64,000 nucleotides of DNA from an uncultured virus (IMG/VR IMGVR_UViG_3300020325_000015) (lineage: Duplodnaviria > Heunggongvirae > Uroviricota > Caudoviricetes). How positions within the stretch are numbered: position 1 is the stretch's first letter; each line of letters begins with the position of its first letter. The stretch is taken from the IMG/VR virus record IMGVR_UViG_3300020325_000015; one strand, written 5' to 3'. Under the pieces are notes generated by a model. The model did no database searches and was not told the DNA's origin. It saw only the letters and a program-made list of their open reading frames with translations. Positions 1 to 64,000 of the stretch are shown here, in pieces. A program made the position numbers and the translations under genes.

Positions 1-41
1 ACATTGTATTCCACACCATTAACAACATATACTTTAATCAT
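1..41 (-). CDS. 5' start of a gene running off the left edge (MIKVYVVNGVEYN...), possibly the N-terminus of the giant protein seen at the right edge
   Basis: ATG at 41-39 just downstream of the 48..1592 stop; frame open to position 1. Confidence 0.6.
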   Translation of the reverse strand, partial: MIKVYVVNGVEYN

Positions 42-47
42 ATTATT

Positions 48-1592
48 TTATTGAGAATTATATTGGTTATTTCTGGTCATACCTCTTTGTGGTCCTAAAT
101 AATTGCTAGGATTAGCCATATCTGCTCTATACCCCATTAAAGGCATTCCGTTGGCTTGTCGTATTAATTCTTGTACTTCCATAGGATTTGCGTTAAATGG
201 AATAAATATTGAAGTACCAGCAGGATTTAAAGGATTTTTTACAAACATACCTTTAGGTTTGCCATGTTCAGTTATTATAGATTCTAATTTTTTATCTTTA
301 TAATTAGGAACTACTGTATCATCTTCAAATTCTATACTTTGAGCAGTTAATCCTAACCTTGATAAATCAACACTAAATCTATCAATTAAACCTTCGAATT
401 GACCTATTGTAGCCTTTTTAGCAGGAAAATCCATTGGAGTATTCCAAATTGCAGGAGTACTTGTATCACCAAATGCTCTATTTGTTTCATCAACCTGTCT
501 TTTAAGCTGTAATTCTTGAGCTTTTTCTTCTCTATGCTCATACTTTTGATCTTCAGCTTTATGCCAGTAATTTTGTACAGCTTGTTGATTTACACCATAC
601 ATTCCTTCTGCTCTTTGTAACCATTTTTGTTTTAACAACTCTTCACCAGCACCTGGTTCAAAATTTGGATTTCTAGGATCAAAAAAAGCATCTGCTTCTT
701 CTCTAGTATATCCAAAATGATCAACTAATAAAGAAGCCATCTTTCTATCTTTATTACCAGGAACATTACCTAACATTCTTTGTAAAGCAGCTTCTGCCAT
801 TTGTGCAGGACTTTGACCTCTTTTGCCATCAGTGCCTATAGGTTGTTGATTAAATGAAAGTATATTACCCTGAGCTGTTCTATTAACTTGTAAAGCAGGA
901 TCAAGAAGCTCATCAATATTTTCTTTTTTTTGTAGTCTATTAGTTAAGTTTCTAAACTCAGATGCTGATACTTGATAATCATCTCCTAAAACAGTTTTAC
1001 CTTTCCATACTTGCTCACCGTTAATATTTTGCCAACCACCATTTGGTGAACCATTAGCCATATCTTCAGCCATTGCTAAAATTTCAACAGAGTTATAATC
1101 AGAAAGAGTGCCATCATTTTTACCTTGCTCATATGCATCTAAAAAAGCATTTACGTTAGTTTTTAACCCCTTCATATTAGTTACCTCTGCTTTTAGCTTA
1201 GACATTTTTTCAGAATAAGCATTATAATCACCTGTTCTTTTTAATTCTTTATTTAAAAACGCAGCATAATCAGCAATTTGTCTAGATCCATTAGTTAAAA
1301 TTTGATTAAAATCTTGGGAAGCAGTATCTCCCATTATATTTAGATCATCCATGTCTTTAGCCATAGCTTGACCTGCATTATAATTTAAGATACCTTCTTT
1401 TAATCTTTGCATTCTACGTCTATCAGCATCTAAAGCCATTTGCCTTCTTTCAGCAAACGCCCTGTCAATACCTTGGCCTAACATTTCTTGCGCAGCCGCT
1501 CCACCTGGAGCATACTTCATTGCATCTTTATATTTATAATACTCAGAAGATCCAGTTGGCCTATAATCTATTTTACCTACACTTAGTGCCAT
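48..1592 (-). CDS. putative internal virion/ejection protein
   Basis: 514 aa helical Q/A/M-rich ORF in the ejection-protein position after the tail genes. Confidence 0.55.
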   Translation of the reverse strand: MALSVGKIDYRPTGSSEYYKYKDAMKYAPGGAAAQEMLGQGIDRAFAERRQMALDADRRRMQRLKEGILNYNAGQAMAKDMDDLNIMGDTASQDFNQILTNGSRQIADYAAFLNKELKRTGDYNAYSEKMSKLKAEVTNMKGLKTNVNAFLDAYEQGKNDGTLSDYNSVEILAMAEDMANGSPNGGWQNINGEQVWKGKTVLGDDYQVSASEFRNLTNRLQKKENIDELLDPALQVNRTAQGNILSFNQQPIGTDGKRGQSPAQMAEAALQRMLGNVPGNKDRKMASLLVDHFGYTREEADAFFDPRNPNFEPGAGEELLKQKWLQRAEGMYGVNQQAVQNYWHKAEDQKYEHREEKAQELQLKRQVDETNRAFGDTSTPAIWNTPMDFPAKKATIGQFEGLIDRFSVDLSRLGLTAQSIEFEDDTVVPNYKDKKLESIITEHGKPKGMFVKNPLNPAGTSIFIPFNANPMEVQELIRQANGMPLMGYRADMANPSNYLGPQRGMTRNNQYNSQ

Positions 1593-1594
1593 TG

Positions 1595-2878
1595 TTATAT
1601 TTTCTTAAATTTAACATCAATTTTTGAATAATCAACTTTATCAAAACCACTATTATCTTTAATAACAGCAAAAGAAGGTATTTCATCAGACATAACACCT
1701 TGAAATATTCCTTCAATAAATTTATATTTAAAGTTATAAATTTTAATACCAGAAGGTGATAAACCTACTAATTTTATATCTTCTTTAAGCCTTCTATCAC
1801 TAAAAGCTTTTACCGCGGCATCTGCAGCACCTGCAATACCACCAACTAAATCTTGAGTTGCTTTAGCTCTTGCAGCATCAGCTTGACTTTTTCTAGCAAG
1901 TGCTCTATCTTCTTTGTTAAGTAATTTTTGATATTCAAAACTTTGTTGCTGTAAATCAAAATCTCTTTTTAATTTATCAACTTCAAATGCAGCCTCTGCT
2001 CCTTTACCAGCTTGCTGAGCACCAAACATTAATGCTCTATTTTGAGCATCCATATTAGCAAGTGCAAATCTATTTTGAGCATCCATATTAGCTCTTGCAA
2101 AATTAAATTGATTACCTACATTGAATTGATTCATTTGATTTTCTGCACCAAATCTTGATAATGCAAATTGATTAGCAGCTTGTGCACCAAATCTATTAGC
2201 TTGATTCATTGCGTCCGCACTAAATCTTCTAGCTTCATTCGTTTGACCAACATTAAATTGTTGTTGACCTAAATCAAATTTAGATGCTAAGTTTTCTTGT
2301 GCAAGTTGATCTCTTTGTCTTTGTTGTTCACCTTGTGCTCTAAGTTGTTCATTTGCTTTAACTTGTCTGTCAAGATCAGCTCTAATACCTGCTTTAGATT
2401 TTGCTGCTGCAGCTGCTAAAGCTGTTGCTCCACCTGCACCTGTACCGGCTTGTGCTGCAAGATCCTGTGATTGAGCTAAAGCCTGGTCTGCTTCTTGAGC
2501 AGCCATTTCAGCACCAGCAGTGGATACCTGAAGGTTGGCCATCGTATTGGTTAAACCAGCATCATCTCCTCTCATAAGACCAGCAACATTTGTTTGAGCA
2601 GCATCATAACCTTGTGCTTCATATCCTTGTGCTGGACCTAGTCTACCTAAAGCTGCTTGCTGATTTTCTAATACAGAAGGGTCCATTGTTACAGCTTGTC
2701 CTGATGCAGCATCATATCCTTGAAATTGAGGGCCTTCTAATCCTTCATATACATTACTAAATTTAAAAGCATCTTTTTTTGCTTGTGCAGCCTGTAATTG
2801 TCTATTTGCAGCTGCTTGTTCACGCCTTCTTTTACCACCCCCAAAAAGAGACGCAACACCTTTTACTACACTTCCCAT
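1595..2878 (-). CDS. ejection/pilot-like protein with C-terminal Peptidase_S74-type intramolecular chaperone domain
   Basis: Ala/Gln-rich body with NQF/NRF repeats; C-terminal FSDRRLKEDIK...IYNFKY...GVM...VDY motif. Confidence 0.7.
   Translation of the reverse strand: MGSVVKGVASLFGGGKRRREQAAANRQLQAAQAKKDAFKFSNVYEGLEGPQFQGYDAASGQAVTMDPSVLENQQAALGRLGPAQGYEAQGYDAAQTNVAGLMRGDDAGLTNTMANLQVSTAGAEMAAQEADQALAQSQDLAAQAGTGAGGATALAAAAAKSKAGIRADLDRQVKANEQLRAQGEQQRQRDQLAQENLASKFDLGQQQFNVGQTNEARRFSADAMNQANRFGAQAANQFALSRFGAENQMNQFNVGNQFNFARANMDAQNRFALANMDAQNRALMFGAQQAGKGAEAAFEVDKLKRDFDLQQQSFEYQKLLNKEDRALARKSQADAARAKATQDLVGGIAGAADAAVKAFSDRRLKEDIKLVGLSPSGIKIYNFKYKFIEGIFQGVMSDEIPSFAVIKDNSGFDKVDYSKIDVKFKKI
2036..2092. 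repeat. 24-bp direct repeat with 33-bp period inside the ejection protein (ANMDAQNR x2)
   Basis: tctattttgagcatccatattagc at 2036-2059 and 2069-2092. Confidence 0.85.
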
Positions 2879-3316
2879 TTAATATTTCATTATTAGTTCA
2901 TAAGATGGAGTTTCATCTACATAATACTCCGCTTTTTTATATTTTTCTAGTAATACACCAGGTTTTGCCCATGCAAATGCATATTTATATCCTAAATCTT
3001 CTGCAAAATCTGTTGTAAAGTTTATTAAAAGTTGCAATGCATCACTTCTGTCAGTATCTTTATACGATTTATCGCTAATTACTACAGCTGGAATTGCGGT
3101 TTTACTATTTGTCATCCATAGCCACATAGCTGCAATAGGATCATTTTCCTTACACACCATGAAGCCACCTAAGCCTTCTCTTTTTTTTTCTTCGTTGCCT
3201 ATTTGAAAAGCACCTGGAAGAAAGTCTCGCGGTATAGGATCTTGTTTATAAGCTTTCCACCACGATGGTAAAAAATCCCAATCGGATTCTTTTAATTTTC
3301 TAACTTGTAATTTCAT
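2879..3316 (-). CDS. GNAT-fold acetyltransferase-like protein (positional analogue of T7 gp13)
   Basis: 145 aa; VRKL..SD start, GFMV/IAAMWL strands, FAEDLGYKYAFAW...KYKKAEY pattern; lies between muzzle and ejection genes. Confidence 0.55.
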   Translation of the reverse strand: MKLQVRKLKESDWDFLPSWWKAYKQDPIPRDFLPGAFQIGNEEKKREGLGGFMVCKENDPIAAMWLWMTNSKTAIPAVVISDKSYKDTDRSDALQLLINFTTDFAEDLGYKYAFAWAKPGVLLEKYKKAEYYVDETPSYELIMKY

Positions 3317-3321
3317 ATAAT

Positions 3322-3561
3322 TTAATTTGATGAATTAACTGCTTCTGAGTTTATAGCGTATAATTCTTTTTTTGTTTGAGCATTTGTACCTGTAAGTTTT
3401 AATCTTACTTTCATAAAAGCACCCTTAACACCTGATACTAATTTTGTTGTATTAGCAGCTACTGCACCTGCACTAACTTTATAAGTTGTTTGCTGTGAAA
3501 CTATAGGTGCAAAATATTTGCCTTCTTTTTTTTTAAATGGAAATGTTATTATTGTACTCAT
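3322..3561 (-). CDS. small structural protein resembling the usual C-terminal segment of the muzzle protein
   Basis: FKKKEGKYFAPI...GVKG...ELYAINSE motif; start overlaps the muzzle stop (TAATG). Confidence 0.55.
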   Translation of the reverse strand: MSTIITFPFKKKEGKYFAPIVSQQTTYKVSAGAVAANTTKLVSGVKGAFMKVRLKLTGTNAQTKKELYAINSEAVNSSN

Positions 3562-6500
3562 TATCCGTTTTGTGTTATATTTATTGTGTGTGAACTTACA
3601 CCTGTAACTCTTGTATTATATTTTTCTACAACAACTGTACCTGTTCTAGAACTACCAGTTGTATTATTAGCAACATTAATTGTAAAAGGATAATTACCTC
3701 CATAAATATTAATATCATCTGGATCAACTAATACAGCTCCTGATATTGTAGGATTTACTGCTGTACCTTGTGTTGTAGCTGCTGCTAAATATATCCAATT
3801 TTGATTAGGTGTTGCTTTAACAACTATATTTGCTTTTTCTGAAGCCACATCTCCTATAACTAAATTACTATTGCCACTTGCATTAAATGTATGTGAACTA
3901 GCTATAGTACCCATAGCTGCTGTTACTTCACCCGAACCCGTTATAGTTGCAGTAGCTGTAGTATTTTCATATATTTTAGGAAGTATAATTTCCGTTTCAT
4001 GATAATCTTGAGTATAGCTACTAGTAAATGTTATTGTTTCTGTTATTATAGTATCTGCTACGCTATATGTAACAGCATAAGAACTTGGTAACATAACTTT
4101 TGTTGTACCGGTTACATTTACACGTAAAGTTGCAGTTCTTTGGCTTGCTACAACATAGGGACTTATAGTATAAGCATTTCCAACTGAAGTACCTGCTGGT
4201 GTTGTTAATGTACCAACAGAAGGACTAGCCCAAGTAAGTGTATATAATTGGGTAGCACTACCTGAAAAAGTCATATTTTCATTAGTAGGATTGGTAGGCA
4301 TCGTAACAGGAACATTATATGTTATCTGATTAGTTTGTCTTGTATATGCAAGAGGTGTAGTTATAATATTACCACCCATACCTGAATGATTACTACAATA
4401 ATAATATAATATACTTGGAGTTGAAGAACTTACAATTATTTGAGTTTGATTACTAGTTGTTGTAACACCCGTTGTATATTCAGTACCGCTCCCATGAGTG
4501 CCATCTGCTGTTGTACTTAATCTTAGAGGATGACCACTGTTGCTACTATCACTTTGATCAAATATATATGTTTTACCTATAGTAAGTGCAATGCTGTCTT
4601 GTCTTATGCCGTCTAAAGTATATTTATTACTACCTCCATAATTTACAACTTTTACTGGTATAGTTTCAGTACCTGATATAGCCGATGCATTAAATGAAGG
4701 TAATCCACTTACACCTATAGCAATATTATATGGATTTATAAAATGTGTATTTGTAGGAGATACAACTATATCTTGTGACGTAGCTCCAGCACTTAATTCA
4801 ACAAGCGTAGGACTAACAGCCGCGTCTGAAACAGAATCACCAATACTAATACTAAGAAGAGCAACGGTAAATGCAAGTGATGCACCTGTTCCACCAACTG
4901 CTAACTCTAAAGTTTGATTAGATGTGCCAATAGTATAACTTACATTAAACACTAATTTACCATCAACTATAGCAGTAGGATTAGTTATACTGACAGTTTG
5001 CGATCCAGAATAAGTTAAAGTAACATCATTTACCACATTAAATTTAAAATCAGAATTTTTAGGTTCAACAAAAACAGCCCATGTAACAATATCATTTTGT
5101 TTTCCTCTTGCTGTTCTTTCTCCTGTTATTAAAGTATTTGCACCAACAGTTGAATTTGCTCTTGTTATTTGTAAAGTTATATCAAAACAATTTATAGGTG
5201 TTGGAACAACTCCTACATCTGATAAATCTGTGCTTAAAAAATCTAATTCCCAACCTGTATCACCTTCATAACTTATATTATTAAACGTTTTAATAGTTGA
5301 AGGACTATCATTTAAAATAGGTTCCACATAAGAATCAGCGCTTGCAGCACCATAGAAACTATTTCTATTTACATTATTAGAATTATGTTTATATAATTTA
5401 CCTGAATTAAATGTATAATATCTATTATTAAGACTTAACCCACCTTCTTGTTTAAATGATTTAAAGCTTGGCCAGCCTCTAGCGTTTTCATCAAATGATA
5501 CGGTAAAATAATTATCAGATGCGGTTGCAACATTAGTATCTTCATCACCTTCATAACATTCTCCAATTATAGTAAGATTATATAATCCATGGTATTCATC
5601 ATATGAACCTATAACTTCAGTAGAATTTTTTAATGCATCTCTAAAAAACCCAGCCATACCAGCAACAGATATTTCTGATACACCTTGTTGTGATAATCTT
5701 AATACAGCACCTCTGTTTTTATCTGTAAAATATCTTTGAAATCCATAAGCGGCAAAAGATTGAGGATCTTTAGATATACCAAAATCTCCCGCATACGGTG
5801 CTATTGTTCCTAAAAATTGTGTATTACTAGTAACTGGTACTGCTCCGCCTTCAGCTGAATATATAAAGTCTTTATTAATAGGAGACCTAGATAGTTTATC
5901 TTCTTGAAATATAACTATTTGAGTGTCATCAGCATAAAGTTTTTGTATAGAACCATCTTGAGGATCTAAAGAAATTGTTAATCCACCTTCAGATTCATTA
6001 AATTGATTTATATAATTAACATTAGTTCTTGAATTAAATAAACCACTTGAATGAATAAGTGTATTAAATCTTCTTTCTTCTGCAAAATTTTCTTTTACTA
6101 CAAAAGCTCTAACACCTACATCAAAAGCTTTTTCTGCAAATCCAGCTCTTAATCTATTAATTTCTATATGAGTTCCTGTGGTAAATGTTAATAAATAACA
6201 ATTAAAAAACCTTACATCTATTGTTGCACCGGCATTATTTAAATCTGATATTAAACCGCCTGTAGAGGTTTCAAAGAATATATCTAAATCTGATTCAACA
6301 GGTTCTGTTTCATATACAGAAACACCAGATGTTACTGAAGTACCAGCATCTGTTACTGTTGGTACATTAGCTGTACCTGCGGGATTATTAATTGATTGTA
6401 CTTTTGTTAAACTAGAAGTTGTTTGATTTGAACCATTTAAAACTTTTGGATATACAGAAACATCACAAGGTGATATTGTTGTGCTTGTGCTTGGAGGTAT

Positions 6501-7967
6501 TACAGCAGTCTGATCTCTTGGTATTTTATTTATACTATCACCAAGTCTTGCAATTTGATTACCTGCTGTTAGTACAGAAATCCAATTATAATATTCTTGT
6601 TCTCTTTGTTTTACAACTATTCTATATGAATATGCCCAATCTAATGCTTTTAAAGAAGCTACTGCCGCTGCAGAAAAAGAAACTCTTAATGCGTTGAATA
6701 CATTAGTGCTAGTTGATTCGCCTGATGCAGCATCAATAAATACCGTGTCATTACCTGTAGAAGATAATATTACAGGAGATTGTCTACCAAATTTATCTGC
6801 CAATACGATACCAACTTGATAAGTTCTTCTTGATTTTACAGACATCGATGTATCCAATGTAGCATATCTAGCGGATGTTTCACCTGTTCTTACAACACTA
6901 AAGGATATATCGGGTATATCAAAATTTTGTAAAAAATTACCATATATAAGACGGCCACCTGCTAATTCTTGAGATTTAGCCTTTATAGGTACAGCGTCAG
7001 AAACTCTTGTTAATTGATCACCCGGTAAAGTTTTAAAAGGATCTTGTGATTTATAAAAAAAGTTTATGGAAGATTCTGTTGTAACAGTTTTATCTTCTAC
7101 AACATATAATGTTGAAGATCCTGTTTCTTTATATATAAGTTCAACACCTGTAATTCCATAACCAGAAGGTATAGGAACTGATAATTGTACAGATTTAACA
7201 GCATTAACAAAAGTTTCTATTTCACCAAAATCAGATATATTACTAACATTTATAGCGTCAGGATTACCTAATCTTGAAAAACATATAGGAGTAAAAGGCG
7301 CTAATAAACTATATTCGCCATCTTCAAATTGATAACGATATGAAAACCTTACAAGTTTATTTTCTAAAAAATTTGAAGTAATTACAGCACCTGTTTCATC
7401 TAAATTTGATAATGATAATATATCAGGTGCTTCATAGGGTGCAAATTTAGCTACAGATATAAGATTATCTATGTTTGCTGCTAAATTATATTTACCAGGT
7501 TCATTTCTTGCAGTATCAACATTTATTTTTCTAGGAGGATTCCTATCATCTGTAAAAAATAATAATGTGTCTACAAGATTTACACCTGTTATAGGAAATT
7601 GTTTATGAAAATTTAAAGCATTGCTACTTACTAAAATAATAGATTTATTTGATTTTTGATCATATTCTATTATTTGATGTTGTTTAGAAGAACTATTAGA
7701 ATGATCATAGCTATCATTATTAGTAATAAAATAATATATTTTTTCATTACCATTATCTCTAAGTGAACCTATAGTTGTACCATTTGTCATAGATATAGTA
7801 CCTACTTGTTCATTACCCAAAAGATTTTCAATAGCACCCATATCAGATCCTTCTGATTTGCTTACATTTATATTTAATGCTTCACGATATTCGCCTGGCT
7901 GAACTAATCTATCATCTTTATCTCGATTCATTCGGCTAGCACTAAATAACCTTTTAATTTCTGGCAT
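3561..7967 (-). CDS. tail muzzle/stabilisation protein (P22 gp10/crAss-like) with C-terminal Ig-like, cupredoxin-like and BACON extensions
   Basis: 1468 aa; MNRDKDDRLV..GEYREALN, LFFTDDRNPPRKIN, YQVGIVLADKFGR, YFTDKNRGAVLRLS motifs; C-terminal W..N..R.G..V..ITQ BACON pattern. Confidence 0.75.
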   Translation of the reverse strand: MPEIKRLFSASRMNRDKDDRLVQPGEYREALNINVSKSEGSDMGAIENLLGNEQVGTISMTNGTTIGSLRDNGNEKIYYFITNNDSYDHSNSSSKQHQIIEYDQKSNKSIILVSSNALNFHKQFPITGVNLVDTLLFFTDDRNPPRKINVDTARNEPGKYNLAANIDNLISVAKFAPYEAPDILSLSNLDETGAVITSNFLENKLVRFSYRYQFEDGEYSLLAPFTPICFSRLGNPDAINVSNISDFGEIETFVNAVKSVQLSVPIPSGYGITGVELIYKETGSSTLYVVEDKTVTTESSINFFYKSQDPFKTLPGDQLTRVSDAVPIKAKSQELAGGRLIYGNFLQNFDIPDISFSVVRTGETSARYATLDTSMSVKSRRTYQVGIVLADKFGRQSPVILSSTGNDTVFIDAASGESTSTNVFNALRVSFSAAAVASLKALDWAYSYRIVVKQREQEYYNWISVLTAGNQIARLGDSINKIPRDQTAVIPPSTSTTISPCDVSVYPKVLNGSNQTTSSLTKVQSINNPAGTANVPTVTDAGTSVTSGVSVYETEPVESDLDIFFETSTGGLISDLNNAGATIDVRFFNCYLLTFTTGTHIEINRLRAGFAEKAFDVGVRAFVVKENFAEERRFNTLIHSSGLFNSRTNVNYINQFNESEGGLTISLDPQDGSIQKLYADDTQIVIFQEDKLSRSPINKDFIYSAEGGAVPVTSNTQFLGTIAPYAGDFGISKDPQSFAAYGFQRYFTDKNRGAVLRLSQQGVSEISVAGMAGFFRDALKNSTEVIGSYDEYHGLYNLTIIGECYEGDEDTNVATASDNYFTVSFDENARGWPSFKSFKQEGGLSLNNRYYTFNSGKLYKHNSNNVNRNSFYGAASADSYVEPILNDSPSTIKTFNNISYEGDTGWELDFLSTDLSDVGVVPTPINCFDITLQITRANSTVGANTLITGERTARGKQNDIVTWAVFVEPKNSDFKFNVVNDVTLTYSGSQTVSITNPTAIVDGKLVFNVSYTIGTSNQTLELAVGGTGASLAFTVALLSISIGDSVSDAAVSPTLVELSAGATSQDIVVSPTNTHFINPYNIAIGVSGLPSFNASAISGTETIPVKVVNYGGSNKYTLDGIRQDSIALTIGKTYIFDQSDSSNSGHPLRLSTTADGTHGSGTEYTTGVTTTSNQTQIIVSSSTPSILYYYCSNHSGMGGNIITTPLAYTRQTNQITYNVPVTMPTNPTNENMTFSGSATQLYTLTWASPSVGTLTTPAGTSVGNAYTISPYVVASQRTATLRVNVTGTTKVMLPSSYAVTYSVADTIITETITFTSSYTQDYHETEIILPKIYENTTATATITGSGEVTAAMGTIASSHTFNASGNSNLVIGDVASEKANIVVKATPNQNWIYLAAATTQGTAVNPTISGAVLVDPDDINIYGGNYPFTINVANNTTGSSRTGTVVVEKYNTRVTGVSSHTINITQNG

Positions 7968-7970
7968 ATT

Positions 7971-8894
7971 TTAATGTTTAATCCACTTAGATTTACCTCT
8001 TAATACTTGTGTTATTTCTTTAGATTTCATATTTGAAAGTCTAATTTTAGCATTACGCATTTTAGCAGATGCTTCTTTTTTATAAATAGCAGAAGCACCA
8101 GCACTAGATGTTCTTAATTTTGCTAAATTATATAATATATTTGCATATACAGCATCTTCAGCTAATTTAGGAACTAATACATTATCAAAATTATCATTGT
8201 CTCCAATACCATCAGAAATATATCTTAAAACAACTATACTTCCTTCTTTAAATGAAGAATCAAAAAATATTTTGCCTGCTTCTAAATCTAATACATAACT
8301 ACCGTTAAAATTTTGTAATTCAGGTTCACTTCCGTACCTTCTGCCAAAATAGCTATAATCGTCATTATCATAAAATCCATTATAATAATCAGCAGCTTCA
8401 TCTACATCTAATACTCTATCTGTACTTTGAAATCTTTCTAATGTATCTGATGTTTCTTTAAATATTACTCTGCCTTCTTGATCATATAAATATTTATATT
8501 CTTCGTCCTGTGCAACTGATTTTGTTGCACGAGTATTTATACTAGGCTGTATTGTTTTTAGGTTACCAAACGAGTCTAAAAACGATATATCAACGTAATT
8601 TACATAATCAGAGGGCAAAGACATTTGTAATGTGCTATTTAATTCTACTTCTATTGTTTTTTCAGAATGAAATATATCATAGCTAAATTCTTGTATGGAT
8701 CTTTGTGCCCAAAAAGCAACTTCATACCTTGGTATTTTTGCTAAAATTTTTCCATCACCTACATATGCAATAATAAAATTATTTATTATATCATTTAGAT
8801 GAACTCTACTATAATATCCAGGTATAGCTAATCCTGTTCCGCCGTCTAAAGCAGAATAATTATCTACATCTAAAGGTCTTCTTGATATTGCCAT
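7971..8894 (-). CDS. tail ring/adaptor protein
   Basis: 307 aa; LPSDYVNYV motif; position between capsid and muzzle genes. Confidence 0.6.
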   Translation of the reverse strand: MAISRRPLDVDNYSALDGGTGLAIPGYYSRVHLNDIINNFIIAYVGDGKILAKIPRYEVAFWAQRSIQEFSYDIFHSEKTIEVELNSTLQMSLPSDYVNYVDISFLDSFGNLKTIQPSINTRATKSVAQDEEYKYLYDQEGRVIFKETSDTLERFQSTDRVLDVDEAADYYNGFYDNDDYSYFGRRYGSEPELQNFNGSYVLDLEAGKIFFDSSFKEGSIVVLRYISDGIGDNDNFDNVLVPKLAEDAVYANILYNLAKLRTSSAGASAIYKKEASAKMRNAKIRLSNMKSKEITQVLRGKSKWIKH

Positions 8895-9667
8895 TATTGT
8901 TCAGTTACTTGAATTTGTTGATCTTTACCTTGTCCAAAACCAGATACATCAGGTTGTTTTATAACAACACCAGCATAAGAAAGTATTTTTGCAACTAAAG
9001 CATGCTTTTCAGATGGGTGTAGTCTAAAGTCATAAGATTTAGCAGTAGCTGTATAATCATCTGTAGCAGGATTAAATGCTGTGCTATCATATATTGGTTC
9101 ATTTGGAACACCTGAAGCTATTTGAGAAGCTGTTGGCATTAAATATCCCCATTTTGGTTTATCAGGTATTTTTATATAATCTATGTCTACACCTGTTGTT
9201 ATAGTATCTGGATATAGCCTAATACCTGTTTCTCCCACATAAGTAAAAACGGGCTGACTATCAACTGGTGCAGTTAAAGGCGATAAATTAACATATTTTA
9301 TTTGCTCATGTGCTACATAATCAGCTGTGCTTATTTTTGTAACTGAATCTACAGTATTAGAAACATTTACAACACCTAATCTATAAAAATTTGATGGAAA
9401 TTCAAATATATTTCCGTTTTTAGTTAATGTAGCATTAGCATAAAATACATTTATTCTTTCAGATGTATTTAATATAGGATCTGCAAAATCACTCTGTATA
9501 TTTGCATTAAGCTCATATCCAGATTCTTTAGCGAAGTAACTTTCAAATATTTCACCTTGAGCTTGATCTGCTAATCTGTTAAATTCTTCTGGTGTGATGT
9601 AACCTCTATTATCTTTATTAGTAATAACTAATACAGTTTGATAAACATCGTTTATATTTATTGCCAT
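8894..9667 (-). CDS. tail ring/tubular protein (P22 gp4-like position)
   Basis: 257 aa; NKDNRGYITPEEFN, YIKIPDKPKWGY motifs typical of crAss-like ring proteins. Confidence 0.6.
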   Translation of the reverse strand: MAININDVYQTVLVITNKDNRGYITPEEFNRLADQAQGEIFESYFAKESGYELNANIQSDFADPILNTSERINVFYANATLTKNGNIFEFPSNFYRLGVVNVSNTVDSVTKISTADYVAHEQIKYVNLSPLTAPVDSQPVFTYVGETGIRLYPDTITTGVDIDYIKIPDKPKWGYLMPTASQIASGVPNEPIYDSTAFNPATDDYTATAKSYDFRLHPSEKHALVAKILSYAGVVIKQPDVSGFGQGKDQQIQVTEQ

Positions 9668-9690
9668 TATTTTGTTTTTAATTAGTTGAT

Positions 9691-9713
9691 ATAGGGCTGA
9701 TTTCTCGCCCTAT
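9691..9713 (-). terminator. intergenic hairpin (possible terminator or processing site)
   Basis: atagggc-9nt-gccctat inverted repeat; no clear U-tract. Confidence 0.4.
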
Positions 9714-9723
9714 ACCATTTATA

Positions 9724-10491
9724 TTACGATAATTTTTTCGTAATTGACTTCATTAAGTCAACACCTTCATCTGTTTTAAAATACTGTGCTAAAGCAGCAT
9801 ATGGATGTTGATCAAAAGGAACAGTCAATACTTTTTTACCGTTAGCAAATTTAAATACTGTATTATCGTCAGTTAATTGTAATATTCCAACTTCTACAGC
9901 TCTATTTGCTAAATTCCTTAATTTTATATCGTCGTCGTTAGACAATTCAATAAATAATTTTGGATCTTCTTTTGCAAAATTATAAGCATCTCTTTTTAAT
10001 TCTTTAGAAGATAAAGAAGAAACTGTTGAACCTAATTCTGTTCTCATTATAGCTTCTAAATGTTCTATATCTAATGTTCTAACTAAATTTAATGCTTCTA
10101 ATTCAAATTCAATAGTATCAACTTCATCTTTTGCAATTACTTCTTGATCTACTTCTTCCCATATTTCACCTGCTTTTGGGTGATATAATGATAAAAGCTT
10201 TTGTAAAGATTGTTGATGTTTAGGAACTTCTAAAACACCGTCTAAAAAAACAACATGAGCAAGAGTAGCATTACCTTTTTGTTCATCTACAAATAATGAT
10301 TTTTGGTTACTTGCATATCTTATTTCTCTTTGTTCACCCATTTCTTCATCAAACCATAATAAAGGTTTTCTTGCAGTATGTTTAGATTGTATTGTCCAAC
10401 TAAGTGGTGCTTTACCACCTGTTAAAACATATGTTCTGTCTTTTATTTGCCAATTCTTTTCAGCTTTTGGCACTTTAATTTTTGTTTCCAT
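9724..10491 (-). CDS. conserved capsid-associated/hypothetical protein downstream of the major capsid gene
   Basis: 255 aa intact ORF within the morphogenesis operon. Confidence 0.5.
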   Translation of the reverse strand: METKIKVPKAEKNWQIKDRTYVLTGGKAPLSWTIQSKHTARKPLLWFDEEMGEQREIRYASNQKSLFVDEQKGNATLAHVVFLDGVLEVPKHQQSLQKLLSLYHPKAGEIWEEVDQEVIAKDEVDTIEFELEALNLVRTLDIEHLEAIMRTELGSTVSSLSSKELKRDAYNFAKEDPKLFIELSNDDDIKLRNLANRAVEVGILQLTDDNTVFKFANGKKVLTVPFDQHPYAALAQYFKTDEGVDLMKSITKKLS

Positions 10492-10514
10492 AATAATATA
10501 ATATAATAAGATTA

Positions 10515-10550
10515 ATAATAAGAATTACCCCCAAGAAAACTCGGGGGTAA
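10515..10550 (-). terminator. rho-independent terminator after the major capsid gene
   Basis: minus strand TTACCCCCGAG-TTTT-CTTGGGGGTAA followed by TTCTTATT. Confidence 0.75.
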
Positions 10551-10564
10551 AACTTACATAAATA

Positions 10565-12100
10565 TTAAGCGTCTTTAAATAATACGAAATTATTTGCACC
10601 TTGAACGATTAAGCATCTTTCAGATAAGTAGTGCATTCTCATTTCATCAATTGGAGAACTAGATGGTCCACCAACAGAACCTGTAACCCAAGACTTCATT
10701 TTTCTATTTTCAGTCTCAGAAGCTCTATATCTGATGTGTAAGAATGGTCTCTTGATATTTTGACCAAGGACTTGATCGTAAACTGTAGAAGTACCAGCGG
10801 GTACTAGAACACCTTCGATGTCACCAAAACCTCCTCTTGTAGAAAAGTCGTTTAAGTATTTCCAGTCAGTTTTGTAGAAGTCATAAGAACCTCTTCTGTA
10901 TCCTGTAAAACCTAAAGTTAATGCCATATCTTCGCTGTTGTTAAATACACCAAAAGAAGTACCTCCTGAGTATCCACCATTTTGTTGTGCAAGAATGTCA
11001 TCAATTTCTAAAGATAGGTTTCTATCTAAGAAAAGCATATTTTCTTCAATAGCTCCTTGCTTATCTAATTGTGTTAGCACTGCATCAAAATCAGTTAATG
11101 CACCACCTCCACCGCCAGCTTGTGCTCCAAATCCTGAATATACATTTCCTCTTGCTTCAATAGCTTCAAAGAAACCTTCAGTACCTTTAGCAGTAGCTGT
11201 AAGTGCAGAATCATAGAAATTTAATGTAGCTCCAGTGTTTAATTGCTTAACACCTTCAACCATAGTCATTTCCATATAATCTTCCCAACGCAATCTATTT
11301 TCATGCTCGGACTTTAAATACCATAAGTATCCGCTAGCTCCATTTTCAGAAGTAACTTCAATCCAGCCAATCTGTGCAGTATCAGAACCACTAATAGAAT
11401 AGTGCTCTTTTAATATTACAGGACTGTTGGTAAAAGTTGCATAACTTGGATCTAGTTTTTCATCAAAGTTTCCAGATCCTTTTGCAAATTCAGAACCATA
11501 AGCAAGTGCAGTAAATCTTTGTGCAGTTGTTATTGCAGGAACAGCTCCGTAAGATTTAACTTGGAAGTATTGTCCACTAACATTAGTAACTATACCTTTA
11601 ATTACAGAACCAGTTCCACCAATTGCAGATGTTGCACTTGTTTGAGCTTGAATCATAACTGTTTGACCTTTTCTAAAGTTAACAGCTGTTGTTCCCTGAG
11701 AAGTAACACCTAAACTAGTTGGCTGTGCTGGTGGAACATAAAAGTTTCCAATATTACCACCAGTAGTTACAGCTGAAGCCGCAGCAGCAGTTGTACCTGA
11801 GGTTGGCATTGTGCCAGCGTTACTTAAATAAACGATATTCGCATATCTTGTATGCAATCTACCTTGCTCAGTCCAAATTATTTGATCTGAAGTAGATGGC
11901 ATTTCCGCAGATACCATACGTAAAAAAGAACCGATAGATCTGTTTCCATATCTTTCAACTTCTTGCTCGTATACATCTGGTAAAAATTGTTGAGCCCACT
12001 GATTAAAACTTGAATCAGTGAAATCGATATAGTTCCCACTATATAATGCCTTAGTCTGAGTTGGTTGTAAGGCAGCAGGAACGCCACTTGTAAAAGCCAT
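10565..12100 (-). CDS. major capsid protein
   Basis: 511 aa; IIWTEQGRLH, LGFTGYRRGSYDFYKTDWKYLND, LSERCL..QGANNF motifs; follows portal and scaffold; terminator downstream. Confidence 0.85.
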   Translation of the reverse strand: MAFTSGVPAALQPTQTKALYSGNYIDFTDSSFNQWAQQFLPDVYEQEVERYGNRSIGSFLRMVSAEMPSTSDQIIWTEQGRLHTRYANIVYLSNAGTMPTSGTTAAAASAVTTGGNIGNFYVPPAQPTSLGVTSQGTTAVNFRKGQTVMIQAQTSATSAIGGTGSVIKGIVTNVSGQYFQVKSYGAVPAITTAQRFTALAYGSEFAKGSGNFDEKLDPSYATFTNSPVILKEHYSISGSDTAQIGWIEVTSENGASGYLWYLKSEHENRLRWEDYMEMTMVEGVKQLNTGATLNFYDSALTATAKGTEGFFEAIEARGNVYSGFGAQAGGGGGALTDFDAVLTQLDKQGAIEENMLFLDRNLSLEIDDILAQQNGGYSGGTSFGVFNNSEDMALTLGFTGYRRGSYDFYKTDWKYLNDFSTRGGFGDIEGVLVPAGTSTVYDQVLGQNIKRPFLHIRYRASETENRKMKSWVTGSVGGPSSSPIDEMRMHYLSERCLIVQGANNFVLFKDA

Positions 12101-12116
12101 GTTTTAAAATTTTAAG

Positions 12117-13415
12117 TTATTGTTTATTCCATTTTATGCGCAACTTATCTGAAGAATTACCTGAAACAACTCTAATTTTATCACCGGAAGATGTAGTTAT
12201 AGTTGAATTATCAACCCGAGGTGTCATGTCAATATTATTTGCTTTCTTAGCAGCTTCTTTAATAGCGTCAGCACGGCCTTGCTCATAGAAGTGATTAGCA
12301 ATTTTATCAGCATTTCTTCCTGCAAATAATGCTTTATGATAATCTGAAGCATTACCTAACGATCCATCTTCTTTATCGATGTATTCATTAATAAAGTTCT
12401 TTAAGTCCGACTGGTATGTTTTAACTTTTTCTGCATTATCTACTTTAAATCGATATTTATTTTCACCAACCTGAAAATCAAAACCTTTGAAATCTTTATT
12501 GAAAACTTTATTTGTACGATCTAAAAATTTTTTTTGTAGTTTTTTCCAATCTTCCTCCTTTTGTTGCTGTTTGTTATAATACTCCATAGCTTCAACATAT
12601 TCAGGAGCAACAGTATTTTCTTTTCTTAACTTAAGATCAGCATAATATTGCTTTTTATTATTGTCAAAGTATTTTTCAGCATTATAAAGTTCTTCTTTAA
12701 AAGCCAATTTTTTAGCTTTTATGTCAGAAGGTTCATCCGAATCCTCATCATATGAAAAATTTTTATTCATTAAGAAATCTAAATCATCATGATCAAGATG
12801 TGGTTTCGTAGTTTTATAGTACTCTCTTAAAAGTGTTACGTTATCTAACTTTGAAAAGTCTCTATTAAGATTAACATAATCTTCAAGACTTCCACCAGTT
12901 TCATCCATAAATTTTAAAAGGTTCTCTATGTTTTCTGGAAGCTTTTGTGTTTCTGCTTCCGGTAATATTTTTTCTTGTTTCTGTACGGGCTCGGAGTCTT
13001 CAGTGCTTGAATCCACTCGTGCCTCGTCAGTGTTATTTTTTTCATCTGTAACAAGTTCTAATGGAGATTCTACTTCTTGCCTCTGTTCTTCTTCGTTACC
13101 TTTATTTTCTTCTTTTTGTTTATTTTCTCCGGCAGGCTCTTTAGACTCTTCTTTGTTTTCCTTTTGAATTTCTTCGCTAGTTTCGGATCCACTGCGTACA
13201 GGTATCTCATCTGTGCTTTGCTTCTGAACGGCATCTTCTTTTTGTTTTGGTGGTTTATCTAAATTAACTTTATAAACTCCGTCTTTTTGTAAACCATATT
13301 CTGGATTTACATCTCCTTCTTTTACCGCATTATCAATTACTGCGGCTTCTTTTTCTTGAGTTGAAGTTTCTTGATTTTCTTCAACTGCTTTAACTGTTAC
13401 TTTTTCTTCTTCCAT
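12117..13415 (-). CDS. capsid scaffolding-like protein
   Basis: 432 aa with a very acidic low-complexity N-terminus; HFYEQGRADA motif; between portal and capsid genes. Confidence 0.65.
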   Translation of the reverse strand: MEEEKVTVKAVEENQETSTQEKEAAVIDNAVKEGDVNPEYGLQKDGVYKVNLDKPPKQKEDAVQKQSTDEIPVRSGSETSEEIQKENKEESKEPAGENKQKEENKGNEEEQRQEVESPLELVTDEKNNTDEARVDSSTEDSEPVQKQEKILPEAETQKLPENIENLLKFMDETGGSLEDYVNLNRDFSKLDNVTLLREYYKTTKPHLDHDDLDFLMNKNFSYDEDSDEPSDIKAKKLAFKEELYNAEKYFDNNKKQYYADLKLRKENTVAPEYVEAMEYYNKQQQKEEDWKKLQKKFLDRTNKVFNKDFKGFDFQVGENKYRFKVDNAEKVKTYQSDLKNFINEYIDKEDGSLGNASDYHKALFAGRNADKIANHFYEQGRADAIKEAAKKANNIDMTPRVDNSTITTSSGDKIRVVSGNSSDKLRIKWNKQ

Positions 13416-13442
13416 AATAATATATAATAAAATAATTAGTTT

Positions 13443-15863
13443 TTACTTAGGTTCAAATCTTGATAGATCAAACCCACCTAATACATCATTTCCTTTTGAT
13501 TCAAATGATTTTTTAGGTTTTTCTGTTTGAGGAGGACCTGCTATTTTTGATGCTGATAATTTTTTATCTGCTATTCTCTCCTGTGTTTTTGCTTGCTCTT
13601 GAACTAATTCTATTTGAGTTTCTAGCTCCATTGCTTTTAATTTAACATTAAGATCATATTCAAATTGCATTAACTCTCTTTTTGTTTGAGCTTCAACTTC
13701 TAATTTCTTAATAGAATTTTCATTTTCAGCAGTAGAAATTTGTATTTTAGATTCTGTTTTAATTTGTTCAGCTTGAGCTTTAGCTTGTTCAACTTGTATT
13801 TGCATTTGACCTTGCGCTTCAGCTTGTGCTACAGATGCAGCTTGTGCTTGTGCTTGATCTGCTTCTTGTTTTTTAATACGTCTAAACTTTAATAATTGAT
13901 TTGCAAGTTTAGTATTATTTATATTTCTTACATCAATAGCATCTTCTAAGTGTATACTATTCTGTGCTAATGCAGCTTGTATATTTGTTTCTAATAAAGT
14001 TTTTTCTTCTTCATCAGGTTCTAATTCTAAAAATATGCCAAAATCATGTAAATGTAAATTTTTTAATTCTTCTAATGAACCTACAGAAAACTGACCTAAA
14101 GAAGAAATAAATACTTTCTTTTGAGGATGATAATTTAAAACGTCTTTAAATCTTAATGAAATAGCCTCTGCTAAAGATAAAGTTGTAAACATACTACTTT
14201 GTAATATATGTCTAGTAGCTGTATTACTATTTGCTGCTGCTAATTTTTGAACACCTACAAGAGAATTGGGATCAGGATCAGAACCATCTCTAGCTTCATT
14301 TAATCCTGTTATATCTCTAATCATTTGTAAATATTGATTATAAGCCCCTATTAATACTTGTATTTGATTACCACCGCCTCCAGGTAATTCTTGTATAGGT
14401 ACTTTACCCTGATTAGGATCGCCATCAACAGTTAATGATCTACCTATAATTGATCCTGTTTGAAAGTACATATTCAATGCTTCTTGAGGATTATAACTTG
14501 TACCATTACCTAAATCTATTTCAGCTAATCCATCAGCATCTACATATACTCCTGAAGGTGTCATTCTTTGTATTGCTTGTTGTAATTTTAAATGCGTTAG
14601 TTGTATTAAATCAGCATAAGGTGTCATTTTAGAAACAAGCGATGTAACATTACCTTTATATAATCTAGGAGCAGTTACAATATAATTCATCATTACTTTA
14701 TTAGCATTGGATTGAGGGCGAATCATATTAGTTGCCTTTTTCCATCTTAATAAAATATTTGTTCCTAATATAAATACACCTTCATATATAACTTCCTGTG
14801 CTTGTGCAACTCTTTTAAATCTAGTTCTTTTATCTTTTGGAGGATTAAATGAACCATCTTTTGGAATAGCTTTTTCTGCACCAGTAGAGGTTTCTTTTAT
14901 TTTGTAAACGTCATTTTCCCAGCTTTTCCAATTAAAGTATAACACAGTCATAGTATTATAATCATCTCGATCATAATTATTATAATCGCTTGTATCATTA
15001 TAAGAAGTATAATTAGAGCCTTTTTTAGATAACTCGTATAACTCCTCATCTGGCATTTCAGGAAATTGCTTTTTTAATTCATTTAATTTTATTCTTTTTA
15101 CTTCACCAAAATAATAACAATCTGAAAAATTAGGATCCTCTGTATATGACCATACTAAATTAGATGGATCTACATATTCTAATACAATTCCATCTGTATT
15201 ATTAAATGTATGTTTAGCAGCTGATATACCTAAAACACATAAATCATAATCTAGCCGCTTTTTTATTTCATCATATTTATTTCTTAAAAATATGTTTTCT
15301 ATAGCTTGTTCTTGTGCAATTTCAATACCTTGTTTATAATTTAATTGCATATAAAGCCCTAATTCTTCTGTATTAGCTGGTAATTCTTCCTTAGGAATAT
15401 TTCTAGCGTTAACACCTAGTTCAGCTTCTATCTGTGTTAGTATTTCTTTAGCTGCTAAATCTCTTTGAATATTTTCAACAAATTTTGTTCTTTTGCCTGT
15501 AGCAATAGGATCTTGTGCAAATGCTTTTATAGAAAAAAGTCTATCTTGCATTCCATTAACAACTATGTCTATAAACTTAGGAATAATTGGAACTGGTTTC
15601 CAGTCAAGATTTAAATAAGACAAATCACCATTTACAGCAAACTCATCTTTATATTTTCTTATTGATTGCTCACCTCTAGCATAAAGTCGTAATCTATGAT
15701 ACTCATCTCTAGCTTGGAAATACCTACCGTTGCCTCTATCTTTATTAAACCAGTCTTGTTCTATTGCTCTGGCTACTTTTAAACCGTAATCAGGCGTTAT
15801 TTTTTCTGCGTCTGGTACAGCTTGGCTTGGAAATTGTGTGCTTGCTCCTGTAGTTTTTGCCAT
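13443..15863 (-). CDS. portal protein
   Basis: 806 aa immediately after terminase; LDWKPVPIIPKF, ITGLNEARDG motifs; C-terminal coiled coil. Confidence 0.85.
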   Translation of the reverse strand: MAKTTGASTQFPSQAVPDAEKITPDYGLKVARAIEQDWFNKDRGNGRYFQARDEYHRLRLYARGEQSIRKYKDEFAVNGDLSYLNLDWKPVPIIPKFIDIVVNGMQDRLFSIKAFAQDPIATGKRTKFVENIQRDLAAKEILTQIEAELGVNARNIPKEELPANTEELGLYMQLNYKQGIEIAQEQAIENIFLRNKYDEIKKRLDYDLCVLGISAAKHTFNNTDGIVLEYVDPSNLVWSYTEDPNFSDCYYFGEVKRIKLNELKKQFPEMPDEELYELSKKGSNYTSYNDTSDYNNYDRDDYNTMTVLYFNWKSWENDVYKIKETSTGAEKAIPKDGSFNPPKDKRTRFKRVAQAQEVIYEGVFILGTNILLRWKKATNMIRPQSNANKVMMNYIVTAPRLYKGNVTSLVSKMTPYADLIQLTHLKLQQAIQRMTPSGVYVDADGLAEIDLGNGTSYNPQEALNMYFQTGSIIGRSLTVDGDPNQGKVPIQELPGGGGNQIQVLIGAYNQYLQMIRDITGLNEARDGSDPDPNSLVGVQKLAAANSNTATRHILQSSMFTTLSLAEAISLRFKDVLNYHPQKKVFISSLGQFSVGSLEELKNLHLHDFGIFLELEPDEEEKTLLETNIQAALAQNSIHLEDAIDVRNINNTKLANQLLKFRRIKKQEADQAQAQAASVAQAEAQGQMQIQVEQAKAQAEQIKTESKIQISTAENENSIKKLEVEAQTKRELMQFEYDLNVKLKAMELETQIELVQEQAKTQERIADKKLSASKIAGPPQTEKPKKSFESKGNDVLGGFDLSRFEPK

Positions 15864-15865
15864 AT

Positions 15866-18100
15866 TTATTTAATTATTTCGCTTCTTAATCCTTCGTTTT
15901 TATATTTTGAAAAGGAAAAATCTAATTTTTTTAATTGTCTTGCTACATTTGGTCTATACATATGTTTTCTGCATGCCATTATAGCTAATCCGCTGCTAAT
16001 AGATGCATCATATGCAGTTCTTTTTAATATATCAAATTTAGCCCAATCTTCTAATGTTCTTTGAAAATACATATTACCACATCCGTTTTCATTTCTACCA
16101 ACATATTCTTCTATATATGATTCAATAGCAGCGGCATGTGCTTGCTTTATATCTTCTGAAGTATTAGGTATACCACCTAATTCTAATTCTGTTTTAGATA
16201 AGTTATATTTTAATTTGTCAGGACGGTTCATAGAAAATCCTCTATAACCTCTTCTTTTAAAATAATATAATAATCTCGGTTTATTATTTTCTGCTAATAT
16301 GGGCATACCGTAAAATACACAAGCCATTAATACATCTTCAAAAAATATTTCAGCAGTTTGTGGCCTAGCAACATATTCTAAAAAGAATTTATTTGTAGGT
16401 ACATCACTAGTCATAGAAAATGTAGTTAATCCATGTAATGCCCCATTTGAACCACCACCGCCAACAGTACCTGATATATCATATGAGTCACATCCAAATG
16501 CTCCAAGACCATCATTAGCTGGATATTTTATACCGTTTTTTTCAATTATATTATTTTGTAATACCTTAGGTGGTATCCAAGTTATACGAAATCTACCGGA
16601 TTTCATGGGATTCCACTTTACTTGTGAATCTTTAATTCCTTTTTCCCAAGAAAAATTACCTGTAACAACATAACCTTTAGATGTCATTTCTTCATTGTAA
16701 TCTATTTGTTCATATATTTTTGTTAGATTAAATAAAGAATTTAAAGTTTCATCTCTAAAAGCATGTTTTTCTGATCTTGGAAATTGCCTATAATATTCGT
16801 TTAAGCTATCAGCATCATTCTTTAAACCTTCCACTTCATTCTCCCAGTGTTCGATAACGCCTGTGCGTATTTGTTCACCATCAATTCCTTCAATCGCTTT
16901 TGATGGAGTGTCGAATACAGGATACCCATACTTATCGATAAATCCTTCGTAACCCCATTCCATAGGTAAGAACAAAGAATATAATCCACTTGAAGTCTGG
17001 CCATTCTTATTTCGTTTTGTAACATCCGAGTCATAATAAAGTTTTTTAAAGTTATTTCCTCCTTTATCTAAAGCATTAGATGTTGACCCCATCATACATT
17101 TGCCAACTATTTTCGACCCGAGGCGGAGACACGTTTTCGTAACCCTCCAGTTATTGAGGATGTTGTCCGGCCTCTCCCATTTACCTGATTCGTCGTGGAT
17201 GAGTAGTTGTAGTTTTTCTCCGTCGTATGAATTGTCGCCCGTGTTCTTCCAGTCAATTGTGGTGTCCAGTCCATCCTGTATCTCGTCGGAGGAGGTGGCT
17301 GTGGCACGGATCGTATTACGAGTGAGTCTCCTTGATGGTACCTTGTACGAGAGTTCCGTCTTTGGACGTTCCATACCGTCCTGTATTGGTTTAAAAAAGA
17401 ACGGGTAATTAGTTGAGATTGGGACCACCTTATCCGTGAACATCTTCTTAGCGTCGGCTCCACTTTTAGAAAGAATCCCAAATCTTGAATCCTTAGTTGT
17501 TGTTGCAATGTTGACAATTTCTGAAGACGCCATAAAGGAGAAACCAGACCGTCTATTCTTAAGGTAGCACATCCCATAACATCTATAATCGGCCTTGCAT
17601 GCCTCCCAAAAGTAGAAAAATATCCTGTTCGCATGTCGAAAGTCGGGTGCACCCACGTCGATCTTAGTCCAGTTGAGATATACATAGTGCGATCCTGTAA
17701 GGTAACATGGGGTGCCGTTGCACATGAACCAATAACCATCAACACGATGATTAAACTCATCATCAATATATTTATAATATTTTTCTTTTGTATCTTCCCT
17801 TTGTGCTTTAAAATCATATATAGTTTTTATTCTATTTAATGATTGAGGTCTTTCTTTTCTTATAAACACTTGATCTTCTTTTTTTAAATCAGAACCATTT
17901 ATAATACTAGGAGTTTTAGGTATTGCTACCTTTAGACCTTGTATTTCATATATATCACCTATTGTACCATCTTTACTTATAACAACGCAATCGAGATCTT
18001 CATTATAACCGTAACTAAATTTTTTATGTTTATTTTTATGCTTTACTTTTTTATCAGTTAAATGGCTTTTATGAATTGAATATAAATTTTGTTTATACAT
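15866..18100 (-). CDS. terL: terminase large subunit
   Basis: Walker A-like KNRRSGFS, Walker B LLIHDESGKW, MGST coupling motif, nuclease GCDSYD...AENN...YDASI. Confidence 0.92.
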   Translation of the reverse strand: MYKQNLYSIHKSHLTDKKVKHKNKHKKFSYGYNEDLDCVVISKDGTIGDIYEIQGLKVAIPKTPSIINGSDLKKEDQVFIRKERPQSLNRIKTIYDFKAQREDTKEKYYKYIDDEFNHRVDGYWFMCNGTPCYLTGSHYVYLNWTKIDVGAPDFRHANRIFFYFWEACKADYRCYGMCYLKNRRSGFSFMASSEIVNIATTTKDSRFGILSKSGADAKKMFTDKVVPISTNYPFFFKPIQDGMERPKTELSYKVPSRRLTRNTIRATATSSDEIQDGLDTTIDWKNTGDNSYDGEKLQLLIHDESGKWERPDNILNNWRVTKTCLRLGSKIVGKCMMGSTSNALDKGGNNFKKLYYDSDVTKRNKNGQTSSGLYSLFLPMEWGYEGFIDKYGYPVFDTPSKAIEGIDGEQIRTGVIEHWENEVEGLKNDADSLNEYYRQFPRSEKHAFRDETLNSLFNLTKIYEQIDYNEEMTSKGYVVTGNFSWEKGIKDSQVKWNPMKSGRFRITWIPPKVLQNNIIEKNGIKYPANDGLGAFGCDSYDISGTVGGGGSNGALHGLTTFSMTSDVPTNKFFLEYVARPQTAEIFFEDVLMACVFYGMPILAENNKPRLLYYFKRRGYRGFSMNRPDKLKYNLSKTELELGGIPNTSEDIKQAHAAAIESYIEEYVGRNENGCGNMYFQRTLEDWAKFDILKRTAYDASISSGLAIMACRKHMYRPNVARQLKKLDFSFSKYKNEGLRSEIIK

Positions 18101-18342
18101 TATTTAATTCTTTCTTCTACACTTAAAAACTTAGCGGACTTTGTTTCTTTTTTATCTTCAGATAGTTCTTCTATCTTTTCTATAATTTTTAATGAATCAT
18201 CTATTGCAACCCATTTTGCTTGTGCAGCTATTTTAGCTTTTTCAGGATCTAATTCTTTTAAATCTATCGTTTGAATAATTACTTTTTCAAGCTCAACTAA
18301 AGCTTTTTCTGCGGCATCAATTACTCTTTGCTTTCTCGACAT
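18100..18342 (-). CDS. small helical protein, candidate terminase small subunit
   Basis: 80 aa, translationally coupled directly upstream of terL. Confidence 0.4.
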   Translation of the reverse strand: MSRKQRVIDAAEKALVELEKVIIQTIDLKELDPEKAKIAAQAKWVAIDDSLKIIEKIEELSEDKKETKSAKFLSVEERIK

Positions 18343-18889
18343 GTGTTATATAATTTGATAATATTCTGTATAATTTTTTATTTTCTATGTTAAACTCATA
18401 CTCAGAGTTAGGTTTAAAGCCCACTATATCTCCACAGGACACACCTAATGACTCTAAATAATTATTGCTATACACAAGCTTCCCTAATAATTTTTTTTCT
18501 TTTAAAACACTCCATTTAGAATTGCTTTTCAATGGCTTAACAAAACAAAATTTATCAAAACAATGCCACTTATTATTTCTTTTATATGCAAAGATTTCAT
18601 CTGGAGATACTATATATTCATTTTCATTTATAAAAGCGGCGGAGTTTTTTTCATTACCTCTTATATCATACCATCTTCTAAATACATTATGATGTAATAT
18701 TACCTCATCACCAATCTTAGCAGGAGTATCTATAAACAAAGGTAGTGATAAAATTTTACCTATTCTATTTACAAAATGATAATCTCTTTCTGTTATTTCT
18801 GTATTAAGAACTAATTCTTTATCTTCTATTTTCTTAGAGTTATTATATCTATTTGTACATAATATAATATAATTGTAAATTGCATTCAT
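18317..18889 (-). CDS. GroES-like protein with two tandem GroES-type folds
   Basis: GKILSLP...KIGDEVILHH, then FVKP...GKLVY...GVSCGDIVGF...EYEFNIENKKLYRI. Confidence 0.6.
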   Translation of the reverse strand: MNAIYNYIILCTNRYNNSKKIEDKELVLNTEITERDYHFVNRIGKILSLPLFIDTPAKIGDEVILHHNVFRRWYDIRGNEKNSAAFINENEYIVSPDEIFAYKRNNKWHCFDKFCFVKPLKSNSKWSVLKEKKLLGKLVYSNNYLESLGVSCGDIVGFKPNSEYEFNIENKKLYRILSNYITHVEKAKSN

Positions 18890-18972
18890 TTTTTTTCAAT
18901 TAACCAGCCAACTAAACAAAATAACGCCCAAGCAAACGCAATACTAAAAATTGTAAAATCTTGAATATTCAA
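18886..18972 (-). CDS. 28-aa single-TM microprotein (MNIQDFTIFSIAFAWALFCLVGWLIEKK), not in the ORF track
   Basis: TTG start right after the upstream stop; stop overlaps the next ATG (ATGA). Confidence 0.5.
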   Translation of the reverse strand: MNIQDFTIFSIAFAWALFCLVGWLIEKK

Positions 18973-18973
18973 T

Positions 18974-19192
18974 TTAATAATCTAAATTATATTCAACGGA
19001 TACAGCCATGTTTTTATTAAAATGTTTCCATGGTATTTCGTTGCCTTCTTTTTCTATGTATATATGATAACCATCTTCTTTTTCAAATATATCACAAATA
19101 GTATGATTACCGTACACTTCTTGTCCTACAGAATAATGCATTGCTTCATTCTTATAATCTTGGCCAATTGATATTTTTCTTATTAATTTCAT
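18974..19192 (-). CDS. hypothetical protein
   Basis: 72 aa ORF coupled within the operon. Confidence 0.6.
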   Translation of the reverse strand: MKLIRKISIGQDYKNEAMHYSVGQEVYGNHTICDIFEKEDGYHIYIEKEGNEIPWKHFNKNMAVSVEYNLDY

Positions 19193-19449
19193 TTAATTTC
19201 TTTTTTATTATCTAGAGTAAACAATGTATGTATAATAATAGCTACAATAGAATGCAATAATATTTTACTGAAGCCATCTGCATGAGATATTTTATTTATA
19301 TATATACCATATAAATATAAAAAACAAACAAAAGCATTAATTGCTATAACAAAATTTCCTAACCAGTATTTTACTTTAGGACTCCAAAAGATTTTTAATA
19401 TTAAAAACAATATTACTATTACACTAAATTCAACTAAAAATTGTTTCAC
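19189..19449 (-). CDS. membrane protein with about 3 TM segments
   Basis: hydrophobic segments; next to the endolysin gene. Confidence 0.5.
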   Translation of the reverse strand: MKQFLVEFSVIVILFLILKIFWSPKVKYWLGNFVIAINAFVCFLYLYGIYINKISHADGFSKILLHSIVAIIIHTLFTLDNKKEIK

Positions 19450-19461
19450 TCTAAATTTTAT

Positions 19462-19812
19462 TTAATATGTCCAAAGAGTTATATCAGGTGCACCAGGATA
19501 ACCAATGCCAACGTGGACAAAATTATTTTTTCTACTTACTCCTATTCTTGTAAAGCCAACTTCCATAGCAGCTTTAACTAATTTAAATGTTGCCTCACCA
19601 CCTACACTTGCAATATCAACAGCATTCCCGTATGCATGTTCACCTGGTGCTTTTTTCTTTGCTTCTATTGGATGATCAGGACTTCTATAACTTGACGTTA
19701 TTTTTATTGGTGAACCATATGCTTCTCGTAAATTATCTAACATATTAAGAAGCTTTTTGTTCATCATTTTAAAATCATTGAATTCAGATTCATTAAAATA
19801 TTTTAAAGGCAT
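19462..19812 (-). CDS. endolysin, peptidase M15 family Zn peptidase
   Basis: ITSSYRS..H, GEHAYGNAVDI, FVHV motifs. Confidence 0.85.
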   Translation of the reverse strand: MPLKYFNESEFNDFKMMNKKLLNMLDNLREAYGSPIKITSSYRSPDHPIEAKKKAPGEHAYGNAVDIASVGGEATFKLVKAAMEVGFTRIGVSRKNNFVHVGIGYPGAPDITLWTY

Positions 19813-19813
19813 T

Positions 19814-19963
19814 TTATTTATTATTTAATTTATTTTTTATACCTATTAAGGTATACACTATTGTTAACAACAATACCACTGTTTGTAGTATTGGATTTAT
19901 ATCTGGCATTATAGAAAATGTTATACCGCCGACGCTAATTCCATAAATTTTTAAGTCTTGCAT
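19814..19963 (-). CDS. 49-aa membrane protein, holin-like (MQDLKIYGISVGG...), not in the ORF track
   Basis: fills the gap between holin and endolysin; hydrophobic with a basic C-terminus. Confidence 0.55.
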   Translation of the reverse strand: MQDLKIYGISVGGITFSIMPDINPILQTVVLLLTIVYTLIGIKNKLNNK

Positions 19964-19966
19964 TTT

Positions 19967-20377
19967 TTATTTGTGCATTTTATTTCCAAAGACTTTCTCT
20001 ACGCCTCGCGATCCGAAATAGCCTCCGATTACTATTGTTAATAAACCGGTTATTGAATCAAGTGGATAACCTAAGTACCACCCAATTACATAGCTTACTG
20101 TTAAAAATATTAATGTTAAAGGACGAACATTAGCCGCAAGCCATGCTCCTGAGCCAGCATCTGCCACCCATCTTTCTGTTGTCCCGTCTATTTCAGCTCT
20201 TTCAAGTTTTAGTTTTTCTAAAGCAATTTGTTTATCACCTTCAGACATTTCACTGCTACCTATTATAGCTTCTATAATACCACCAGCGGGTGTGCCACTA
20301 GCTATTGATCCGACTACAGTTGGAATTTTCTTTAATAAAAACTTTCCAACTGCAGTATCTTTAAATTTTTTTTTCAT
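19967..20377 (-). CDS. holin (3TM-holin-like)
   Basis: RW.AD...WLAANVRPLTL...GGYFGSRGVEK motif with TM segments. Confidence 0.7.
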   Translation of the reverse strand: MKKKFKDTAVGKFLLKKIPTVVGSIASGTPAGGIIEAIIGSSEMSEGDKQIALEKLKLERAEIDGTTERWVADAGSGAWLAANVRPLTLIFLTVSYVIGWYLGYPLDSITGLLTIVIGGYFGSRGVEKVFGNKMHK

Positions 20378-20380
20378 ATA

Positions 20381-20761
20381 TTATGGTGTTGGGTCAGAAG
20401 AAGATGTAGCTACAGCATAAGCAAAAACAGCATTTGCTCCATCTGCTAAACATTCAATTTGTAAAATATTTGTTTCGCCTCCATCATAATCAGTTGATCC
20501 AACTTTTAAAAATGATTCACTTGTTGCCGCATCACTGTCAAGAGTTATTGTTTGCGAACCTGATATATTATATATAGTTAAAACTTGTCCAGCTTTATAA
20601 TTTGTAAAATCAAATTCTATAGCACCGTTTAAAGCACTATTCATTTTATACACCGTTGCAGCAGCCCAATCAACAGATGTAGCTCCTGATTGATTTGTTA
20701 TTGTTCCGACTGATGTATATCTAGCCTCTAAAACATTATGTGTTACTTTTGTTAATGCCAT
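20381..20761 (-). CDS. tail fibre connector domain protein, paralogue of the C-terminus of 23686..25467
   Basis: shared ARYT...NYK.GQ..TIY...DYD....NILQ.EC...F.Y..AT..SD.TP pattern. Confidence 0.6.
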   Translation of the reverse strand: MALTKVTHNVLEARYTSVGTITNQSGATSVDWAAATVYKMNSALNGAIEFDFTNYKAGQVLTIYNISGSQTITLDSDAATSESFLKVGSTDYDGGETNILQIECLADGANAVFAYAVATSSSDPTP

Positions 20762-20776
20762 TTTTATTAATTTTTT

Positions 20777-21301
20777 TTATGTTACTACAGAAGGTGTTAT
20801 ATATGCTATAGAACCATATGTTCCTCTAGTACCAGTACTAACACTTACTTTATAATATGAGTATGCTACAGCTGTATATGATGTAGGACCCATTACTGAA
20901 CAGTAAGCACTTAATGATCCCCCTGTATGATGATGTGTAACTAATAAGGTCCAATTTGTTCCGTCATTTGAGCCATACCATTTTAAATATCCTGTATAAT
21001 TATAATAACTTGCTTGATAACCTGAAGAAGTTAATCCATTAGTTGTTGTAGGGCCAAGCATTGTCATAATAACAGTATTATTAGCTTCAGCACTTCCATT
21101 AGCACCAAAATTATATTGACTTCCCCCGCTACTTGGACAAGAAACTTCAAATAATCTATTACTAGTTTTGTTATTATTTAAATATGGATCTTGATCAACT
21201 GGATTGATAGATGCGGAAGAATATGAAGCTACATTATTTTGAAATGGACTAACCGTTTGATAAGCGCCAGCCCCAGGCATAAGTCTTTTATTTAGTCCCA
21301 T
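20777..21301 (-). CDS. putative receptor-binding protein with a discoidin/F5-8-like beta-sandwich
   Basis: YGSNDGTNWT and YSYYKV motifs. Confidence 0.5.
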   Translation of the reverse strand: MGLNKRLMPGAGAYQTVSPFQNNVASYSSASINPVDQDPYLNNNKTSNRLFEVSCPSSGGSQYNFGANGSAEANNTVIMTMLGPTTTNGLTSSGYQASYYNYTGYLKWYGSNDGTNWTLLVTHHHTGGSLSAYCSVMGPTSYTAVAYSYYKVSVSTGTRGTYGSIAYITPSVVT

Positions 21302-21302
21302 T

Positions 21303-21767
21303 TTAATATACTATATTATAATCCATTATTGCAGATTTGGTAGTTAGTGCATTTATAGCAGATTCATGGTTATCACAAGCAGTTCTTATATTATCTCTTT
21401 GAGTTTCTATATCATCTGGTATTGCTGTACCCTTTTCTGCTTTTCTTATTACATACCAATCAGTATTATATAATTCTATTTTTGCTGCAATTTTAGCTTC
21501 ATTAATTTGTTTTGTTTTTAATTGAGCTACAGTTTCCGACCAAGTCTTATTATTTACGGGATAAGTAAAAACATTGTTTTCAGAATCAAAACTTATAGAA
21601 CCTAGCTCCTGTATTTTTGAATTATATTCAGGGGTTACAACGTTATAAAATCCATAACTTTGTAACTCTGCATCTGATAATAAATCAAAACCACCTATTA
21701 TATTACCATATGATTTAGGTAAATTAATGAATGTTTTTATTGAGCCATTATAATTTTTTGCTTTCAT
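21303..21767 (-). CDS. tail fibre assembly chaperone-like protein
   Basis: L..TDWYVIRKAE.G.AIP...R..IR motif. Confidence 0.6.
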   Translation of the reverse strand: MKAKNYNGSIKTFINLPKSYGNIIGGFDLLSDAELQSYGFYNVVTPEYNSKIQELGSISFDSENNVFTYPVNNKTWSETVAQLKTKQINEAKIAAKIELYNTDWYVIRKAEKGTAIPDDIETQRDNIRTACDNHESAINALTTKSAIMDYNIVY

Positions 21768-21786
21768 TTATTTTTTTAGTTTTATA

Positions 21787-22389
21787 CTATAAATATAGTT
21801 TCATTGTTGTATCACCAAACTCTCCTTTTGGAATAATATTAAATGCAATACTATATCTATCTTTATTCGTTTCATTAGGCATAACCTTATGATTTAAAAA
21901 GGAAGGAAACAAAATAATTGACTTTGGTTCCGGTAAAAAATTAATATACATAAAATTACTTTTATCTTTTCCGTTATAATTTATTATAGGTTGAAAGTAC
22001 CATTGGTTTAAATAAAAGTTTTCTAACATAAGCATGCTAGATTTTTCCATGTAATATGTACCACTAATATAGGAATTTTTATGAGAATGAAACTGTGAAA
22101 ACCCTGTAGGGTTTGTTTTAGTTGCCCAAGAATTTGAAAATTGTACATCTTCAAAAACGTGACTCATACTGTTTAAATATTTTTTAGTACAATCTAATAT
22201 TTGTTTTTTTAAATTTTTAAATAAATCGTGTTCTAATATACTTTGATTTGTAGTTGCACTTGAATTAAATCCTGCGTTGGTTGTATAAAATTCAGAGGTT
22301 TTACAAAAATTTAAAAATTCATTATTATCTGAATCTTCAATTTTTAAGTCGTCAATATAAATTTGAGTAGAGAAAATATTTTCTATCAT
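21787..22389 (-). CDS. 2OG-Fe(II) oxygenase (TIGR02466-like)
   Basis: HSH..SYISGTYY, FPSFLNHKV, RYSIAFN. Confidence 0.8.
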   Translation of the reverse strand: MIENIFSTQIYIDDLKIEDSDNNEFLNFCKTSEFYTTNAGFNSSATTNQSILEHDLFKNLKKQILDCTKKYLNSMSHVFEDVQFSNSWATKTNPTGFSQFHSHKNSYISGTYYMEKSSMLMLENFYLNQWYFQPIINYNGKDKSNFMYINFLPEPKSIILFPSFLNHKVMPNETNKDRYSIAFNIIPKGEFGDTTMKLYL

Positions 22390-22784
22390 GATAAAAATTC
22401 ATTCGGAGTATTTTGGGGAACAATAGGATCAACGCAATTTATCCATTGTTGATTTTCTTCGTCCCATTCACAAGTTTTATTAGGAGGATGAGCCACTGGT
22501 GCTTCATATCTACAAGTTGTTTCATTTAATATCCAACTAGGATATTCTTTTGTAGGAATAAAAGCATCCCTTGAAACGTCATAAACATCTCCAATACGAG
22601 CATAATTTTTTCTAAAAGAATGATTCCAGCTGGTTTGTTTCCAATTTGATTTTCCAAATAAATTATTTAAAAATTCAATTCCTTTAGATTCGTCTTCAAT
22701 TCCATTGTTGTCTAAAATAGAATTTTCAACTCTTACAACTCTTAATACTATATTATTTTCATTTAATTCTGCAAAATGTGCCAT
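22386..22784 (-). CDS. fibre-associated conserved protein (MAHFA...WKQTS.N..FRKNYA family)
   Basis: 132 aa directly after the Gly-rich fibre gene. Confidence 0.55.
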   Translation of the reverse strand: MAHFAELNENNIVLRVVRVENSILDNNGIEDESKGIEFLNNLFGKSNWKQTSWNHSFRKNYARIGDVYDVSRDAFIPTKEYPSWILNETTCRYEAPVAHPPNKTCEWDEENQQWINCVDPIVPQNTPNEFLS

Positions 22785-22786
22785 AA

Positions 22787-23683
22787 TTACGCTGTATAAC
22801 TACCTGATGATTTAAAAATTATTACTTTATCACTTCCTTCAGTAATTACCGTAGGACTACCTGATGTTGTACCAGAATAATTAGCAGTAGGAACTCTTAA
22901 TATAACAGCACCACTTGCGCCTTGACATTGTGGTCTGGAATAAGAGGGATCAGATGCCGCTCCAGCTCCACCTGAATTTACTAGCGAAGCTCTTGCAATA
23001 GCACCTCCGTGTAAAGATGCACCACCACCTAATCCAATAACTGGAGTATTATCAATTTGATCATAGCCGCCACCGCCGCCACCAAAATAAACATTACCTC
23101 CTGAAGCTTCTCCTACGCTTTGAGCTGAAGAATTACTACTTGATATTATTCCTGTAATCGTTCCATTACCGCCATTACCAAATCCATTACCATTACCAAC
23201 TTGGCCGGTGCCACCACCACCTCCGCCGTTATATGTACCTGCGCCTTGGCCTGGTCCTCCATTATACCCTTGTCCTGTTGTTCCTAAACCTATATTTGAA
23301 ACATGACTTCCGCCACCGCATCCACCATTTTGTCCATTACCAGATCCGGCACCTCCACCATAACCACCTCCTGTGCATGTTATAGTTGTAAAATTACCAC
23401 CCCCGGAAGATATAGAAGAATCACTTCCATTAGCGTTAGTACCGCCACCACCACCAACTGTAACAGTAATAACATCACCTGTAACACCTGTAACAGCAGC
23501 TTCTGCAGCAACACCACCACCTGAATTTGTAACAGAAGATCTAAATCCTCCAGCACCACCTCCGGCAGAGTTTGCACCATAACCACTAGTTCTTCCTCCG
23601 CCAGCACCGCCGGCTTGAACCATCCATTGTATTTCAAATCCAGTTGAAACAGGATACGGAACTAAAAATTTTCTTCTTAACAT
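22787..23683 (-). CDS. glycine-rich tail fibre tip/adhesin
   Basis: polyglycine runs, GGGAGG, G.SG.VILR motifs. Confidence 0.65.
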   Translation of the reverse strand: MLRRKFLVPYPVSTGFEIQWMVQAGGAGGGRTSGYGANSAGGGAGGFRSSVTNSGGGVAAEAAVTGVTGDVITVTVGGGGGTNANGSDSSISSGGGNFTTITCTGGGYGGGAGSGNGQNGGCGGGSHVSNIGLGTTGQGYNGGPGQGAGTYNGGGGGGTGQVGNGNGFGNGGNGTITGIISSSNSSAQSVGEASGGNVYFGGGGGGYDQIDNTPVIGLGGGASLHGGAIARASLVNSGGAGAASDPSYSRPQCQGASGAVILRVPTANYSGTTSGSPTVITEGSDKVIIFKSSGSYTA

Positions 23684-23685
23684 AA

Positions 23686-25467
23686 TTAAGGTGTATTATC
23701 ACTTGCATAAGTTGCCATACTATAAAAAAATACAGGATCTGTAGAAGAATCATCTGTACATTCTAATTGTAATATATTATGTGTACTATTATCATAATCA
23801 ACAGCTGCAACTTTGTTAAATGTATTAGAACTGCTTCCTTGTGCTGCGAGTGTAATTGATTGTGCTTTTAAAGGATATATAGTTATAATTTGACCTTTTT
23901 TATAATTACTTAAATTAATTGTATAAGCCCCTGTTAAATCACCACTTAATTTAAATACTGAACCCGTAGAGCAATCGAATGCAACAGTACCTGTTAAAGT
24001 TGATATAGCTACAGAATCTGTATATCTTGCAGAAAGCTTATCATGGCCTACTGCATTATTAGCCATTTTAGCAGTTGTAACAGCACTGTCATCTAATTTA
24101 GCGGTTGTAATTGCGTCATCTACTATTGAATTTGTAGTAACCGTATCACTTGCAGCTAGTAAATGAACAACATCTATTTTAGCACCATTTGAGGGAGCGG
24201 TATTAAATGTAACAGTTGTTCCACTAACTGAATAGGTACTTTTATTTTGATATACTCCATCAATATATATTTGTGTTTTATTTTTAGAAGTAATTGATGA
24301 ACTTACTGTAAAAGCGGTTGTAGAACCATTAGCTGTAAAATTATCAACCTCTATAACACCTGTTACAGATGTATAATGCATAAACTCTATACTAGCACCT
24401 GTTGGTGGAGCTGATGAAAAAGTTACCGTAACTCCTGATGTAGAATATGTATCTTTACTTTGATAAACACCATCTATATATATTTGAATATTATTTTCAT
24501 TTGATATAGTTGAAGTTGCATCAAAAGTTGTATCAGACCCATCACCAGTAAATATATTTTTTTCTACACTAACAGTACCAGCGCCCCCGGTTACGTTAAT
24601 TGTTTTAGTAGCACCAGTACCTGATGCTGTTACATTATCACCTGTAAAATTTAAAGTTGTAGCTAATGTAGATAAAGCACTTCCCTCTTCTTGTATTGTT
24701 ATACCCTGTGATCCACCTGATGCAGCTATAGTAACTTCTTGAGCGCTATTTCTTGTAAGTGTAACATTTGATCCAGCAGTTAATTGAACAGTAGAATTAT
24801 CATTTCCTGATGTTGATGTTAAATTTATATCTACATCATTACCATCTTGCGTAGCATTTAAATCATAAGTTTCATTTGCAGATGCTATAGTAACTTCTTG
24901 AGCACTATTTCTAGTTAAGCTTACATTACTTCCTGCAGTTAATTGTACAGTTGAATCTGTACCACTTGCAGCATCTAATTTTAAATCTACATTACTACCG
25001 TCTTGTGTAGCATTTATAGAATATGTATCACCTATTGTACCTGTACCAAATTTAACATAGCTACCCATAAGAGAGTGGCTACTGCACTGATAAAATAATA
25101 TAGGAGGTGTAGAAGTAGTTGGTATAATCTGTGTATATGAACCAGAATTTCCTGGAGCAGTTGTACTATGATTATTTGTTACGCCTGTTGTATATGCTGT
25201 TGTTTTAGCAGCATCTTCATAAAATAACAATGGATGCCCACTATTTGAACTATCAGATTGATCAAACTTATATGTATTACCGGGTGTAAATTCAAGATAT
25301 GCTCCTTCAATACCGTCTATAGTATAGCCATTACTACTACCGTTGCTATGCTCTGGGTGTGCAGCGGTTTTAGTTACAACTTTAACTTCTAAAGTCTGGG
25401 CTGTATCGCTATGACGTATAGCTCTATGTGCCGAAAGATCTATCGGTGATTGAAATTTAATACCCAT
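23686..25467 (-). CDS. tail fibre protein: N-terminal cupredoxin-like domain, duplicated repeats, C-terminal connector domain
   Basis: HPL...YQCSSHSLMG; two ATQDG..V..LTAGSNV.LTRNSAQEVTIA repeats; two QIYIDGVYQ repeats; VTTAK repeats. Confidence 0.7.
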   Translation of the reverse strand: MGIKFQSPIDLSAHRAIRHSDTAQTLEVKVVTKTAAHPEHSNGSSNGYTIDGIEGAYLEFTPGNTYKFDQSDSSNSGHPLLFYEDAAKTTAYTTGVTNNHSTTAPGNSGSYTQIIPTTSTPPILFYQCSSHSLMGSYVKFGTGTIGDTYSINATQDGSNVDLKLDAASGTDSTVQLTAGSNVSLTRNSAQEVTIASANETYDLNATQDGNDVDINLTSTSGNDNSTVQLTAGSNVTLTRNSAQEVTIAASGGSQGITIQEEGSALSTLATTLNFTGDNVTASGTGATKTINVTGGAGTVSVEKNIFTGDGSDTTFDATSTISNENNIQIYIDGVYQSKDTYSTSGVTVTFSSAPPTGASIEFMHYTSVTGVIEVDNFTANGSTTAFTVSSSITSKNKTQIYIDGVYQNKSTYSVSGTTVTFNTAPSNGAKIDVVHLLAASDTVTTNSIVDDAITTAKLDDSAVTTAKMANNAVGHDKLSARYTDSVAISTLTGTVAFDCSTGSVFKLSGDLTGAYTINLSNYKKGQIITIYPLKAQSITLAAQGSSSNTFNKVAAVDYDNSTHNILQLECTDDSSTDPVFFYSMATYASDNTP

Positions 25468-25470
25468 GTA

Positions 25471-26424
25471 TTATATCTTTTGTATAAGTACTCTTATATC
25501 ATTTGTTGATGGTGCAGCCCCAAATGTTATTGCAACATTATTTGCATCTGTTCTAACCACATCTGCAAATACAGTATCATAAGATGAATTGTCATATAGT
25601 TGTACAATTACATCTCTTGAACCAAGTGCGTGGTTTACTGTATATGATGTATTAGTTCCATCACCTATATTAGCAGAAAACTTTTTAAGTGATACAAAAC
25701 CACTAGATACAGAAAAGTTATTTGAATCGTAACCTGAAATACCTTTTACAGCAGCACCAGCTGTAGCAGCAGCAGTTGCTAAATCTACATTAGATTGTAC
25801 AATTGTAAACTTTGAAAGTGCAGGAGTTGAACTAGCTGATATTGCTTCTTCAACTATAATTACATCACCAACTCTAACTTGCTCACTTATAAATGTACCA
25901 TCTGCAGTTACAGTATATGTATCTCCTTTATCACTTGCAATATTAGAACCACCTGTTAATGCAGGTGAATTAGTTGAAGCGTTATATCCTCCTTTATATT
26001 CTAATAATCCTGTAGCAACACTATCAACATATGCTTTAGTTGCTGCATCCTGTGCACTTGTTGGATCTGTAACATTTTGTATTCTTGCATTGATTCCTAC
26101 AGTTACAAAATCATATATTTGATCACCTGTAGCTAATGCAGTACCTCCATTTGTTACAGCTCCAGTTACAACAGTTAATGCAGGTATTGGTCCTGTTCCA
26201 TTTGCTATAGTGAGTTGATCTGTTGTTGCACTTGTTATAGCAGTTAAATCACCACCAGCACTTACAAAAGCTGAACCATTATAAAACTTTATAACATTAT
26301 CTGTAGTATTATAATATATTTGTCCTGCAACAGGTGAAGACGGATCCGAAGATGCAGTCTGTATAACAGCATTCTGTAATTGATTTTTGTTTAAATCTAG
26401 ACTGTTTAAATATTTTATTGCCAT
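25471..26424 (-). CDS. tail fibre protein
   Basis: GQIYYNT, DPTSAQDAATKAYVD motif, C-terminal NHALG domain. Confidence 0.65.
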   Translation of the reverse strand: MAIKYLNSLDLNKNQLQNAVIQTASSDPSSPVAGQIYYNTTDNVIKFYNGSAFVSAGGDLTAITSATTDQLTIANGTGPIPALTVVTGAVTNGGTALATGDQIYDFVTVGINARIQNVTDPTSAQDAATKAYVDSVATGLLEYKGGYNASTNSPALTGGSNIASDKGDTYTVTADGTFISEQVRVGDVIIVEEAISASSTPALSKFTIVQSNVDLATAAATAGAAVKGISGYDSNNFSVSSGFVSLKKFSANIGDGTNTSYTVNHALGSRDVIVQLYDNSSYDTVFADVVRTDANNVAITFGAAPSTNDIRVLIQKI

Positions 26425-26430
26425 TTTTTT

Positions 26431-27141
26431 TTAGTTTAAATATGCTTTTCCTATTACTGTTTCTGAAAAGGAAATAATTATTTGGTTTGAATTGTTATAT
26501 GTTACAGCACCAACAACTATATTGTCTGAGCTATCAACTATTGTTACACTTGGAAATCTATCTAAATTATGATTTATAGTCCACGTATTACTTGCTGTAC
26601 CTTGAGTAAATGTAAATGTTGTTTCATTTGTAAAACCAGATGGTGCTATAGACGTAACGCCGCCAACAGGTGTACCAGCACTACCCCTATGTGTTAAAGA
26701 TAATAAATACGCTCCTGTTAAATTTGTTACCGTTCCAACTTCATATATTGCATAACTTGAAGCATCAGAACTATCTACATCTGAAATTCTAATTAATTGA
26801 TTTGGAAATAAATCAATTACAGGATTTATATCAACTGTATTTCTATTATATCTATTAATAGCTATACCGGTTATATTTGCCCATCCAAAAGCAGATGGTG
26901 CAGTTGGATCTACTTGGTATCTAAATTCACCAATACCTATAGTTTGATTAGTATATTTACCAGCATAATTATATTGCATACCAGCTCTAGCGGGATCAGC
27001 TCCGCCTGATTGTGCAAAGAATGTAGCAATAGTTTCAATTTGATATGCCTTAGTAGCATTGTTATTACCAACATCTGTTCCTACTAGTTTATCTCCACCA
27101 GTGATAGTGGTATCTAATGGAAGTTGTTGTATTCTTGACAT
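26431..27141 (-). CDS. tail fibre anchor protein
   Basis: N-terminus paralogous to 30130..32247; C-terminal WTINHNL..FPSV domain. Confidence 0.6.
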   Translation of the reverse strand: MSRIQQLPLDTTITGGDKLVGTDVGNNNATKAYQIETIATFFAQSGGADPARAGMQYNYAGKYTNQTIGIGEFRYQVDPTAPSAFGWANITGIAINRYNRNTVDINPVIDLFPNQLIRISDVDSSDASSYAIYEVGTVTNLTGAYLLSLTHRGSAGTPVGGVTSIAPSGFTNETTFTFTQGTASNTWTINHNLDRFPSVTIVDSSDNIVVGAVTYNNSNQIIISFSETVIGKAYLN

Positions 27142-27142
27142 A

Positions 27143-27931
27143 TTAAGGTGTTACTGAATTACTTGTTGTTGAGTTGTTTGTAAAATTAACACATCCATTT
27201 GTTTGATTCATTAACTGTATAACAAACTGCATATATGGTTGATTATTTGTTAATGTAAATGTATCAGTACCAGAACCGCTAGCTGCTGTATTATATACAT
27301 ATGTACTACTGCTACTAGCAAAAGACCCTGTACCTAATGCAGGTGCAACTCTTATTCCTCCTACTATACCAGGGCTTGTATATGAGCCCCAAGAATAACT
27401 AACATTAAATGTAGATCCGTTTACATAATATAAAGTTCCATTTATAGTATTAGTTACAGCAGTACCTTCCGTGCATGAAATTGATAACGTACCACTAGTA
27501 TTATTTGTTACACCCGGTCCTGCTGTTTGTGTAATTGATACAGTAAAAGTACTACCACCTCCTTGTAATACTGTACTACCAAGAGGAGTAAGTGTTACAG
27601 TTGGAGTTCTTTGAGCAGCAGCACAATTTGATTGCGCGGCTATAACAGCATTATGATCGGTTGGGGAAGTTGATAATGTATAATTACCATTTATAGAAGT
27701 ATTAACTCCATTTGTACCAGCTAATGAATATGTTGATCCTATTTCACCGGTTACTCTTGCAATTCTAGTAGATCCTGCATCATATGCTAAATTAGATGTA
27801 TCTGTAAATACAAATGTTTGAATTGTTGCACTATTGGGAAAAACTTGTTCATGCCCTAAATACGCAGCAGTAGCATCTACATGACCCACTTTTATTCCAG
27901 ATATTGCTTCGTGACCTAAATTAGTTGGCAT
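27143..27931 (-). CDS. Thr/Ser-rich fibre tip protein
   Basis: N-terminal IKVG...AYLG..QVFP motif; Ig-like segments. Confidence 0.5.
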   Translation of the reverse strand: MPTNLGHEAISGIKVGHVDATAAYLGHEQVFPNSATIQTFVFTDTSNLAYDAGSTRIARVTGEIGSTYSLAGTNGVNTSINGNYTLSTSPTDHNAVIAAQSNCAAAQRTPTVTLTPLGSTVLQGGGSTFTVSITQTAGPGVTNNTSGTLSISCTEGTAVTNTINGTLYYVNGSTFNVSYSWGSYTSPGIVGGIRVAPALGTGSFASSSSTYVYNTAASGSGTDTFTLTNNQPYMQFVIQLMNQTNGCVNFTNNSTTSNSVTP

Positions 27932-27932
27932 A

Positions 27933-28322
27933 TTAAGTTGCTATTATATATATTGTTTTAGGATCATAAAGATCTATTTGATAACCTGTAGCAGCTCCTG
28001 ATGTATAAGCAGGAGTAAATGCTACAACAACGCTTGTTGCGTCAGGTATACTGTTTACTGTTCCTGCTGTTCTTGTTGTATTACCAGAACCGCTACCTGT
28101 TACATATACAGTTTGGCCAACACTAAATATAGAAGAAGAAGTTACTGTAAAATCTACAGTTGCAGCACTTGATGGATTACTAGCTGTTGTTGCACTAGTT
28201 TGTTTAAGTGCATCATATTGTGCTTGTGTTCCTCTCCAAAAATCTAGTAGGTTATTTTTTTTGTTTCCGGTCGCACCTGATTCAAATGGTTGACCACCTA
28301 TTATTTCTGTTAAATTTGCCAT
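27933..28322 (-). CDS. short fibre connector protein
   Basis: WRGTQAQYDAL...DPKTIYII motif; paralogue of 29392..29811. Confidence 0.55.
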   Translation of the reverse strand: MANLTEIIGGQPFESGATGNKKNNLLDFWRGTQAQYDALKQTSATTASNPSSAATVDFTVTSSSIFSVGQTVYVTGSGSGNTTRTAGTVNSIPDATSVVVAFTPAYTSGAATGYQIDLYDPKTIYIIAT

Positions 28323-28327
28323 TATTT

Positions 28328-29392
28328 TTAGTTAAATTGTATATTACCCGAACCTGCAGTAAAAGAAGTAACATTATCATTATCAACTTGTGTTGTTGTA
28401 AATGTTAAATTGCCGGATGTTGCAGATAACGTATATCCTTGTGGATAACGTACTATTACAATTCCAGATCCGCCTGCTCCACCTTCAGCCGCAGCTTGCC
28501 CATTGTGTCCTTCTCCAGCACCACCGCCACCGCCGCCGGTGTTTGCTACTCCGTCGCCTGGATTACTAGCATAAGTTCCGCCTTTTCCACCGCCACCAGT
28601 AGTTGAGCTAGAAAGAAAATAACCACCACCGGTTCCTCCACCGCCCCTTAAGACAGCAGTACCTGTTATCGTAGATGATTGAGGAGGGCCTTGGTATGAT
28701 TGACCATTATTATTTCTTGTAGCATCGCCTCCAGCACCACCTCCAGAACCGGCTGTACGATGATAATTAGAGTAGCCATTTCCATTTAAATTAATGTTTC
28801 CATCAGCACCATCTCCTCCTTGAGATCTTGTGCCTGTGCCTGTTGCTCCTGTGGTAGCAGCAGGATAGGTACCTCCATATATTGAGCCTGATCCATATGT
28901 ACTTCTAACACCACCACCACCTCCGGTTCCGCCTAAATTGTAAGGTGAGCCTCCGTCATATGCAGTAGTATATGTGCCTGTACCTCCATAAGCACCACCT
29001 CTAGCTACTAAACTTCCAAGTGTTGATGTACCTCCATTGGAGTTGAAATAATAATTAATATTTCCTGAACCACCACCGGAAGCACCACCCCCAACTACAA
29101 CTGGATAATCAGTACCAAGTACAAAATCTGTAATTGGATTTTCTGCGGGATGATTATCTCCAGAGGGTTCATTATTCCAACTAGACCTATAACCTCCAGC
29201 GCCGCCGCCGCCGCCGCAACCATAGGCAGTATTATTTATCTCTTCTGAATTACCCCCGCGACCACCGCCACCTATAATTAAAAAATCTACAATTAAAGGT
29301 CTTTGAAAAATTTCTGTAGTTAAATTACCAAAAGTACCTGCAGCAGTTAAATTACCGTATGTAATACTTGAAGTATTATTACCAAAACTCAT
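28328..29392 (-). CDS. glycine-rich tail fibre tip/adhesin, paralogue of 22787..23683
   Basis: GGGGGAGGYRSS, ANTGGGGGG, GGSGIVIVRYP. Confidence 0.65.
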   Translation of the reverse strand: MSFGNNTSSITYGNLTAAGTFGNLTTEIFQRPLIVDFLIIGGGGRGGNSEEINNTAYGCGGGGGAGGYRSSWNNEPSGDNHPAENPITDFVLGTDYPVVVGGGASGGGSGNINYYFNSNGGTSTLGSLVARGGAYGGTGTYTTAYDGGSPYNLGGTGGGGGVRSTYGSGSIYGGTYPAATTGATGTGTRSQGGDGADGNINLNGNGYSNYHRTAGSGGGAGGDATRNNNGQSYQGPPQSSTITGTAVLRGGGGTGGGYFLSSSTTGGGGKGGTYASNPGDGVANTGGGGGGAGEGHNGQAAAEGGAGGSGIVIVRYPQGYTLSATSGNLTFTTTQVDNDNVTSFTAGSGNIQFN

Positions 29393-29811
29393 TAATAAGT
29401 AATATAAAGTTTTCCAGGCACTCTTTTACCAACTGTATAATTTGCTGTGTCTGAAGATGTAAAAGCAGCACCCATTGTTATTGTAACAGTACCTGCACCT
29501 GCTGAGGATACGGTACCTACTTTTTCCACATTAGCTCTTGAATTATCAGATACATAAACAGTATCACCATTTGAAAAACTATTTGCTAATATATCTGCAC
29601 TAGTTATAGTAAGCGATGATGCAGATGATGGTGCACCTGATACACCCCCATTTGTAAATCTAAATGGTGCTGATGCACTTGTACTAGATATAAATGTTAT
29701 ATTTGTAGCAGAGTTTTCATCATCTACAGCATTACCAACGGCTGCAGTTGTTGCGTTTGATATTGGATTAGCAGCGCTAGATCCTGGATAAAATGTTTTA
29801 GCGTCTGGCAT
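29392..29811 (-). CDS. short fibre connector protein
   Basis: FS.G.TVYVS..., C-terminal PGKLYIT; similar to 27933..28322. Confidence 0.5.
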   Translation of the reverse strand: MPDAKTFYPGSSAANPISNATTAAVGNAVDDENSATNITFISSTSASAPFRFTNGGVSGAPSSASSLTITSADILANSFSNGDTVYVSDNSRANVEKVGTVSSAGAGTVTITMGAAFTSSDTANYTVGKRVPGKLYITY

Positions 29812-29815
29812 AATA

Positions 29816-30130
29816 TTAAGTTATTATCCAACCAAAAGTGCTATTTACATATATACATCTAATTGGTTGATTGTTAGTTATTGTTATTGATTGGCTAGAA
29901 CCTTCTATTGTTGTACTAGCAATAGTTATTGTAGCTGTACCTGTTCTTTTAAGTACAACTTCATGACCTGCTTGTAAACCACTTGTAGGTAAAGTTACTG
30001 TATATGTACCACTACCTGATAGAGCATTAATTGAATTAATACCTAATGTAGCAGTTCCTGTTATTACAGCACCGGATGCATTTGTAACACCTAAAAGTCC
30101 AGCACTTGGTAAATCTATTGTTAGTCCCAT
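29816..30130 (-). CDS. small fibre domain protein (start probably MGLTIDLP at 30130)
   Basis: TVTLP...G..V...GW pattern shared with the C-terminus of 30130..32247. Confidence 0.55.
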   Translation of the reverse strand: MGLTIDLPSAGLLGVTNASGAVITGTATLGINSINALSGSGTYTVTLPTSGLQAGHEVVLKRTGTATITIASTTIEGSSQSITITNNQPIRCIYVNSTFGWIIT

Positions 30131-32247
30131 TAGCTTATTCCGTTTACGATCCAACCATTTGTAGCATCTGAATAAAACAGTTCAAATGAAGCTGTTGATT
30201 CATCAAGAACAAGTGATGTAGATCTCATTATTTTTTCTGACCCATTTGGGTTTATTGTCCATACATAAGATGAAGCTACATAATTACCACTTGAATTAAG
30301 TGATGACATGTTTGTAAATCTTATACTATCTCCTGCTGTACCTGCTGGCAAGCTTACTGTTCTGTCTGCAGATATTGCATCTAATATATAATGTTTAAAA
30401 TTATCTACAGTTGTATTTGTAGTTAACGCACCACCATAAGCATAACCTTGTTTAAGAATAACTTGGCCATTTGCTGGTGCTGTAATTTGTAAATTATCAA
30501 AATTTATAGAAGCAACCGGTACATTATTATTACCACCAAAATCATATGTTGCACCATTAGCGGATGCTAATATACTTAGAGGAGCATGTGATACGGCTTT
30601 AGTCGATGTATCATAAAATAAATAATCCGACTTTGTTGCAGTTGGTATAGTGTTTAACTTAACATTTTCTGAATCTATATTAAATGTACTTGTATGTAGA
30701 TTCATTGTACCATAACCCTGCCTACCAAAAGTAATAATATTTGTATCTGTATTATATGCAACAACTAAATATATATTAACAGACTGATCAAGTATTTGAC
30801 CCCCCGCTGATGGAAAAGCTGTTGTATATGTACTTTCTACAAAATATAATTTTTGTCCCGAAGGTATATTAGTATGTATGTTTCCAAAATCTGTTCTATT
30901 ACCACTTACTATTGTTGTAGATGTTGCACCTGTAGAAATTGCTTGTGCAGATGTAAGTGTAGCAGGAGAAGTTGCAGCTTGAAATAAAGCGCCAGCTGCA
31001 TTTTGTGTACCATAGAATAATCTACCTATTGATATATTACCAGTAGGCCCTGCTAATGTTTCTGTAAGACCAGGTATTGCTTCAGCAACTCCTGATGTTA
31101 GTTCAGGTAAACTAAAAAAGTTACCATCTATTTTTATAGATGTGAGTAAACCTTGATTTGATAAACTACCAACTGATACATTACCAGATACTTGTTGTTG
31201 CGCTAGAGCACTACCAGAAGAATCTTGTAATTGAACACCTGTTGATGATAATACAGAACGTGTGCCATCTGTATTAATAGCAGTAAATGAGTTTTGCCCC
31301 ATTATAGTTCTACCATTATTAGCAGTTGTATCTGTATCTTTTATAATGTCTTGTGTAAATCTAGTATCGTTTGATATTACATTTGCGCCGTTACCACCTA
31401 TATTTAAATTAGTACCATCTGTAGTTAAAGTAACATTTGGTGCTGTATCACCAAATTCAATACTTCCTTCAGTATCTTTAATTTTTATAGGTCCGTGTAC
31501 TGTAAGCGATTGAGGATCAGTATCTGGTGTATCTGTACCAATTACAACATCACCTTCAATATTTAATCCTCTTGTAATTTTTAACCCACCTACAATTTGT
31601 GTTTCAACCTGTGTAGCGCCGGTTAAAAATGTAAATTCAGTAAAAGCAACCTGACCGCCTGTATATGTTTGGCCTGTACCGAGGGTAACATTGAAACACC
31701 ATTCTGTATATTTATTGCTCCCAGATGTTACATATTTACTGTCATTTGCAGCTGGGCTAGAACTTGTTAATGTTCCTGGATTAAAAGATGTTACTGTACC
31801 TGTATATGTAACACCTCCTAATACTCCTGAAAATGTAGCTGAGTTATCTGCAAATGCTTGAAAATCATAATCTACACCAAACTGGCCATCGTTATAATCA
31901 CGTATAATTAAAAAAACTTGGCCTGTGCCAAGTGTATTTAAATATATATCAGCACCTGTGTTTACAGTGCTGCTTTTTAAAACAACATTTGTTTGTGTAG
32001 AACCTGCAAGTGTTCTAACCTGTGCTTTTTCAAATGCTGTACCTTCTCTGTTTACAGAAAGAAAGAAACCTAAAGGCACTACATCAGGTATGACAGCCGT
32101 TGTTTGGTCGCCAGTTATATATGCCTTTAGATCATCTATAGTATAATTTTTGGTTGCTAATGCGGAACTAGAATTTGCATCAGTACCCAAAAGCTTATCA
32201 GATCCCTCAATTACGGAATCGATTGTATATGTACTGATTCTTGCCAT
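30130..32247 (-). CDS. long tail fibre protein
   Basis: 705 aa, Thr/Ser/Gly-rich; N-terminal anchor motif DKLLGTD...TKNYTI. Confidence 0.65.
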   Translation of the reverse strand: MARISTYTIDSVIEGSDKLLGTDANSSSALATKNYTIDDLKAYITGDQTTAVIPDVVPLGFFLSVNREGTAFEKAQVRTLAGSTQTNVVLKSSTVNTGADIYLNTLGTGQVFLIIRDYNDGQFGVDYDFQAFADNSATFSGVLGGVTYTGTVTSFNPGTLTSSSPAANDSKYVTSGSNKYTEWCFNVTLGTGQTYTGGQVAFTEFTFLTGATQVETQIVGGLKITRGLNIEGDVVIGTDTPDTDPQSLTVHGPIKIKDTEGSIEFGDTAPNVTLTTDGTNLNIGGNGANVISNDTRFTQDIIKDTDTTANNGRTIMGQNSFTAINTDGTRSVLSSTGVQLQDSSGSALAQQQVSGNVSVGSLSNQGLLTSIKIDGNFFSLPELTSGVAEAIPGLTETLAGPTGNISIGRLFYGTQNAAGALFQAATSPATLTSAQAISTGATSTTIVSGNRTDFGNIHTNIPSGQKLYFVESTYTTAFPSAGGQILDQSVNIYLVVAYNTDTNIITFGRQGYGTMNLHTSTFNIDSENVKLNTIPTATKSDYLFYDTSTKAVSHAPLSILASANGATYDFGGNNNVPVASINFDNLQITAPANGQVILKQGYAYGGALTTNTTVDNFKHYILDAISADRTVSLPAGTAGDSIRFTNMSSLNSSGNYVASSYVWTINPNGSEKIMRSTSLVLDESTASFELFYSDATNGWIVNGIS

Positions 32248-32393
32248 TATTTATTTTTTAGTAAAGTTCCTTTTCTAGCGTCCTTAGTTCTTTTTGTAAT
32301 AGGCTGCATTGCTTTTTTTTCATCACCAGGTTTTGTATTTATATGTACTCCTGGTAAAACGTCATAAAGATGTACTTTTTTTGATTTTTTCAT
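32247..32393 (-). CDS. 48-aa basic protein (MKKSKKVHLYDV...), not in the ORF track
   Basis: open frame filling the gap; stop overlaps the next ATG. Confidence 0.5.
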   Translation of the reverse strand: MKKSKKVHLYDVLPGVHINTKPGDEKKAMQPITKRTKDARKGTLLKNK

Positions 32394-32403
32394 TTTTTTA
32401 TTT

Positions 32404-32760
32404 TTATCCGTTAGTTATAAGTGCAGCAACTACAGCATTAACTTTAATAACGTCACCTGTAGCCCATTTATATTCTTGTTGTAATCCTTCAGGGGCTTTT
32501 AACATAATTATAGGATAATCAACACCCGATTTAGTTATTGTCATTACAGCTGTAACACTATTAGGTCGTACCTTAACATCAAATACTAGTTTAGCTACAT
32601 CTGTTACATATGTGCCGTCAGTGTTTTTATCAGGACCGTTAGTCATAAAATCTCTAAGTACAACACCTGTTATTATATCACCATTGCTTGGATTAGATGC
32701 AGTATAAGTTACCTCTCCTGTTGTAGAGCTTATTGTTGGTGTAACTGTTAATATTGCCAT
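32404..32760 (-). CDS. putative structural protein
   Basis: 118 aa, Thr/Val-rich. Confidence 0.5.
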   Translation of the reverse strand: MAILTVTPTISSTTGEVTYTASNPSNGDIITGVVLRDFMTNGPDKNTDGTYVTDVAKLVFDVKVRPNSVTAVMTITKSGVDYPIIMLKAPEGLQQEYKWATGDVIKVNAVVAALITNG

Positions 32761-32766
32761 TTTGTT

Positions 32767-33213
32767 TTATTTTTTTTTGTTAAAATTTTTTATAGCTTGA
32801 CTATAGACTTTATCTATATATGTTTTTCTTTTTAATATTTTATTTCTTTTAGCAGACTCTGGAATAGTTTCTTCGCCTATAAGCATTTTATATATTCTAT
32901 TTATAAGATACTTACCTTTATAACTTATTTTATATTTATTGTGATCTCCAACGCGTCCTTTCCCAATATGGATTTTATCAATCCAACCGTTTCTTTGAAG
33001 TCTATAAAACCTTTCTTTATCCCAAGAATAGTATATTGTACCGTCTTTAAAATCATTTATAGTAAAATAAGTTATTGGATCTAAATAGAATAATAATTCT
33101 AAATCAGAAATGCTTAGCTCGTTATTTTTACATGCCCAGCGAGATATAAGCCTGTAGTTTTTTAAAAAATCTACTTTAAGCTCGCCTCTTTGAACAAAGT
33201 CTGATCTATCCAT
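32767..33213 (-). CDS. hypothetical protein, possibly winged-helix
   Basis: LSISDLELLFYL...RL..NGWI...YKISYKG pattern. Confidence 0.45.
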   Translation of the reverse strand: MDRSDFVQRGELKVDFLKNYRLISRWACKNNELSISDLELLFYLDPITYFTINDFKDGTIYYSWDKERFYRLQRNGWIDKIHIGKGRVGDHNKYKISYKGKYLINRIYKMLIGEETIPESAKRNKILKRKTYIDKVYSQAIKNFNKKK

Positions 33214-33467
33214 TATAAAACTGCTATTACGTCTCTTAACATAATTACTTTATATATTTGTTTATTATGTTCAACGTCATGGCCTGCAACTTTATCAAAT
33301 AAAATTTTATCATTTTTTTTAATAACATCAGGCCCTGAAGATATAACTATACCTTTTCTATATCTTATATCTTCTCTATGTTTTTCACCTAATTCTAAAC
33401 CGCCCTCGGTTTTTACAATTTTTTCTAATACTTCTTCAAGTATTATATAATTACCTATTGCATTCAT
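33213..33467 (-). CDS. groES: co-chaperonin GroES
   Basis: 84 aa; KTEGGL mobile loop, G.VIS.G, D.ILFD, DVIAVL; coupled to groEL. Confidence 0.85.
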   Translation of the reverse strand: MNAIGNYIILEEVLEKIVKTEGGLELGEKHREDIRYRKGIVISSGPDVIKKNDKILFDKVAGHDVEHNKQIYKVIMLRDVIAVL

Positions 33468-35044
33468 ACTTCTCTAACATTTGATATTACACAATCTGTA
33501 GATAATATTGTTGTTGCAACAGATATTGCATTTTGTAATGCTGTTTTTGTAACAAGCAGTGGATCAATAATTCCTTTATCAATCATATTTTTACGACATC
33601 CACAAGTCACATCTACTCCTTCACCCCACTTTGTTAAATTATAATCTTCGAGGCTTAATCCAGCATTATTAAGTATTTTGGTAAATGGTGCAATAAGAGC
33701 ATCTTGAAGTATATTTACTCCTTTTAATTCACCTTGATTTAATTTATGCTCCCAATCCATTGTAGCAGCATTAGCAAGTGCAGAACCACCTCCTGGCAGT
33801 ATACCTTCTTTTTTAGCAGCTCTAACTGAATGGATTGCATCGTCTACTCTATCTTGCTTTTCTTTTAATTCAACTTCAGTTGCTGCGCCTACCATTATAA
33901 CAGACACACCACCGCTTAGAAGTGCAATTCTATCTGTTAAATGTTTACTCATAACAGCATGATCTTCTTTAGCAAGAGTAGTTTTTAAATACTCAATTCG
34001 ATCTTGTACTTCTTTGCTTTTTTCTGAAACAACAAGTACAGTACCATCTTTATCGGAAACAGCTTTATCGGCTGATCCTAGCATGTCAGGGGTAATCGCA
34101 TCAATCGAATCCCCCAGGCTCTCATCAAAAACAGTAGCCCCGACAAGCAATGCAAGGTCCTCCAGTATATCTTTTCGTTTAAGCCCAAAACTAGGAGGGT
34201 CTATAACATTGACCTTAATATTGCCCTTTGCTTTGTTCATTGCAAGTGCCGTAAGTGGCTGTGATTCCAAAGGTGCAATAAGGAGTATACTTCTATTGGA
34301 CTTAATAGCATACTCCAGGATTTCTTGAATTTTTCTAACATTAGGTATATCAGAAACACTCATGAAGATGAGAGGGTTTTCTAATTCACAAAGCTCTTTT
34401 TCTTTATTAGTATAAAAATGTGGAACTTTGCAGGTACTACCAACTTTAGTACCATTTACATTTTCAATATATGTGTCATTACTCGGTGATGTTTCCATAG
34501 TAACTATACCATTCTCACCTGCTGTTTCAAAAGCATGAGCAATAGTAGTGCCTAAATCAACATCATTATTTGTAGATATAACAGATACATCTTGTAACAT
34601 TTTAAGATCTACAGGTATTGCTTTATCTGTTATATATTGTATAACATCTTTAGCAAATTTATTTATACCCGACTTTATATCTCTAAATGAAAAGTCTTGA
34701 CCTTTTAATTTATAGAATGAATCTATTATTGCTTTTGTTAGTACTATTGAAGTTGTAGTACCGTCACCAGCAATAGATGCGGTTTTTTGTGCTGCTTGTT
34801 TCATCATAGACACAGCGATATTTTCAACCGGATCTTGTAATAATATATTGTTTGCTACTGTTACACCATCTTTGGTAACATGCGGATCTCCATAATCATT
34901 TTCTATAATTACATTTCTACCACTTGCACCAAGTGTTGATCCAACAGCTTCTGCTATTTTATCTATACCTGTTAAAAGCTTTTCTTGTGCACTCTTATCA
35001 AAGTGCATCTTTTTTACTAGCTTTGTTTTACCGAATTGTGACAT
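33464..35044 (-). CDS. groEL: chaperonin GroEL
   Basis: TKDGVTVA, AGDGTTT, EGILPGGG, GIIDP motifs; no GGM tail. Confidence 0.95.
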   Translation of the reverse strand: MSQFGKTKLVKKMHFDKSAQEKLLTGIDKIAEAVGSTLGASGRNVIIENDYGDPHVTKDGVTVANNILLQDPVENIAVSMMKQAAQKTASIAGDGTTTSIVLTKAIIDSFYKLKGQDFSFRDIKSGINKFAKDVIQYITDKAIPVDLKMLQDVSVISTNNDVDLGTTIAHAFETAGENGIVTMETSPSNDTYIENVNGTKVGSTCKVPHFYTNKEKELCELENPLIFMSVSDIPNVRKIQEILEYAIKSNRSILLIAPLESQPLTALAMNKAKGNIKVNVIDPPSFGLKRKDILEDLALLVGATVFDESLGDSIDAITPDMLGSADKAVSDKDGTVLVVSEKSKEVQDRIEYLKTTLAKEDHAVMSKHLTDRIALLSGGVSVIMVGAATEVELKEKQDRVDDAIHSVRAAKKEGILPGGGSALANAATMDWEHKLNQGELKGVNILQDALIAPFTKILNNAGLSLEDYNLTKWGEGVDVTCGCRKNMIDKGIIDPLLVTKTALQNAISVATTILSTDCVISNVREV

Positions 35045-35068
35045 TTAATTTGATTAAATTATATTATT

Positions 35069-35287
35069 TTATTGAAATAGTTTATCTTTTTGTTTTTGTT
35101 TTTTTTCAAATAATGTTTTCTTTTCTCCTATATATATTTTATAGCCAACTTTAAACCTAGTTCTAAACCTAACATCTTCATTTGGTTCAAAATCCATGTT
35201 TTCATTAACATCTATATAAGCTTGGCCCTTAATAGAAGCACAAGAATAACATACAATTAACAATAAGATAGCAATTATTTTTTTCAT
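35069..35287 (-). CDS. putative lipoprotein (start MKKIIAILL)
   Basis: signal peptide ending in the lipobox-like CYSC. Confidence 0.55.
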   Translation of the reverse strand: MKKIIAILLLIVCYSCASIKGQAYIDVNENMDFEPNEDVRFRTRFKVGYKIYIGEKKTLFEKKQKQKDKLFQ

Positions 35288-35294
35288 TTTTTTT

Positions 35295-35606
35295 TTAACA
35301 GTTCCACTTACGTCTAGCAGCTCTACCTCTTTCTGAGGTCCAACCTTTAGAACGTGCACAAAAAGATTTTCTTCTTTTTGCTGCTTTACTGCCTTTCTTC
35401 AATTTAGAAGGAGGTGTGGTAACTGCAGTTTTTAATTTACTGCCGGGATTATCTCTTCTATATTTAGCAACCCCTTTAGCCGTCATACCACCGCCGGCTT
35501 TTTTTCCAGTACCTCCGCCTTTTTTAACTTTAGCATAATAGCCAAGTGATTTTCTTTTTGAAGGAGCAGGTGGCTTACTTCTTCTTTTTCTTTTTAGTAT
35601 TGGCAT
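35295..35606 (-). CDS. Lys/Arg-rich small protein (GGMTAKGVAKYRRDNPGSKL...RRKSFCAR family)
   Basis: likely start MPILKRK at 35606. Confidence 0.65.
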   Translation of the reverse strand: MPILKRKRRSKPPAPSKRKSLGYYAKVKKGGGTGKKAGGGMTAKGVAKYRRDNPGSKLKTAVTTPPSKLKKGSKAAKRRKSFCARSKGWTSERGRAARRKWNC

Positions 35607-35838
35607 TATTTTCTTTTTTAGTTCCTTTACCGTCGTTGCCACGATTATTTTTAATAGATTTAAATTTATTATCTTTATGATCAAAATCTAAACCTTTTAA
35701 ATTACGGCCTGCTTTTTTAGCAGCTCTTCTCTTTTTTTGGTTGTCTGCTCGCTTTTTCTTTCTATCTGAAGAATTAGCATAAGCAAGATCTCTTTTAGCT
35801 TTGGCTGCTCTAGCTTTAAATGATAATTTATAACTCAT
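35575..35838 (-). CDS. Lys/Arg-rich small protein with an HNH-like D.DH...NRG motif
   Basis: GLDFDHKD....SIKNNRG. Confidence 0.55.
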   Translation of the reverse strand: MSYKLSFKARAAKAKRDLAYANSSDRKKKRADNQKKRRAAKKAGRNLKGLDFDHKDNKFKSIKNNRGNDGKGTKKENNANTKKKKKK

Positions 35839-36248
35839 TACTTACCATCTTTACATGAACATCTTCTATCATCATAATCCATTGCCGCTTTAAGAATTAT
35901 CTTATCCATTATATTATCTTGGTTTTCAAGCATTTGCTTTTGCAAATCTATAACCATTTTTTCTAATCTATCTTTTTCACTTACAAGATTATCAATTTGA
36001 CTTTCTTTTTTCTCAAGAGCACTTTTAAGTGAAGTTATATCATCTGGTTTTGTACCAGTGATACTACTTATTATTATAGGTATTGATGCTGCAATAGTAC
36101 CGATTAGCATCATTACAACTTCTTTATTAGAATCCAATACTGGAAACTGTAATAGTGTTATTATAATACCTATTACGAACAGAAATATAAATAAGCTACC
36201 CGCGTACGAGCGAATTTCTTTAGCGACGCCGTTTTTTGGAAGTGACAT
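35838..36248 (-). CDS. 2-TM membrane protein with coiled coil
   Basis: hydrophobic N-terminal half, heptad C-terminal half. Confidence 0.6.
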   Translation of the reverse strand: MSLPKNGVAKEIRSYAGSLFIFLFVIGIIITLLQFPVLDSNKEVVMMLIGTIAASIPIIISSITGTKPDDITSLKSALEKKESQIDNLVSEKDRLEKMVIDLQKQMLENQDNIMDKIILKAAMDYDDRRCSCKDGK

Positions 36249-36516
36249 TTTTTTTAGCTTTAGTTGTTCTTCTTCTTATTTGAGATGTTTTTCTCCCCAT
36301 GCCTACCCTCTTTTTTTCAGCCACTGCTCTTTTCTTTTCAGAAGGTGACATTTCTCCCCAAGTTTTTACTGTCTTGCTGGATATTCTTCTTGAGGGCCTG
36401 CATTTTTTTGTGTTCTTATTCTTACGAGAACCGCAAGGGTTACCTTTTTCGTCAGTCCATTTTTCTTTAAACCAACGCTTAAGATTTAAACCAGCTTTGG
36501 TTTTCCTTACGGCCAT
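36220..36516 (-). CDS. Lys/Arg-rich small protein (LKRWFKEKW...CRPS family)
   Basis: 98 aa coupled ORF. Confidence 0.65.
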   Translation of the reverse strand: MAVRKTKAGLNLKRWFKEKWTDEKGNPCGSRKNKNTKKCRPSRRISSKTVKTWGEMSPSEKKRAVAEKKRVGMGRKTSQIRRRTTKAKKNVTSKKRRR

Positions 36517-36668
36517 TATTTTTTATGTAATTTTTGAACATTAAAAGATGCGTATAACGATGCTCCTTTGTGTGGAACAAATTTACCTGAATGTTTCATG
36601 AGCTTATAACCAGCTCCTTTTTTCATCCAGTGGTAACCAGCAGGTGCTTTAACTCTTTTAGCTGCCAC
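36516..36668 (-). CDS. 50-aa basic protein (MAAKRVKAPAGYHWMK...), not in the ORF track
   Basis: GTG start after the upstream stop; stop overlaps the next ATG. Confidence 0.6.
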   Translation of the reverse strand: MAAKRVKAPAGYHWMKKGAGYKLMKHSGKFVPHKGASLYASFNVQKLHKK

Positions 36669-36671
36669 TGT

Positions 36672-37121
36672 TTAAATTTTACCCATATCTCTTTTCCTCT
36701 TAATATAGTCTCTCATAGAGCCTCTAGTAGCAGAAGGAACAACATCTTTTTTTGGAGGGCCATCACCATTTTTCTTTTCAAAAAGGCTTCCAAGTCCATC
36801 ACTTAATTCATCAGCAGATGCAGTTTCAATTTCACCTTCGTTTATATTAGCTGTTATGTATTTATCAGCACCGGCAGAATCTTCACTAAAGTCCATACCT
36901 TTTACAGTTAGCTTAAGAGGTCCATCTCCTTCTGGATTTCCTTTTTTAGCATCTTCTGGAGCAGCTAATATTTTTTTCTTTAAATGGTCAGGTAAATTTT
37001 TTTGATTTCCCACTAATGCTTTTAGTATAGGTGAGTCCTCAGACATTTTAAGAGGTGTACCGCAAGGTTTGCTTTTTGGATTCATTCCAGCAGCACCTAA
37101 GTTTTGTGGTCCTATTCCCAT
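36672..37121 (-). CDS. low-complexity protein with ALVGNQKNLPDHLKKKILAAP motif
   Basis: 149 aa ORF. Confidence 0.6.
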   Translation of the reverse strand: MGIGPQNLGAAGMNPKSKPCGTPLKMSEDSPILKALVGNQKNLPDHLKKKILAAPEDAKKGNPEGDGPLKLTVKGMDFSEDSAGADKYITANINEGEIETASADELSDGLGSLFEKKNGDGPPKKDVVPSATRGSMRDYIKRKRDMGKI

Positions 37122-37123
37122 AA

Positions 37124-37222
37124 TTATTTTTTTTTACGTTTTCTTTTCTTTTTCTTTTTTGCAGCTTGTTCATTACGACTAGCCCATACGGCTTTACGCT
37201 GTGCTGCGCTTTTAAAAGGCAT
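37124..37222 (-). CDS. 32-aa basic peptide MPFKSAAQRKAVWAS...KKKKKRKRKKK, not in the ORF track
   Basis: ATG overlaps the upstream stop; fills the gap exactly. Confidence 0.6.
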   Translation of the reverse strand: MPFKSAAQRKAVWASRNEQAAKKKKKRKRKKK

Positions 37223-37515
37223 TACTTTTTCTTGCTATGTTTCTTATAAAACTTAGAAGCTTTTGTTAAAGCAGATATACCTTTTTTAAACATTCCTTCA
37301 GCTTCTTTCATATACATGTTACCATCTTTTTTCATCATATTACTATGCTTCTTTAACATATTGCTTCTTGAAGGACCATTCTTTTTAGGAGCTTTTGGCA
37401 CTCTATCTTTTTTAGTTAGGTTTGATAAAAACTTTTTAGCTCCTGCTAAATCTGTACCTTTGTATCCAGCTTTTCTAGCTCTAGATATATTTGTTTTTTC
37501 TTTTAATCCTGGCAT
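37222..37515 (-). CDS. Lys-rich small protein
   Basis: 97 aa ORF. Confidence 0.6.
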   Translation of the reverse strand: MPGLKEKTNISRARKAGYKGTDLAGAKKFLSNLTKKDRVPKAPKKNGPSRSNMLKKHSNMMKKDGNMYMKEAEGMFKKGISALTKASKFYKKHSKKK

Positions 37516-37533
37516 GATTTTTATATTTAATAG

Positions 37534-37773
37534 TTATTTTTTTTGTTTTATAGCTTCAAGCAATCCGCGTTCATATTCTAATTGCTTTTCAATTTCAAGT
37601 ATTCGCGACTCAAGTTTATCTATAACGATAATCTTCTCATCTAATCTTCCGTGTACCAGATGTATTTCATCTTTAACCGATGTAAACTCTGAGAATATTC
37701 CTCCTGCTGTAAACACCGCAGTTACAAACATGATAACTATGGATAGATTATTCTTTATAAATGTATCTGGCAT
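37534..37773 (-). CDS. single-TM coiled-coil protein
   Basis: 79 aa. Confidence 0.6.
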   Translation of the reverse strand: MPDTFIKNNLSIVIMFVTAVFTAGGIFSEFTSVKDEIHLVHGRLDEKIIVIDKLESRILEIEKQLEYERGLLEAIKQKK

Positions 37774-38069
37774 TACTTTTTCTTTTTGTTAGCTTTTCTA
37801 ATTGCTTCTTTACCTTTTTTAAATATAGAAGCAACTTGGGCTTTACCCATAACCCTTGCTCTTTGTTCTCCAACTGTTAATATTTGGATCTTACGAGCAT
37901 AGGGTTTACTAATGCGCTTTACTTTAGCAACAGTAGCTCTTGCATCTGCGGGCGTTTTAAATTTTATACTAACTGTATCCTTTGGATTTTCATCAGTATA
38001 AAGACGCCGGCCAGATCCTTTAGGTTTTTTACCCGTACCCACTTTGGGGTCTTTCTTCTTCCGAGGCAT
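37773..38069 (-). CDS. Lys/Arg-rich small protein (GTGKKPKGSGRRLYTDENPKDTV family)
   Basis: 98 aa coupled ORF. Confidence 0.65.
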   Translation of the reverse strand: MPRKKKDPKVGTGKKPKGSGRRLYTDENPKDTVSIKFKTPADARATVAKVKRISKPYARKIQILTVGEQRARVMGKAQVASIFKKGKEAIRKANKKKK

Positions 38070-38257
38070 TATCCTATGTTACCGCCTCTTTTACGGCACT
38101 TAGCTATATATCCCGATGCGTATGCTGATGGGAATACGTCAAATTTAGCTTTTGCTTTTCTATAGCAAGCATCTTTCTTGCCTTTACTCTTTTTGGCAAA
38201 CGGGGATAAAGAGTTATTCCTTATCCCTGAATGCTTACTTATAAAAGTTCCGCTCAT
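38069..38257 (-). CDS. basic small protein (KDACYRK...PSAYASG...CRK family)
   Basis: 62 aa coupled ORF. Confidence 0.65.
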   Translation of the reverse strand: MSGTFISKHSGIRNNSLSPFAKKSKGKKDACYRKAKAKFDVFPSAYASGYIAKCRKRGGNIG

Positions 38258-38559
38258 TATTTAAATGTTTTTACCACTTTTGGCCCTTCTAGAGCTTTTA
38301 GTTTGTTTTTATAATGTTCAATAGAAGAATCGATGGCTCTTTCTGCACCCTCAACTGTTTCTCTTCGGGTCACATCTTCCCATTTATCTTCTTTGTCTGT
38401 ACTCTGGCACTCGGTTTGATAAAAGCCATTTGGCAATTCGACGATACGCCAGTTACTTTTCTTTACGATGCGTTTCCACATTGCAATAGTTTCTTCTGGT
38501 ATTTGTGGCTGCATTTGCATACCGGTGTTCCAGGTCTGATACTTATAATATAGTGTCAT
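38257..38559 (-). CDS. hypothetical protein, first gene of the leftward operon
   Basis: 100 aa; WRIVELPNGFYQTE motif. Confidence 0.65.
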   Translation of the reverse strand: MTLYYKYQTWNTGMQMQPQIPEETIAMWKRIVKKSNWRIVELPNGFYQTECQSTDKEDKWEDVTRRETVEGAERAIDSSIEHYKNKLKALEGPKVVKTFK

Positions 38560-39211
38560 AATAATAGGTTTTAATTGGTTAAAAGGTTGCCCCTCTTTAT
38601 ATTTTACCCCGGGGCCGATTGGTATATATTGGTTATATTACAAAAATAGAGTGTTTGACTTATACGTATGTATATGATAATCAAGTACTTAGGAAAATGT
38701 ATTTATAAAACACCCCATATATTGCAATATTTTGTACATTTTACTGCATTTTATTCAATAAATGTATAATTTTGTCAATAATATGTCAATTCTATGTTAT
38801 TCATTGTCAACACTTTACATTATATTATAATATTATTGCTAATATTTCAATATTTTACTATTATTTATACATTTTTTGTCACATTATTGTTAATTTCAAC
38901 TTATTACTACATTATTAACAATTATATATTAATAAAATATAGTATTTACTTTTATATTATATTATTTTCAATGTTTTTAAATATAATTAATAATATAATA
39001 ATTTATTTATAAGTTTTTCAATAATATATTAATACATTATTATTATAGTACAATTTATTGAAAATGTGACAATTTATATATTTATATTATAATATACGTT
39101 ACATTTAATATATATTTTAGATATTATAATAAATTAAAAAAATAAATATTAAAATAAATATTTAAAATAAAATAAAAAATAAAATATAAAATTTAAATAA
39201 AAAATAATAAT
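38560..39211. other. AT-rich divergent intergenic region, candidate origin and/or genome-end region
   Basis: strand switch point, very low GC, TGTCA repeats, inverted repeat 38876-38885/39063-39072. Confidence 0.55.
39095..39128 (+). promoter_or_regulatory. bipartite promoter-like motif, copy 1 (TACGTTAC-N17-GATATTATA)
   Basis: one of six copies with an identical 17-bp spacer. Confidence 0.7.
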
Positions 39212-39418
39212 ATGCAAAAATTATATACTAAACATTATACTACTAAAATATTAAATACTAAAAAATTAAAAATAAATAATAAAAAATATATAGGTTTTAA
39301 AATAAATGATTTATTTAAAATTAAAAATTATATAAAAGATAATAATATAGTAGAATTTAATTATAAAGGTTTAAGTTTTATAAATATAAAAAATATAAAT
39401 AAAAATATATTATATTAA
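39212..39418 (+). CDS. early hypothetical protein
   Basis: 68 aa; FNYKGLSFI motif shared with 45875..46033. Confidence 0.55.
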   Translation: MQKLYTKHYTTKILNTKKLKINNKKYIGFKINDLFKIKNYIKDNNIVEFNYKGLSFINIKNINKNILY

Positions 39419-39625
39419 TAAATAAAAATAAAATATAAAAAATGGAAAATATATTAATAAAAGAAATTAAGTTATTAAAAAATAATAATAATTATAAAAG
39501 TAAAAATTTTAAATTAATTGAAAATTTAAGTTTTAAAGATTTTAATTTAGAATTTAAAAATTATAAAAATGTAAAATCTTTTTATAAAGATTATTTAAAA
39601 TTAACTTTAAAATATAATTAAAAAA

Positions 39626-39659
39626 TACGTTACTAATTTAATAATTAAAAGATAATATA
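39626..39659 (+). promoter_or_regulatory. promoter-like motif, copy 2
   Basis: TACGTTAC-N17-GATAATATA, 12 bp upstream of ATG 39672. Confidence 0.75.
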
Positions 39660-39671
39660 ATAAATAAAAAA

Positions 39672-39866
39672 ATGAATAAATATAAAAATAAATTTTATTG
39701 GAATGAGGAAACTTTAAACTATTTTAAAGATTTAAAAAATAAAAATGAAAAAGAATTTTATAGAAAAGTAAATGAATTTGTAAAATATGAATGTGATTTA
39801 GAAGAAAATGAATATATAGAAGATTTACAAACTGATTTAATAATTCAAGTAATAAATAAAAAATAA
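39672..39866 (+). CDS. early hypothetical protein
   Basis: 64 aa. Confidence 0.55.
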   Translation: MNKYKNKFYWNEETLNYFKDLKNKNEKEFYRKVNEFVKYECDLEENEYIEDLQTDLIIQVINKK

Positions 39867-39869
39867 AAT

Positions 39870-40151
39870 ATGAAATTAATACATGTTACAAAAAATAATT
39901 CTAAAGTATATAGATTAAAAGATAATAGAATTGGTATAATTTATAATAGTGGTTACGTAAGAGTAAGTAAAAAATTAAATAAAAAATATAATGATTATAA
40001 ATTTCAAATGAAATTTCTATATCAAATAAATAAAAAAGTTGAAGTATATGAAAATTGTTGTAGTAAATTTCCATATAATGTAAGAGTTTTAATAGAAAAA
40101 GAATGTGATAGATTTAAACATCTACAAAATTTTGAAAATAAAAATTGTTAA
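39870..40151 (+). CDS. early hypothetical protein
   Basis: 93 aa. Confidence 0.6.
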   Translation: MKLIHVTKNNSKVYRLKDNRIGIIYNSGYVRVSKKLNKKYNDYKFQMKFLYQINKKVEVYENCCSKFPYNVRVLIEKECDRFKHLQNFENKNC

Positions 40152-40154
40152 AAT

Positions 40155-40388
40155 ATGAATGTAATAGATTATATAAATAAACATTATAATAATAATAATA
40201 ATATACCAAATAATTTTTCTGTTCAAATATATGATAAAAAAACAGATAATAAATTAGATGTAATATATATAAATAATGTAATAAACTTAAATATTGATGA
40301 TGAAAATTTTCAAGAAAAGTTTGTAAAATATTTATTAAAAGATGAATTAACTTATAATATGAATGATATTTATTATTCAATATTATAA
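40155..40388 (+). CDS. early hypothetical protein
   Basis: 77 aa. Confidence 0.5.
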   Translation: MNVIDYINKHYNNNNNIPNNFSVQIYDKKTDNKLDVIYINNVINLNIDDENFQEKFVKYLLKDELTYNMNDIYYSIL

Positions 40389-40760
40389 ATAAAAAAATAA
40401 AATATGAATGAAATTAAAAAAGATATTGAAAGTTTATTAGATGATTTTAACTTAGATGAATTTTCATCTCATTTCAGTAATGAAAATGATTTTAAATATT
40501 TAGTAAAAAATCTAACAAATTATGTAAAATTTAAAATAAATGAAAACAATAAAATTAAATAAAAAAGAAATAGAATTAATAACTGAATCTTGTAAATTTT
40601 ATATGGAAATATTAAAAGAAGATTCAACATTTGAAATTTCAAATAATAAAAAATTCTATGAGTTAAATGATATATTAATAAAATTAAAATAAAATGAAAT
40701 TCACTAGAATAGATAAAAAAAGATTTAATACATTTTATAACCGATTAAAAAATAAAAGTA

Positions 40761-40994
40761 ATGACAAAAGTAAAAAAAGTAAAATTCGATAGAGACGAAG
40801 TATATAATGATTGGATTCAAAATCATGATGATTTAAGTCATGATGAAATATCTGATTATATAGAAAAAATTAAATTCTTATATGAAGAGAGTAATGATGA
40901 AGATTTTAAATTCTTTCAAAATCAAGACCCAATGGAAATTGATGATATGTGGTCAAATTATTGGGAAGGTTACAAAAAATTTATAAATAAATAA
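40761..40994 (+). CDS. acidic early protein
   Basis: 77 aa, Asp/Glu/aromatic-rich. Confidence 0.6.
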   Translation: MTKVKKVKFDRDEVYNDWIQNHDDLSHDEISDYIEKIKFLYEESNDEDFKFFQNQDPMEIDDMWSNYWEGYKKFINK

Positions 40995-40999
40995 AAAAA

Positions 41000-41033
41000 T
41001 ACGTTACAAATGAAATCAACATTCGATAATAAT
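41000..41033 (+). promoter_or_regulatory. promoter-like motif, copy 3
   Basis: TACGTTAC-N17-GATAATAAT. Confidence 0.7.
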
Positions 41034-41206
41034 ATAAAAGATAAAAAGTTGAAACAAAAAATAATTAATTTGTTAGCAATTGAAAAAATTAAATATAGTT
41101 TAAATAATTTTAAAAATTGCTATACACAACATCAACCGAAATCGATTCAAAAATACTTTTCAAATGAACTGGAAAGAATTGATAAAGAATTAAATAAAAT
41201 AAAAAT

Positions 41207-41521
41207 ATGATAGTAAAAAGAAATGATTTTAATAGATTAATAATAAATGACTTTATGTCAGGTTCTTTACCTAATGGATATGAAAAACATTTAAATGGTA
41301 AATTTGTATATGAATTAGAAAAAGAATTTGATGGTACAAAAGTTTGTTACATTAAAACTTCAATGGGTGTAGAAAAAATATATCTTCAGGATAAAGATGA
41401 TATAGACTACAGTGTTGAAAGAATAAATGAAACAATTGAAAATCTAGATGAAATATATCAAGATGAAAAAGAAATAGATGAGTATTGTTTAAATAATCCT
41501 TGGACATACTCAGGAACATAA
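41207..41521 (+). CDS. early hypothetical protein
   Basis: 104 aa. Confidence 0.6.
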   Translation: MIVKRNDFNRLIINDFMSGSLPNGYEKHLNGKFVYELEKEFDGTKVCYIKTSMGVEKIYLQDKDDIDYSVERINETIENLDEIYQDEKEIDEYCLNNPWTYSGT

Positions 41522-41817
41522 TAATAAATAAATTAAATAAAATGAGAAAAGTAATAAATAATATAAAATTAGAAACATTAATAACAATAATTGGTAGTTT
41601 AATATTTATACCAATGTGGATTTTTACAATTATTGGTTTAATAAACGAATATGTAATATGAATAATAGTATTGTAAATATAATAGAATATGTAATTCAAA
41701 ATTATGAACATTTGAATTCAGTTGAAATGTGTCAAATCATACTTAATAAATATGATATTGAAATAACTGATGACATAGTTGATTACATTGTAGAACATAA
41801 TAAATTAAATAAAGTAA

Positions 41818-42234
41818 ATGAGTAAAATAGAAAATTGTATTGGTAGTGGAGTTAAAATAACTCAAGTTGAATTCAACATTGGTCTTAATGGTCATATGTA
41901 TACTGAAAATGGTGTTGCAACTTTATTAAGACAAGCTGGGTTTAAAATATATGACGATGCTTATTTTGTAGACAATGGTAAGTATTTAGGAAATGATGAA
42001 CCAACTTTTGTAGGTTTGACTTCAATAATTGCTTCTATAAAAGAAATAAAAGATAAAGTAAAAGATTTATGCGATATATTACAACAAGATTGTATTGCAA
42101 TTCTTATTGATAATTATAAAGGTAAATTAATATATAATAAAAGACATCTAAAGCAAGTACCTAAATTAAAATTTGATTCAGATTTGTTTATAGATGCATA
42201 TAATAAAGATAATTTTAATAAAAATTTTAAATAA
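41818..42234 (+). CDS. SAM lyase (T3 SAMase-like), putative anti-restriction protein
   Basis: GKY...EPTFV...LC...QQDCIAI...GKLIY parallels the T3 SAMase GCY...EEKTV...EQDCVLV...GLVY pattern (from memory). Confidence 0.6.
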   Translation: MSKIENCIGSGVKITQVEFNIGLNGHMYTENGVATLLRQAGFKIYDDAYFVDNGKYLGNDEPTFVGLTSIIASIKEIKDKVKDLCDILQQDCIAILIDNYKGKLIYNKRHLKQVPKLKFDSDLFIDAYNKDNFNKNFK

Positions 42235-42500
42235 TGAAAGATAAAAAATATATAACAGTTCTTGATTCAGAAAAAAGTAAAGTTTTTCAATATGAATTAA
42301 TAGAATGGTTTAAAAATACTGAAGATGCTGAACAATTTTTAGATGATAAAGGTCATAATATGACAAATTGTCAGTGGATGGAAACAAATGGTGAGATTAT
42401 AACTTTTAATCATAGCGATGATGTATTTGATTATGGTTATAAAAGAAATTTAGATAGATATGATATTAATACCGATGGAACAAGAGAAATCGTTGGATGA
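42234..42500 (+). CDS. early hypothetical protein
   Basis: 88 aa; YITVLD...V.QY...GH...NCQWM. Confidence 0.6.
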   Translation: MKDKKYITVLDSEKSKVFQYELIEWFKNTEDAEQFLDDKGHNMTNCQWMETNGEIITFNHSDDVFDYGYKRNLDRYDINTDGTREIVG

Positions 42501-42610
42501 TAACTGGTGCTATTATTGTAATAGCAAATATACATTAATAAAAACATCTAAAAACCATTATTTATGTATGAGTTGCGGATGTATAACTAAAACAAAATAA
42601 TTATGAAAAA

Positions 42611-42644
42611 TACGTTACAAACTAATATTGATGACGATAATATA
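42611..42644 (+). promoter_or_regulatory. promoter-like motif, copy 4
   Basis: TACGTTAC-N17-GATAATATA. Confidence 0.75.
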
Positions 42645-42838
42645 AGTAAAGAAATAATAAATATGTTTAACGAATTAGAAGTTGAAGATATAAATGAAAT
42701 AAATAAATTAAAAAATGTTTAATAAAGTAGAAAAAGAATTATTGACCGATATATTGCAAAATGCAATTAATAGCGATGACTATAAAAACTATGGGCCAGT
42801 AATAAAAAATATATACTATAAACTAAATTTAAAATAAT

Positions 42839-43033
42839 ATGAATAAATTTTGTAGATGTGGTTCAGTACTACACCCCGTAAGAATAGAATTAGGTTATAA
42901 TAAATGTGTGCAATGCTCTGACATTCAGCAAGTTAGTTATGTACCTATAATAGAACATAAAACTGGTAATAGTATTCAAATCGTATCGCAAGAATTAAGT
43001 AACTTAGTACATAAATCATGGCGAAGAAAATAA
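42839..43033 (+). CDS. DksA/TraR-type C4 zinc-finger protein
   Basis: CRCG..LHPVRIELGYNKCVQC. Confidence 0.55.
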   Translation: MNKFCRCGSVLHPVRIELGYNKCVQCSDIQQVSYVPIIEHKTGNSIQIVSQELSNLVHKSWRRK

Positions 43034-43048
43034 ATTTGCTATACATAA

Positions 43049-43082
43049 TACGTTACAAATTAAAATTAAAAACGATAATATA
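43049..43082 (+). promoter_or_regulatory. promoter-like motif, copy 5
   Basis: TACGTTAC-N17-GATAATATA upstream of ATG 43099. Confidence 0.75.
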
Positions 43083-43098
43083 ATAAAATTAAATAAAT

Positions 43099-43335
43099 AT
43101 GAATAAAATAGACTTAAAAAATTATGCAGATATAATAGATTTAAAAAATAATGTTGAACAACATATAGATACATTCTCAGTTGAATATGCTATTGAAAAA
43201 GTATATCCTAAACTTATGAAATCTAAAAAGTTTTCAGTTCAAAATGTAATTGACTATATGACAATCAAAATTATGGAATTAGATTCTAAAAAAGAATGGT
43301 TAAAAGATGAAATAGATGAAGAGTACGTTGATTAA
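43099..43335 (+). CDS. hypothetical protein
   Basis: 78 aa. Confidence 0.55.
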   Translation: MNKIDLKNYADIIDLKNNVEQHIDTFSVEYAIEKVYPKLMKSKKFSVQNVIDYMTIKIMELDSKKEWLKDEIDEEYVD

Positions 43336-43426
43336 AAAAAAGAAAAAATAAAAAAAATGTTCTATTAAAAATGTCAAAAGAACAAATTGAATTGTTTGAA
43401 ATAGAATATTGGAAACGATATAATAT

Positions 43427-43500
43427 TGCGCGGTAGAGCAGATGGTCAGCTCGCGAGTCTCATAAACTCGAGGTCGGTGGTTCGAGTCCACCCCGCGCAT
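43427..43500 (+). tRNA. tRNA-Met (CAT)
   Basis: acceptor TGCGCGG/CCGCGCA, D stem GAGC/GCTC, anticodon arm CGAGT-CTCATAA-ACTCG, T arm GGTGG-TTCGAGT-CCACC; no encoded CCA. Confidence 0.92.
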
Positions 43501-43504
43501 CTAT

Positions 43505-43691
43505 TGAAAACGAATATACCTGAACGCGGTACAATTTAAAATACCAATGCAATCAAACCGTCGTTTTCATATTGGAGGTAGTCAGGAAGCTAAGAACAGT
43601 CACAGCTTGAAATAATAGTGTACGACTGAGACGCGAAAGATGATATAAACAGTTATGCAATTGCATATCATTCCTAGTTTCATCCGCCTCC
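43505..43691 (+). ncRNA. two candidate structured RNAs between the tRNAs
   Basis: closing stems TGAAAACGA/TCGTTTTCA and GGAGGT/GCCTCC with internal hairpins. Confidence 0.45.
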
Positions 43692-43695
43692 TTAT

Positions 43696-43768
43696 GCGAA
43701 AATAGCTCAATTGGCAGAGCATTAGATTTCCAATCTAAAGGTTGTGGGTTCGATTCCCACTTTTCGCT
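43696..43768 (+). tRNA. tRNA-Gly (TCC)
   Basis: acceptor GCGAAAA/TTTTCGC with U73, anticodon arm TTAGA-TTTCCAA-TCTAA, T arm GTGGG-TTCGATT-CCCAC. Confidence 0.92.
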
Positions 43769-43788
43769 CTAACTTTAAATTAAATAAA

Positions 43789-44121
43789 ATGGATTATATA
43801 AATAAATTAGAAAAATACTTAAGCAACAAATATGATAGTATTGTTGTAATTAAAGACGATTTGAGTAACCCCGACTTAGAATTATCTGAGTGGTATACTG
43901 CTGATGATTATACATTATATGTTATGACAAACGACGCTAGAAACATTGATTGGGAAAATGATGTATATTATTATGAACCTCAATTTGATACTATTATGGA
44001 TAGAATAGAAGAAACATGTCACGATTTAGGTTATGGCAGTGAAGTAAGAATATATGTGGATGCTGAATCTTATTTGCCTGAACAAGAAGTAATTGAATGG
44101 CTAGAACAAAAAGAAGATTAA
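43789..44121 (+). CDS. highly acidic protein (start MDYINK)
   Basis: the ORF-track GTG start lies inside the tRNA; ATG at 43789. Confidence 0.6.
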   Translation: MDYINKLEKYLSNKYDSIVVIKDDLSNPDLELSEWYTADDYTLYVMTNDARNIDWENDVYYYEPQFDTIMDRIEETCHDLGYGSEVRIYVDAESYLPEQEVIEWLEQKED

Positions 44122-44122
44122 T

Positions 44123-44359
44123 ATGTTAAGAGAAAAACACTTAAAGCTTGACCACGACGATTTAAAAGGTCAAGCACTTATATACATTATGAGTAGACAG
44201 GGTCCTTTAAATGAAAAGATAAAATATTGGGAAGATATGACTCCTGACGCATTCTTTGGGCCTAGTAAAGAAGAGATAGCTAAGCAAGTTGAATGTTTAA
44301 CTAGAAAACAAAAACTGTTAAAATATATGTACACTATAATTGTAAACCATGACTCCTGA
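44123..44359 (+). CDS. hypothetical protein
   Basis: 78 aa. Confidence 0.55.
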   Translation: MLREKHLKLDHDDLKGQALIYIMSRQGPLNEKIKYWEDMTPDAFFGPSKEEIAKQVECLTRKQKLLKYMYTIIVNHDS

Positions 44360-44642
44360 AGATTTAGAAAAACTAGCACAATTAGTAGCAGATAAAATCT
44401 TAGAAGAGTTTGATGCTAGAGTACAGCAGAACTTTAAACCTATGACTCCTAAAGAATTCTTTGAAGCTGAGGTTGATGGTTTTGGAAATATAAGACATCC
44501 TTCTAAAAAAGATATGTTGAAAGCTCAGCTATTAGATTTAGAAGCTAAACGAGCTAAGTTATTAGCCGACGAAAAATATGAATTAGTAATAGAATTAAAT
44601 GAAATATATGAAAGAATTAAAAAAGAATATGACAAACTTTAA
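44349..44642 (+). CDS. hypothetical protein with C-terminal UVR-like coiled coil
   Basis: L...EKYE...L..I motif. Confidence 0.5.
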   Translation: MTPEDLEKLAQLVADKILEEFDARVQQNFKPMTPKEFFEAEVDGFGNIRHPSKKDMLKAQLLDLEAKRAKLLADEKYELVIELNEIYERIKKEYDKL

Positions 44643-45489
44643 CGTAATGTTAGCTAAAGAGTTCGACCCTATGCAGAGAAGGCTCGATATTAAAAACTTT
44701 ATACAACCAAAATTAGATGGTGTTAGATGCTATATAACTAAAGACGGTGCATTTAGCAGAAACCATAAACCATTTAAAAATTGTAAACACATTACAACTA
44801 CACTACAATCTTTCTTTAAAGATTATCCTGATAGAATACTTGACGGCGAGTTGTACAATCATAAATTTAAAAATGATTTTAACAAAATTATATCGCTTGT
44901 TAAAAAACAAAAACCAACACAAGCTGATAAATTTGAATCTGCAATGTATTTACAGTTTCATTGCTACGACCAATTTATTCCAACTATATCTCAAAATGGA
45001 TTTAATCTTATTCCTTTTATAACAAGAAGTAATAGAATTAAAGGTTATAAAGAATATTATAAGTGGCGTTCAATTAAAACAGTTCCTACATATGAAGTTA
45101 CTTCAGATACAGAAATAAAAGACTATCATAATGAGTTTAAAGATTTAGGTTATGAAGGTTCAATACTTAGATATAATACTGCTTATGAAACTAAACGAAG
45201 TAATAATCTGATGAAAATAAAAGACTGGTCAGATACTGAAGCAACTATTACAGGTTATGTTGAAGGCAGAGGTAAATTTGCTAAAGGTCTTGGCAAGTGG
45301 CTAGCTGTTGATAAAGACGGTAGAGAAGTTGAAATACCTTGGCCTACATTATCTATTAGAAATAGAAGAGAAATGTGGCAAGCTAGAAATAGATATATAG
45401 GTAAAGTATTAACATTTGAATTCTTTGAAAGAACTCCAGCCGGAGCTTACAGATTTCCAAGAGCTAAAACAATCAGAAACTATGAGTAG
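44629..45489 (+). CDS. ATP-dependent DNA ligase
   Basis: KLDGVR, LDGELY, YEGSILR, LMKIK, RFP motifs; likely start MTNFNVMLAK. Confidence 0.9.
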   Translation: MTNFNVMLAKEFDPMQRRLDIKNFIQPKLDGVRCYITKDGAFSRNHKPFKNCKHITTTLQSFFKDYPDRILDGELYNHKFKNDFNKIISLVKKQKPTQADKFESAMYLQFHCYDQFIPTISQNGFNLIPFITRSNRIKGYKEYYKWRSIKTVPTYEVTSDTEIKDYHNEFKDLGYEGSILRYNTAYETKRSNNLMKIKDWSDTEATITGYVEGRGKFAKGLGKWLAVDKDGREVEIPWPTLSIRNRREMWQARNRYIGKVLTFEFFERTPAGAYRFPRAKTIRNYE

Positions 45490-45733
45490 CATATCTATAG
45501 CATCTTTCTTTGCACTAACTGCATACTTAGTTTGTATTCTTGGCGATACATTTAAACGTAACTTACTGATACTCATGCCTATAATGTTTATACTTGATGG
45601 CACAGCAGTAGCTGTAATTGCGTATATAGTTCAAATAAAATTGCCGATTGCGGTTGGTATTTTATTTGGTACAGTATTAAAAGTAATTGTATTTTTATTA
45701 TACCAAAAGCATTTTAGAAATGAGTCTAGGTAA
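45482..45733 (+). CDS. membrane protein
   Basis: three hydrophobic segments; start MSSISIA. Confidence 0.55.
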   Translation: MSSISIASFFALTAYLVCILGDTFKRNLLILMPIMFILDGTAVAVIAYIVQIKLPIAVGILFGTVLKVIVFLLYQKHFRNESR

Positions 45734-45874
45734 ACTAATAATAAATAATAAAACTTATATAATTAATACTGATGTTTCTCATAAAGTACAAGAAGCAACT
45801 ATCAACTCTATTATTGATAGTTATCCTAATTGTGAATGGGAATGGCACGATGAAATAAATTTTAAAGACGTAAT

Positions 45875-46033
45875 ATGAAAAAAACAAGAACATTAAAAAA
45901 GCTTAACATAGGTGTAAAAATTAAATTTAAGCCTTATAAAATCGGTGAGATACCAAAAGGATTTGATAAACATAATCGAGATTGGGTATGGTTTAATGAT
46001 AAAGGATTAACTTGGATATATAAAATTGATTAA
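45875..46033 (+). CDS. 52-aa protein similar to 39212..39418, not in the ORF track
   Basis: MKKTRTLKK...WFNDKGLTWIYKID. Confidence 0.55.
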   Translation: MKKTRTLKKLNIGVKIKFKPYKIGEIPKGFDKHNRDWVWFNDKGLTWIYKID

Positions 46034-46132
46034 TATGAGTAAAAAAATATATACACATTTTATAAGAACAAATGCTTTTAAAATAGCAGATAAAATTAAA
46101 GCTGAAAGAAAAAGCAATAAGAAAAAACGTAG

Positions 46133-46918
46133 ATGAAAAATTTTAATAAAAAAATATATTCATTAAATATTTCAACGCTTGAAAAAGTTAAGCAATCTAA
46201 TACAGATATTCCATTTGAATATTATAAGATGGCATTAAATATAGCTAATAGTTTTTCTAAAGATTATGGTGCTGTAGGTGTTGTTGATTTAAATGATTTA
46301 ACCCAAGAAGGTTATTTAGCTTTGTTAATATCATGGCGTAATATAAAATGGAATATAGTCAACGACATCAAGGATAAACTTGAAAAGCAAAAGACTATTT
46401 CTAAATATCTTAAAAAAAGTATTACTGGTATTCTTAAAGATAGAATAAAGGTTAATGCTGATGGCACTAAAAGACCTATTAAAGGTATATGGAGTAATGA
46501 GGAACAAAAGAAAATAACGGGTGGTTTTGGATATATAACAAAACTATTTCCACATTGGTTTGATACATCTATTATCAATATGGTCGATGAAGAGGTTTAT
46601 GAATATAGTTATGATAAATTAGGTGAGTATTTAGATAGCTGGTCTAAAAAGTATTTACCTAAACATCATTTAATGTTAAAAATGTTTTTTGGTTTAGATG
46701 ATGTTTATTCTAAGCCTAAAAAAATGATTGATATTGCTAATTATTTTGGTATAAAAGTTGAGAATGTTAGAAAACAAAAGCAGCGTATATTAGCTAAGTT
46801 AAAATCTAATGAGCTGGCTTTAAAAGAGTTAGCACACTTCGTTGCTATACACGGAATAAAAAGCTCTTCACAAGTTCATTTATATGCTGAAAAACATTTA
46901 AAGATTTATCAAAATTAA
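46133..46918 (+). CDS. sigma70-family RNA polymerase sigma factor
   Basis: region 2 DLNDLTQEGYLAL; region 4 FGL...DIANYFGIKVENVRKQKQRILAKLK. Confidence 0.75.
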   Translation: MKNFNKKIYSLNISTLEKVKQSNTDIPFEYYKMALNIANSFSKDYGAVGVVDLNDLTQEGYLALLISWRNIKWNIVNDIKDKLEKQKTISKYLKKSITGILKDRIKVNADGTKRPIKGIWSNEEQKKITGGFGYITKLFPHWFDTSIINMVDEEVYEYSYDKLGEYLDSWSKKYLPKHHLMLKMFFGLDDVYSKPKKMIDIANYFGIKVENVRKQKQRILAKLKSNELALKELAHFVAIHGIKSSSQVHLYAEKHLKIYQN

Positions 46919-46962
46919 CGTCTCATAATACAAATTTTGTACTATATTAATTATGTACTCTT

Positions 46963-47298
46963 ATGAATAAATTTAAAACTAAATACCAATTTTTACCGTC
47001 TACAATAGACGAGATGCAATATATAAAACGAGATAACTCTGAGTCTATGCACAACGACCAGAACTTACATTTTAAAAATCCTAATTATACAGTTAGCCAT
47101 GTAAAAGCTATCTCAGGGTCTAAATATTTAAATATTAAATCTAACCGTTTATCGGGCAAGGGAGTTAATAAAGAAAAAAATATATACAAAGACATTGAAG
47201 TTGATAAAAGTTCATTTTGTGTTTTTGGTAAATTACATGATATACAACATAAAAGATTATTTAAAAAGAATAATATTATTTATGATTTAATTTCATAA
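46963..47298 (+). CDS. hypothetical protein
   Basis: 111 aa. Confidence 0.5.
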   Translation: MNKFKTKYQFLPSTIDEMQYIKRDNSESMHNDQNLHFKNPNYTVSHVKAISGSKYLNIKSNRLSGKGVNKEKNIYKDIEVDKSSFCVFGKLHDIQHKRLFKKNNIIYDLIS

Positions 47299-47300
47299 AA

Positions 47301-47334
47301 TACGTTACAAACTATGAAAGCTCTCGATAATATA
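47301..47334 (+). promoter_or_regulatory. promoter-like motif, copy 6, upstream of the recombination/replication operon
   Basis: TACGTTAC-N17-GATAATATA. Confidence 0.75.
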
Positions 47335-47422
47335 AATAGCGAAACTAATTATGTAATAGGTGATGGTATTATAACTTATTACAAAAATGGATTATATACC
47401 GGTTATAAAATAATTGAATCAA

Positions 47423-47989
47423 ATGAATATAAGAGAAAAATTAAGTAAAATACAATTTGAATTTAAAGCCAAAAAATCAAGATATAATTCTTTTGGCAAA
47501 TACAACTTCAGGTCAGCTGAAGATATACTTGAAGCATTAAAACCATTTAATGATAAGTATGACGTACATTTTACAGTTGAAGAAAATTTAACCACTGGTG
47601 AATTTCCTATAATACATTCAGCTGCTAGAATTATAGATAATAAATCTGGTGATAAGATTTTAGCTACAGCAATAGTAGGTGTTGATTTACAAGCAAAAGG
47701 CCAACAAATGCCACAAAGATTTGGAAGTGCATCATCGTATGGTAAAAAATATGCACTTGGTAATCTGCTGTTAATTGATGATACAGCTGATTCTGACGCT
47801 ACTAATCAACATAATTATTCTAATAAGGTACAAACATTAAAGAATAAAATTAAAGCTTCTGAAAAGCCTTCTATTGATTCCAATAATTTAGCTCAAGCTA
47901 AAAAGTTTTTAGCAAATGGCGGATTAATGAAAACTCTTGAAGACAAATATACAATTTCTGAAGATGTCAGAACACAATTGAGTGAATAA
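47423..47989 (+). CDS. Erf-family single-strand annealing protein
   Basis: FGKYNFRSAEDIL, GSASSYGKKYAL..L..IDD..D.D. Confidence 0.85.
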   Translation: MNIREKLSKIQFEFKAKKSRYNSFGKYNFRSAEDILEALKPFNDKYDVHFTVEENLTTGEFPIIHSAARIIDNKSGDKILATAIVGVDLQAKGQQMPQRFGSASSYGKKYALGNLLLIDDTADSDATNQHNYSNKVQTLKNKIKASEKPSIDSNNLAQAKKFLANGGLMKTLEDKYTISEDVRTQLSE

Positions 47990-48713
47990 AAAAGAAATAC
48001 TTGAAAGGTTAAAAGATGATGAACATTATTATGGCGATTTTGGTAAAAAGTTTTTATCAAATAGTGATATTAATGCTTTAATTAACAATCCTATTAACTT
48101 TAAAAAAGAAACAAAACCCAGTACAGCATTAGTTATTGGAGGATATTTTCACACATGTATATTAGAACCTAATAAATTAGATAAGTATAAAATTATACCA
48201 ACAACCAGCAGAAATACAAAACTATATAAAGAATTATCTGATGGTGATATTTGTTTATTAGAAAAAGAAGCAGATGAAATTGCGTTAATGCGTGATAAAG
48301 TTTTAAGTATTGATTTATTTAAAGAATTAATACAAGAAGGAAAGGTTGAATATGAACAACCCGGAATAGTTGAATTAGAATCTTTACTATGGAAAGGTAA
48401 AGCGGATATTGTAAATCATAGTCAACAATTATTAGTTGATTTAAAAACTACAAGTAATATCTCTTCTTTTCATAGTTCAGCTTACAAGTTTAACTATGAC
48501 AGCCAAGCATATATTTATAGTAAAATGTTTGGATATGAGTTAGTATTTATTGTAATAGATAAATCAACTCATCAATTAGGTCTGTTTGATTGTAGCGAGG
48601 ATTTTTTACAATCAGGACAGAATAAAGTGGCTAAGGCAGTACAAGCTTATAACGAATTTTTTGTTGATAGTGGTGTTGACCTTAACCAATATTTTTTAAC
48701 TAAAACACTTTAA
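47982..48713 (+). CDS. PD-(D/E)XK exonuclease (RecE/DUF3799-like)
   Basis: G..FH..ILEP, KGKADI, DLKTT, Y..QAY.Y. Confidence 0.8.
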   Translation: MNKKEILERLKDDEHYYGDFGKKFLSNSDINALINNPINFKKETKPSTALVIGGYFHTCILEPNKLDKYKIIPTTSRNTKLYKELSDGDICLLEKEADEIALMRDKVLSIDLFKELIQEGKVEYEQPGIVELESLLWKGKADIVNHSQQLLVDLKTTSNISSFHSSAYKFNYDSQAYIYSKMFGYELVFIVIDKSTHQLGLFDCSEDFLQSGQNKVAKAVQAYNEFFVDSGVDLNQYFLTKTL

Positions 48714-48722
48714 TTTAATTTT

Positions 48723-48890
48723 ATGGCAAGAACTAGAAAAAGAACTTGTGATGTAACAGGAGTCACGACGAGTATGAATAATTTTTATACTAATCAATCT
48801 CATGTAAAAGCTGTAGATAATATAAGAAGAACTACTGGAGCTAGTAAAACGCAGCTTAGAAGAATGTTTAATCAAATATCTACATATTAA
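48723..48890 (+). CDS. 55-aa basic protein (MARTRKRTCDVTG...), not in the ORF track
   Basis: fills the gap between exonuclease and SSB genes. Confidence 0.55.
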   Translation: MARTRKRTCDVTGVTTSMNNFYTNQSHVKAVDNIRRTTGASKTQLRRMFNQISTY

Positions 48891-48891
48891 T

Positions 48892-49212
48892 ATGGCAAGT
48901 ATTATATCTGGTAATATAAATTTATCTAAAATAAATAAAGATAAAATTTATGAAGGCAAAAAGGGTAAATACTATCCAGTTACCGTCGTTATAAATAACG
49001 AGGTTGGTGAATATGGTGATTCAGGCTATATAATGACTGAACAAACTAAAGATGAAAGAGATGCAAGTATACCTAAGGAATATTTAGGTAACGTTAAAGT
49101 CATATGGACAGACGGCCAAAATGTTGATACAACTAATAAAAATGTTGCATCACCGGCACCTGCTGCAAATACTTTTGAGTCTAAGTCTAACGAACCAGAT
49201 TTACCATTCTAA
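48892..49212 (+). CDS. single-stranded DNA-binding protein
   Basis: OB-like body and acidic C-terminal tip DLPF. Confidence 0.7.
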   Translation: MASIISGNINLSKINKDKIYEGKKGKYYPVTVVINNEVGEYGDSGYIMTEQTKDERDASIPKEYLGNVKVIWTDGQNVDTTNKNVASPAPAANTFESKSNEPDLPF

Positions 49213-50921
49213 TGAACAAAACCGAGATTAATGGTTTTCAGATTGATACATTCAATCAATATAAATTAGAGGTTGGCAAGCGAGAGGGTATATGCCCTCT
49301 TTGCTCTGCTAATCGTAAACCACAAAATCGTAAAGCTAAATGTGCTATGTACGATTGGGATAGAGGTCTTGGTACATGTATGAATTGTAATGAAGTATTT
49401 CAATTACATACGTTCAAAAGAAAAGGTGGTAACGATAAAGTTTATACTAAGCCTAAAACAATAGCCAATCCACTTTTAAGTAATAAAGTAATTAAGTGGT
49501 TTGAGAGTAGAGGTATATCAAATAATACTTTAGTAAAGATGAAAATTACTGAAGGTAAAGAATGGATGCCTCAAACTGGAAAAGAAGAGAATACAATACA
49601 ATTCAATTACTTTATTAACAATGAATTAATTAACATAAAGTATAGAGATGGTAAGAAAAATTTTAAACTGGTTAAAGGAGCCGAAAAGATCTTCTACAAT
49701 ATTGATTCTACTATTGGTCACGAGTATGTGGTTATTGTGGAAGGAGAGATTGATGCTTTATCTCTTGTTGAGGTGGGCGTCAAATCTGTCATTAGTGTAC
49801 CAAACGGAGCTACAGTTAGCAACAATAACCTTGACTACTTGGACAGCTGCATCGATTATCTCGATGGAAAAGAAAAAATCATTATCGCAGTTGATCAAGA
49901 TGAGGCAGGAGAAAATCTTAAGCAAGAACTTATTCGGAGACTCGGAGCTGAGGCGTGTTATACGGTGGACTTCGGAATTCACAAAGACGCTAATGATTTT
50001 CTGTTACACAACAGCAGCGCTAAGCTCAATGATGTTATTAAAAACGCTAGCCCTGTTCCTATTGAAAACGTAGTAACGTTAAATGATATTGATGATGAGC
50101 TGCAGGAATTTATTCATGAAGGATTCAAACCTGGTTATCAAATTGGTCTTGATAATTTTGATAATATATTTTCAACTTATACAGGTCAGTTTATTACAGT
50201 AACAGGTGTACCAAGTTCAGGTAAATCTGATTTTGTAGATAGAATGATTGTTGGTTATCAACAAAAGTATGGCTGGAAAACAGCATTTGCATCTCCAGAA
50301 AATAAACCTACATTCTTACATGCACATAAGCTAATGCGTAAGATTGGTAATTGGATGCCAAATAAAACTGATATAGGTTCAGATAAATGGAATGAAGTTG
50401 CAAATATTGTAAATGATAATTTCTTTTTCATTGAAAATGAAAGATATGATTTAGATTCTGTATTGAATAAAGGAGCGCAGCTCGTTAAAAGAAAAGGTAT
50501 TAAATGTTTAGTTATAGATCCATATAATAAAATTAAAATGAATGGAGCTGCTAGCATGAGTATACCTGATGCAACTATGGAATATTTAACTCGTATAGAA
50601 GCATTTGCTAAAAAGTTTGATGTACTTGTTATTGTAGTTGCACACCCAACTAAAATGTATAAAAAAGAAGATGGTACAATTGATGAACCAAATATGTACA
50701 ACATTAAAGGTGGCGGTGAATGGTATGATGCTTCATATCATGGCTTACTTGTTCATCGCGATTATAATAAAAAAACCGTCAAAGTTAAGGTGCTTAAAGT
50801 AAAGTTTCAAAACTTAGGTGAAAACCAAGCTGAAGCTCATTTTAAATGGGATCATATTAGTGGAAACTATATACCTGTATTTGATGTATCAAATGATATT
50901 ATGCCATGGGAAGCGGATTAA
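49212..50921 (+). CDS. primase-helicase (T7 gp4/Twinkle-like)
   Basis: Zn finger CPLC...CMNC, TOPRIM EGEIDALS/DQD.AG, Walker A GVPSSGKS, VIDPYN, VAHP. Confidence 0.92.
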   Translation: MNKTEINGFQIDTFNQYKLEVGKREGICPLCSANRKPQNRKAKCAMYDWDRGLGTCMNCNEVFQLHTFKRKGGNDKVYTKPKTIANPLLSNKVIKWFESRGISNNTLVKMKITEGKEWMPQTGKEENTIQFNYFINNELINIKYRDGKKNFKLVKGAEKIFYNIDSTIGHEYVVIVEGEIDALSLVEVGVKSVISVPNGATVSNNNLDYLDSCIDYLDGKEKIIIAVDQDEAGENLKQELIRRLGAEACYTVDFGIHKDANDFLLHNSSAKLNDVIKNASPVPIENVVTLNDIDDELQEFIHEGFKPGYQIGLDNFDNIFSTYTGQFITVTGVPSSGKSDFVDRMIVGYQQKYGWKTAFASPENKPTFLHAHKLMRKIGNWMPNKTDIGSDKWNEVANIVNDNFFFIENERYDLDSVLNKGAQLVKRKGIKCLVIDPYNKIKMNGAASMSIPDATMEYLTRIEAFAKKFDVLVIVVAHPTKMYKKEDGTIDEPNMYNIKGGGEWYDASYHGLLVHRDYNKKTVKVKVLKVKFQNLGENQAEAHFKWDHISGNYIPVFDVSNDIMPWEAD

Positions 50922-51199
50922 CAGGTTCTAAAAAGAAAGATGCATATAAAATGCCACCGCATAATGCATCTAATGAACAAATGAAATGGCAAAAATATTG
51001 TATAGATAATAATATAAGAATATCACCTTATGGTATTAATAATGAACCGGGTAAATGGAAAATAGCAATTGCATTAGGCTCATATAAAAAAGGTGAAAAA
51101 ATATATTATGCGCCAAATGTATATGATAAATATTCTATTTGGTCTGAATATTATGAAATGTGTAAATACTATTATGATAAACATACAAGACGAATATAG
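50906..51199 (+). CDS. hypothetical protein
   Basis: 97 aa. Confidence 0.6.
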   Translation: MGSGLTGSKKKDAYKMPPHNASNEQMKWQKYCIDNNIRISPYGINNEPGKWKIAIALGSYKKGEKIYYAPNVYDKYSIWSEYYEMCKYYYDKHTRRI

Positions 51200-51989
51200 A
51201 AGCTTATTAGCTGGTGTATTATATAACGGTAAAGATAAGGAAGATCGAACAGGTACTGGTACTAGATCAGTATTTGGTAGAATGATAAAACACGATATGG
51301 CCTTAGGCTTTCCACTATTAACAACTAAAAAAATATATTTTAAACATGCAGTTACGGAATTATTATGGATTCTTCAAGGCCGTACTGATATGCATTACTT
51401 GCAGTCAAACGGTGTTAATTACTGGAATCCTGATTATGAAAGATCAGGTAGATCTGATGGTACGCTTGGTCCTGTTTACGGCAAGCAGCTTAGGGACTTC
51501 AATGGCGTTGATCAGCTTAAAAGAATACTCATCCAAATTAAAAACAACCCAAGCTCGCGGCGCATTATGGCAAGCTTATGGAATCCCAACGATTTGGCTG
51601 ATATGGTGTTGCCACCTTGCCACTATGGCTTTCAAGTATATATAAATGATGGCAAACTTAATCTTATGTGGCAGCAACGATCAGTTGATGTATTTCTTGG
51701 TTTACCTTATGATATTGCAATGTACGGTTTATTACTTCAGTTGTTGGCTGAAGGATCTGAATATGCTAAAGGCCAACTTATCGGTTGCTTTGGTGATTGT
51801 CATTTGTATAATAACCATATTGATCAAGCCAAACAACAATTGGATAATGATTTTAGGGAATTGGCTAGGGTTGATTCTTCTTGTGGAATTAGTATTATTA
51901 ATGAAGAAGTAATATTACCTGAAGCAAATATGATTAAATTAATAAACTATAATCCTCATCCACCAATTAAAGCAAAATTAAATACTTAA
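51174..51989 (+). CDS. thymidylate synthase-family enzyme with Asn-to-Asp specificity change, candidate dCMP methylase
   Basis: DRTGTGT, ELLW, GPVYG, SRR, LPPCH, QRSVDVFLGLPYD, HLY; likely start MINIQ at 51174. Confidence 0.85.
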   Translation: MINIQDEYRSLLAGVLYNGKDKEDRTGTGTRSVFGRMIKHDMALGFPLLTTKKIYFKHAVTELLWILQGRTDMHYLQSNGVNYWNPDYERSGRSDGTLGPVYGKQLRDFNGVDQLKRILIQIKNNPSSRRIMASLWNPNDLADMVLPPCHYGFQVYINDGKLNLMWQQRSVDVFLGLPYDIAMYGLLLQLLAEGSEYAKGQLIGCFGDCHLYNNHIDQAKQQLDNDFRELARVDSSCGISIINEEVILPEANMIKLINYNPHPPIKAKLNT

Positions 51990-51991
51990 AT

Positions 51992-52321
51992 ATGAAAAAA
52001 CTATTATTACTATTACTATTACCAATATTTGCATATTCGCAAATGGAACAAATATTATCAAGGCCTATATTTTTACATGATGGCACTGAAGCTACACTAA
52101 TAAGTTCTGATTTACCTTATGGTACTATAATACAAACAGGAGTTATTATAGATAGAATAAATGCACCTGATGATATAAGTGCTATAAATGATTATAACTT
52201 TTATAGAGATGAATCTTATTTTAATTGGAATTCATTATTCAGTAATGAAATTGGTAAAGGTGTAATAAAAACTAGAAGTGGACAATATTATTTAATTAAC
52301 TTATATGGAGACAATTATTAA
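51992..52321 (+). CDS. secreted/periplasmic protein
   Basis: signal peptide MKKLLLLLLLPIFAYS|Q. Confidence 0.6.
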   Translation: MKKLLLLLLLPIFAYSQMEQILSRPIFLHDGTEATLISSDLPYGTIIQTGVIIDRINAPDDISAINDYNFYRDESYFNWNSLFSNEIGKGVIKTRSGQYYLINLYGDNY

Positions 52322-53069
52322 AAGCGGTAAATATAAAATATATCATATACCAGGAGTTAAGATTGGTTGTACAACTAATGTTAAAAAACGTGTTGAAGAA
52401 GAGCAAGGTTATAAACCTGGTGAATACGATATACTGTATGAAACAGATGATATAGTAGAAGCTTCTGAAGCTGAAAGAAATTTGCAAAAAGAACTTAAAT
52501 ATAAACCAGATATTAAATTATATAAAGATTTATTCCGTAAAAAAATGAATAAGCATAGCTCATCACAAGCAACAACAACATTTAAAATATCACCTAATGA
52601 TATTAATGCTGAATACTTAAGAGGTATTACACTAGAATTACCTGAAGGTACATTTGAATTAAATAATGAAGATTATATTGATTGGATATTAACTAATGTA
52701 CATGCAAGCCAGTTTGGGCCCGGTACGTGTTATATTTACAATAAAGCTTTTACTAAAGCATTTAAACCTAATGGCACATCAGCATTTAATAAAATAAGAG
52801 ATTGGGCTAAAGATCGTAACCTTTATCAAAAAGGTGATAGCAAGACTCAATATGTTAAATTAATGGAAGAAGCAGGAGAACTTGCACAAGCATTATTAAA
52901 ACAAGATAAAGCTGAAATAAAAGATGCTATTGGCGATATGGTAATAGTACTTGCTAATCTTTCAGAGCTTGAAGGATTTAAGATTGAGGATTGCATTAAC
53001 GATTCATTCAATGTAATATCAAATAGAACAGGTAAAATGGTTAACGGAACATTCGTAAAAGATGAGTAA
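52305..53069 (+). CDS. fusion of an N-terminal GIY-YIG-like domain and a C-terminal MazG-like NTP pyrophosphatase
   Basis: YKIYHIPGVKIGCT.N..KR...E; KLMEEAGEL...EIKDAIGD. Confidence 0.7.
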   Translation: METIIKSGKYKIYHIPGVKIGCTTNVKKRVEEEQGYKPGEYDILYETDDIVEASEAERNLQKELKYKPDIKLYKDLFRKKMNKHSSSQATTTFKISPNDINAEYLRGITLELPEGTFELNNEDYIDWILTNVHASQFGPGTCYIYNKAFTKAFKPNGTSAFNKIRDWAKDRNLYQKGDSKTQYVKLMEEAGELAQALLKQDKAEIKDAIGDMVIVLANLSELEGFKIEDCINDSFNVISNRTGKMVNGTFVKDE

Positions 53070-53313
53070 AATAAACGATAAAATAATTAATCGCGTAATT
53101 GATAAGATTCAAAAGCGTGCTGAAGCAGGTTATAAAAAGTATGGTGTTGGTTTAGATAAAGACGAACAATCACTTGATACTTGGCTTAATCATTTACAAG
53201 AAGAACTTATGGATGCTGCTAACTATATTGAAAAAATTAGAGCTGTATTAATTGAAGAAGATAAAAAGATAAGTAAATATCCTGAGTCTAGCTGGACACA
53301 GAGCACTACATGA
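53062..53313 (+). CDS. small all-alpha NTP pyrophosphohydrolase-like protein
   Basis: R...G.KKYG...WLNHLQEELMDAANY. Confidence 0.55.
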   Translation: MSKINDKIINRVIDKIQKRAEAGYKKYGVGLDKDEQSLDTWLNHLQEELMDAANYIEKIRAVLIEEDKKISKYPESSWTQSTT

Positions 53314-53762
53314 GAAGAAGTAAAAAGAGAGGCCCTGTACAAGCTAAAAAAATATCTTATGATGGGATTAAGTTTGCATCGGGCCTTGAAAGATATACTT
53401 ACATAGCTTTAAAAAAAAATAAATTGTTTGAAGGATATGAAAGCGAAACATTTGAATTAATAAATTCATTTCAATTTCCTAATACAAGTTATGAAAAGCA
53501 AGCTAATGGTAAAGGAGAATATATAAATAGAGGTACTAAAAAAATATTAGGTATAAAATATACACCTGATTTTATTGGTAAAGATTATATAATAGAATGT
53601 AAAGGAAGACCAAACGAATCTTTTCCTTTGCGCTGGAAATTATTTAAATTATGGCTCACGAAAAACAATATTGGAAAGATACTTTACAAGCCGCAAAATC
53701 AGAAGGAAGTGGATTTGACGATAACATTGATCAAAGAATCGAGAAAAAGAAAGCGCGGTTAA
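53310..53762 (+). CDS. T7 endonuclease I-like Holliday junction resolvase
   Basis: FASGLE, YTPDF, IECKG. Confidence 0.75.
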   Translation: MRRSKKRGPVQAKKISYDGIKFASGLERYTYIALKKNKLFEGYESETFELINSFQFPNTSYEKQANGKGEYINRGTKKILGIKYTPDFIGKDYIIECKGRPNESFPLRWKLFKLWLTKNNIGKILYKPQNQKEVDLTITLIKESRKRKRG

Positions 53763-54206
53763 TGTACACTAAAAGATTATTAGAAAAAGAAATTAAAAAA
53801 TTACTTAAAAATAAAATTATTAAATATGGAGAAATTGTTAGATTGCACAGAAAATACGGCGTTCAGTCTACAGGAACACTATAGCGAAAGAATATCTTTC
53901 CATATGAAAATGTTAAATTATTATTTAAATGAAAATAGCAGGGTGGGAAGTTAGTTTAGGTTTATATCCAGGTATTGTTATAGGTGTAAGAAGCTATCCG
54001 GAAAAAGATTTTATAGAGCATGTATTTTATTTACCACTTATAGAACTATGTATAACAGTGCATTATGAATGAAGAAGCTTTAGAAGCATACGCTAGGAAA
54101 CGGTATCCTAGAATATTTAAAAATAAACCTGTTATTATAACAGAGGAAGAAAATTTTATTACAATTAAATATAACAAGGACTCAAGTCCTATAATACTTA
54201 GTAAAG

Positions 54207-54422
54207 ATGTACAAACAATTATATGAAATGTTATTAAAGTCTGCTGAAGCAGATAAAACAAAAGCATTGCTTAGTTTAGATTTATTAAGCAATAAAGCTG
54301 CAGGTATTGGTGATCATTCAACTGATGATTATTATAAAAACGCAGAGCAAGCATTACAAATGTTAGTTGATGCCGACGATAGAATTAAAACACTAAATAA
54401 ATATTTTAATGAAGGAAGCTAA
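54207..54422 (+). CDS. hypothetical protein (GIGDHS motif)
   Basis: 71 aa. Confidence 0.6.
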   Translation: MYKQLYEMLLKSAEADKTKALLSLDLLSNKAAGIGDHSTDDYYKNAEQALQMLVDADDRIKTLNKYFNEGS

Positions 54423-54615
54423 GCTAATAGAAATGCGCAATAGAATTGAAACCATAGGAGCTGCAATGAATAGAGTTGTACAAGAACTTACTCATTTAAA
54501 AGATTTAAGTATTGGTACAATGGAATTAGTTAAGAAGCTACCTGGTTATGATAAAGCATTAGATGAATTAAAAGAACAATATAAGAAAAAGAAAACAGAT
54601 GAGTCTATTCAATGA
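54409..54615 (+). CDS. hypothetical coiled-coil protein
   Basis: 68 aa. Confidence 0.55.
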   Translation: MKEAKLIEMRNRIETIGAAMNRVVQELTHLKDLSIGTMELVKKLPGYDKALDELKEQYKKKKTDESIQ

Positions 54616-55567
54616 AAGAATACCTTATAAACCTTTTGAATATCCGGAATATTATACAGAAGGTTGGCTTAAACAAGCACAAGCTTTTTGGCTTCACACA
54701 GAGATACCAATGTCAGGTGACGTCAAAGATTGGAATGAAAAACTTACCAAGGCAGAGAAGAACTTGGTTGGAAATATACTTTTGGGATTTGCACAAACGG
54801 AGTGTGCGGTTTCTGATTATTGGACCCAAAAAGTTGTATCGTGGTTTCCTAAACATGAAATCCAACAAATGGCCATGATGTTTGGCTCACAAGAAACAAT
54901 TCACGCAGTAGCATATTCTTATTTAAATGAAACACTCGGACTCGAAAATTTCGAAGCATTCTTACACGAACCCGCCACGGCCCAGCGCTTCGATAATCTT
55001 GTTAGTTACTCTGGTAACGACCCTATTGGGATTGGCAGGTCTCTCGCTGTATTTTCTGCATTTGCAGAAGGCGTTAGTCTCTATTCCGCTTTTGCTGTGC
55101 TATATAGTTTTCAGTTGCGTAATTTGCTCAAAGGCATTGGCCAACAGATGAAATGGAGTGTAAGGGATGAGTCATTACATTCTAAAATGGGATGTCAACT
55201 ATTTAGGCATATGTGCCAAGAAATTAAAGGATTACAAAATGATTGCTATACACACGTTATTAAAGCAGCAAAAACAATGCTTAAAGCAGAGGAAAGATAC
55301 ATTGATAAAATGTTTGAACAAGGAGACATTGAAAACCTCAGTGCATACGACCTTAAACAATTTATCAGAAAACGTCTCAACGAAAAAATTGTTGAACTCG
55401 GTTACTCAAACAGTGGGGCCTACTTTGAATACGACAAAGTTGCAGCGAGCAATCTTGACTGGTTCTACCATCTTACCGGGGGGCACACTCATACTGATTT
55501 CTTTGCTGTTCGTCCGACTGATTACTCAAAAGCTAACGAAGGAGAAGATTTTGAAGATATTTGGTAG
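54599..55567 (+). CDS. nrdB: ribonucleotide reductase class I beta subunit
   Basis: ETIHAVAY, EGVSL, RDESLH di-metal ligands; DFF..RPTDYSK. Confidence 0.93.
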   Translation: MSLFNERIPYKPFEYPEYYTEGWLKQAQAFWLHTEIPMSGDVKDWNEKLTKAEKNLVGNILLGFAQTECAVSDYWTQKVVSWFPKHEIQQMAMMFGSQETIHAVAYSYLNETLGLENFEAFLHEPATAQRFDNLVSYSGNDPIGIGRSLAVFSAFAEGVSLYSAFAVLYSFQLRNLLKGIGQQMKWSVRDESLHSKMGCQLFRHMCQEIKGLQNDCYTHVIKAAKTMLKAEERYIDKMFEQGDIENLSAYDLKQFIRKRLNEKIVELGYSNSGAYFEYDKVAASNLDWFYHLTGGHTHTDFFAVRPTDYSKANEGEDFEDIW

Positions 55568-55924
55568 ATGAGAGTTTGTAATGTTTGTAAGAAAAAGAAA
55601 AAAGATCATAAATTTAAACACGCAGGTAAGAAAACTTGTATACGATGTGAGTTTAGGTGGAAACGATCTTTTATGCGTTTATTAGTTCAAGATAGAAGGC
55701 TTACAGCAAAAGAAAGAATTGCAAATAGATTAGGTTATATGGGTACGGCATTTATTATGATGTCACCATATTTACTAGCATACGAAGGTATAGGTGTTAT
55801 AACTTATATTATAGGTGGAATATTATCTATACCTCAAGTATGGGTTGCGAAACAATGGAACTTAGTATTAGTTAATTTAAATGTATCAATAGGATATTTA
55901 ATATATTATTTAAATGTGGAATAA
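55568..55924 (+). CDS. CxxC-CxxC zinc ribbon fused to a 3-TM PQ-motif membrane domain
   Basis: CNVC...CIRC; GYMGTAF..., SIPQVW..KQWNL. Confidence 0.55.
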   Translation: MRVCNVCKKKKKDHKFKHAGKKTCIRCEFRWKRSFMRLLVQDRRLTAKERIANRLGYMGTAFIMMSPYLLAYEGIGVITYIIGGILSIPQVWVAKQWNLVLVNLNVSIGYLIYYLNVE

Positions 55925-57659
55925 CAATTGGGTTAAAGGTAAAGATTATCCTTCATGGGGTGATAATGATGTTTACAAAAAAACTATATCAGGTGGTTAC
56001 CTTATAAATGGCGAATCACCTCGTGATGCTTACACACGTGTTGCTAAAACTGTAGCAAAACGTTTATATAAACCAGAACTTGCAGATAAATTTTTTGATT
56101 ATATATGGAAAGGATGGTTATGTTTAGCTTCTCCTGTACTTTCTAATACAGGTGCAGACAGAGGTTTACCTATAAGTTGTTTTGGAATAGATGTTGCAGA
56201 TAGTATACAGGATATAGGTAATAAAAATTTAGAAATGATGTTACTTGCAAAACACGGTGGGGGTGTAGGTATCGGAGTTAATATGATTCGTCCTGCCGGT
56301 GCTAAAATTACAGGTAATGGAACTTCAGACGGCGTTGTCCCTTTTTGCAAAATATATGATTCCACTATACTCGCGACCAATCAAGGTTCCGTTAGAAGAG
56401 GAGCTGCAAGTGTTAATATCAATATTGAACACGACGATTTTGAAGAGTGGCTTGAAATTAGAGAACCTAAAGGAGATGTCAATAGACAATCACTTAACTT
56501 GCACCAGTGTGCTGTCGTTGGCGATAAGTTTATGCGAAAGCTTGAACTCGGAGATCCCGAAGCAAGAAAAAGATGGTCAAAGCTTATACAAAAACGTAAA
56601 GCAACTGGAGAACCTTATATCTTATTTAAAGGAAATACAAACAAAGCTAATCCAGAAGCATATAAGAAAAACAGTTTAAAAGTTCATATGACTAATATAT
56701 GCAGTGAAATAGTATTGCATACAGATGAATCACATAGTTTTGTATGTTGCTTATCTTCTGTTAACTTAGATAAATATGATGAATGGAAAAATACAAACCT
56801 TATATATGATTCTACATGGTTTTTAGATGGAGTTCTTGAGGAGTTTATTCAGAAAGCTAAAAACATGAAGGGATTTGAAAATGCAGTAAGATCTGCTGAG
56901 AAAGGAAGAGCTTTAGGTTTAGGTGTACTTGGATGGCATAGCTTATTGCAAAAAAGAGGTATTGCTTATGAAAGTTTATTAGCACAGTTTAAAACACGTG
57001 AAATATTTTCAAAAATAAAAATTGAAACTGAACGTGCATCAAGAGCACTTGCTGAAATATATGGTGAGCCGCTTTGGTGTGTTGGCACAGGATTTAGAAA
57101 TACACATCTTCGCGCTATAGCACCAACTGTAAGTAATTCTAAATTAGCAGGTAATGTGTCACCGGGTATTGAACCTTGGGCTGCAAATGTATTTACAGAA
57201 CAATCTGCTAAAGGCACATTTATTAGAAAAAATAACGAACTTAAAAAAGTATTAAGAAAAATTGGGATTGATAACAAAGATACATGGGATAAGATACTTG
57301 CCGATGGTGGATCTGTTCAAGCAATCGATGCACTTAACGGATGGTTTTTTGACGAAAGATCAAGGCTTACTGAATTACCAGGAGGAGAGCCGGTTAAAAA
57401 CGTGTTCAAAACATTTAAAGAAATAAATCAACTAGAGTTAGTTAGACAAGCAGGTATAAGACAAGATTATATTGATCAATCAGTATCACTTAATCTTGCC
57501 TTTCCTTCTGAAGCTACCCCTCGTTGGATAAATCAAGTACATATGGAGGCGTGGAAGCACGGTATAAAAACCTTGTATTATATGCGTACTGAGTCTGTAC
57601 TGAGAGGTGACATAGCCGCAGCAGCTATGGATCCTAATTGTTTAAGCTGCGATGGTTAA
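55914..57659 (+). CDS. nrdA: ribonucleotide reductase class I alpha subunit (compact, no ATP cone)
   Basis: PISCF, NICSEI, APTVSNS, KTLYYMR, C-terminal CLSC. Confidence 0.95.
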   Translation: MWNNNWVKGKDYPSWGDNDVYKKTISGGYLINGESPRDAYTRVAKTVAKRLYKPELADKFFDYIWKGWLCLASPVLSNTGADRGLPISCFGIDVADSIQDIGNKNLEMMLLAKHGGGVGIGVNMIRPAGAKITGNGTSDGVVPFCKIYDSTILATNQGSVRRGAASVNINIEHDDFEEWLEIREPKGDVNRQSLNLHQCAVVGDKFMRKLELGDPEARKRWSKLIQKRKATGEPYILFKGNTNKANPEAYKKNSLKVHMTNICSEIVLHTDESHSFVCCLSSVNLDKYDEWKNTNLIYDSTWFLDGVLEEFIQKAKNMKGFENAVRSAEKGRALGLGVLGWHSLLQKRGIAYESLLAQFKTREIFSKIKIETERASRALAEIYGEPLWCVGTGFRNTHLRAIAPTVSNSKLAGNVSPGIEPWAANVFTEQSAKGTFIRKNNELKKVLRKIGIDNKDTWDKILADGGSVQAIDALNGWFFDERSRLTELPGGEPVKNVFKTFKEINQLELVRQAGIRQDYIDQSVSLNLAFPSEATPRWINQVHMEAWKHGIKTLYYMRTESVLRGDIAAAAMDPNCLSCDG

Positions 57660-57673
57660 TATAAATTAATAAT

Positions 57674-57865
57674 ATGGGAAAAAGATTCACATTTGCGGAT
57701 GCAAAAGCAAAAATAAAAGAATTAGAAGATAAAATTGAATCCTTAAATTTAGATACAGGAGACAATATTTATTCTTCTTCAGAAAATAAAATAATAAAAC
57801 TATACAAAGTATGGGCATTACTTGGCCCGGTGTTTGGTTTTATTGTTGGACTGTTATTCTTTTAA
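57674..57865 (+). CDS. small coiled-coil protein with C-terminal TM anchor
   Basis: 63 aa. Confidence 0.55.
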   Translation: MGKRFTFADAKAKIKELEDKIESLNLDTGDNIYSSSENKIIKLYKVWALLGPVFGFIVGLLFF

Positions 57866-57900
57866 AAATAAAGGGGCTGTTAAAGGCCCCTTTTTTTATT
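57864..57900. terminator. bidirectional rho-independent terminator where the two arms converge
   Basis: AAAGGGGC-loop-GCCCCTTT flanked by A and T tracts. Confidence 0.8.
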
Positions 57901-58935
57901 ATATAGCTTACGCATTGCACTTTGAGGTGTAGAATCTTCAGTATCAAGTTTAGGAATTCCTGTATATTTTTTTTGAAATTGACCTAAAGAAAGATTTTGC
58001 TGAGGCTCAAAGTTTAAAGAATCACCTAATGAATAATTATTACCTAAATCACCTGCCACACTGCTAGTGTTTAAAAAATCACCAAAATAACTATTATCTT
58101 GTTGTTTAGTTCGATCTAGCCTTGTTTCTATATTATCTTTTTCAATTTTTTGATTTTGTTCTGTAGCTGCTTGTCCGTCAGTTTTAGCAGTATTAGTTTT
58201 TTCTTTATTACTATCGAAAAAATTTTCAGTTGTCATACCTTCAGGAGTTTCAGTTGGTTTAGGACTCGCTTGTTCTCCTCTTGCTAATTGAGATGCAAAG
58301 TTTCTAAGATACTCATTTCTAGCCTTTCTTCTTTTTTTAATAAGAGCTTTTTCAGCTTTAACATTTGCATCAAATTCAGGAGTGCCATATTCAAGACCAC
58401 TTTTTCTAGCTCTTCTAAGAGCTTTTCTATTGTCTCTATTTTCTCTACGCCTTCCAGCTTTTGTTGTTCCAACAATAGGTTTATCTGAATCACTTGTAGC
58501 AGCTTTTTGTTCTTGCAATTTTTTATCCATTCTATTTCTAAAATCTAGAGCTGCTTTTTTATTCATTAATTTTTTATATTCAGAATCGCCAGCTTGTTTA
58601 GCTATATCACCAAATATTTTTGTATATTTGCTATTTGATTTTTTAACGCCACCACTAGATGTTTTTGCATTACCACTAGATTTTTTATTAGTATCAGTAG
58701 CTTTACCACCTAAACCACCTTCTTTTCTAACATAATAATCACCCATACCCTCTAAAGGGTTCTTTTTTATATCTGTTGGGTAACTAGTATTAGATGTATT
58801 TTGCGTTGCATTTTGTTTAGCCTCATAGGCAGCTCTTAATTTTCTTTTTGTTTCAACGGTGGGAGCACCATATTTATCATAGCCTTTTTTACCGGCCATA
58901 GCTGGATTTGTTCTAAGAATTGCTTCTAAACTCAT
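57880..58935 (-). CDS. low-complexity basic protein, putative internal virion protein
   Basis: 351 aa downstream of the giant gene. Confidence 0.55.
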   Translation of the reverse strand: MSLEAILRTNPAMAGKKGYDKYGAPTVETKRKLRAAYEAKQNATQNTSNTSYPTDIKKNPLEGMGDYYVRKEGGLGGKATDTNKKSSGNAKTSSGGVKKSNSKYTKIFGDIAKQAGDSEYKKLMNKKAALDFRNRMDKKLQEQKAATSDSDKPIVGTTKAGRRRENRDNRKALRRARKSGLEYGTPEFDANVKAEKALIKKRRKARNEYLRNFASQLARGEQASPKPTETPEGMTTENFFDSNKEKTNTAKTDGQAATEQNQKIEKDNIETRLDRTKQQDNSYFGDFLNTSSVAGDLGNNYSLGDSLNFEPQQNLSLGQFQKKYTGIPKLDTEDSTPQSAMRKLYNKKRGL

Positions 58936-58951
58936 AATTATTTATTTTATA

Positions 58952-61900
58952 TTAACTTACTTTTTGTTCTGCTTTATTAGCTTTTGCTTCCCATGGAAGC
59001 TTTGGATGGCCATCTTCATACTTTTTCCCATTATATATCACATGACCGTTTGTTCTTTTATATTTATTGTTTTTCCAATAAACATAGTCAGCATCATAAT
59101 TTAACTGACCTGATTTCATATCTTTAATATGTTGCTTCTCATGAGCTATTACCTTTTTTCTTTTTTCTTTTGGTAAGCCAGGTTTTATATCAATAGTACC
59201 ATCATTATTGGCTCTACCTAATACACCTTCGGGTAAATTTTTTTGTAAATTAGATCTACCTATTCTTCCTCTTTTTGTTCTTGTAGATATTTTTTTACCT
59301 GTTTGTCTAATATTTCTATTTGATTTTGTTTTATATTTAGGTGTTCTTAACTTAGAAGATTTTAAAAGATATTTTTGTAAAGCTTTTCTTTCTCTTTCTT
59401 GTTCTATTTCTTTATCTTTTAATCCTAAATCCCATTTATTATATCCTAACATTAAGGATATTCTTTGCCATACTTCAGTATCACTATCAACAGATGCTTT
59501 TAAGTTTTCCATTTTTCTTAATGCTCTATCTAAAGGTATATTAGCAACAGCAGATAATGTTTGTGCAGCTGCCATATATGCAGGATTATCTATTGATAAT
59601 GGACCTTCTTCACGCATTTTTTCAAGACTTTGTTTATACGTAAATGCTCTACCAGCAGATTGTAATTTTCTAAGTTTTGAATTAATAGGTGGTGACAATG
59701 TTGTTATCTCATTTGCAACTTTTTCATAGTTAGGTCTGCCACTTTGATATTCATCAATAGCTTTTACAACCATATTTTTAGCAGTAGCTACAGCGGCACC
59801 AGCAACACCAGCACCTCTAAGCAATGTATCTGCAATACCATTAGCAACTCGGCCATATTTTTCTTTTTCTTTTTCATCATCTTCTTCATCATCGAAGAGC
59901 ATTGAAAACATAGCTCCTTGTAATGCTGTAAATATTATATTTTGTACAGCTCCATAATATGCAAGTTTTGACAAATTAGTTTTCCAATCACCTCTGTTAT
60001 TTATTAAGTCTAAGGCTGCTTTTTTAGTCAATCTAGCATATTGCATAGGGGTGTTGGCAAAAGCCAATATAACGCGCCCTAAAGGGCTCGCTTGCTGCAT
60101 TGAAACTCTATCTGGCCGTGAAGATTGTTGAGACTCTTCTGTTATTTCTTTAAAATCAAGAAAAGCTTTTTCTTTTGCTTCAGTTTCAGATAATCCGTCT
60201 TGCTTATATTTATTAATTCTATTTCTATAAAAAGCTGCACCACCTATTGAAATAGCAAAACTATCTGCCATTTGTGTTGGTAAAAATCCTTTTTTAAGAA
60301 TATAAGAAAGAGCGGCACGTACTTTATTTTGTGATGTTTCAGCTGTTCTTGCAATTTCATCTGCATTTACATCTGTTTTTAATCCGGATCTTCTTGATTT
60401 TAAAAAGTCTGAATTAAAAATTTCTGCAAAATCTGACCAATATTGTTTTTGATTAGCAAAAGCTTGTGCTGCTTTTATAGGATTATTATCCGACCAATTT
60501 AAATAATTTACAGATGAAATAGTTTGCAATAATGCAGATCTTGTATTAAAGAACATTATAGTACCAACAGAATCATTAACCCAGTTCATAAATTGATTAG
60601 TTAATTTATTTGCACCTGTCGGTCTATTTCTTCCTGTTTTCATTCTATGTAGCATATCTTGCAAAGCTTCAACATAATTATCCCCGTATAAAGCTCGAAG
60701 TTTATTCATATTTTCTTTGCTATACACAATATCTACATTTTCTTGCCATTTTTCTAAAAACTTTTTTCTAGAAACTGTATTTGTATAATTAACTAAATCA
60801 GTTGTTATAGTTCCAGCAAGCCAATCACCTGTTGGTTCTGGATAACCATCAATAGTTAAACCTTGTATTTGATTTGCAAAAGCAAGTAATTCAGGGTTTG
60901 ATTCAACATGTTTTTTAAGAGCTTTAATGTCTTTTTTAGAAACACCTTCTGGTAATACTTTTTGTTTATCCCAAAGATATAATCTTATAGCATCTTCATT
61001 AGTAAAATCTCTTACAGCTTCTTTATTTAATTTAGCAGGAGTATTTTTAATTTTAGATTTTAAATCTTCCCATGCTTTTAACGCTACAATTTTAGCACTT
61101 TCATAGTTTTTAATACCTTCTGCATATGGATTTATAATGTTTTCTTTATACCATTCTAAATTTTTATCACCTGTTTTACCTTTACCAAGTGTTGGATATA
61201 TAAGGCCCATATAATCTTCAGCTGAATATGGTACAAAGAATTTAAAAGGATTATTCTTTTTACCTAGCTTAGCAGCTCTAGCGTCAGAATATCTAGCTTT
61301 AGAATCAACACCTTTAACTTCTTGAAGTATATCGTTAAAATCATCACTTAAACTTTGAGAGGCTTTTACTGACGATTCTGAAAGCTGGCCTGATTCATTT
61401 ACACTATAAGTTTCAGCAATAGTTTTACCATTTAATAATTTAATTTTTGTAGGATCTATACCATCGTCAAATAAAGCAACAGTGGGATTAAGGTATCTTT
61501 CAAGCCAACTGTTTTGAAATACTTTCCAGCCCTCGGGCATAGTTCTTTGATAACCAGCATTTGTAAGTTTTACGTCATCTGCTTTATCTAAAGCTAATAA
61601 TTTAAAATTATTTACAACAGCTGCATAATCTAAATTAAAATTTCTACTAGTATCTAAAATACTATCTAATAAATACATATAAGCACCCGTTTGAGGCATA
61701 GCATGCTCCCATTCAATTAATTTAAATTTACCTTTATCAGTTGTAAATCCAACTGGCTTAGTGCTATATCCTACAAATTGTGCACCTAATCTATTAGGGT
61801 GATTATCATTACTAGCAGATAATTTCATATATTGCGCAACTGTTATTGCGGCATTTGTTTTTTTATCTCCTTCAAGACTATTAATATATTTATCTAGTCT

Positions 61901-64000
61901 ATTCCACATTTCTTTATGAATAGTACCCCATTTTCTATTAAACGCTTGTATTTTACCTGATTTTATATTTTTTTCAATTGCAGGTACATTTTCACCTATT
62001 TCAGTATTATACTTTGCTGTATATTTAGTTATAGGTTTACCATCAAGCATAATTGGTTTACCAAAGTTTTTAAACTTTCTTAGCTTTTGTATTTCTTGAA
62101 TATAATATTTATTAATTTCTTTTCTTTCTTTCTCAGGAAGTCCTCTTTTAAAATTTAACTCTCTAGCACTAGCCCCAGATTTAGTAAATATAGTCATAGT
62201 ATCAGCGCCACTATGAAAGAAAAAATTATAATCAAATAAAGGTAATAAATTAGTTTTATAATTTGTTATTAACTTATCTATATCTTTTTTACTTTCTATG
62301 GGAGGAATATTTTTGTTTACATGTTTTTCTAATACCTTATTTACATCTCCCTTATATAACCTAAATTGTCTATCTAAATTAGTTGCAGGTTTTTCAAACT
62401 CAGCGGCATACATACTTTTACTAGCTAATACTATACCTGTTTTTTTCTTAAATTCACCTGCTGTAACAGGATCTTGTTTAGCAAATTCTATTCTTTCGGT
62501 ATCAGCTATATCTCGTGCTACTGCATTAATTAAAGATTTTTTTCTATCACTTTTAACACTAGCAGGTTTACCCGGCGCAATATCTTTTCCTTCATAATAA
62601 TCTATAAACTCTTGTCTAGTTGGAGGATTTTCTATACTCCAATTAGCTGCAGGACCTCCACCCATTTGGAAATCTATATAATTTAAAGCACTCGATGAAA
62701 GAACGTCGTAGTTTTTATTTAAAAAATTAGTAAAATCTTTAGATGTTTTAGTATTTTTACCAAACGTATCTCTAATAGTATTAAAAAGTTGCTTACCAAA
62801 AAGATCATTAAATGCTTTAGTTCTTTTCTTAATAAGCTGTTTATCAGTTCCTTTTTTGCCTTCTAAATCTTTCTGTGCTTTAATAGTGCCTAATTGAGCT
62901 AATTTTCTTTTAAACTCTTTAGTTAAATTTGGTATTATATCTCCTACAGATTTACCAATATCTATTTTAGCATCTGTTGTTTCTTTTTCTTTTACTTGCT
63001 TAGCTTCAGGTTTATCAATTTTATCTTCAACTTTTCTTTTTTCTCCTTCTTTAAATAAATCTTTTCTAGCATCTAATTTACCAAATCTTGTATTAGCAAA
63101 TATAAACTCTCCAAAACCTTCAGTACCAACTTTTGTACCATCCGCTCTTGTTTGTTCAGGATCAAATTTAACTAACCTTTCTGTAACATTGTCAATTATT
63201 CTATCTGCTTCTTCTTGGCTTTCAGCTCTACTTCTGATATAGTTATTTATAACATTATCTCTTTGAGTTAAAGATTCATATATACGATTAAATATTCTAG
63301 GGTTTTGAAAATCTTGTTTAGTTTTAACTGTTTTTGGAACTAAATTATTTATATCTTCTAAAACACTTTTAGATGCTTTTATAGTAGACTGTGTATCGCC
63401 TCTTAGCAGGCGTTGTAATTCTTCTCTTCTAGCTCTACTTTTAGGAGTAATATTAAATTCAGACTCAAATTCCTCTATTAAACGTAATTCATCATATAAA
63501 GGTTTTTGTTTTTCATCTTTTAATTGTTTTTGTAGCTCTTCTCTTCGAGCTTTGCTTTTAGGAGTAATTTTAAAATTAGCTTCTAATTCATCTATTGCTT
63601 GAAGTTCATCAAAAATACTTTTAGATTCTGTTGTTTTTGTTTTTTTAGTTTTTTTCTTTTTAGGTTTTTGTACAATTAAATCTCCTTCAAAACCCTCTAT
63701 AGCACCTCTTATTATAGATTGTCTAATACCACCTTTAGCAATATCAGCATTATAATCTTTTATAAAATTAAATACATCTTTACCGGTATTAAATTTTTTT
63801 CTAACTCCAAATGATTCTAATATTTGTCTTATAGTATTACCTATTTTTTGAAATACATTTTCATTATATTTAATATCTCCAGTAGCAACAGCATCAGCAA
63901 ATAAAGCTATAACTTCTTCAGCTTGTGTTTCTTGAGGCTTTTCTTTATATAATTCTAATCTTTTTCTAAACGTAGAATTTTCAACTTGGTTTATATCAAT
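58952..64000 (-). CDS. giant multidomain (polyvalent/ejection-type) protein, 5'-truncated by the window edge, >1680 aa
   Basis: frame read by hand is open from 64000 to the ORF-track ATG at 62665; C-terminal HEKQH zincin-like domain. Confidence 0.8.
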   Translation of the reverse strand: MDINQVENSTFRKRLELYKEKPQETQAEEVIALFADAVATGDIKYNENVFQKIGNTIRQILESFGVRKKFNTGKDVFNFIKDYNADIAKGGIRQSIIRGAIEGFEGDLIVQKPKKKKTKKTKTTESKSIFDELQAIDELEANFKITPKSKARREELQKQLKDEKQKPLYDELRLIEEFESEFNITPKSRARREELQRLLRGDTQSTIKASKSVLEDINNLVPKTVKTKQDFQNPRIFNRIYESLTQRDNVINNYIRSRAESQEEADRIIDNVTERLVKFDPEQTRADGTKVGTEGFGEFIFANTRFGKLDARKDLFKEGEKRKVEDKIDKPEAKQVKEKETTDAKIDIGKSVGDIIPNLTKEFKRKLAQLGTIKAQKDLEGKKGTDKQLIKKRTKAFNDLFGKQLFNTIRDTFGKNTKTSKDFTNFLNKNYDVLSSSALNYIDFQMGGGPAANWSIENPPTRQEFIDYYEGKDIAPGKPASVKSDRKKSLINAVARDIADTERIEFAKQDPVTAGEFKKKTGIVLASKSMYAAEFEKPATNLDRQFRLYKGDVNKVLEKHVNKNIPPIESKKDIDKLITNYKTNLLPLFDYNFFFHSGADTMTIFTKSGASARELNFKRGLPEKERKEINKYYIQEIQKLRKFKNFGKPIMLDGKPITKYTAKYNTEIGENVPAIEKNIKSGKIQAFNRKWGTIHKEMWNRLDKYINSLEGDKKTNAAITVAQYMKLSASNDNHPNRLGAQFVGYSTKPVGFTTDKGKFKLIEWEHAMPQTGAYMYLLDSILDTSRNFNLDYAAVVNNFKLLALDKADDVKLTNAGYQRTMPEGWKVFQNSWLERYLNPTVALFDDGIDPTKIKLLNGKTIAETYSVNESGQLSESSVKASQSLSDDFNDILQEVKGVDSKARYSDARAAKLGKKNNPFKFFVPYSAEDYMGLIYPTLGKGKTGDKNLEWYKENIINPYAEGIKNYESAKIVALKAWEDLKSKIKNTPAKLNKEAVRDFTNEDAIRLYLWDKQKVLPEGVSKKDIKALKKHVESNPELLAFANQIQGLTIDGYPEPTGDWLAGTITTDLVNYTNTVSRKKFLEKWQENVDIVYSKENMNKLRALYGDNYVEALQDMLHRMKTGRNRPTGANKLTNQFMNWVNDSVGTIMFFNTRSALLQTISSVNYLNWSDNNPIKAAQAFANQKQYWSDFAEIFNSDFLKSRRSGLKTDVNADEIARTAETSQNKVRAALSYILKKGFLPTQMADSFAISIGGAAFYRNRINKYKQDGLSETEAKEKAFLDFKEITEESQQSSRPDRVSMQQASPLGRVILAFANTPMQYARLTKKAALDLINNRGDWKTNLSKLAYYGAVQNIIFTALQGAMFSMLFDDEEDDEKEKEKYGRVANGIADTLLRGAGVAGAAVATAKNMVVKAIDEYQSGRPNYEKVANEITTLSPPINSKLRKLQSAGRAFTYKQSLEKMREEGPLSIDNPAYMAAAQTLSAVANIPLDRALRKMENLKASVDSDTEVWQRISLMLGYNKWDLGLKDKEIEQERERKALQKYLLKSSKLRTPKYKTKSNRNIRQTGKKISTRTKRGRIGRSNLQKNLPEGVLGRANNDGTIDIKPGLPKEKRKKVIAHEKQHIKDMKSGQLNYDADYVYWKNNKYKRTNGHVIYNGKKYEDGHPKLPWEAKANKAEQKVS

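What the first reader, a model, noticed from the sequence alone, without database searches (positions are those of the whole stretch)
41818..57659. Candidate SAM-independent cytosine-modification plus SAM-destruction anti-defence system
Seen together: an early SAM-lyase-like gene (41818..42234), the Asp-type TS homologue, a GIY-YIG-like/MazG fusion (52305..53069), a second NTP pyrophosphatase-like gene (53062..53313) and RNR. No SAM-dependent DNA methyltransferase is visible. Established: T3 SAMase counters SAM-dependent restriction, and T4 combines a dCMP-modifying enzyme, a dCTPase and a GIY-YIG nuclease (EndoII) that cuts unmodified-C DNA. Inference: this phage removes SAM, methylates cytosine at the nucleotide level using folate, depletes dCTP and may degrade unmodified host DNA. 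Gaps: no dNMP kinase, DHFR or DNA polymerase was recognised, so host enzymes would be needed.
Basis: inference. Interest (0 to 1): 0.85.

Follow-up and report, generated by a model that had tools for sequence, protein, structure and literature searches.

The report
Swappable cytosine-modifying cassette in marine phages
An uncultured marine phage carries a two-gene unit, a cytosine-methylating enzyme plus a nuclease-pyrophosphatase fusion, that probably fills its DNA with 5-methylcytosine to dodge host restriction; the SAM-destroying gene nearby is a separate accessory, not part of that unit.

Summary
All the named genes are real, but the five-part system is not. The core is two genes: an Asp177 ThyA homologue (predicted dCMP methylase) and the GIY-YIG/MazG fusion. 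All 231 distinct fusion proteins sit behind an Asp-type enzyme, drawn from three separate lineages (two ThyA-like, one T4-gp42-like) that swap in one slot 17-19 times on trees of 167 loci. One clade lost both genes together. Its complete genome has purged GGCC (0/15), GCGC (1/15) and CCWGG (1/20). None of 24 cassette-bearing genomes has; 17 of them, this one included (0/11), instead avoid GATATC, whose enzyme cuts C5-modified DNA. That is indirect support for modified DNA. The SAM-lyase-like gene (top fold match 6zm9, catalytic motif kept) occurs only in four close records and was missing from 48 other genomes searched. The second pyrophosphatase-like gene survives cassette loss. No kinase, deaminase or polymerase was found, and substrates are untested. 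Verdict: a new variant of the Xp12/T4 strategy.

The parts
51174..51989 (+). ThyA-like predicted dCMP C5-methylase (E. coli numbering: Asp177, Tyr176, Leu143, Cys146, His147 kept); core gene 1
   Evidence: PF00303 E 7e-85; alignment to solved ThyA; Asp in 80 of 80 nearest loci; 10 of 10 flavobacterial ThyA read have Asn
52305..53069 (+). GIY-YIG-like (T5orf172) domain + unnamed middle domain + MazG-type pyrophosphatase; core gene 2
   Evidence: Y13, G21, R29, E57 and E188, E189, E192, D211 each at 100% (rounded down) over 232 aligned rows; lost together with TS
51992..52321 (+). Accessory ORF between the two core genes; not part of the unit
   Evidence: no hit in 80 related loci; contigs in 3 of 4 runs join across it
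53062..53313 (+). Small conserved helical protein with an EELMD motif; pyrophosphatase-like by motif only; backbone gene, not coupled to the cassette
   Evidence: kept in all 7 loci lacking TS and fusion; weak homologues (34%) in Elemovirus and MW202828
41818..42234 (+). Probable SAM lyase; early-region accessory gene, not coupled to the cassette
   Evidence: top structural match 6zm9, Z 9.2, rmsd 6.0, 107 aligned, tied with ACT folds; G54-x-Y56, E61, Q90-D91 match Svi3-3 G56/Y58/E69/Q104/E105; distribution
49212..50921 (+). Primase-helicase; fixed upstream anchor of the slot
53310..53762 (+). DUF1064/resolvase-like nuclease; fixed downstream anchor
54599..55567 (+). NrdB, ribonucleotide reductase small subunit; backbone
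   Evidence: present in cassette-less loci
55914..57659 (+). NrdA, ribonucleotide reductase large subunit; backbone
   Evidence: present in cassette-less loci

Best explanation
The phage puts C5-modified cytosine into its DNA before replication, using a two-gene cassette. The Asp177 ThyA homologue methylates dCMP with methylene-tetrahydrofolate (inferred from residues; Leu143 points to methyl, not hydroxymethyl). The MazG domain of the fusion removes dCTP and returns dCMP (inferred). Its GIY-YIG domain may nick DNA with unmodified cytosine, as T4 EndoII does (inferred, weakest step). Host kinases, DHFR, ThyA and polymerase do the rest (inferred from their absence in the phage). The first gene is exchangeable with another ThyA-like lineage or a gp42-like hydroxymethylase (shown). 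The SAM lyase is an independent accessory (shown by distribution).
For: Asp at 177 in 80 of 80 TS-anchored loci, in 78 of 78 fusion-anchored loci with upstream DNA and behind 231 of 231 distinct fusions. Three lineages fill one slot and swap 17-19 times against about 63 for shuffled labels. TS and fusion are both present in 67 and both absent in 7 of 74 primase-anchored loci; complete genome G044 lacks both. G044 has GGCC 0/15, GCGC 1/15, CCWGG 1/20 against codon shuffles; the window has 51/27, 31/35, 31/36; the lowest GGCC ratio in 24 cassette genomes is 10/25. GATATC is at or under half of expectation in 17 of 24 and not in G044 (12/13). EcoRV cuts 5hmC DNA; HaeIII and HhaI cut neither 5mC nor 5hmC DNA (PMC7653180 supplement). 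Five of seven tested Asp177 phage enzymes made 5mdC (bioRxiv 2024.12.05.627091).
Against: No chemistry was done. His147 is kept, whereas position 147 separates modified from unmodified contigs in PMC8670742 and Xp12 has Pro there. Two of seven tested Asp177 enzymes gave no 5mdC. No dNMP kinase, deaminase or DHFR was found, unlike Xp12. The cassette-less control is one clade with one complete genome, enriched by how I seeded the search, and a different host could explain its sites. G044 does not avoid CCGG (41/26), and also avoids CATATG and AGTACT, which C5 modification does not fully block; BstNI cuts CCWGG in Xp12 DNA. GATATC is not depleted in 7 of 24 cassette genomes and is depleted in cassette-less Elemovirus (0/5). 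G042 avoids AGSCT (13/69). The MazG fold ties among enzymes for dGTP, dCTP, dUTP and PR-ATP.
Confidence: 0.68

Rival explanations
1. One reading: SAM destruction and SAM-independent methylation act as one conserved anti-defence unit with both pyrophosphatases and RNR.
For: All genes lie in this genome. The SAM-lyase fold and motif fit. All four records with the gene also carry an Asp-type TS, and the two functions are chemically compatible.
Against: The gene is in 4 of 42 records, in 0 of 48 further records, and in 2 of 24 fetched genomes by unfiltered profile search. It sits with either TS lineage. The second pyrophosphatase-like gene and RNR survive cassette loss.
Confidence: 0.08
2. The Asp enzyme serves nucleotide supply: it makes dTMP, directly from dUMP or through 5m-dCMP deaminated by the host. 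The MazG domain is a dUTPase or general cleaner, and phage DNA is unmodified or only lightly modified.
For: The enzyme is about 45% identical to ordinary ThyA with His147 kept. No phage kinase was found. Similar MazG domains occur in 1165 phage records.
Against: The same slot holds a gp42-like enzyme with Asp at 143 and 177 in 109 of 231 cases. No Asn form was seen beside any fusion. All 28 flavobacterial genomes searched already have ThyA. The restriction-site contrast needs another cause.
Confidence: 0.17
3. The GIY-YIG domain is a selfish, homing-type endonuclease that drives exchange of the neighbouring TS allele; the cassette's linkage reflects gene drive rather than a host-DNA-cutting role.
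For: TS alleles swap next to the GIY-YIG gene between near-identical backbones, e.g. L044/L283 at 98% primase identity. GIY-YIG homing enzymes at T4 td are textbook (recalled).
Against: The domain is always fused to an intact MazG and is conserved without decay over 232 rows. TS type changes about as often on the fusion tree (17) as on the primase (19) and resolvase (17) trees, so fusion and TS allele do not travel as one selfish unit.
Confidence: 0.07

Closest known systems
Xanthomonas phage Xp12 5-methyl-dCMP pathway (ThyA homologue QNN97214, MT664984)
   Same: Asp177 ThyA homologue with the same LPYD motif; RNR and ligase in the genome; Xp12 has no GATATC, TGATCA, ATGCAT or GAATTC site.
   Different: 25% identity and a separate long branch. 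Xp12 has dCMP deaminase and DHFR beside its TS and Pro at 147; here there is neither, His147 is kept, and the partner is a GIY-YIG/MazG fusion.
Phage T4 hydroxymethylcytosine system (gp42, gp56 dCTPase, gp1 kinase, EndoII/DenA)
   Same: dCMP-modifying TS homologue, NTP pyrophosphatase and GIY-YIG nuclease; relatives carry a gp42/MilA-like enzyme in the slot. [quoted passage not shown]
   Different: Nuclease-like and pyrophosphatase domains are one polypeptide. No kinase, glucosyltransferase or polymerase was found. The GIY-YIG domain is T5orf172-type and gave no sequence match to EndoII in the PDB.
MetaGPA virome TS / PRA-PH / deaminase clusters (PMC8670742; bioRxiv 2024.12.05.627091)
   Same: Asp177 TS co-occurring with a PRA-PH/MazG-type domain on contigs with modified cytosine.
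   Different: Those clusters centre on a deaminase or carbamoyltransferase; the passages read mention no GIY-YIG fusion.
Phage SAM lyases (Svi3-3 PDB 6zm9, Orf1, T3 SAMase)
   Same: Top structural match and the G-x-Y, E, Q-acid residues.
   Different: 17% identity; no PF23780 match; model of low confidence (pLDDT 61).

Membership tests
Xp12-type dCMP C5-methylase | Asp at E. coli ThyA position 177 | tested here: met
Xp12-type dCMP C5-methylase | Hydrophobic residue at 143 (methyl, not hydroxymethyl; rule from PMC13326640 section 24) and catalytic Cys | tested here: met
   MVLPPCH
Xp12-type dCMP C5-methylase | Non-His residue at 147 | tested here: not met
   His kept; Xp12 has Pro
Xp12-type 5mC pathway | Linked dCMP/dCTP deaminase and DHFR | tested here: not met
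   none among window proteins scanned or in relatives; PF00383 in 0 of 5 genomes with 12 of 14 controls ringing
Xp12-type 5mC pathway | 5mC replaces C in virion DNA | not testable with these tools
   only an indirect restriction-site signature
T4-type hmC system | gp42-like enzyme with acidic 143 and Asp177 | tested here: not met
   not in the window; met in relatives such as G042
T4-type hmC system | Phage dNMP kinase and DNA polymerase | tested here: not met
   no such cluster in 16 genomes; PF02223 in 0 of 5; a divergent kinase cannot be excluded
GIY-YIG nuclease superfamily | Tyr, Gly, Arg and Glu core in a two-strand, two-helix arrangement | tested here: met
   T5orf172/MUG113 in 9 of 13 members; Y13, G21, R29, E57 invariant; the second motif reads KIG
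EndoII-like host-DNA nuclease | Cuts unmodified-C DNA, blocked by C5 modification | not testable with these tools
   needs an assay
MazG-like NTP pyrophosphatase (fusion C-terminus) | Helical fold with EExxE...D metal site | tested here: met
dCTPase | dCTP preferred over 5m-dCTP, dUTP and (p)ppGpp | tested here: inconclusive
   fold matches tie across substrates
MazG-like NTP pyrophosphatase (53062-53313) | Family profile match | tested here: inconclusive
   no named family; motif resemblance only; not folded
Phage SAM lyase | Fold plus Gly-x-Tyr, Glu, Gln-acid residues | tested here: met
   the Z-score is tied with ACT domains, so the motif carries the weight
Phage SAM lyase | SAM cleaved to MTA and homoserine lactone; trimer | not testable with these tools
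   needs an assay

The most novel reading that the evidence does not exclude
A large family of uncultured marine flavobacterial podophages replaces its cytosine using only two genes. One polypeptide does the work of both T4 dCTPase and EndoII and recognises unmodified C whatever the C5 group, so the phages can flip between 5mC and 5hmC by swapping one upstream gene, probably to escape modification-dependent restriction. They need no kinase because Flavobacteria lack a canonical thymidylate kinase and use a broader pyrimidine kinase.
Probability: 0.25. Interest if true: 0.78.

Novelty: new variant of a known kind. Interest (0 to 1): 0.55.

Why it matters
It would be the smallest pre-replicative cytosine-substitution module I know of (own knowledge), in a phage family with more than 500 matching stretches in IMG/VR scans and seen in marine runs from several studies. 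The three exchangeable enzymes and a natural deletion clade give a ready test of how 5mC versus 5hmC trades Type II against Type IV restriction. The near-canonical ThyA is a natural version of the engineered N177D enzyme. The fusion is a candidate nuclease selective for unmodified cytosine, useful for methylome work if real.

Tried and rejected
SAM lyase as part of the unit: rejected on distribution. The PF23780 search rang in no genome and no control, so it says nothing. Sequence searches of the PDB for the SAM lyase found nothing; the Atlas gave only a 0.86 lead with PF23780 on 16% of members. Second pyrophosphatase-like gene and RNR as cassette parts: rejected. A structural match of the GIY-YIG domain to solved structures was not seen, because the MazG domain filled the lists; BFVD gave one weak GIY-YIG row (E 0.03). 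The terminase-anchored scan returned mostly short fragments; of five longer records, four had TS and fusion and one 68%-complete record had neither, which is uninformative. CpG and GC content did not separate the groups. RNA contigs of two runs from one study cover the region but cannot rank genes or prove transcription. No cultured phage holds the full-length fusion (0 of 1165 matching records cover 80%). The TS tree is the quick one; the careful search did not finish. Paper searches for the fusion, for this phage family with modified cytosine, for the His199/N229D work, for a missing flavobacterial thymidylate kinase and for site avoidance found nothing that describes this cassette; the library lacks most subscription papers, and supplements of the bioRxiv preprint were not seen.
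Full report
Setting. The window is most of a roughly 64-kb phage genome: structural genes, GroEL and GroES on the minus strand, early and replication genes on the plus strand. Its terminase matches 87 phage records, 86 of them named for Flavobacterium, Cellulophaga, Tenacibaculum or Maribacter, with Elemovirus at 46%. A flavobacterial host is therefore inferred. Twenty of 24 listed runs, from 13 studies, hold the stretch or part of it and are marine; three may be the source. No assembly is held for the window itself.

Observation. The TS starts at 51174. It keeps Glu58, Trp80, Tyr94, the Arg-Arg pair, Leu143, Cys146, His147, Arg166 and Asp169 of ThyA (E. coli numbering from my own knowledge and the alignments), but reads PYD where ThyA reads PFN. 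Ten of ten flavobacterial ThyA genes read have PFN. Among the 150 nearest 50%-identity representatives, 130 have Asn and about 15 have Asp. The fusion has T5orf172/MUG113 and MazG domains; its model (pLDDT 84) matches MazG enzymes at Z 9-10 without telling the substrate. The gene at 53062 has no named family. The gene at 41818 has no sequence match to solved structures, but its model (pLDDT 61) ranks the phage SAM lyase 6zm9 first among 48,161 chains (Z 9.2, rmsd 6.0, 107 aligned, tied with ACT folds). It also carries G54-x-Y56, E61 and Q90-D91, matching the Svi3-3 residues named in PMC7877911 (passages read).

What travels together. The best 80 of 170 TS relatives all have Asp and are all followed by the fusion and the 53062 gene. 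Genome G042, whose SAM-lyase-like gene is 95% identical to the window's, has a different enzyme in the same slot: 215 aa, DTPCT and RSNDLWYGFCND, closest to MilA and T4 gp42. Of its best 80 relatives (of 590), 79 have the GIY domain next door and none showed the SAM lyase within the flank held. Anchoring on the fusion, 78 of 80 loci have upstream DNA and all 78 hold an Asp enzyme: 52 ThyA-like and 26 gp42-like. Pooling, 289 full-length fusion ORFs gave 231 distinct proteins: 109 behind gp42-like, 105 behind the window's type and 17 behind a third ThyA-like type with Tyr or Cys at 147. All have Asp; one pattern miss was re-read by eye. Twenty-three loci were dropped because my MazG pattern missed them or they were broken or cut. 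The three types are separate groups on a quick tree. On trees of 167 loci the type changes 19, 17 and 17 times (primase, fusion, resolvase) against about 63 for shuffled labels, and backbones 96-100% identical in primase differ in type.

What does not travel with it. In a primase-anchored scan seeded with a cassette-less locus, 74 of 80 loci span primase to resolvase: 67 have TS plus fusion and 7 have neither, yet all 74 keep the 53062 gene. Five gp42-like rows were mis-parsed; four were re-read as Asp and L398 was not. The 7 are one clade. Its complete member G044 has no PF00303 and no fusion match, while sisters G045 and G046 have both. The SAM-lyase-like gene was found in 4 of 42 records, by profile in only the two positive controls among 50 records, and in 2 of 24 fetched genomes by unfiltered search, with the next hit at E 0.07. 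Its carriers have either TS type.

Indirect evidence that the DNA is modified. If cytosines carry a C5 group, sites for enzymes blocked by it need not be purged. Against synonymous-codon shuffles (25 each, coding DNA only), G044 has GGCC 0/15, GCGC 1/15 and CCWGG 1/20; Elemovirus (33 kb read) has GGCC 0/9 and CCGG 0/4; the ThyX-bearing relative MW202828 has CCGG 0/24 and CCWGG 4/21. The window has GGCC 51/27, GCGC 31/35, CCGG 49/30 and CCWGG 31/36, and none of 24 cassette genomes falls below 10/25 for GGCC (a Markov version of 18 of them agrees). The window lacks GATATC (0/11), and 17 of 24 have half or less of expectation, whereas G044 has 12/13. In the supplement of PMC7653180 (parts 1 and 2 of 3 read, plus passages) HaeIII, HhaI and HpaII cut neither Xp12 (5mC) nor T4gt (5hmC) DNA, EcoRV cuts T4gt completely, and Xp12 has no EcoRV site. 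Against this: the control is one clade and may have another host; G044 keeps CCGG (41/26) and also avoids CATATG and AGTACT; BstNI cuts CCWGG in Xp12; Elemovirus also avoids GATATC; 7 cassette genomes do not; and G042 avoids AGSCT.

Mechanism. Shown: gene content, residues, linkage, swapping, co-loss and site counts. From papers: Asp177 switches TS to dCMP (PMC8670742, passages); Leu versus acid at 143 separates methyl from other C5 products (PMC13326640, abstract and section 24); five of seven Asp177 phage enzymes made 5mdC when co-expressed with T4 kinase (bioRxiv 2024.12.05.627091, passages); T4 EndoII nicks unmodified-C DNA (PMC2764454, passages). Inferred: the window's enzyme makes 5m-dCMP (about 0.75); the MazG domain clears dCTP (about 0.55); the GIY-YIG domain attacks unmodified DNA (about 0.35). 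The invariant Y13, G21, R29 and E57 argue that the domain is kept active. The open gap is phosphorylation. No kinase or deaminase was found in 16 clustered genomes or by family search of five. In 28 Flavobacteriales genomes, Cmk and ThyA were strong in all, but the thymidylate kinase model gave only weak hits (23 of 28, best E 7.5e-8, mostly in 375-450-aa frames), and Bacteroides was the one control of 14 not ringing. A broader host kinase is thus a lead, not a result. His147 is a real concern for catalytic efficiency.

Comparison and novelty. It works like Xp12 for the base and like T4 for the accessory logic, but fails membership of either full pathway (no deaminase, DHFR, kinase or polymerase). 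Asp177 phage enzymes beside PRA-PH/MazG domains are in print, and earlier notes of this scan flagged both module types on other genomes. Paper searches showed no description of the fusion, the slot swap or this family's modification, within a library that lacks most subscription papers. Verdict: new variant of a known kind, interest 0.55.

Noticed in passing
G054-G081 (28 Flavobacteriales genomes): No strong canonical thymidylate kinase match; only weak hits, mostly in 375-450-aa frames, some on the same contig as thyA. Cmk is present in all 28.
   Followed up: partly
window 51992-52321; L124:2832-3242: The gap between TS and fusion takes variable inserts: a 109-aa ORF here that other strains lack, a CAP-domain gene in G015, G035 and G039.
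   Followed up: partly
G049:C1:57718-58504: The fusion matches as two adjoining pieces in separate frames: a split gene or a frameshift.
   Followed up: no
window 55568-55924: Gene between nrdB and nrdA with CxxC pairs and a hydrophobic C-terminus; homologues in 12 of 16 genomes, no family match.
   Followed up: no
window 33464-35044, 33213-33467, 18317-18889: GroEL, a small GroES-like ORF and a second GroES-family gene are core in 16 of 16 genomes.
   Followed up: no
window 21787-22389: 2OG-Fe(II) oxygenase (PF13759, TIGR02466) among tail genes; not a Tet/JBP match and not among the widely shared clusters.
   Followed up: partly
16 clustered genomes (window and L093-L152): No DNA polymerase recognised, although primase-helicase, SSB-like, Erf, exonuclease and RNR genes are core; the ligase is patchy.
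   Followed up: partly
L101:3109-3606; L133:927-1529: Several relatives carry a pyrimidine-dimer-glycosylase-like gene and a GP88 gene in the early region.
   Followed up: no
window 43427-43501 and 43696-43769: tRNA-Met (CAT) and tRNA-Gly (TCC) genes.
   Followed up: no
L348 (Bacteroides phage BF503P2): Cultured phage with two genes annotated as dCMP hydroxymethylase, one 45% identical to the gp42-like allele: a possible laboratory stand-in.
   Followed up: no
G111, G117: These cassette genomes lack CATATG (0/13, 0/16), a site whose enzyme cuts 5hmC DNA.
   Followed up: no

What the first reader, a model, noticed from the sequence alone, without database searches (positions are those of the whole stretch)
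51174..51989. Thymidylate synthase homologue has the Asn-to-Asp switch of dCMP-modifying enzymes
Seen: the motif reads QRSVDVFLGLPYDIAMY (GAT at 51711-51713), where canonical ThyA has RSxDxxLGxPFNI. The catalytic Cys (PPCH) and the E, W, Y, RR and HxY residues are retained. Established: this Asn (E. coli N177, L. casei N229) selects dUMP; Asp at this site is found in T4 dCMP hydroxymethylase and shifts TS toward dCMP methylation. Inference: the enzyme makes 5-methyl-dCMP (or hm-dCMP), so the phage DNA may carry modified cytosine. Automatic annotation would simply call it thyA.
Basis: partly seen in the sequence, partly recalled or inferred. Interest (0 to 1): 0.9.

Follow-up and report, generated by a model that had tools for sequence, protein, structure and literature searches.

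The report
Phage thymidylate synthase turned cytosine methylase
A marine phage carries a thymidylate-synthase-like enzyme whose base-selecting residue is switched from Asn to Asp, so it most likely methylates dCMP and lets the phage build 5-methylcytosine DNA, a trick already known from other phages.

Summary
ORF 51174-51989 (+, 271 aa) is a full-length ThyA-family protein (Pfam PF00303, E 7e-85; 45% identical to E. coli ThyA). Its Asp180 (GAT 51711-51713) aligns with E. coli Asn177. The Asp is not a one-off: it is invariant in 120 of 120 closest database homologues, 80 of 80 IMG/VR loci and 10 of 10 clade contigs in MAGs.

Published diagnostic residues point to a methyl product. Leu143, Asp169, His147, the G-P-V-Y segment and the full C-terminal tail are all kept. 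This speaks against a hydroxymethylase or a 5-hydroxy-dCMP synthase.

The gene sits in a conserved module: primase-helicase, TS, a three-domain GIY-YIG-like/MazG pyrophosphatase, then ribonucleotide reductase. The Xp12 group also places an NTP pyrophosphatase next to its TS.

No dCMP deaminase, DNA polymerase or P-loop kinase was found, so the steps after 5-methyl-dCMP are inferred.

The principle is already in print (eLife 2021; bioRxiv 2024; NAR 2026). This is therefore a new member of a known kind, in an uncultured marine lineage that is probably flavobacterial. No data on the DNA itself could be obtained. Interest is moderate.

The parts
51174..51989 (+). ThyA-family enzyme with Asp at the E. 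coli N177 position; predicted dCMP C5-methyltransferase (5-methyl-dCMP synthase), 271 aa
   Evidence: Pfam PF00303 E 7e-85; best solved relatives are canonical TS; 45% identity to E. coli ThyA
51711..51713 (+). GAT, Asp180, equivalent to E. coli Asn177 (the base-selecting residue)
   Evidence: invariant in 120 of 120 homologues and 80 of 80 loci
51609..51623 (+). Codons for L146-P-P-C149-H150, equivalent to E. coli L143, C146 (nucleophile) and H147; Leu rather than Asp/Glu at Cys-3
   Evidence: LPPCH in 80 of 80 loci
51687..51689 (+). GAT, Asp172, equivalent to E. coli Asp169 (Asn here would mark 5-hydroxy-dCMP synthases)
   Evidence: rule from PMC13326640 section 28
51957..51986 (+). C-terminal tail (HPPIKAKLNT), same length as in E. 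coli ThyA; absent from T4 dCMP hydroxymethylase
   Evidence: role of the tail from PMC6400193 passages
52305..53069 (+). Conserved three-domain protein: GIY-YIG/T5orf172-like N-terminus (residues ~9-71), unknown middle domain, C-terminal MazG-type NTP pyrophosphatase (residues ~155-254); proposed dCTP pyrophosphatase
   Evidence: Pfam MazG 6e-7, T5orf172 1.2e-6; PHROG MazG-like 9e-32; fold 1vmg Z 9.6; I-TevI Z 5.4; downstream of the TS in 80 of 80 loci, full length in 79
53062..53313 (+). Small conserved ORF (83 aa), function unknown, part of the conserved gene row
   Evidence: present in 76 of 80 loci; only PHROGs of unknown function; no named family
50906..51199 (+). Small conserved ORF (97 aa) overlapping the TS start by 26 bases, function unknown
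   Evidence: a 47-locus family at the same place; no family match
51992..52321 (+). Accessory ORF (109 aa, hydrophobic N-terminus) inserted between the TS and the MazG gene; absent from close variants
   Evidence: contigs of runs X5, X6 and X15 join 51985 to 52326 with 18 other letters between; no family
54599..55567 (+). Ribonucleotide reductase small subunit (dNDP supply)
   Evidence: PF00268 E 4e-56; 66 of 80 loci
55914..57659 (+). Ribonucleotide reductase large subunit
   Evidence: PF02867 E 9e-91; 50 of 80 loci
49212..50921 (+). Primase-helicase just upstream; the only replisome enzyme found, and no DNA polymerase gene
   Evidence: Toprim/DnaB_C; phrog_239 E 7e-85; 78 of 80 loci

Best explanation
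The ORF encodes a homodimer-type, folate-dependent thymidylate-synthase-fold enzyme that has been re-aimed from dUMP to dCMP by Asp at the N177 position. It most likely performs the full TS reaction on dCMP. Cys149 attacks C6, the methylene of CH2-THF is transferred to C5, and a hydride from the cofactor then gives 5-methyl-dCMP and dihydrofolate. In the phage it works as part of a conserved row of genes. Ribonucleotide reductase supplies deoxynucleotides. The MazG-type domain of the neighbouring protein is proposed to hydrolyse dCTP to dCMP, which both removes the competing dCTP and feeds the methylase. Host kinases and the host polymerase, primed by the phage primase-helicase, then put 5-methyl-dCTP into phage DNA. 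The result would be 5-methylcytosine in place of much or all cytosine, which blunts restriction by the host. Shown here: the fold, the alignment of the Asp, its invariance, the retained methylase-type residues, and the conserved gene neighbourhood. Inferred: substrate, product, the MazG substrate, all steps after 5-methyl-dCMP, and the state of the virion DNA.
For: (1) Family and alignment: PF00303 E 7e-85. Asp180 lies in the N177 column.

(2) Purifying selection: Asp in 120 of 120 homologues, 80 of 80 IMG/VR loci and 10 of 10 MAG contigs. The chromosomal ThyA sequences I read in the same scan have G-V-P-F-N: 5 of 5 checked, out of 70 such loci fetched.

(3) Published rule for the substrate: Asn to Asp at 177 switches TS from dUMP to dCMP and yields 5mdCMP, and Asp predominates in TS genes of cytosine-modified metavirome contigs (PMC8670742 section 11).

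(4) Published tests: 5 of 7 natural N177D homologues and the Xp12 enzyme made 5mdC in E. coli (bioRxiv 10.1101/2024.12.05.627091 passages).

(5) Product: Leu at Cys-3, G-P-V-Y rather than S-x-Y, Asp169 kept and a full C-terminal tail. This is measured against the hydroxymethylase signature (PMC6400193) and the D169N mark of 5-hydroxy-dCMP synthases (PMC13326640 section 28).

(6) Context: a MazG-type pyrophosphatase lies downstream in 80 of 80 loci (fold Z 9.6). Xp12 likewise has a PRA-PH pyrophosphatase next to its TS, and PRA-PH is among the five domains most often found near deaminases in modified contigs.

(7) It is the only TS-family gene among 62 ORFs scanned.
Against: No activity or DNA-modification data exist for this clade. 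All sequencing runs that hold it are served as assembled contigs.

The window and its relatives lack several parts of the Xp12-type pathway. There is no dCMP deaminase and no PolA (0 of 5 near-complete relatives; none among 62 window ORFs). There is no P-loop kinase and no DHFR. Phosphorylation of 5mdCMP and its incorporation must therefore fall to host enzymes, which is untested. The published E. coli assays co-expressed the T4 dNMP kinase.

Two of the 7 tested N177D homologues gave no 5mdC.

The folate-site region differs from canonical TS: I79Y, a four-residue insertion where W83 lies, F176Y and S180M. W83 is said to control solvent access, so a hydroxymethyl product is not excluded.

The Leu143 rule is only a correlation. 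By my alignment Xp12, a known methylase, has Asn there.
Confidence: 0.6

Rival explanations
1. It is a dCMP hydroxymethylase. The exocyclic methylene intermediate is captured by water, giving 5-hydroxymethyl-dCMP and THF, as with T4 gp42.
For: Asp at the N177 position is shared with T4 gp42. The W83 position is not conserved, and I79 is replaced by Tyr in the folate site. W83 is reported to control solvent access, and T4 has Val there (PMC6400193 passage).
Against: The published signature is not met. Leu, not Asp/Glu, lies three residues before the Cys. Pro, not Ser, lies two before the Tyr. The C-terminal tail that seals the TS active site is present in full. No glycosyltransferase or other hydroxymethyl-decorating enzyme appeared among 62 ORFs. 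Identity is 22% for T4 gp42 against E. coli ThyA, whereas ours is 45% to E. coli ThyA.
Confidence: 0.1
2. It is still an ordinary thymidylate synthase. The Asp is tolerated, and the enzyme supplies dTMP for an AT-rich genome.
For: It is 45% identical to E. coli ThyA with all other catalytic residues. It passes the TIGR03284 equivalog cut-off. It sits next to ribonucleotide reductase like many phage nucleotide-metabolism genes. Window G+C is 23-37%. Two of 7 tested N177D homologues made no 5mdC.
Against: Asp is invariant in the clade, while Asn is found in 134 of the 150 best representatives. The Asn-to-Asp change is reported to switch substrate preference to dCMP. Clade-specific co-changes at F176Y, I79Y and S180M suggest an adapted pocket rather than drift.
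Confidence: 0.1
3. It makes 5-methyl-dCMP, but mainly as a route to thymidine nucleotides. Deamination of the methylated cytosine nucleotide by a host or unrecognised enzyme would yield thymidine nucleotides, so the DNA stays largely unmodified.
For: In Xp12-type phages a deaminase converts 5mdCTP to dTTP, so the TS homologue feeds both pools (bioRxiv discussion passage). The genome is AT-rich. No second TS or ThyX was found.
Against: No deaminase of PF00383 is present in the window or in 0 of 5 near-complete relatives. The direct dUMP route with an Asn enzyme would be simpler. The linked pyrophosphatase fits pool exclusion as in T4 and Xp12.
Confidence: 0.12
4. It is a flavin-dependent 5-hydroxy-dCMP synthase like RB69 gp48.
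For: It has Asp at the N177 position and belongs to the TS family.
Against: The diagnostic D169N change is absent: Asp is kept in the window and in 80 of 80 loci (rule). Those enzymes also carry Glu at position 143, whereas Leu is found here. No glycosyltransferases were found.
Confidence: 0.02

Closest known systems
Xanthomonas phage Xp12 TS homologue (dCMP methyltransferase; QNN97214.1 in MT664984)
   Same: TS fold. Asp at the N177 position and Tyr at 176 (G-L-P-Y-D in both). Asp169 is kept. An all-alpha NTP pyrophosphatase gene lies next to it, and ribonucleotide reductase is in the genome. Xp12 DNA has 5mC in place of all C, and its enzyme made 5mdC in E. coli.
   Different: Only 28% identity in the search of the Xp12 record. 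In the tree Xp12 lies outside all ThyA-like sequences. Xp12 has Pro at 147, Asn at 143 and a shorter C-terminus. Its module also has DHFR and a dCMP-deaminase-family gene, and its relative AXL1 has DNA polymerase I. None of these was found here.
Engineered E. coli N177D and L. casei N229D thymidylate synthases
   Same: An otherwise canonical ThyA scaffold with the single specificity switch. They are reported to prefer dCMP and give 5mdCMP (cited in PMC8670742 section 11). Ours is 45% identical to E. coli ThyA.
   Different: Ours is a natural enzyme under long-term selection, with further clade-specific changes: F62I, I79Y, F176Y, S180M and an insertion at W83. The kinetic details of the mutants are recalled, not read here.
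N177D TS homologues of cytosine-modified metavirome contigs (MetaGPA, NEB)
   Same: The same diagnostic residue and the same inference. They are associated with PRA-PH/MazG-type genes, and 5 of 7 tested made 5mdC.
   Different: Those chosen for testing were linked to a dCMP-deaminase-family gene, and this clade has none. Whether any tested enzyme belongs to this clade cannot be told, because the preprint's supplements are closed.
T4 gp42 dCMP hydroxymethylase
   Same: Asp at the base-selecting position, catalytic Cys and Glu, and dCMP as substrate. In T4 a dCTPase (gp56) feeds it (annotation).
   Different: T4 has Asp at Cys-3, S-x-Y, and no C-terminal tail. Ours has Leu, P-V-Y and a full tail.
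RB69 gp48 / DLP3 gp80 5-hydroxy-dCMP synthases
   Same: TS homologues with Asp at N177 that act on dCMP.
   Different: They carry D169N and L143E and use a flavin and O2. Ours keeps Asp169 and Leu143.

Membership tests
Thymidylate synthase ThyA fold family (Pfam PF00303) | Significant full-length match to the family profile | tested here: met
   E 7e-85, residues 7-269 on profile positions 2-264 of 266
Thymidylate synthase ThyA fold family (Pfam PF00303) | Catalytic Cys (E. coli C146) with phosphate-binding Arg residues and E58, Y94, H207, Y209 | tested here: met
   Invariant columns of alignment A1
Canonical dUMP-methylating thymidylate synthase (EC 2.1.1.45) | Asn at E. coli position 177 that selects uracil | tested here: not met
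   Asp180 in that column; Asn in 134 of 150 representatives
Canonical dUMP-methylating thymidylate synthase (EC 2.1.1.45) | dTMP formation from dUMP; complementation of thyA | not testable with these tools
   Needs an enzyme assay or genetics
Phage dCMP C5-methyltransferase (Xp12 type, functional class) | Asp at the N177 position in an intact TS active site | tested here: met
   invariant in the clade
Phage dCMP C5-methyltransferase (Xp12 type, functional class) | No hydroxymethylase or hydroxylase marks: not Asp/Glu at Cys-3, Asp169 kept | tested here: met
   Leu146 and Asp172; rules
Phage dCMP C5-methyltransferase (Xp12 type, functional class) | Neighbouring NTP pyrophosphatase (dCTP removal) | tested here: met
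   MazG-domain protein downstream in 80 of 80 loci; its substrate is unknown
Phage dCMP C5-methyltransferase (Xp12 type, functional class) | Linked dCMP-deaminase-family gene (5mdCTP to dTTP) | tested here: not met
   None among 62 window ORFs; 0 of 5 near-complete relatives
Phage dCMP C5-methyltransferase (Xp12 type, functional class) | 5-methyl-dCMP as product; 5mC in virion DNA | not testable with these tools
   Only assembled contigs of metagenomes are available
dCMP hydroxymethylase (T4 gp42 type) | Asp or Glu three residues before the catalytic Cys | tested here: not met
   Leu146 here; LPPCH in 80 of 80 loci; signature
dCMP hydroxymethylase (T4 gp42 type) | Ser two residues before the catalytic Tyr (S-x-Y) | tested here: not met
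   G-P-V-Y here, against I-N-S-N-Y in T4
dCMP hydroxymethylase (T4 gp42 type) | Lacks the C-terminal tail of TS | tested here: not met
   Tail present, same length as in E. coli
5-hydroxy-dCMP synthase (RB69 gp48 type) | Asn at E. coli position 169 | tested here: not met
   Asp172 here; RS.D in 80 of 80 loci; rule
MazG / all-alpha NTP pyrophosphohydrolase (neighbour 52305-53069, C-terminal domain) | Profile match and four-helix NTP-PPase fold | tested here: met
   PF03819 E 6e-7; 1vmg Z 9.6, rmsd 2.4 over 81 residues; 7ody Z 9.4
GIY-YIG nuclease superfamily (neighbour 52305-53069, N-terminal domain) | GIY-YIG fold with conserved Tyr/Arg/Glu | tested here: inconclusive
   T5orf172 E 1.2e-6. I-TevI Z 5.4, PD-T4-3 Z 5.0, UvrC Z 4.2 and T4 EndoII Z 3.8, all low. 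Y13, R29 and E57 are invariant

The most novel reading that the evidence does not exclude
A phage lineage with no DNA polymerase, nucleotide kinase or deaminase of its own nevertheless replaces cytosine by 5-methylcytosine with a minimal two-gene cassette. The cassette is a ThyA-derived dCMP methylase plus a single fusion protein. That protein would unite a dCTP pyrophosphatase with a GIY-YIG nuclease that destroys unmodified, cytosine-containing DNA, so the roles of T4 gp56 and EndoII would be joined in one chain. The host replisome and host kinases would be left to do the rest.
Probability: 0.15. Interest if true: 0.6.

Novelty: new member of a known kind. Interest (0 to 1): 0.4.

Why it matters
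If the prediction holds, a widespread group of uncultured marine phages carries 5-methylcytosine DNA. The group comprises 172 IMG/VR contigs and occurs in metagenomes of at least nine studies beyond the likely source. That would affect how these phages meet restriction and type IV defence systems. It would also affect how marine viromes behave in methylation-sensitive protocols, and how 'thyA' auxiliary genes are counted in ocean surveys, where this gene is annotated as thymidylate synthase. The enzyme is unusually close to canonical ThyA. It is therefore a natural experiment on how few changes re-aim TS to cytosine, and a possible reagent for making 5mdCMP. It does not reveal a new principle.

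Tried and rejected
- **Near DNA search:** megablast of 50000-54000 against deposited phages found nothing.
- **TS in deposited phages:** the best TS matches were canonical enzymes at no more than 45% identity.
- **TS in relatives by portal similarity:** 0 of 6 have any TS (MW202828, Maribacter Panino, Flavobacterium elemoA, Cellulophaga phi38:1 and phi19:3, Tenacibaculum Gundel_1). The Xp12 control did ring. No cultured stand-in with known DNA chemistry exists.
- **Deaminase and PolA in related genomes:** PF00383 and PF00476 gave 0 of 5 each. PolB, DHFR, ThyX and C5-methyltransferase families were not searched there; they are only absent from the Pfam scan of 62 window ORFs.
- **MazG protein against the Xp12 pyrophosphatase:** no significant BLAST similarity (E 0.31). 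The likeness is at domain-family level only.
- **Small ORF 53062-53313:** no family, solved relative or named Atlas cluster.
- **Middle domain of the MazG protein (residues ~82-156):** nothing above Z 3.0.
- **Sequencing runs:** only Logan contigs, so no base-modification signal, strand or level can be read. Contigs of two RNA libraries overlap the TS gene, but this does not show transcription.
- **Natural variants:** none of the 40 listed differences falls on 51711-51713, but 161 more were not shown.
- **Structure of the TS itself:** not predicted. Both jobs went to the neighbour, so which residue fills the W83 site is unresolved.
- **Literature:** five searches found no paper on this marine clade. 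Subscription journals are outside the library, and bioRxiv supplements are closed.
Full report
**Observation**

The window is phage DNA. It holds a P22-like portal, a protein with a crAss muzzle-like domain, tail proteins, a GroEL-like chaperonin, DNA ligase, Erf, a primase-helicase and ribonucleotide reductase.

ORF 51174-51989 (+) gives 271 residues. It matches Pfam Thymidylat_synt over its whole length (E 7e-85). Its nearest solved relatives are ordinary thymidylate synthases (6auj E 1.5e-71; E. coli entries about 1e-62).

In the HMMER alignments and in a MAFFT alignment with E. coli ThyA taken from NC_000913, Asp180 stands in the column of Asn177. T4 gp42 and the Xp12 TS homologue have Asp in the same column. 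E58, W80, Y94, R126, R127, C146, R166, S167, D169, H207 and Y209 are all kept.

**Is it more than chance?**

- The 120 best of 8000 scored homologues (63-93% identity) all carry Asp, within the motif L-G-L-P-Y-D.
- A scan of IMG/VR found 172 relatives. The 80 loci kept all read G-L-P-Y-D, L-P-P-C-H and R-S-x-D.
- In the genome collection, 10 contigs of MAGs belong to the clade. All carry Asp and the same phage gene order.
- The remaining 70 loci of that scan are at most 48% identical. The five that I read are chromosomal ThyA with G-V-P-F-N.
- An exhaustive search of cluster representatives gave, among the best 150 (40-54% identity), 134 with Asn, 15 with Asp and 1 with Ser.
- In a FastTree tree of these sequences, the window's clade is one tight group beside a few other Asp forms. 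Further Asp forms lie scattered among Asn enzymes. Deep nodes of that tree are not reliable, but the picture is one of repeated Asn-to-Asp switches on a canonical ThyA scaffold.

**What the enzyme most likely does**

The literature held here gives residue rules.

- *Substrate.* Asn to Asp at 177 changes the preference from dUMP to dCMP and yields 5mdCMP. In metaviromes, TS genes of cytosine-modified contigs mostly have Asp, and those of unmodified contigs mostly have Asn (PMC8670742, section 11 read).
- *Hydroxymethylase marks.* These enzymes have Asp or Glu three residues before the catalytic Cys and an S-x-Y segment, and they lack the C-terminal tail that seals the TS active site (PMC6400193, passages).
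- *5-hydroxy-dCMP synthase marks.* These enzymes carry D169N and L143E (PMC13326640, sections 24 and 28 read).

The window's protein has Leu at Cys-3, G-P-V-Y, Asp at 169, His at 147, and a tail of the same length as in E. coli. By these rules it is a dCMP methylase that should release dihydrofolate.

Five of seven natural N177D homologues, and the Xp12 enzyme, made 5mdC when expressed in E. coli with the T4 dNMP kinase (bioRxiv 10.1101/2024.12.05.627091, passages).

There are caveats. The clade differs from Asn-type enzymes at otherwise conserved positions: F62I, I79Y, F176Y and S180M. It also has a four-residue insertion where W83 lies. W83 is said to control solvent access. The Leu143 rule is a correlation, and Xp12 has Asn there by my alignment. 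I could not model the TS, so which residue fills the W83 site is open.

**Surroundings**

The gene order is primase-helicase, a small ORF, TS, a 254-residue protein, a small ORF, a DUF1064 resolvase-like protein, then ribonucleotide reductase. Across the 80 loci the counts are:

| Gene | Loci with it (of 80) |
|---|---|
| Primase-helicase | 78 |
| TS | 80 |
| 254-residue protein | 80 |
| Small ORF 53062-53313 | 76 |
| DUF1064 protein | 79 |
| RNR small subunit | 66 |
| RNR large subunit | 50 |

Loci cut short by contig ends lower the last figures.

The 254-residue protein keeps its full three-part length in 79 of 80 loci.

- Its C-terminal part is a MazG-type NTP pyrophosphatase. This rests on Pfam (E 6e-7), PHROGs (E 9e-32), and a predicted fold with mean pLDDT 87 that matches 1vmg at Z 9.6 and the cyanophage S-2L MazG-like enzyme at Z 9.4.
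- Its N-terminal 70 residues match T5orf172 (E 1.2e-6). They weakly resemble GIY-YIG nucleases: I-TevI Z 5.4, a 5hmC-specific endonuclease Z 5.0, UvrC Z 4.2 and T4 EndoII Z 3.8. Tyr, Arg and Glu are invariant there.
- The middle part has no match.

In Xp12 the TS homologue also lies next to a PRA-PH-type pyrophosphatase, with a dCMP-deaminase-family gene and DHFR on its other side. The AXL1 paper describes the same row (passages).

The ORF between the TS and the MazG gene (51992-52321) is an insertion. Contigs of three runs join 51985 to 52326 without it, and in L001 the two genes abut.

**What is missing**

- The Pfam scan of 62 ORFs found no dCMP deaminase, DNA polymerase, DHFR, second TS, ThyX, DNA methyltransferase or glycosyltransferase.
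- Five related IMG/VR genomes, four of them at least 94% complete by CheckV, have no PF00383 or PF00476 match.
- Only the primase-helicase has a Walker A motif.

The steps from 5mdCMP to DNA must therefore use host kinases and the host polymerase. This is plausible but untested, and it is the weakest link in the claim that the virion DNA is modified.

**Whose phage**

The window comes from marine metagenomes. Fourteen runs hold at least half of the sampled words, four of them possibly from the source sample, and 14 studies are listed in all.

Portal and primase-helicase relatives are phages of Flavobacterium, Cellulophaga, Maribacter and Tenacibaculum at 29-50% identity. Five of the 10 MAG contigs are labelled Flavobacteriaceae, Flavobacteriales or Bacteroidetes; binning of phage contigs is unreliable. 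None of six deposited relatives has a TS gene. The cassette is thus a trait of this uncultured lineage.

**Comparison and novelty**

In function it should work like the Xp12 dCMP methyltransferase and like the engineered N177D/N229D enzymes. By descent it is a separate, much more ThyA-like lineage: 45% identical to E. coli ThyA, against 28% for Xp12.

Reading Asp177 as a mark of cytosine-modifying TS homologues is established and has been used to mine IMG/VR. Five literature searches found no account of this marine clade. I could not see the supplements of the preprint, which may list tested enzymes of this kind.

**Verdict**

This is a real feature, correctly read by the first stage. It is a new member of a known kind. 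Interest is moderate (0.4). The fused GIY-YIG-like/MazG partner and the absence of a phage polymerase, kinase and deaminase are the parts most worth an experiment.

Noticed in passing
window 52305-53069: A conserved three-domain protein sits next to the TS. It has a T5orf172/GIY-YIG-like N-terminus with invariant Tyr, Arg and Glu, a middle domain of unknown fold, and a C-terminal MazG domain. It may unite nuclease and dCTPase roles that T4 keeps in separate proteins.
   Followed up: partly
window 51992-52321: A 109-aa ORF with a hydrophobic N-terminus is inserted between the TS and the MazG gene. Close natural variants in three runs lack it, with a joint from 51985 to 52326.
   Followed up: partly
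window 50906-51199: A 97-aa ORF overlaps the TS start by 26 bases. It belongs to a family found at the same place in 47 related loci and matches no known family. It may be translationally coupled to the TS.
   Followed up: partly
window 58952-64000 (-): A giant open frame of at least 1682 aa runs off the window's end. It has no Pfam family. Relatives of its C-terminal 1237 aa occur in 42 of 80 loci. It may be an internal or ejected virion protein.
   Followed up: no
window 33464-35044 (-): A phage-encoded GroEL-type chaperonin (Cpn60_TCP1, E 2e-56).
   Followed up: no
window 21787-22389 (-): A 2OG-Fe(II) oxygenase (PF13759, TIGR02466 family) lies among late genes. It is not of the TET/JBP family, and a link to base modification was not tested.
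   Followed up: no
window 38000-44000: The coding strand switches near 37-39 kb. Next comes a very AT-rich stretch (G+C 22.5% at 40001-44000) packed with small ORFs, and the GC skew changes sign. This is possibly the early region or the origin of replication.
   Followed up: no
window 46133-46918: A 261-aa ORF weakly resembles an RNA polymerase sigma factor (phrog_351 E 2e-7; Sigma70 regions at E about 0.06). It is present in 37 of 80 loci.
   Followed up: no
whole window and loci L001, L005, L012, L033, L071: No DNA polymerase gene was found: none among 62 window ORFs, and PolA in 0 of 5 related genomes. Only a primase-helicase is present, so the lineage seems to rely on the host polymerase.
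   Followed up: partly
window 3561-7967 (-): A 1468-aa protein carries a crAss-type muzzle C-terminal domain (E 7e-7). It hints at a distant structural link between these flavobacterial podophages and crAss-like phages.
   Followed up: no
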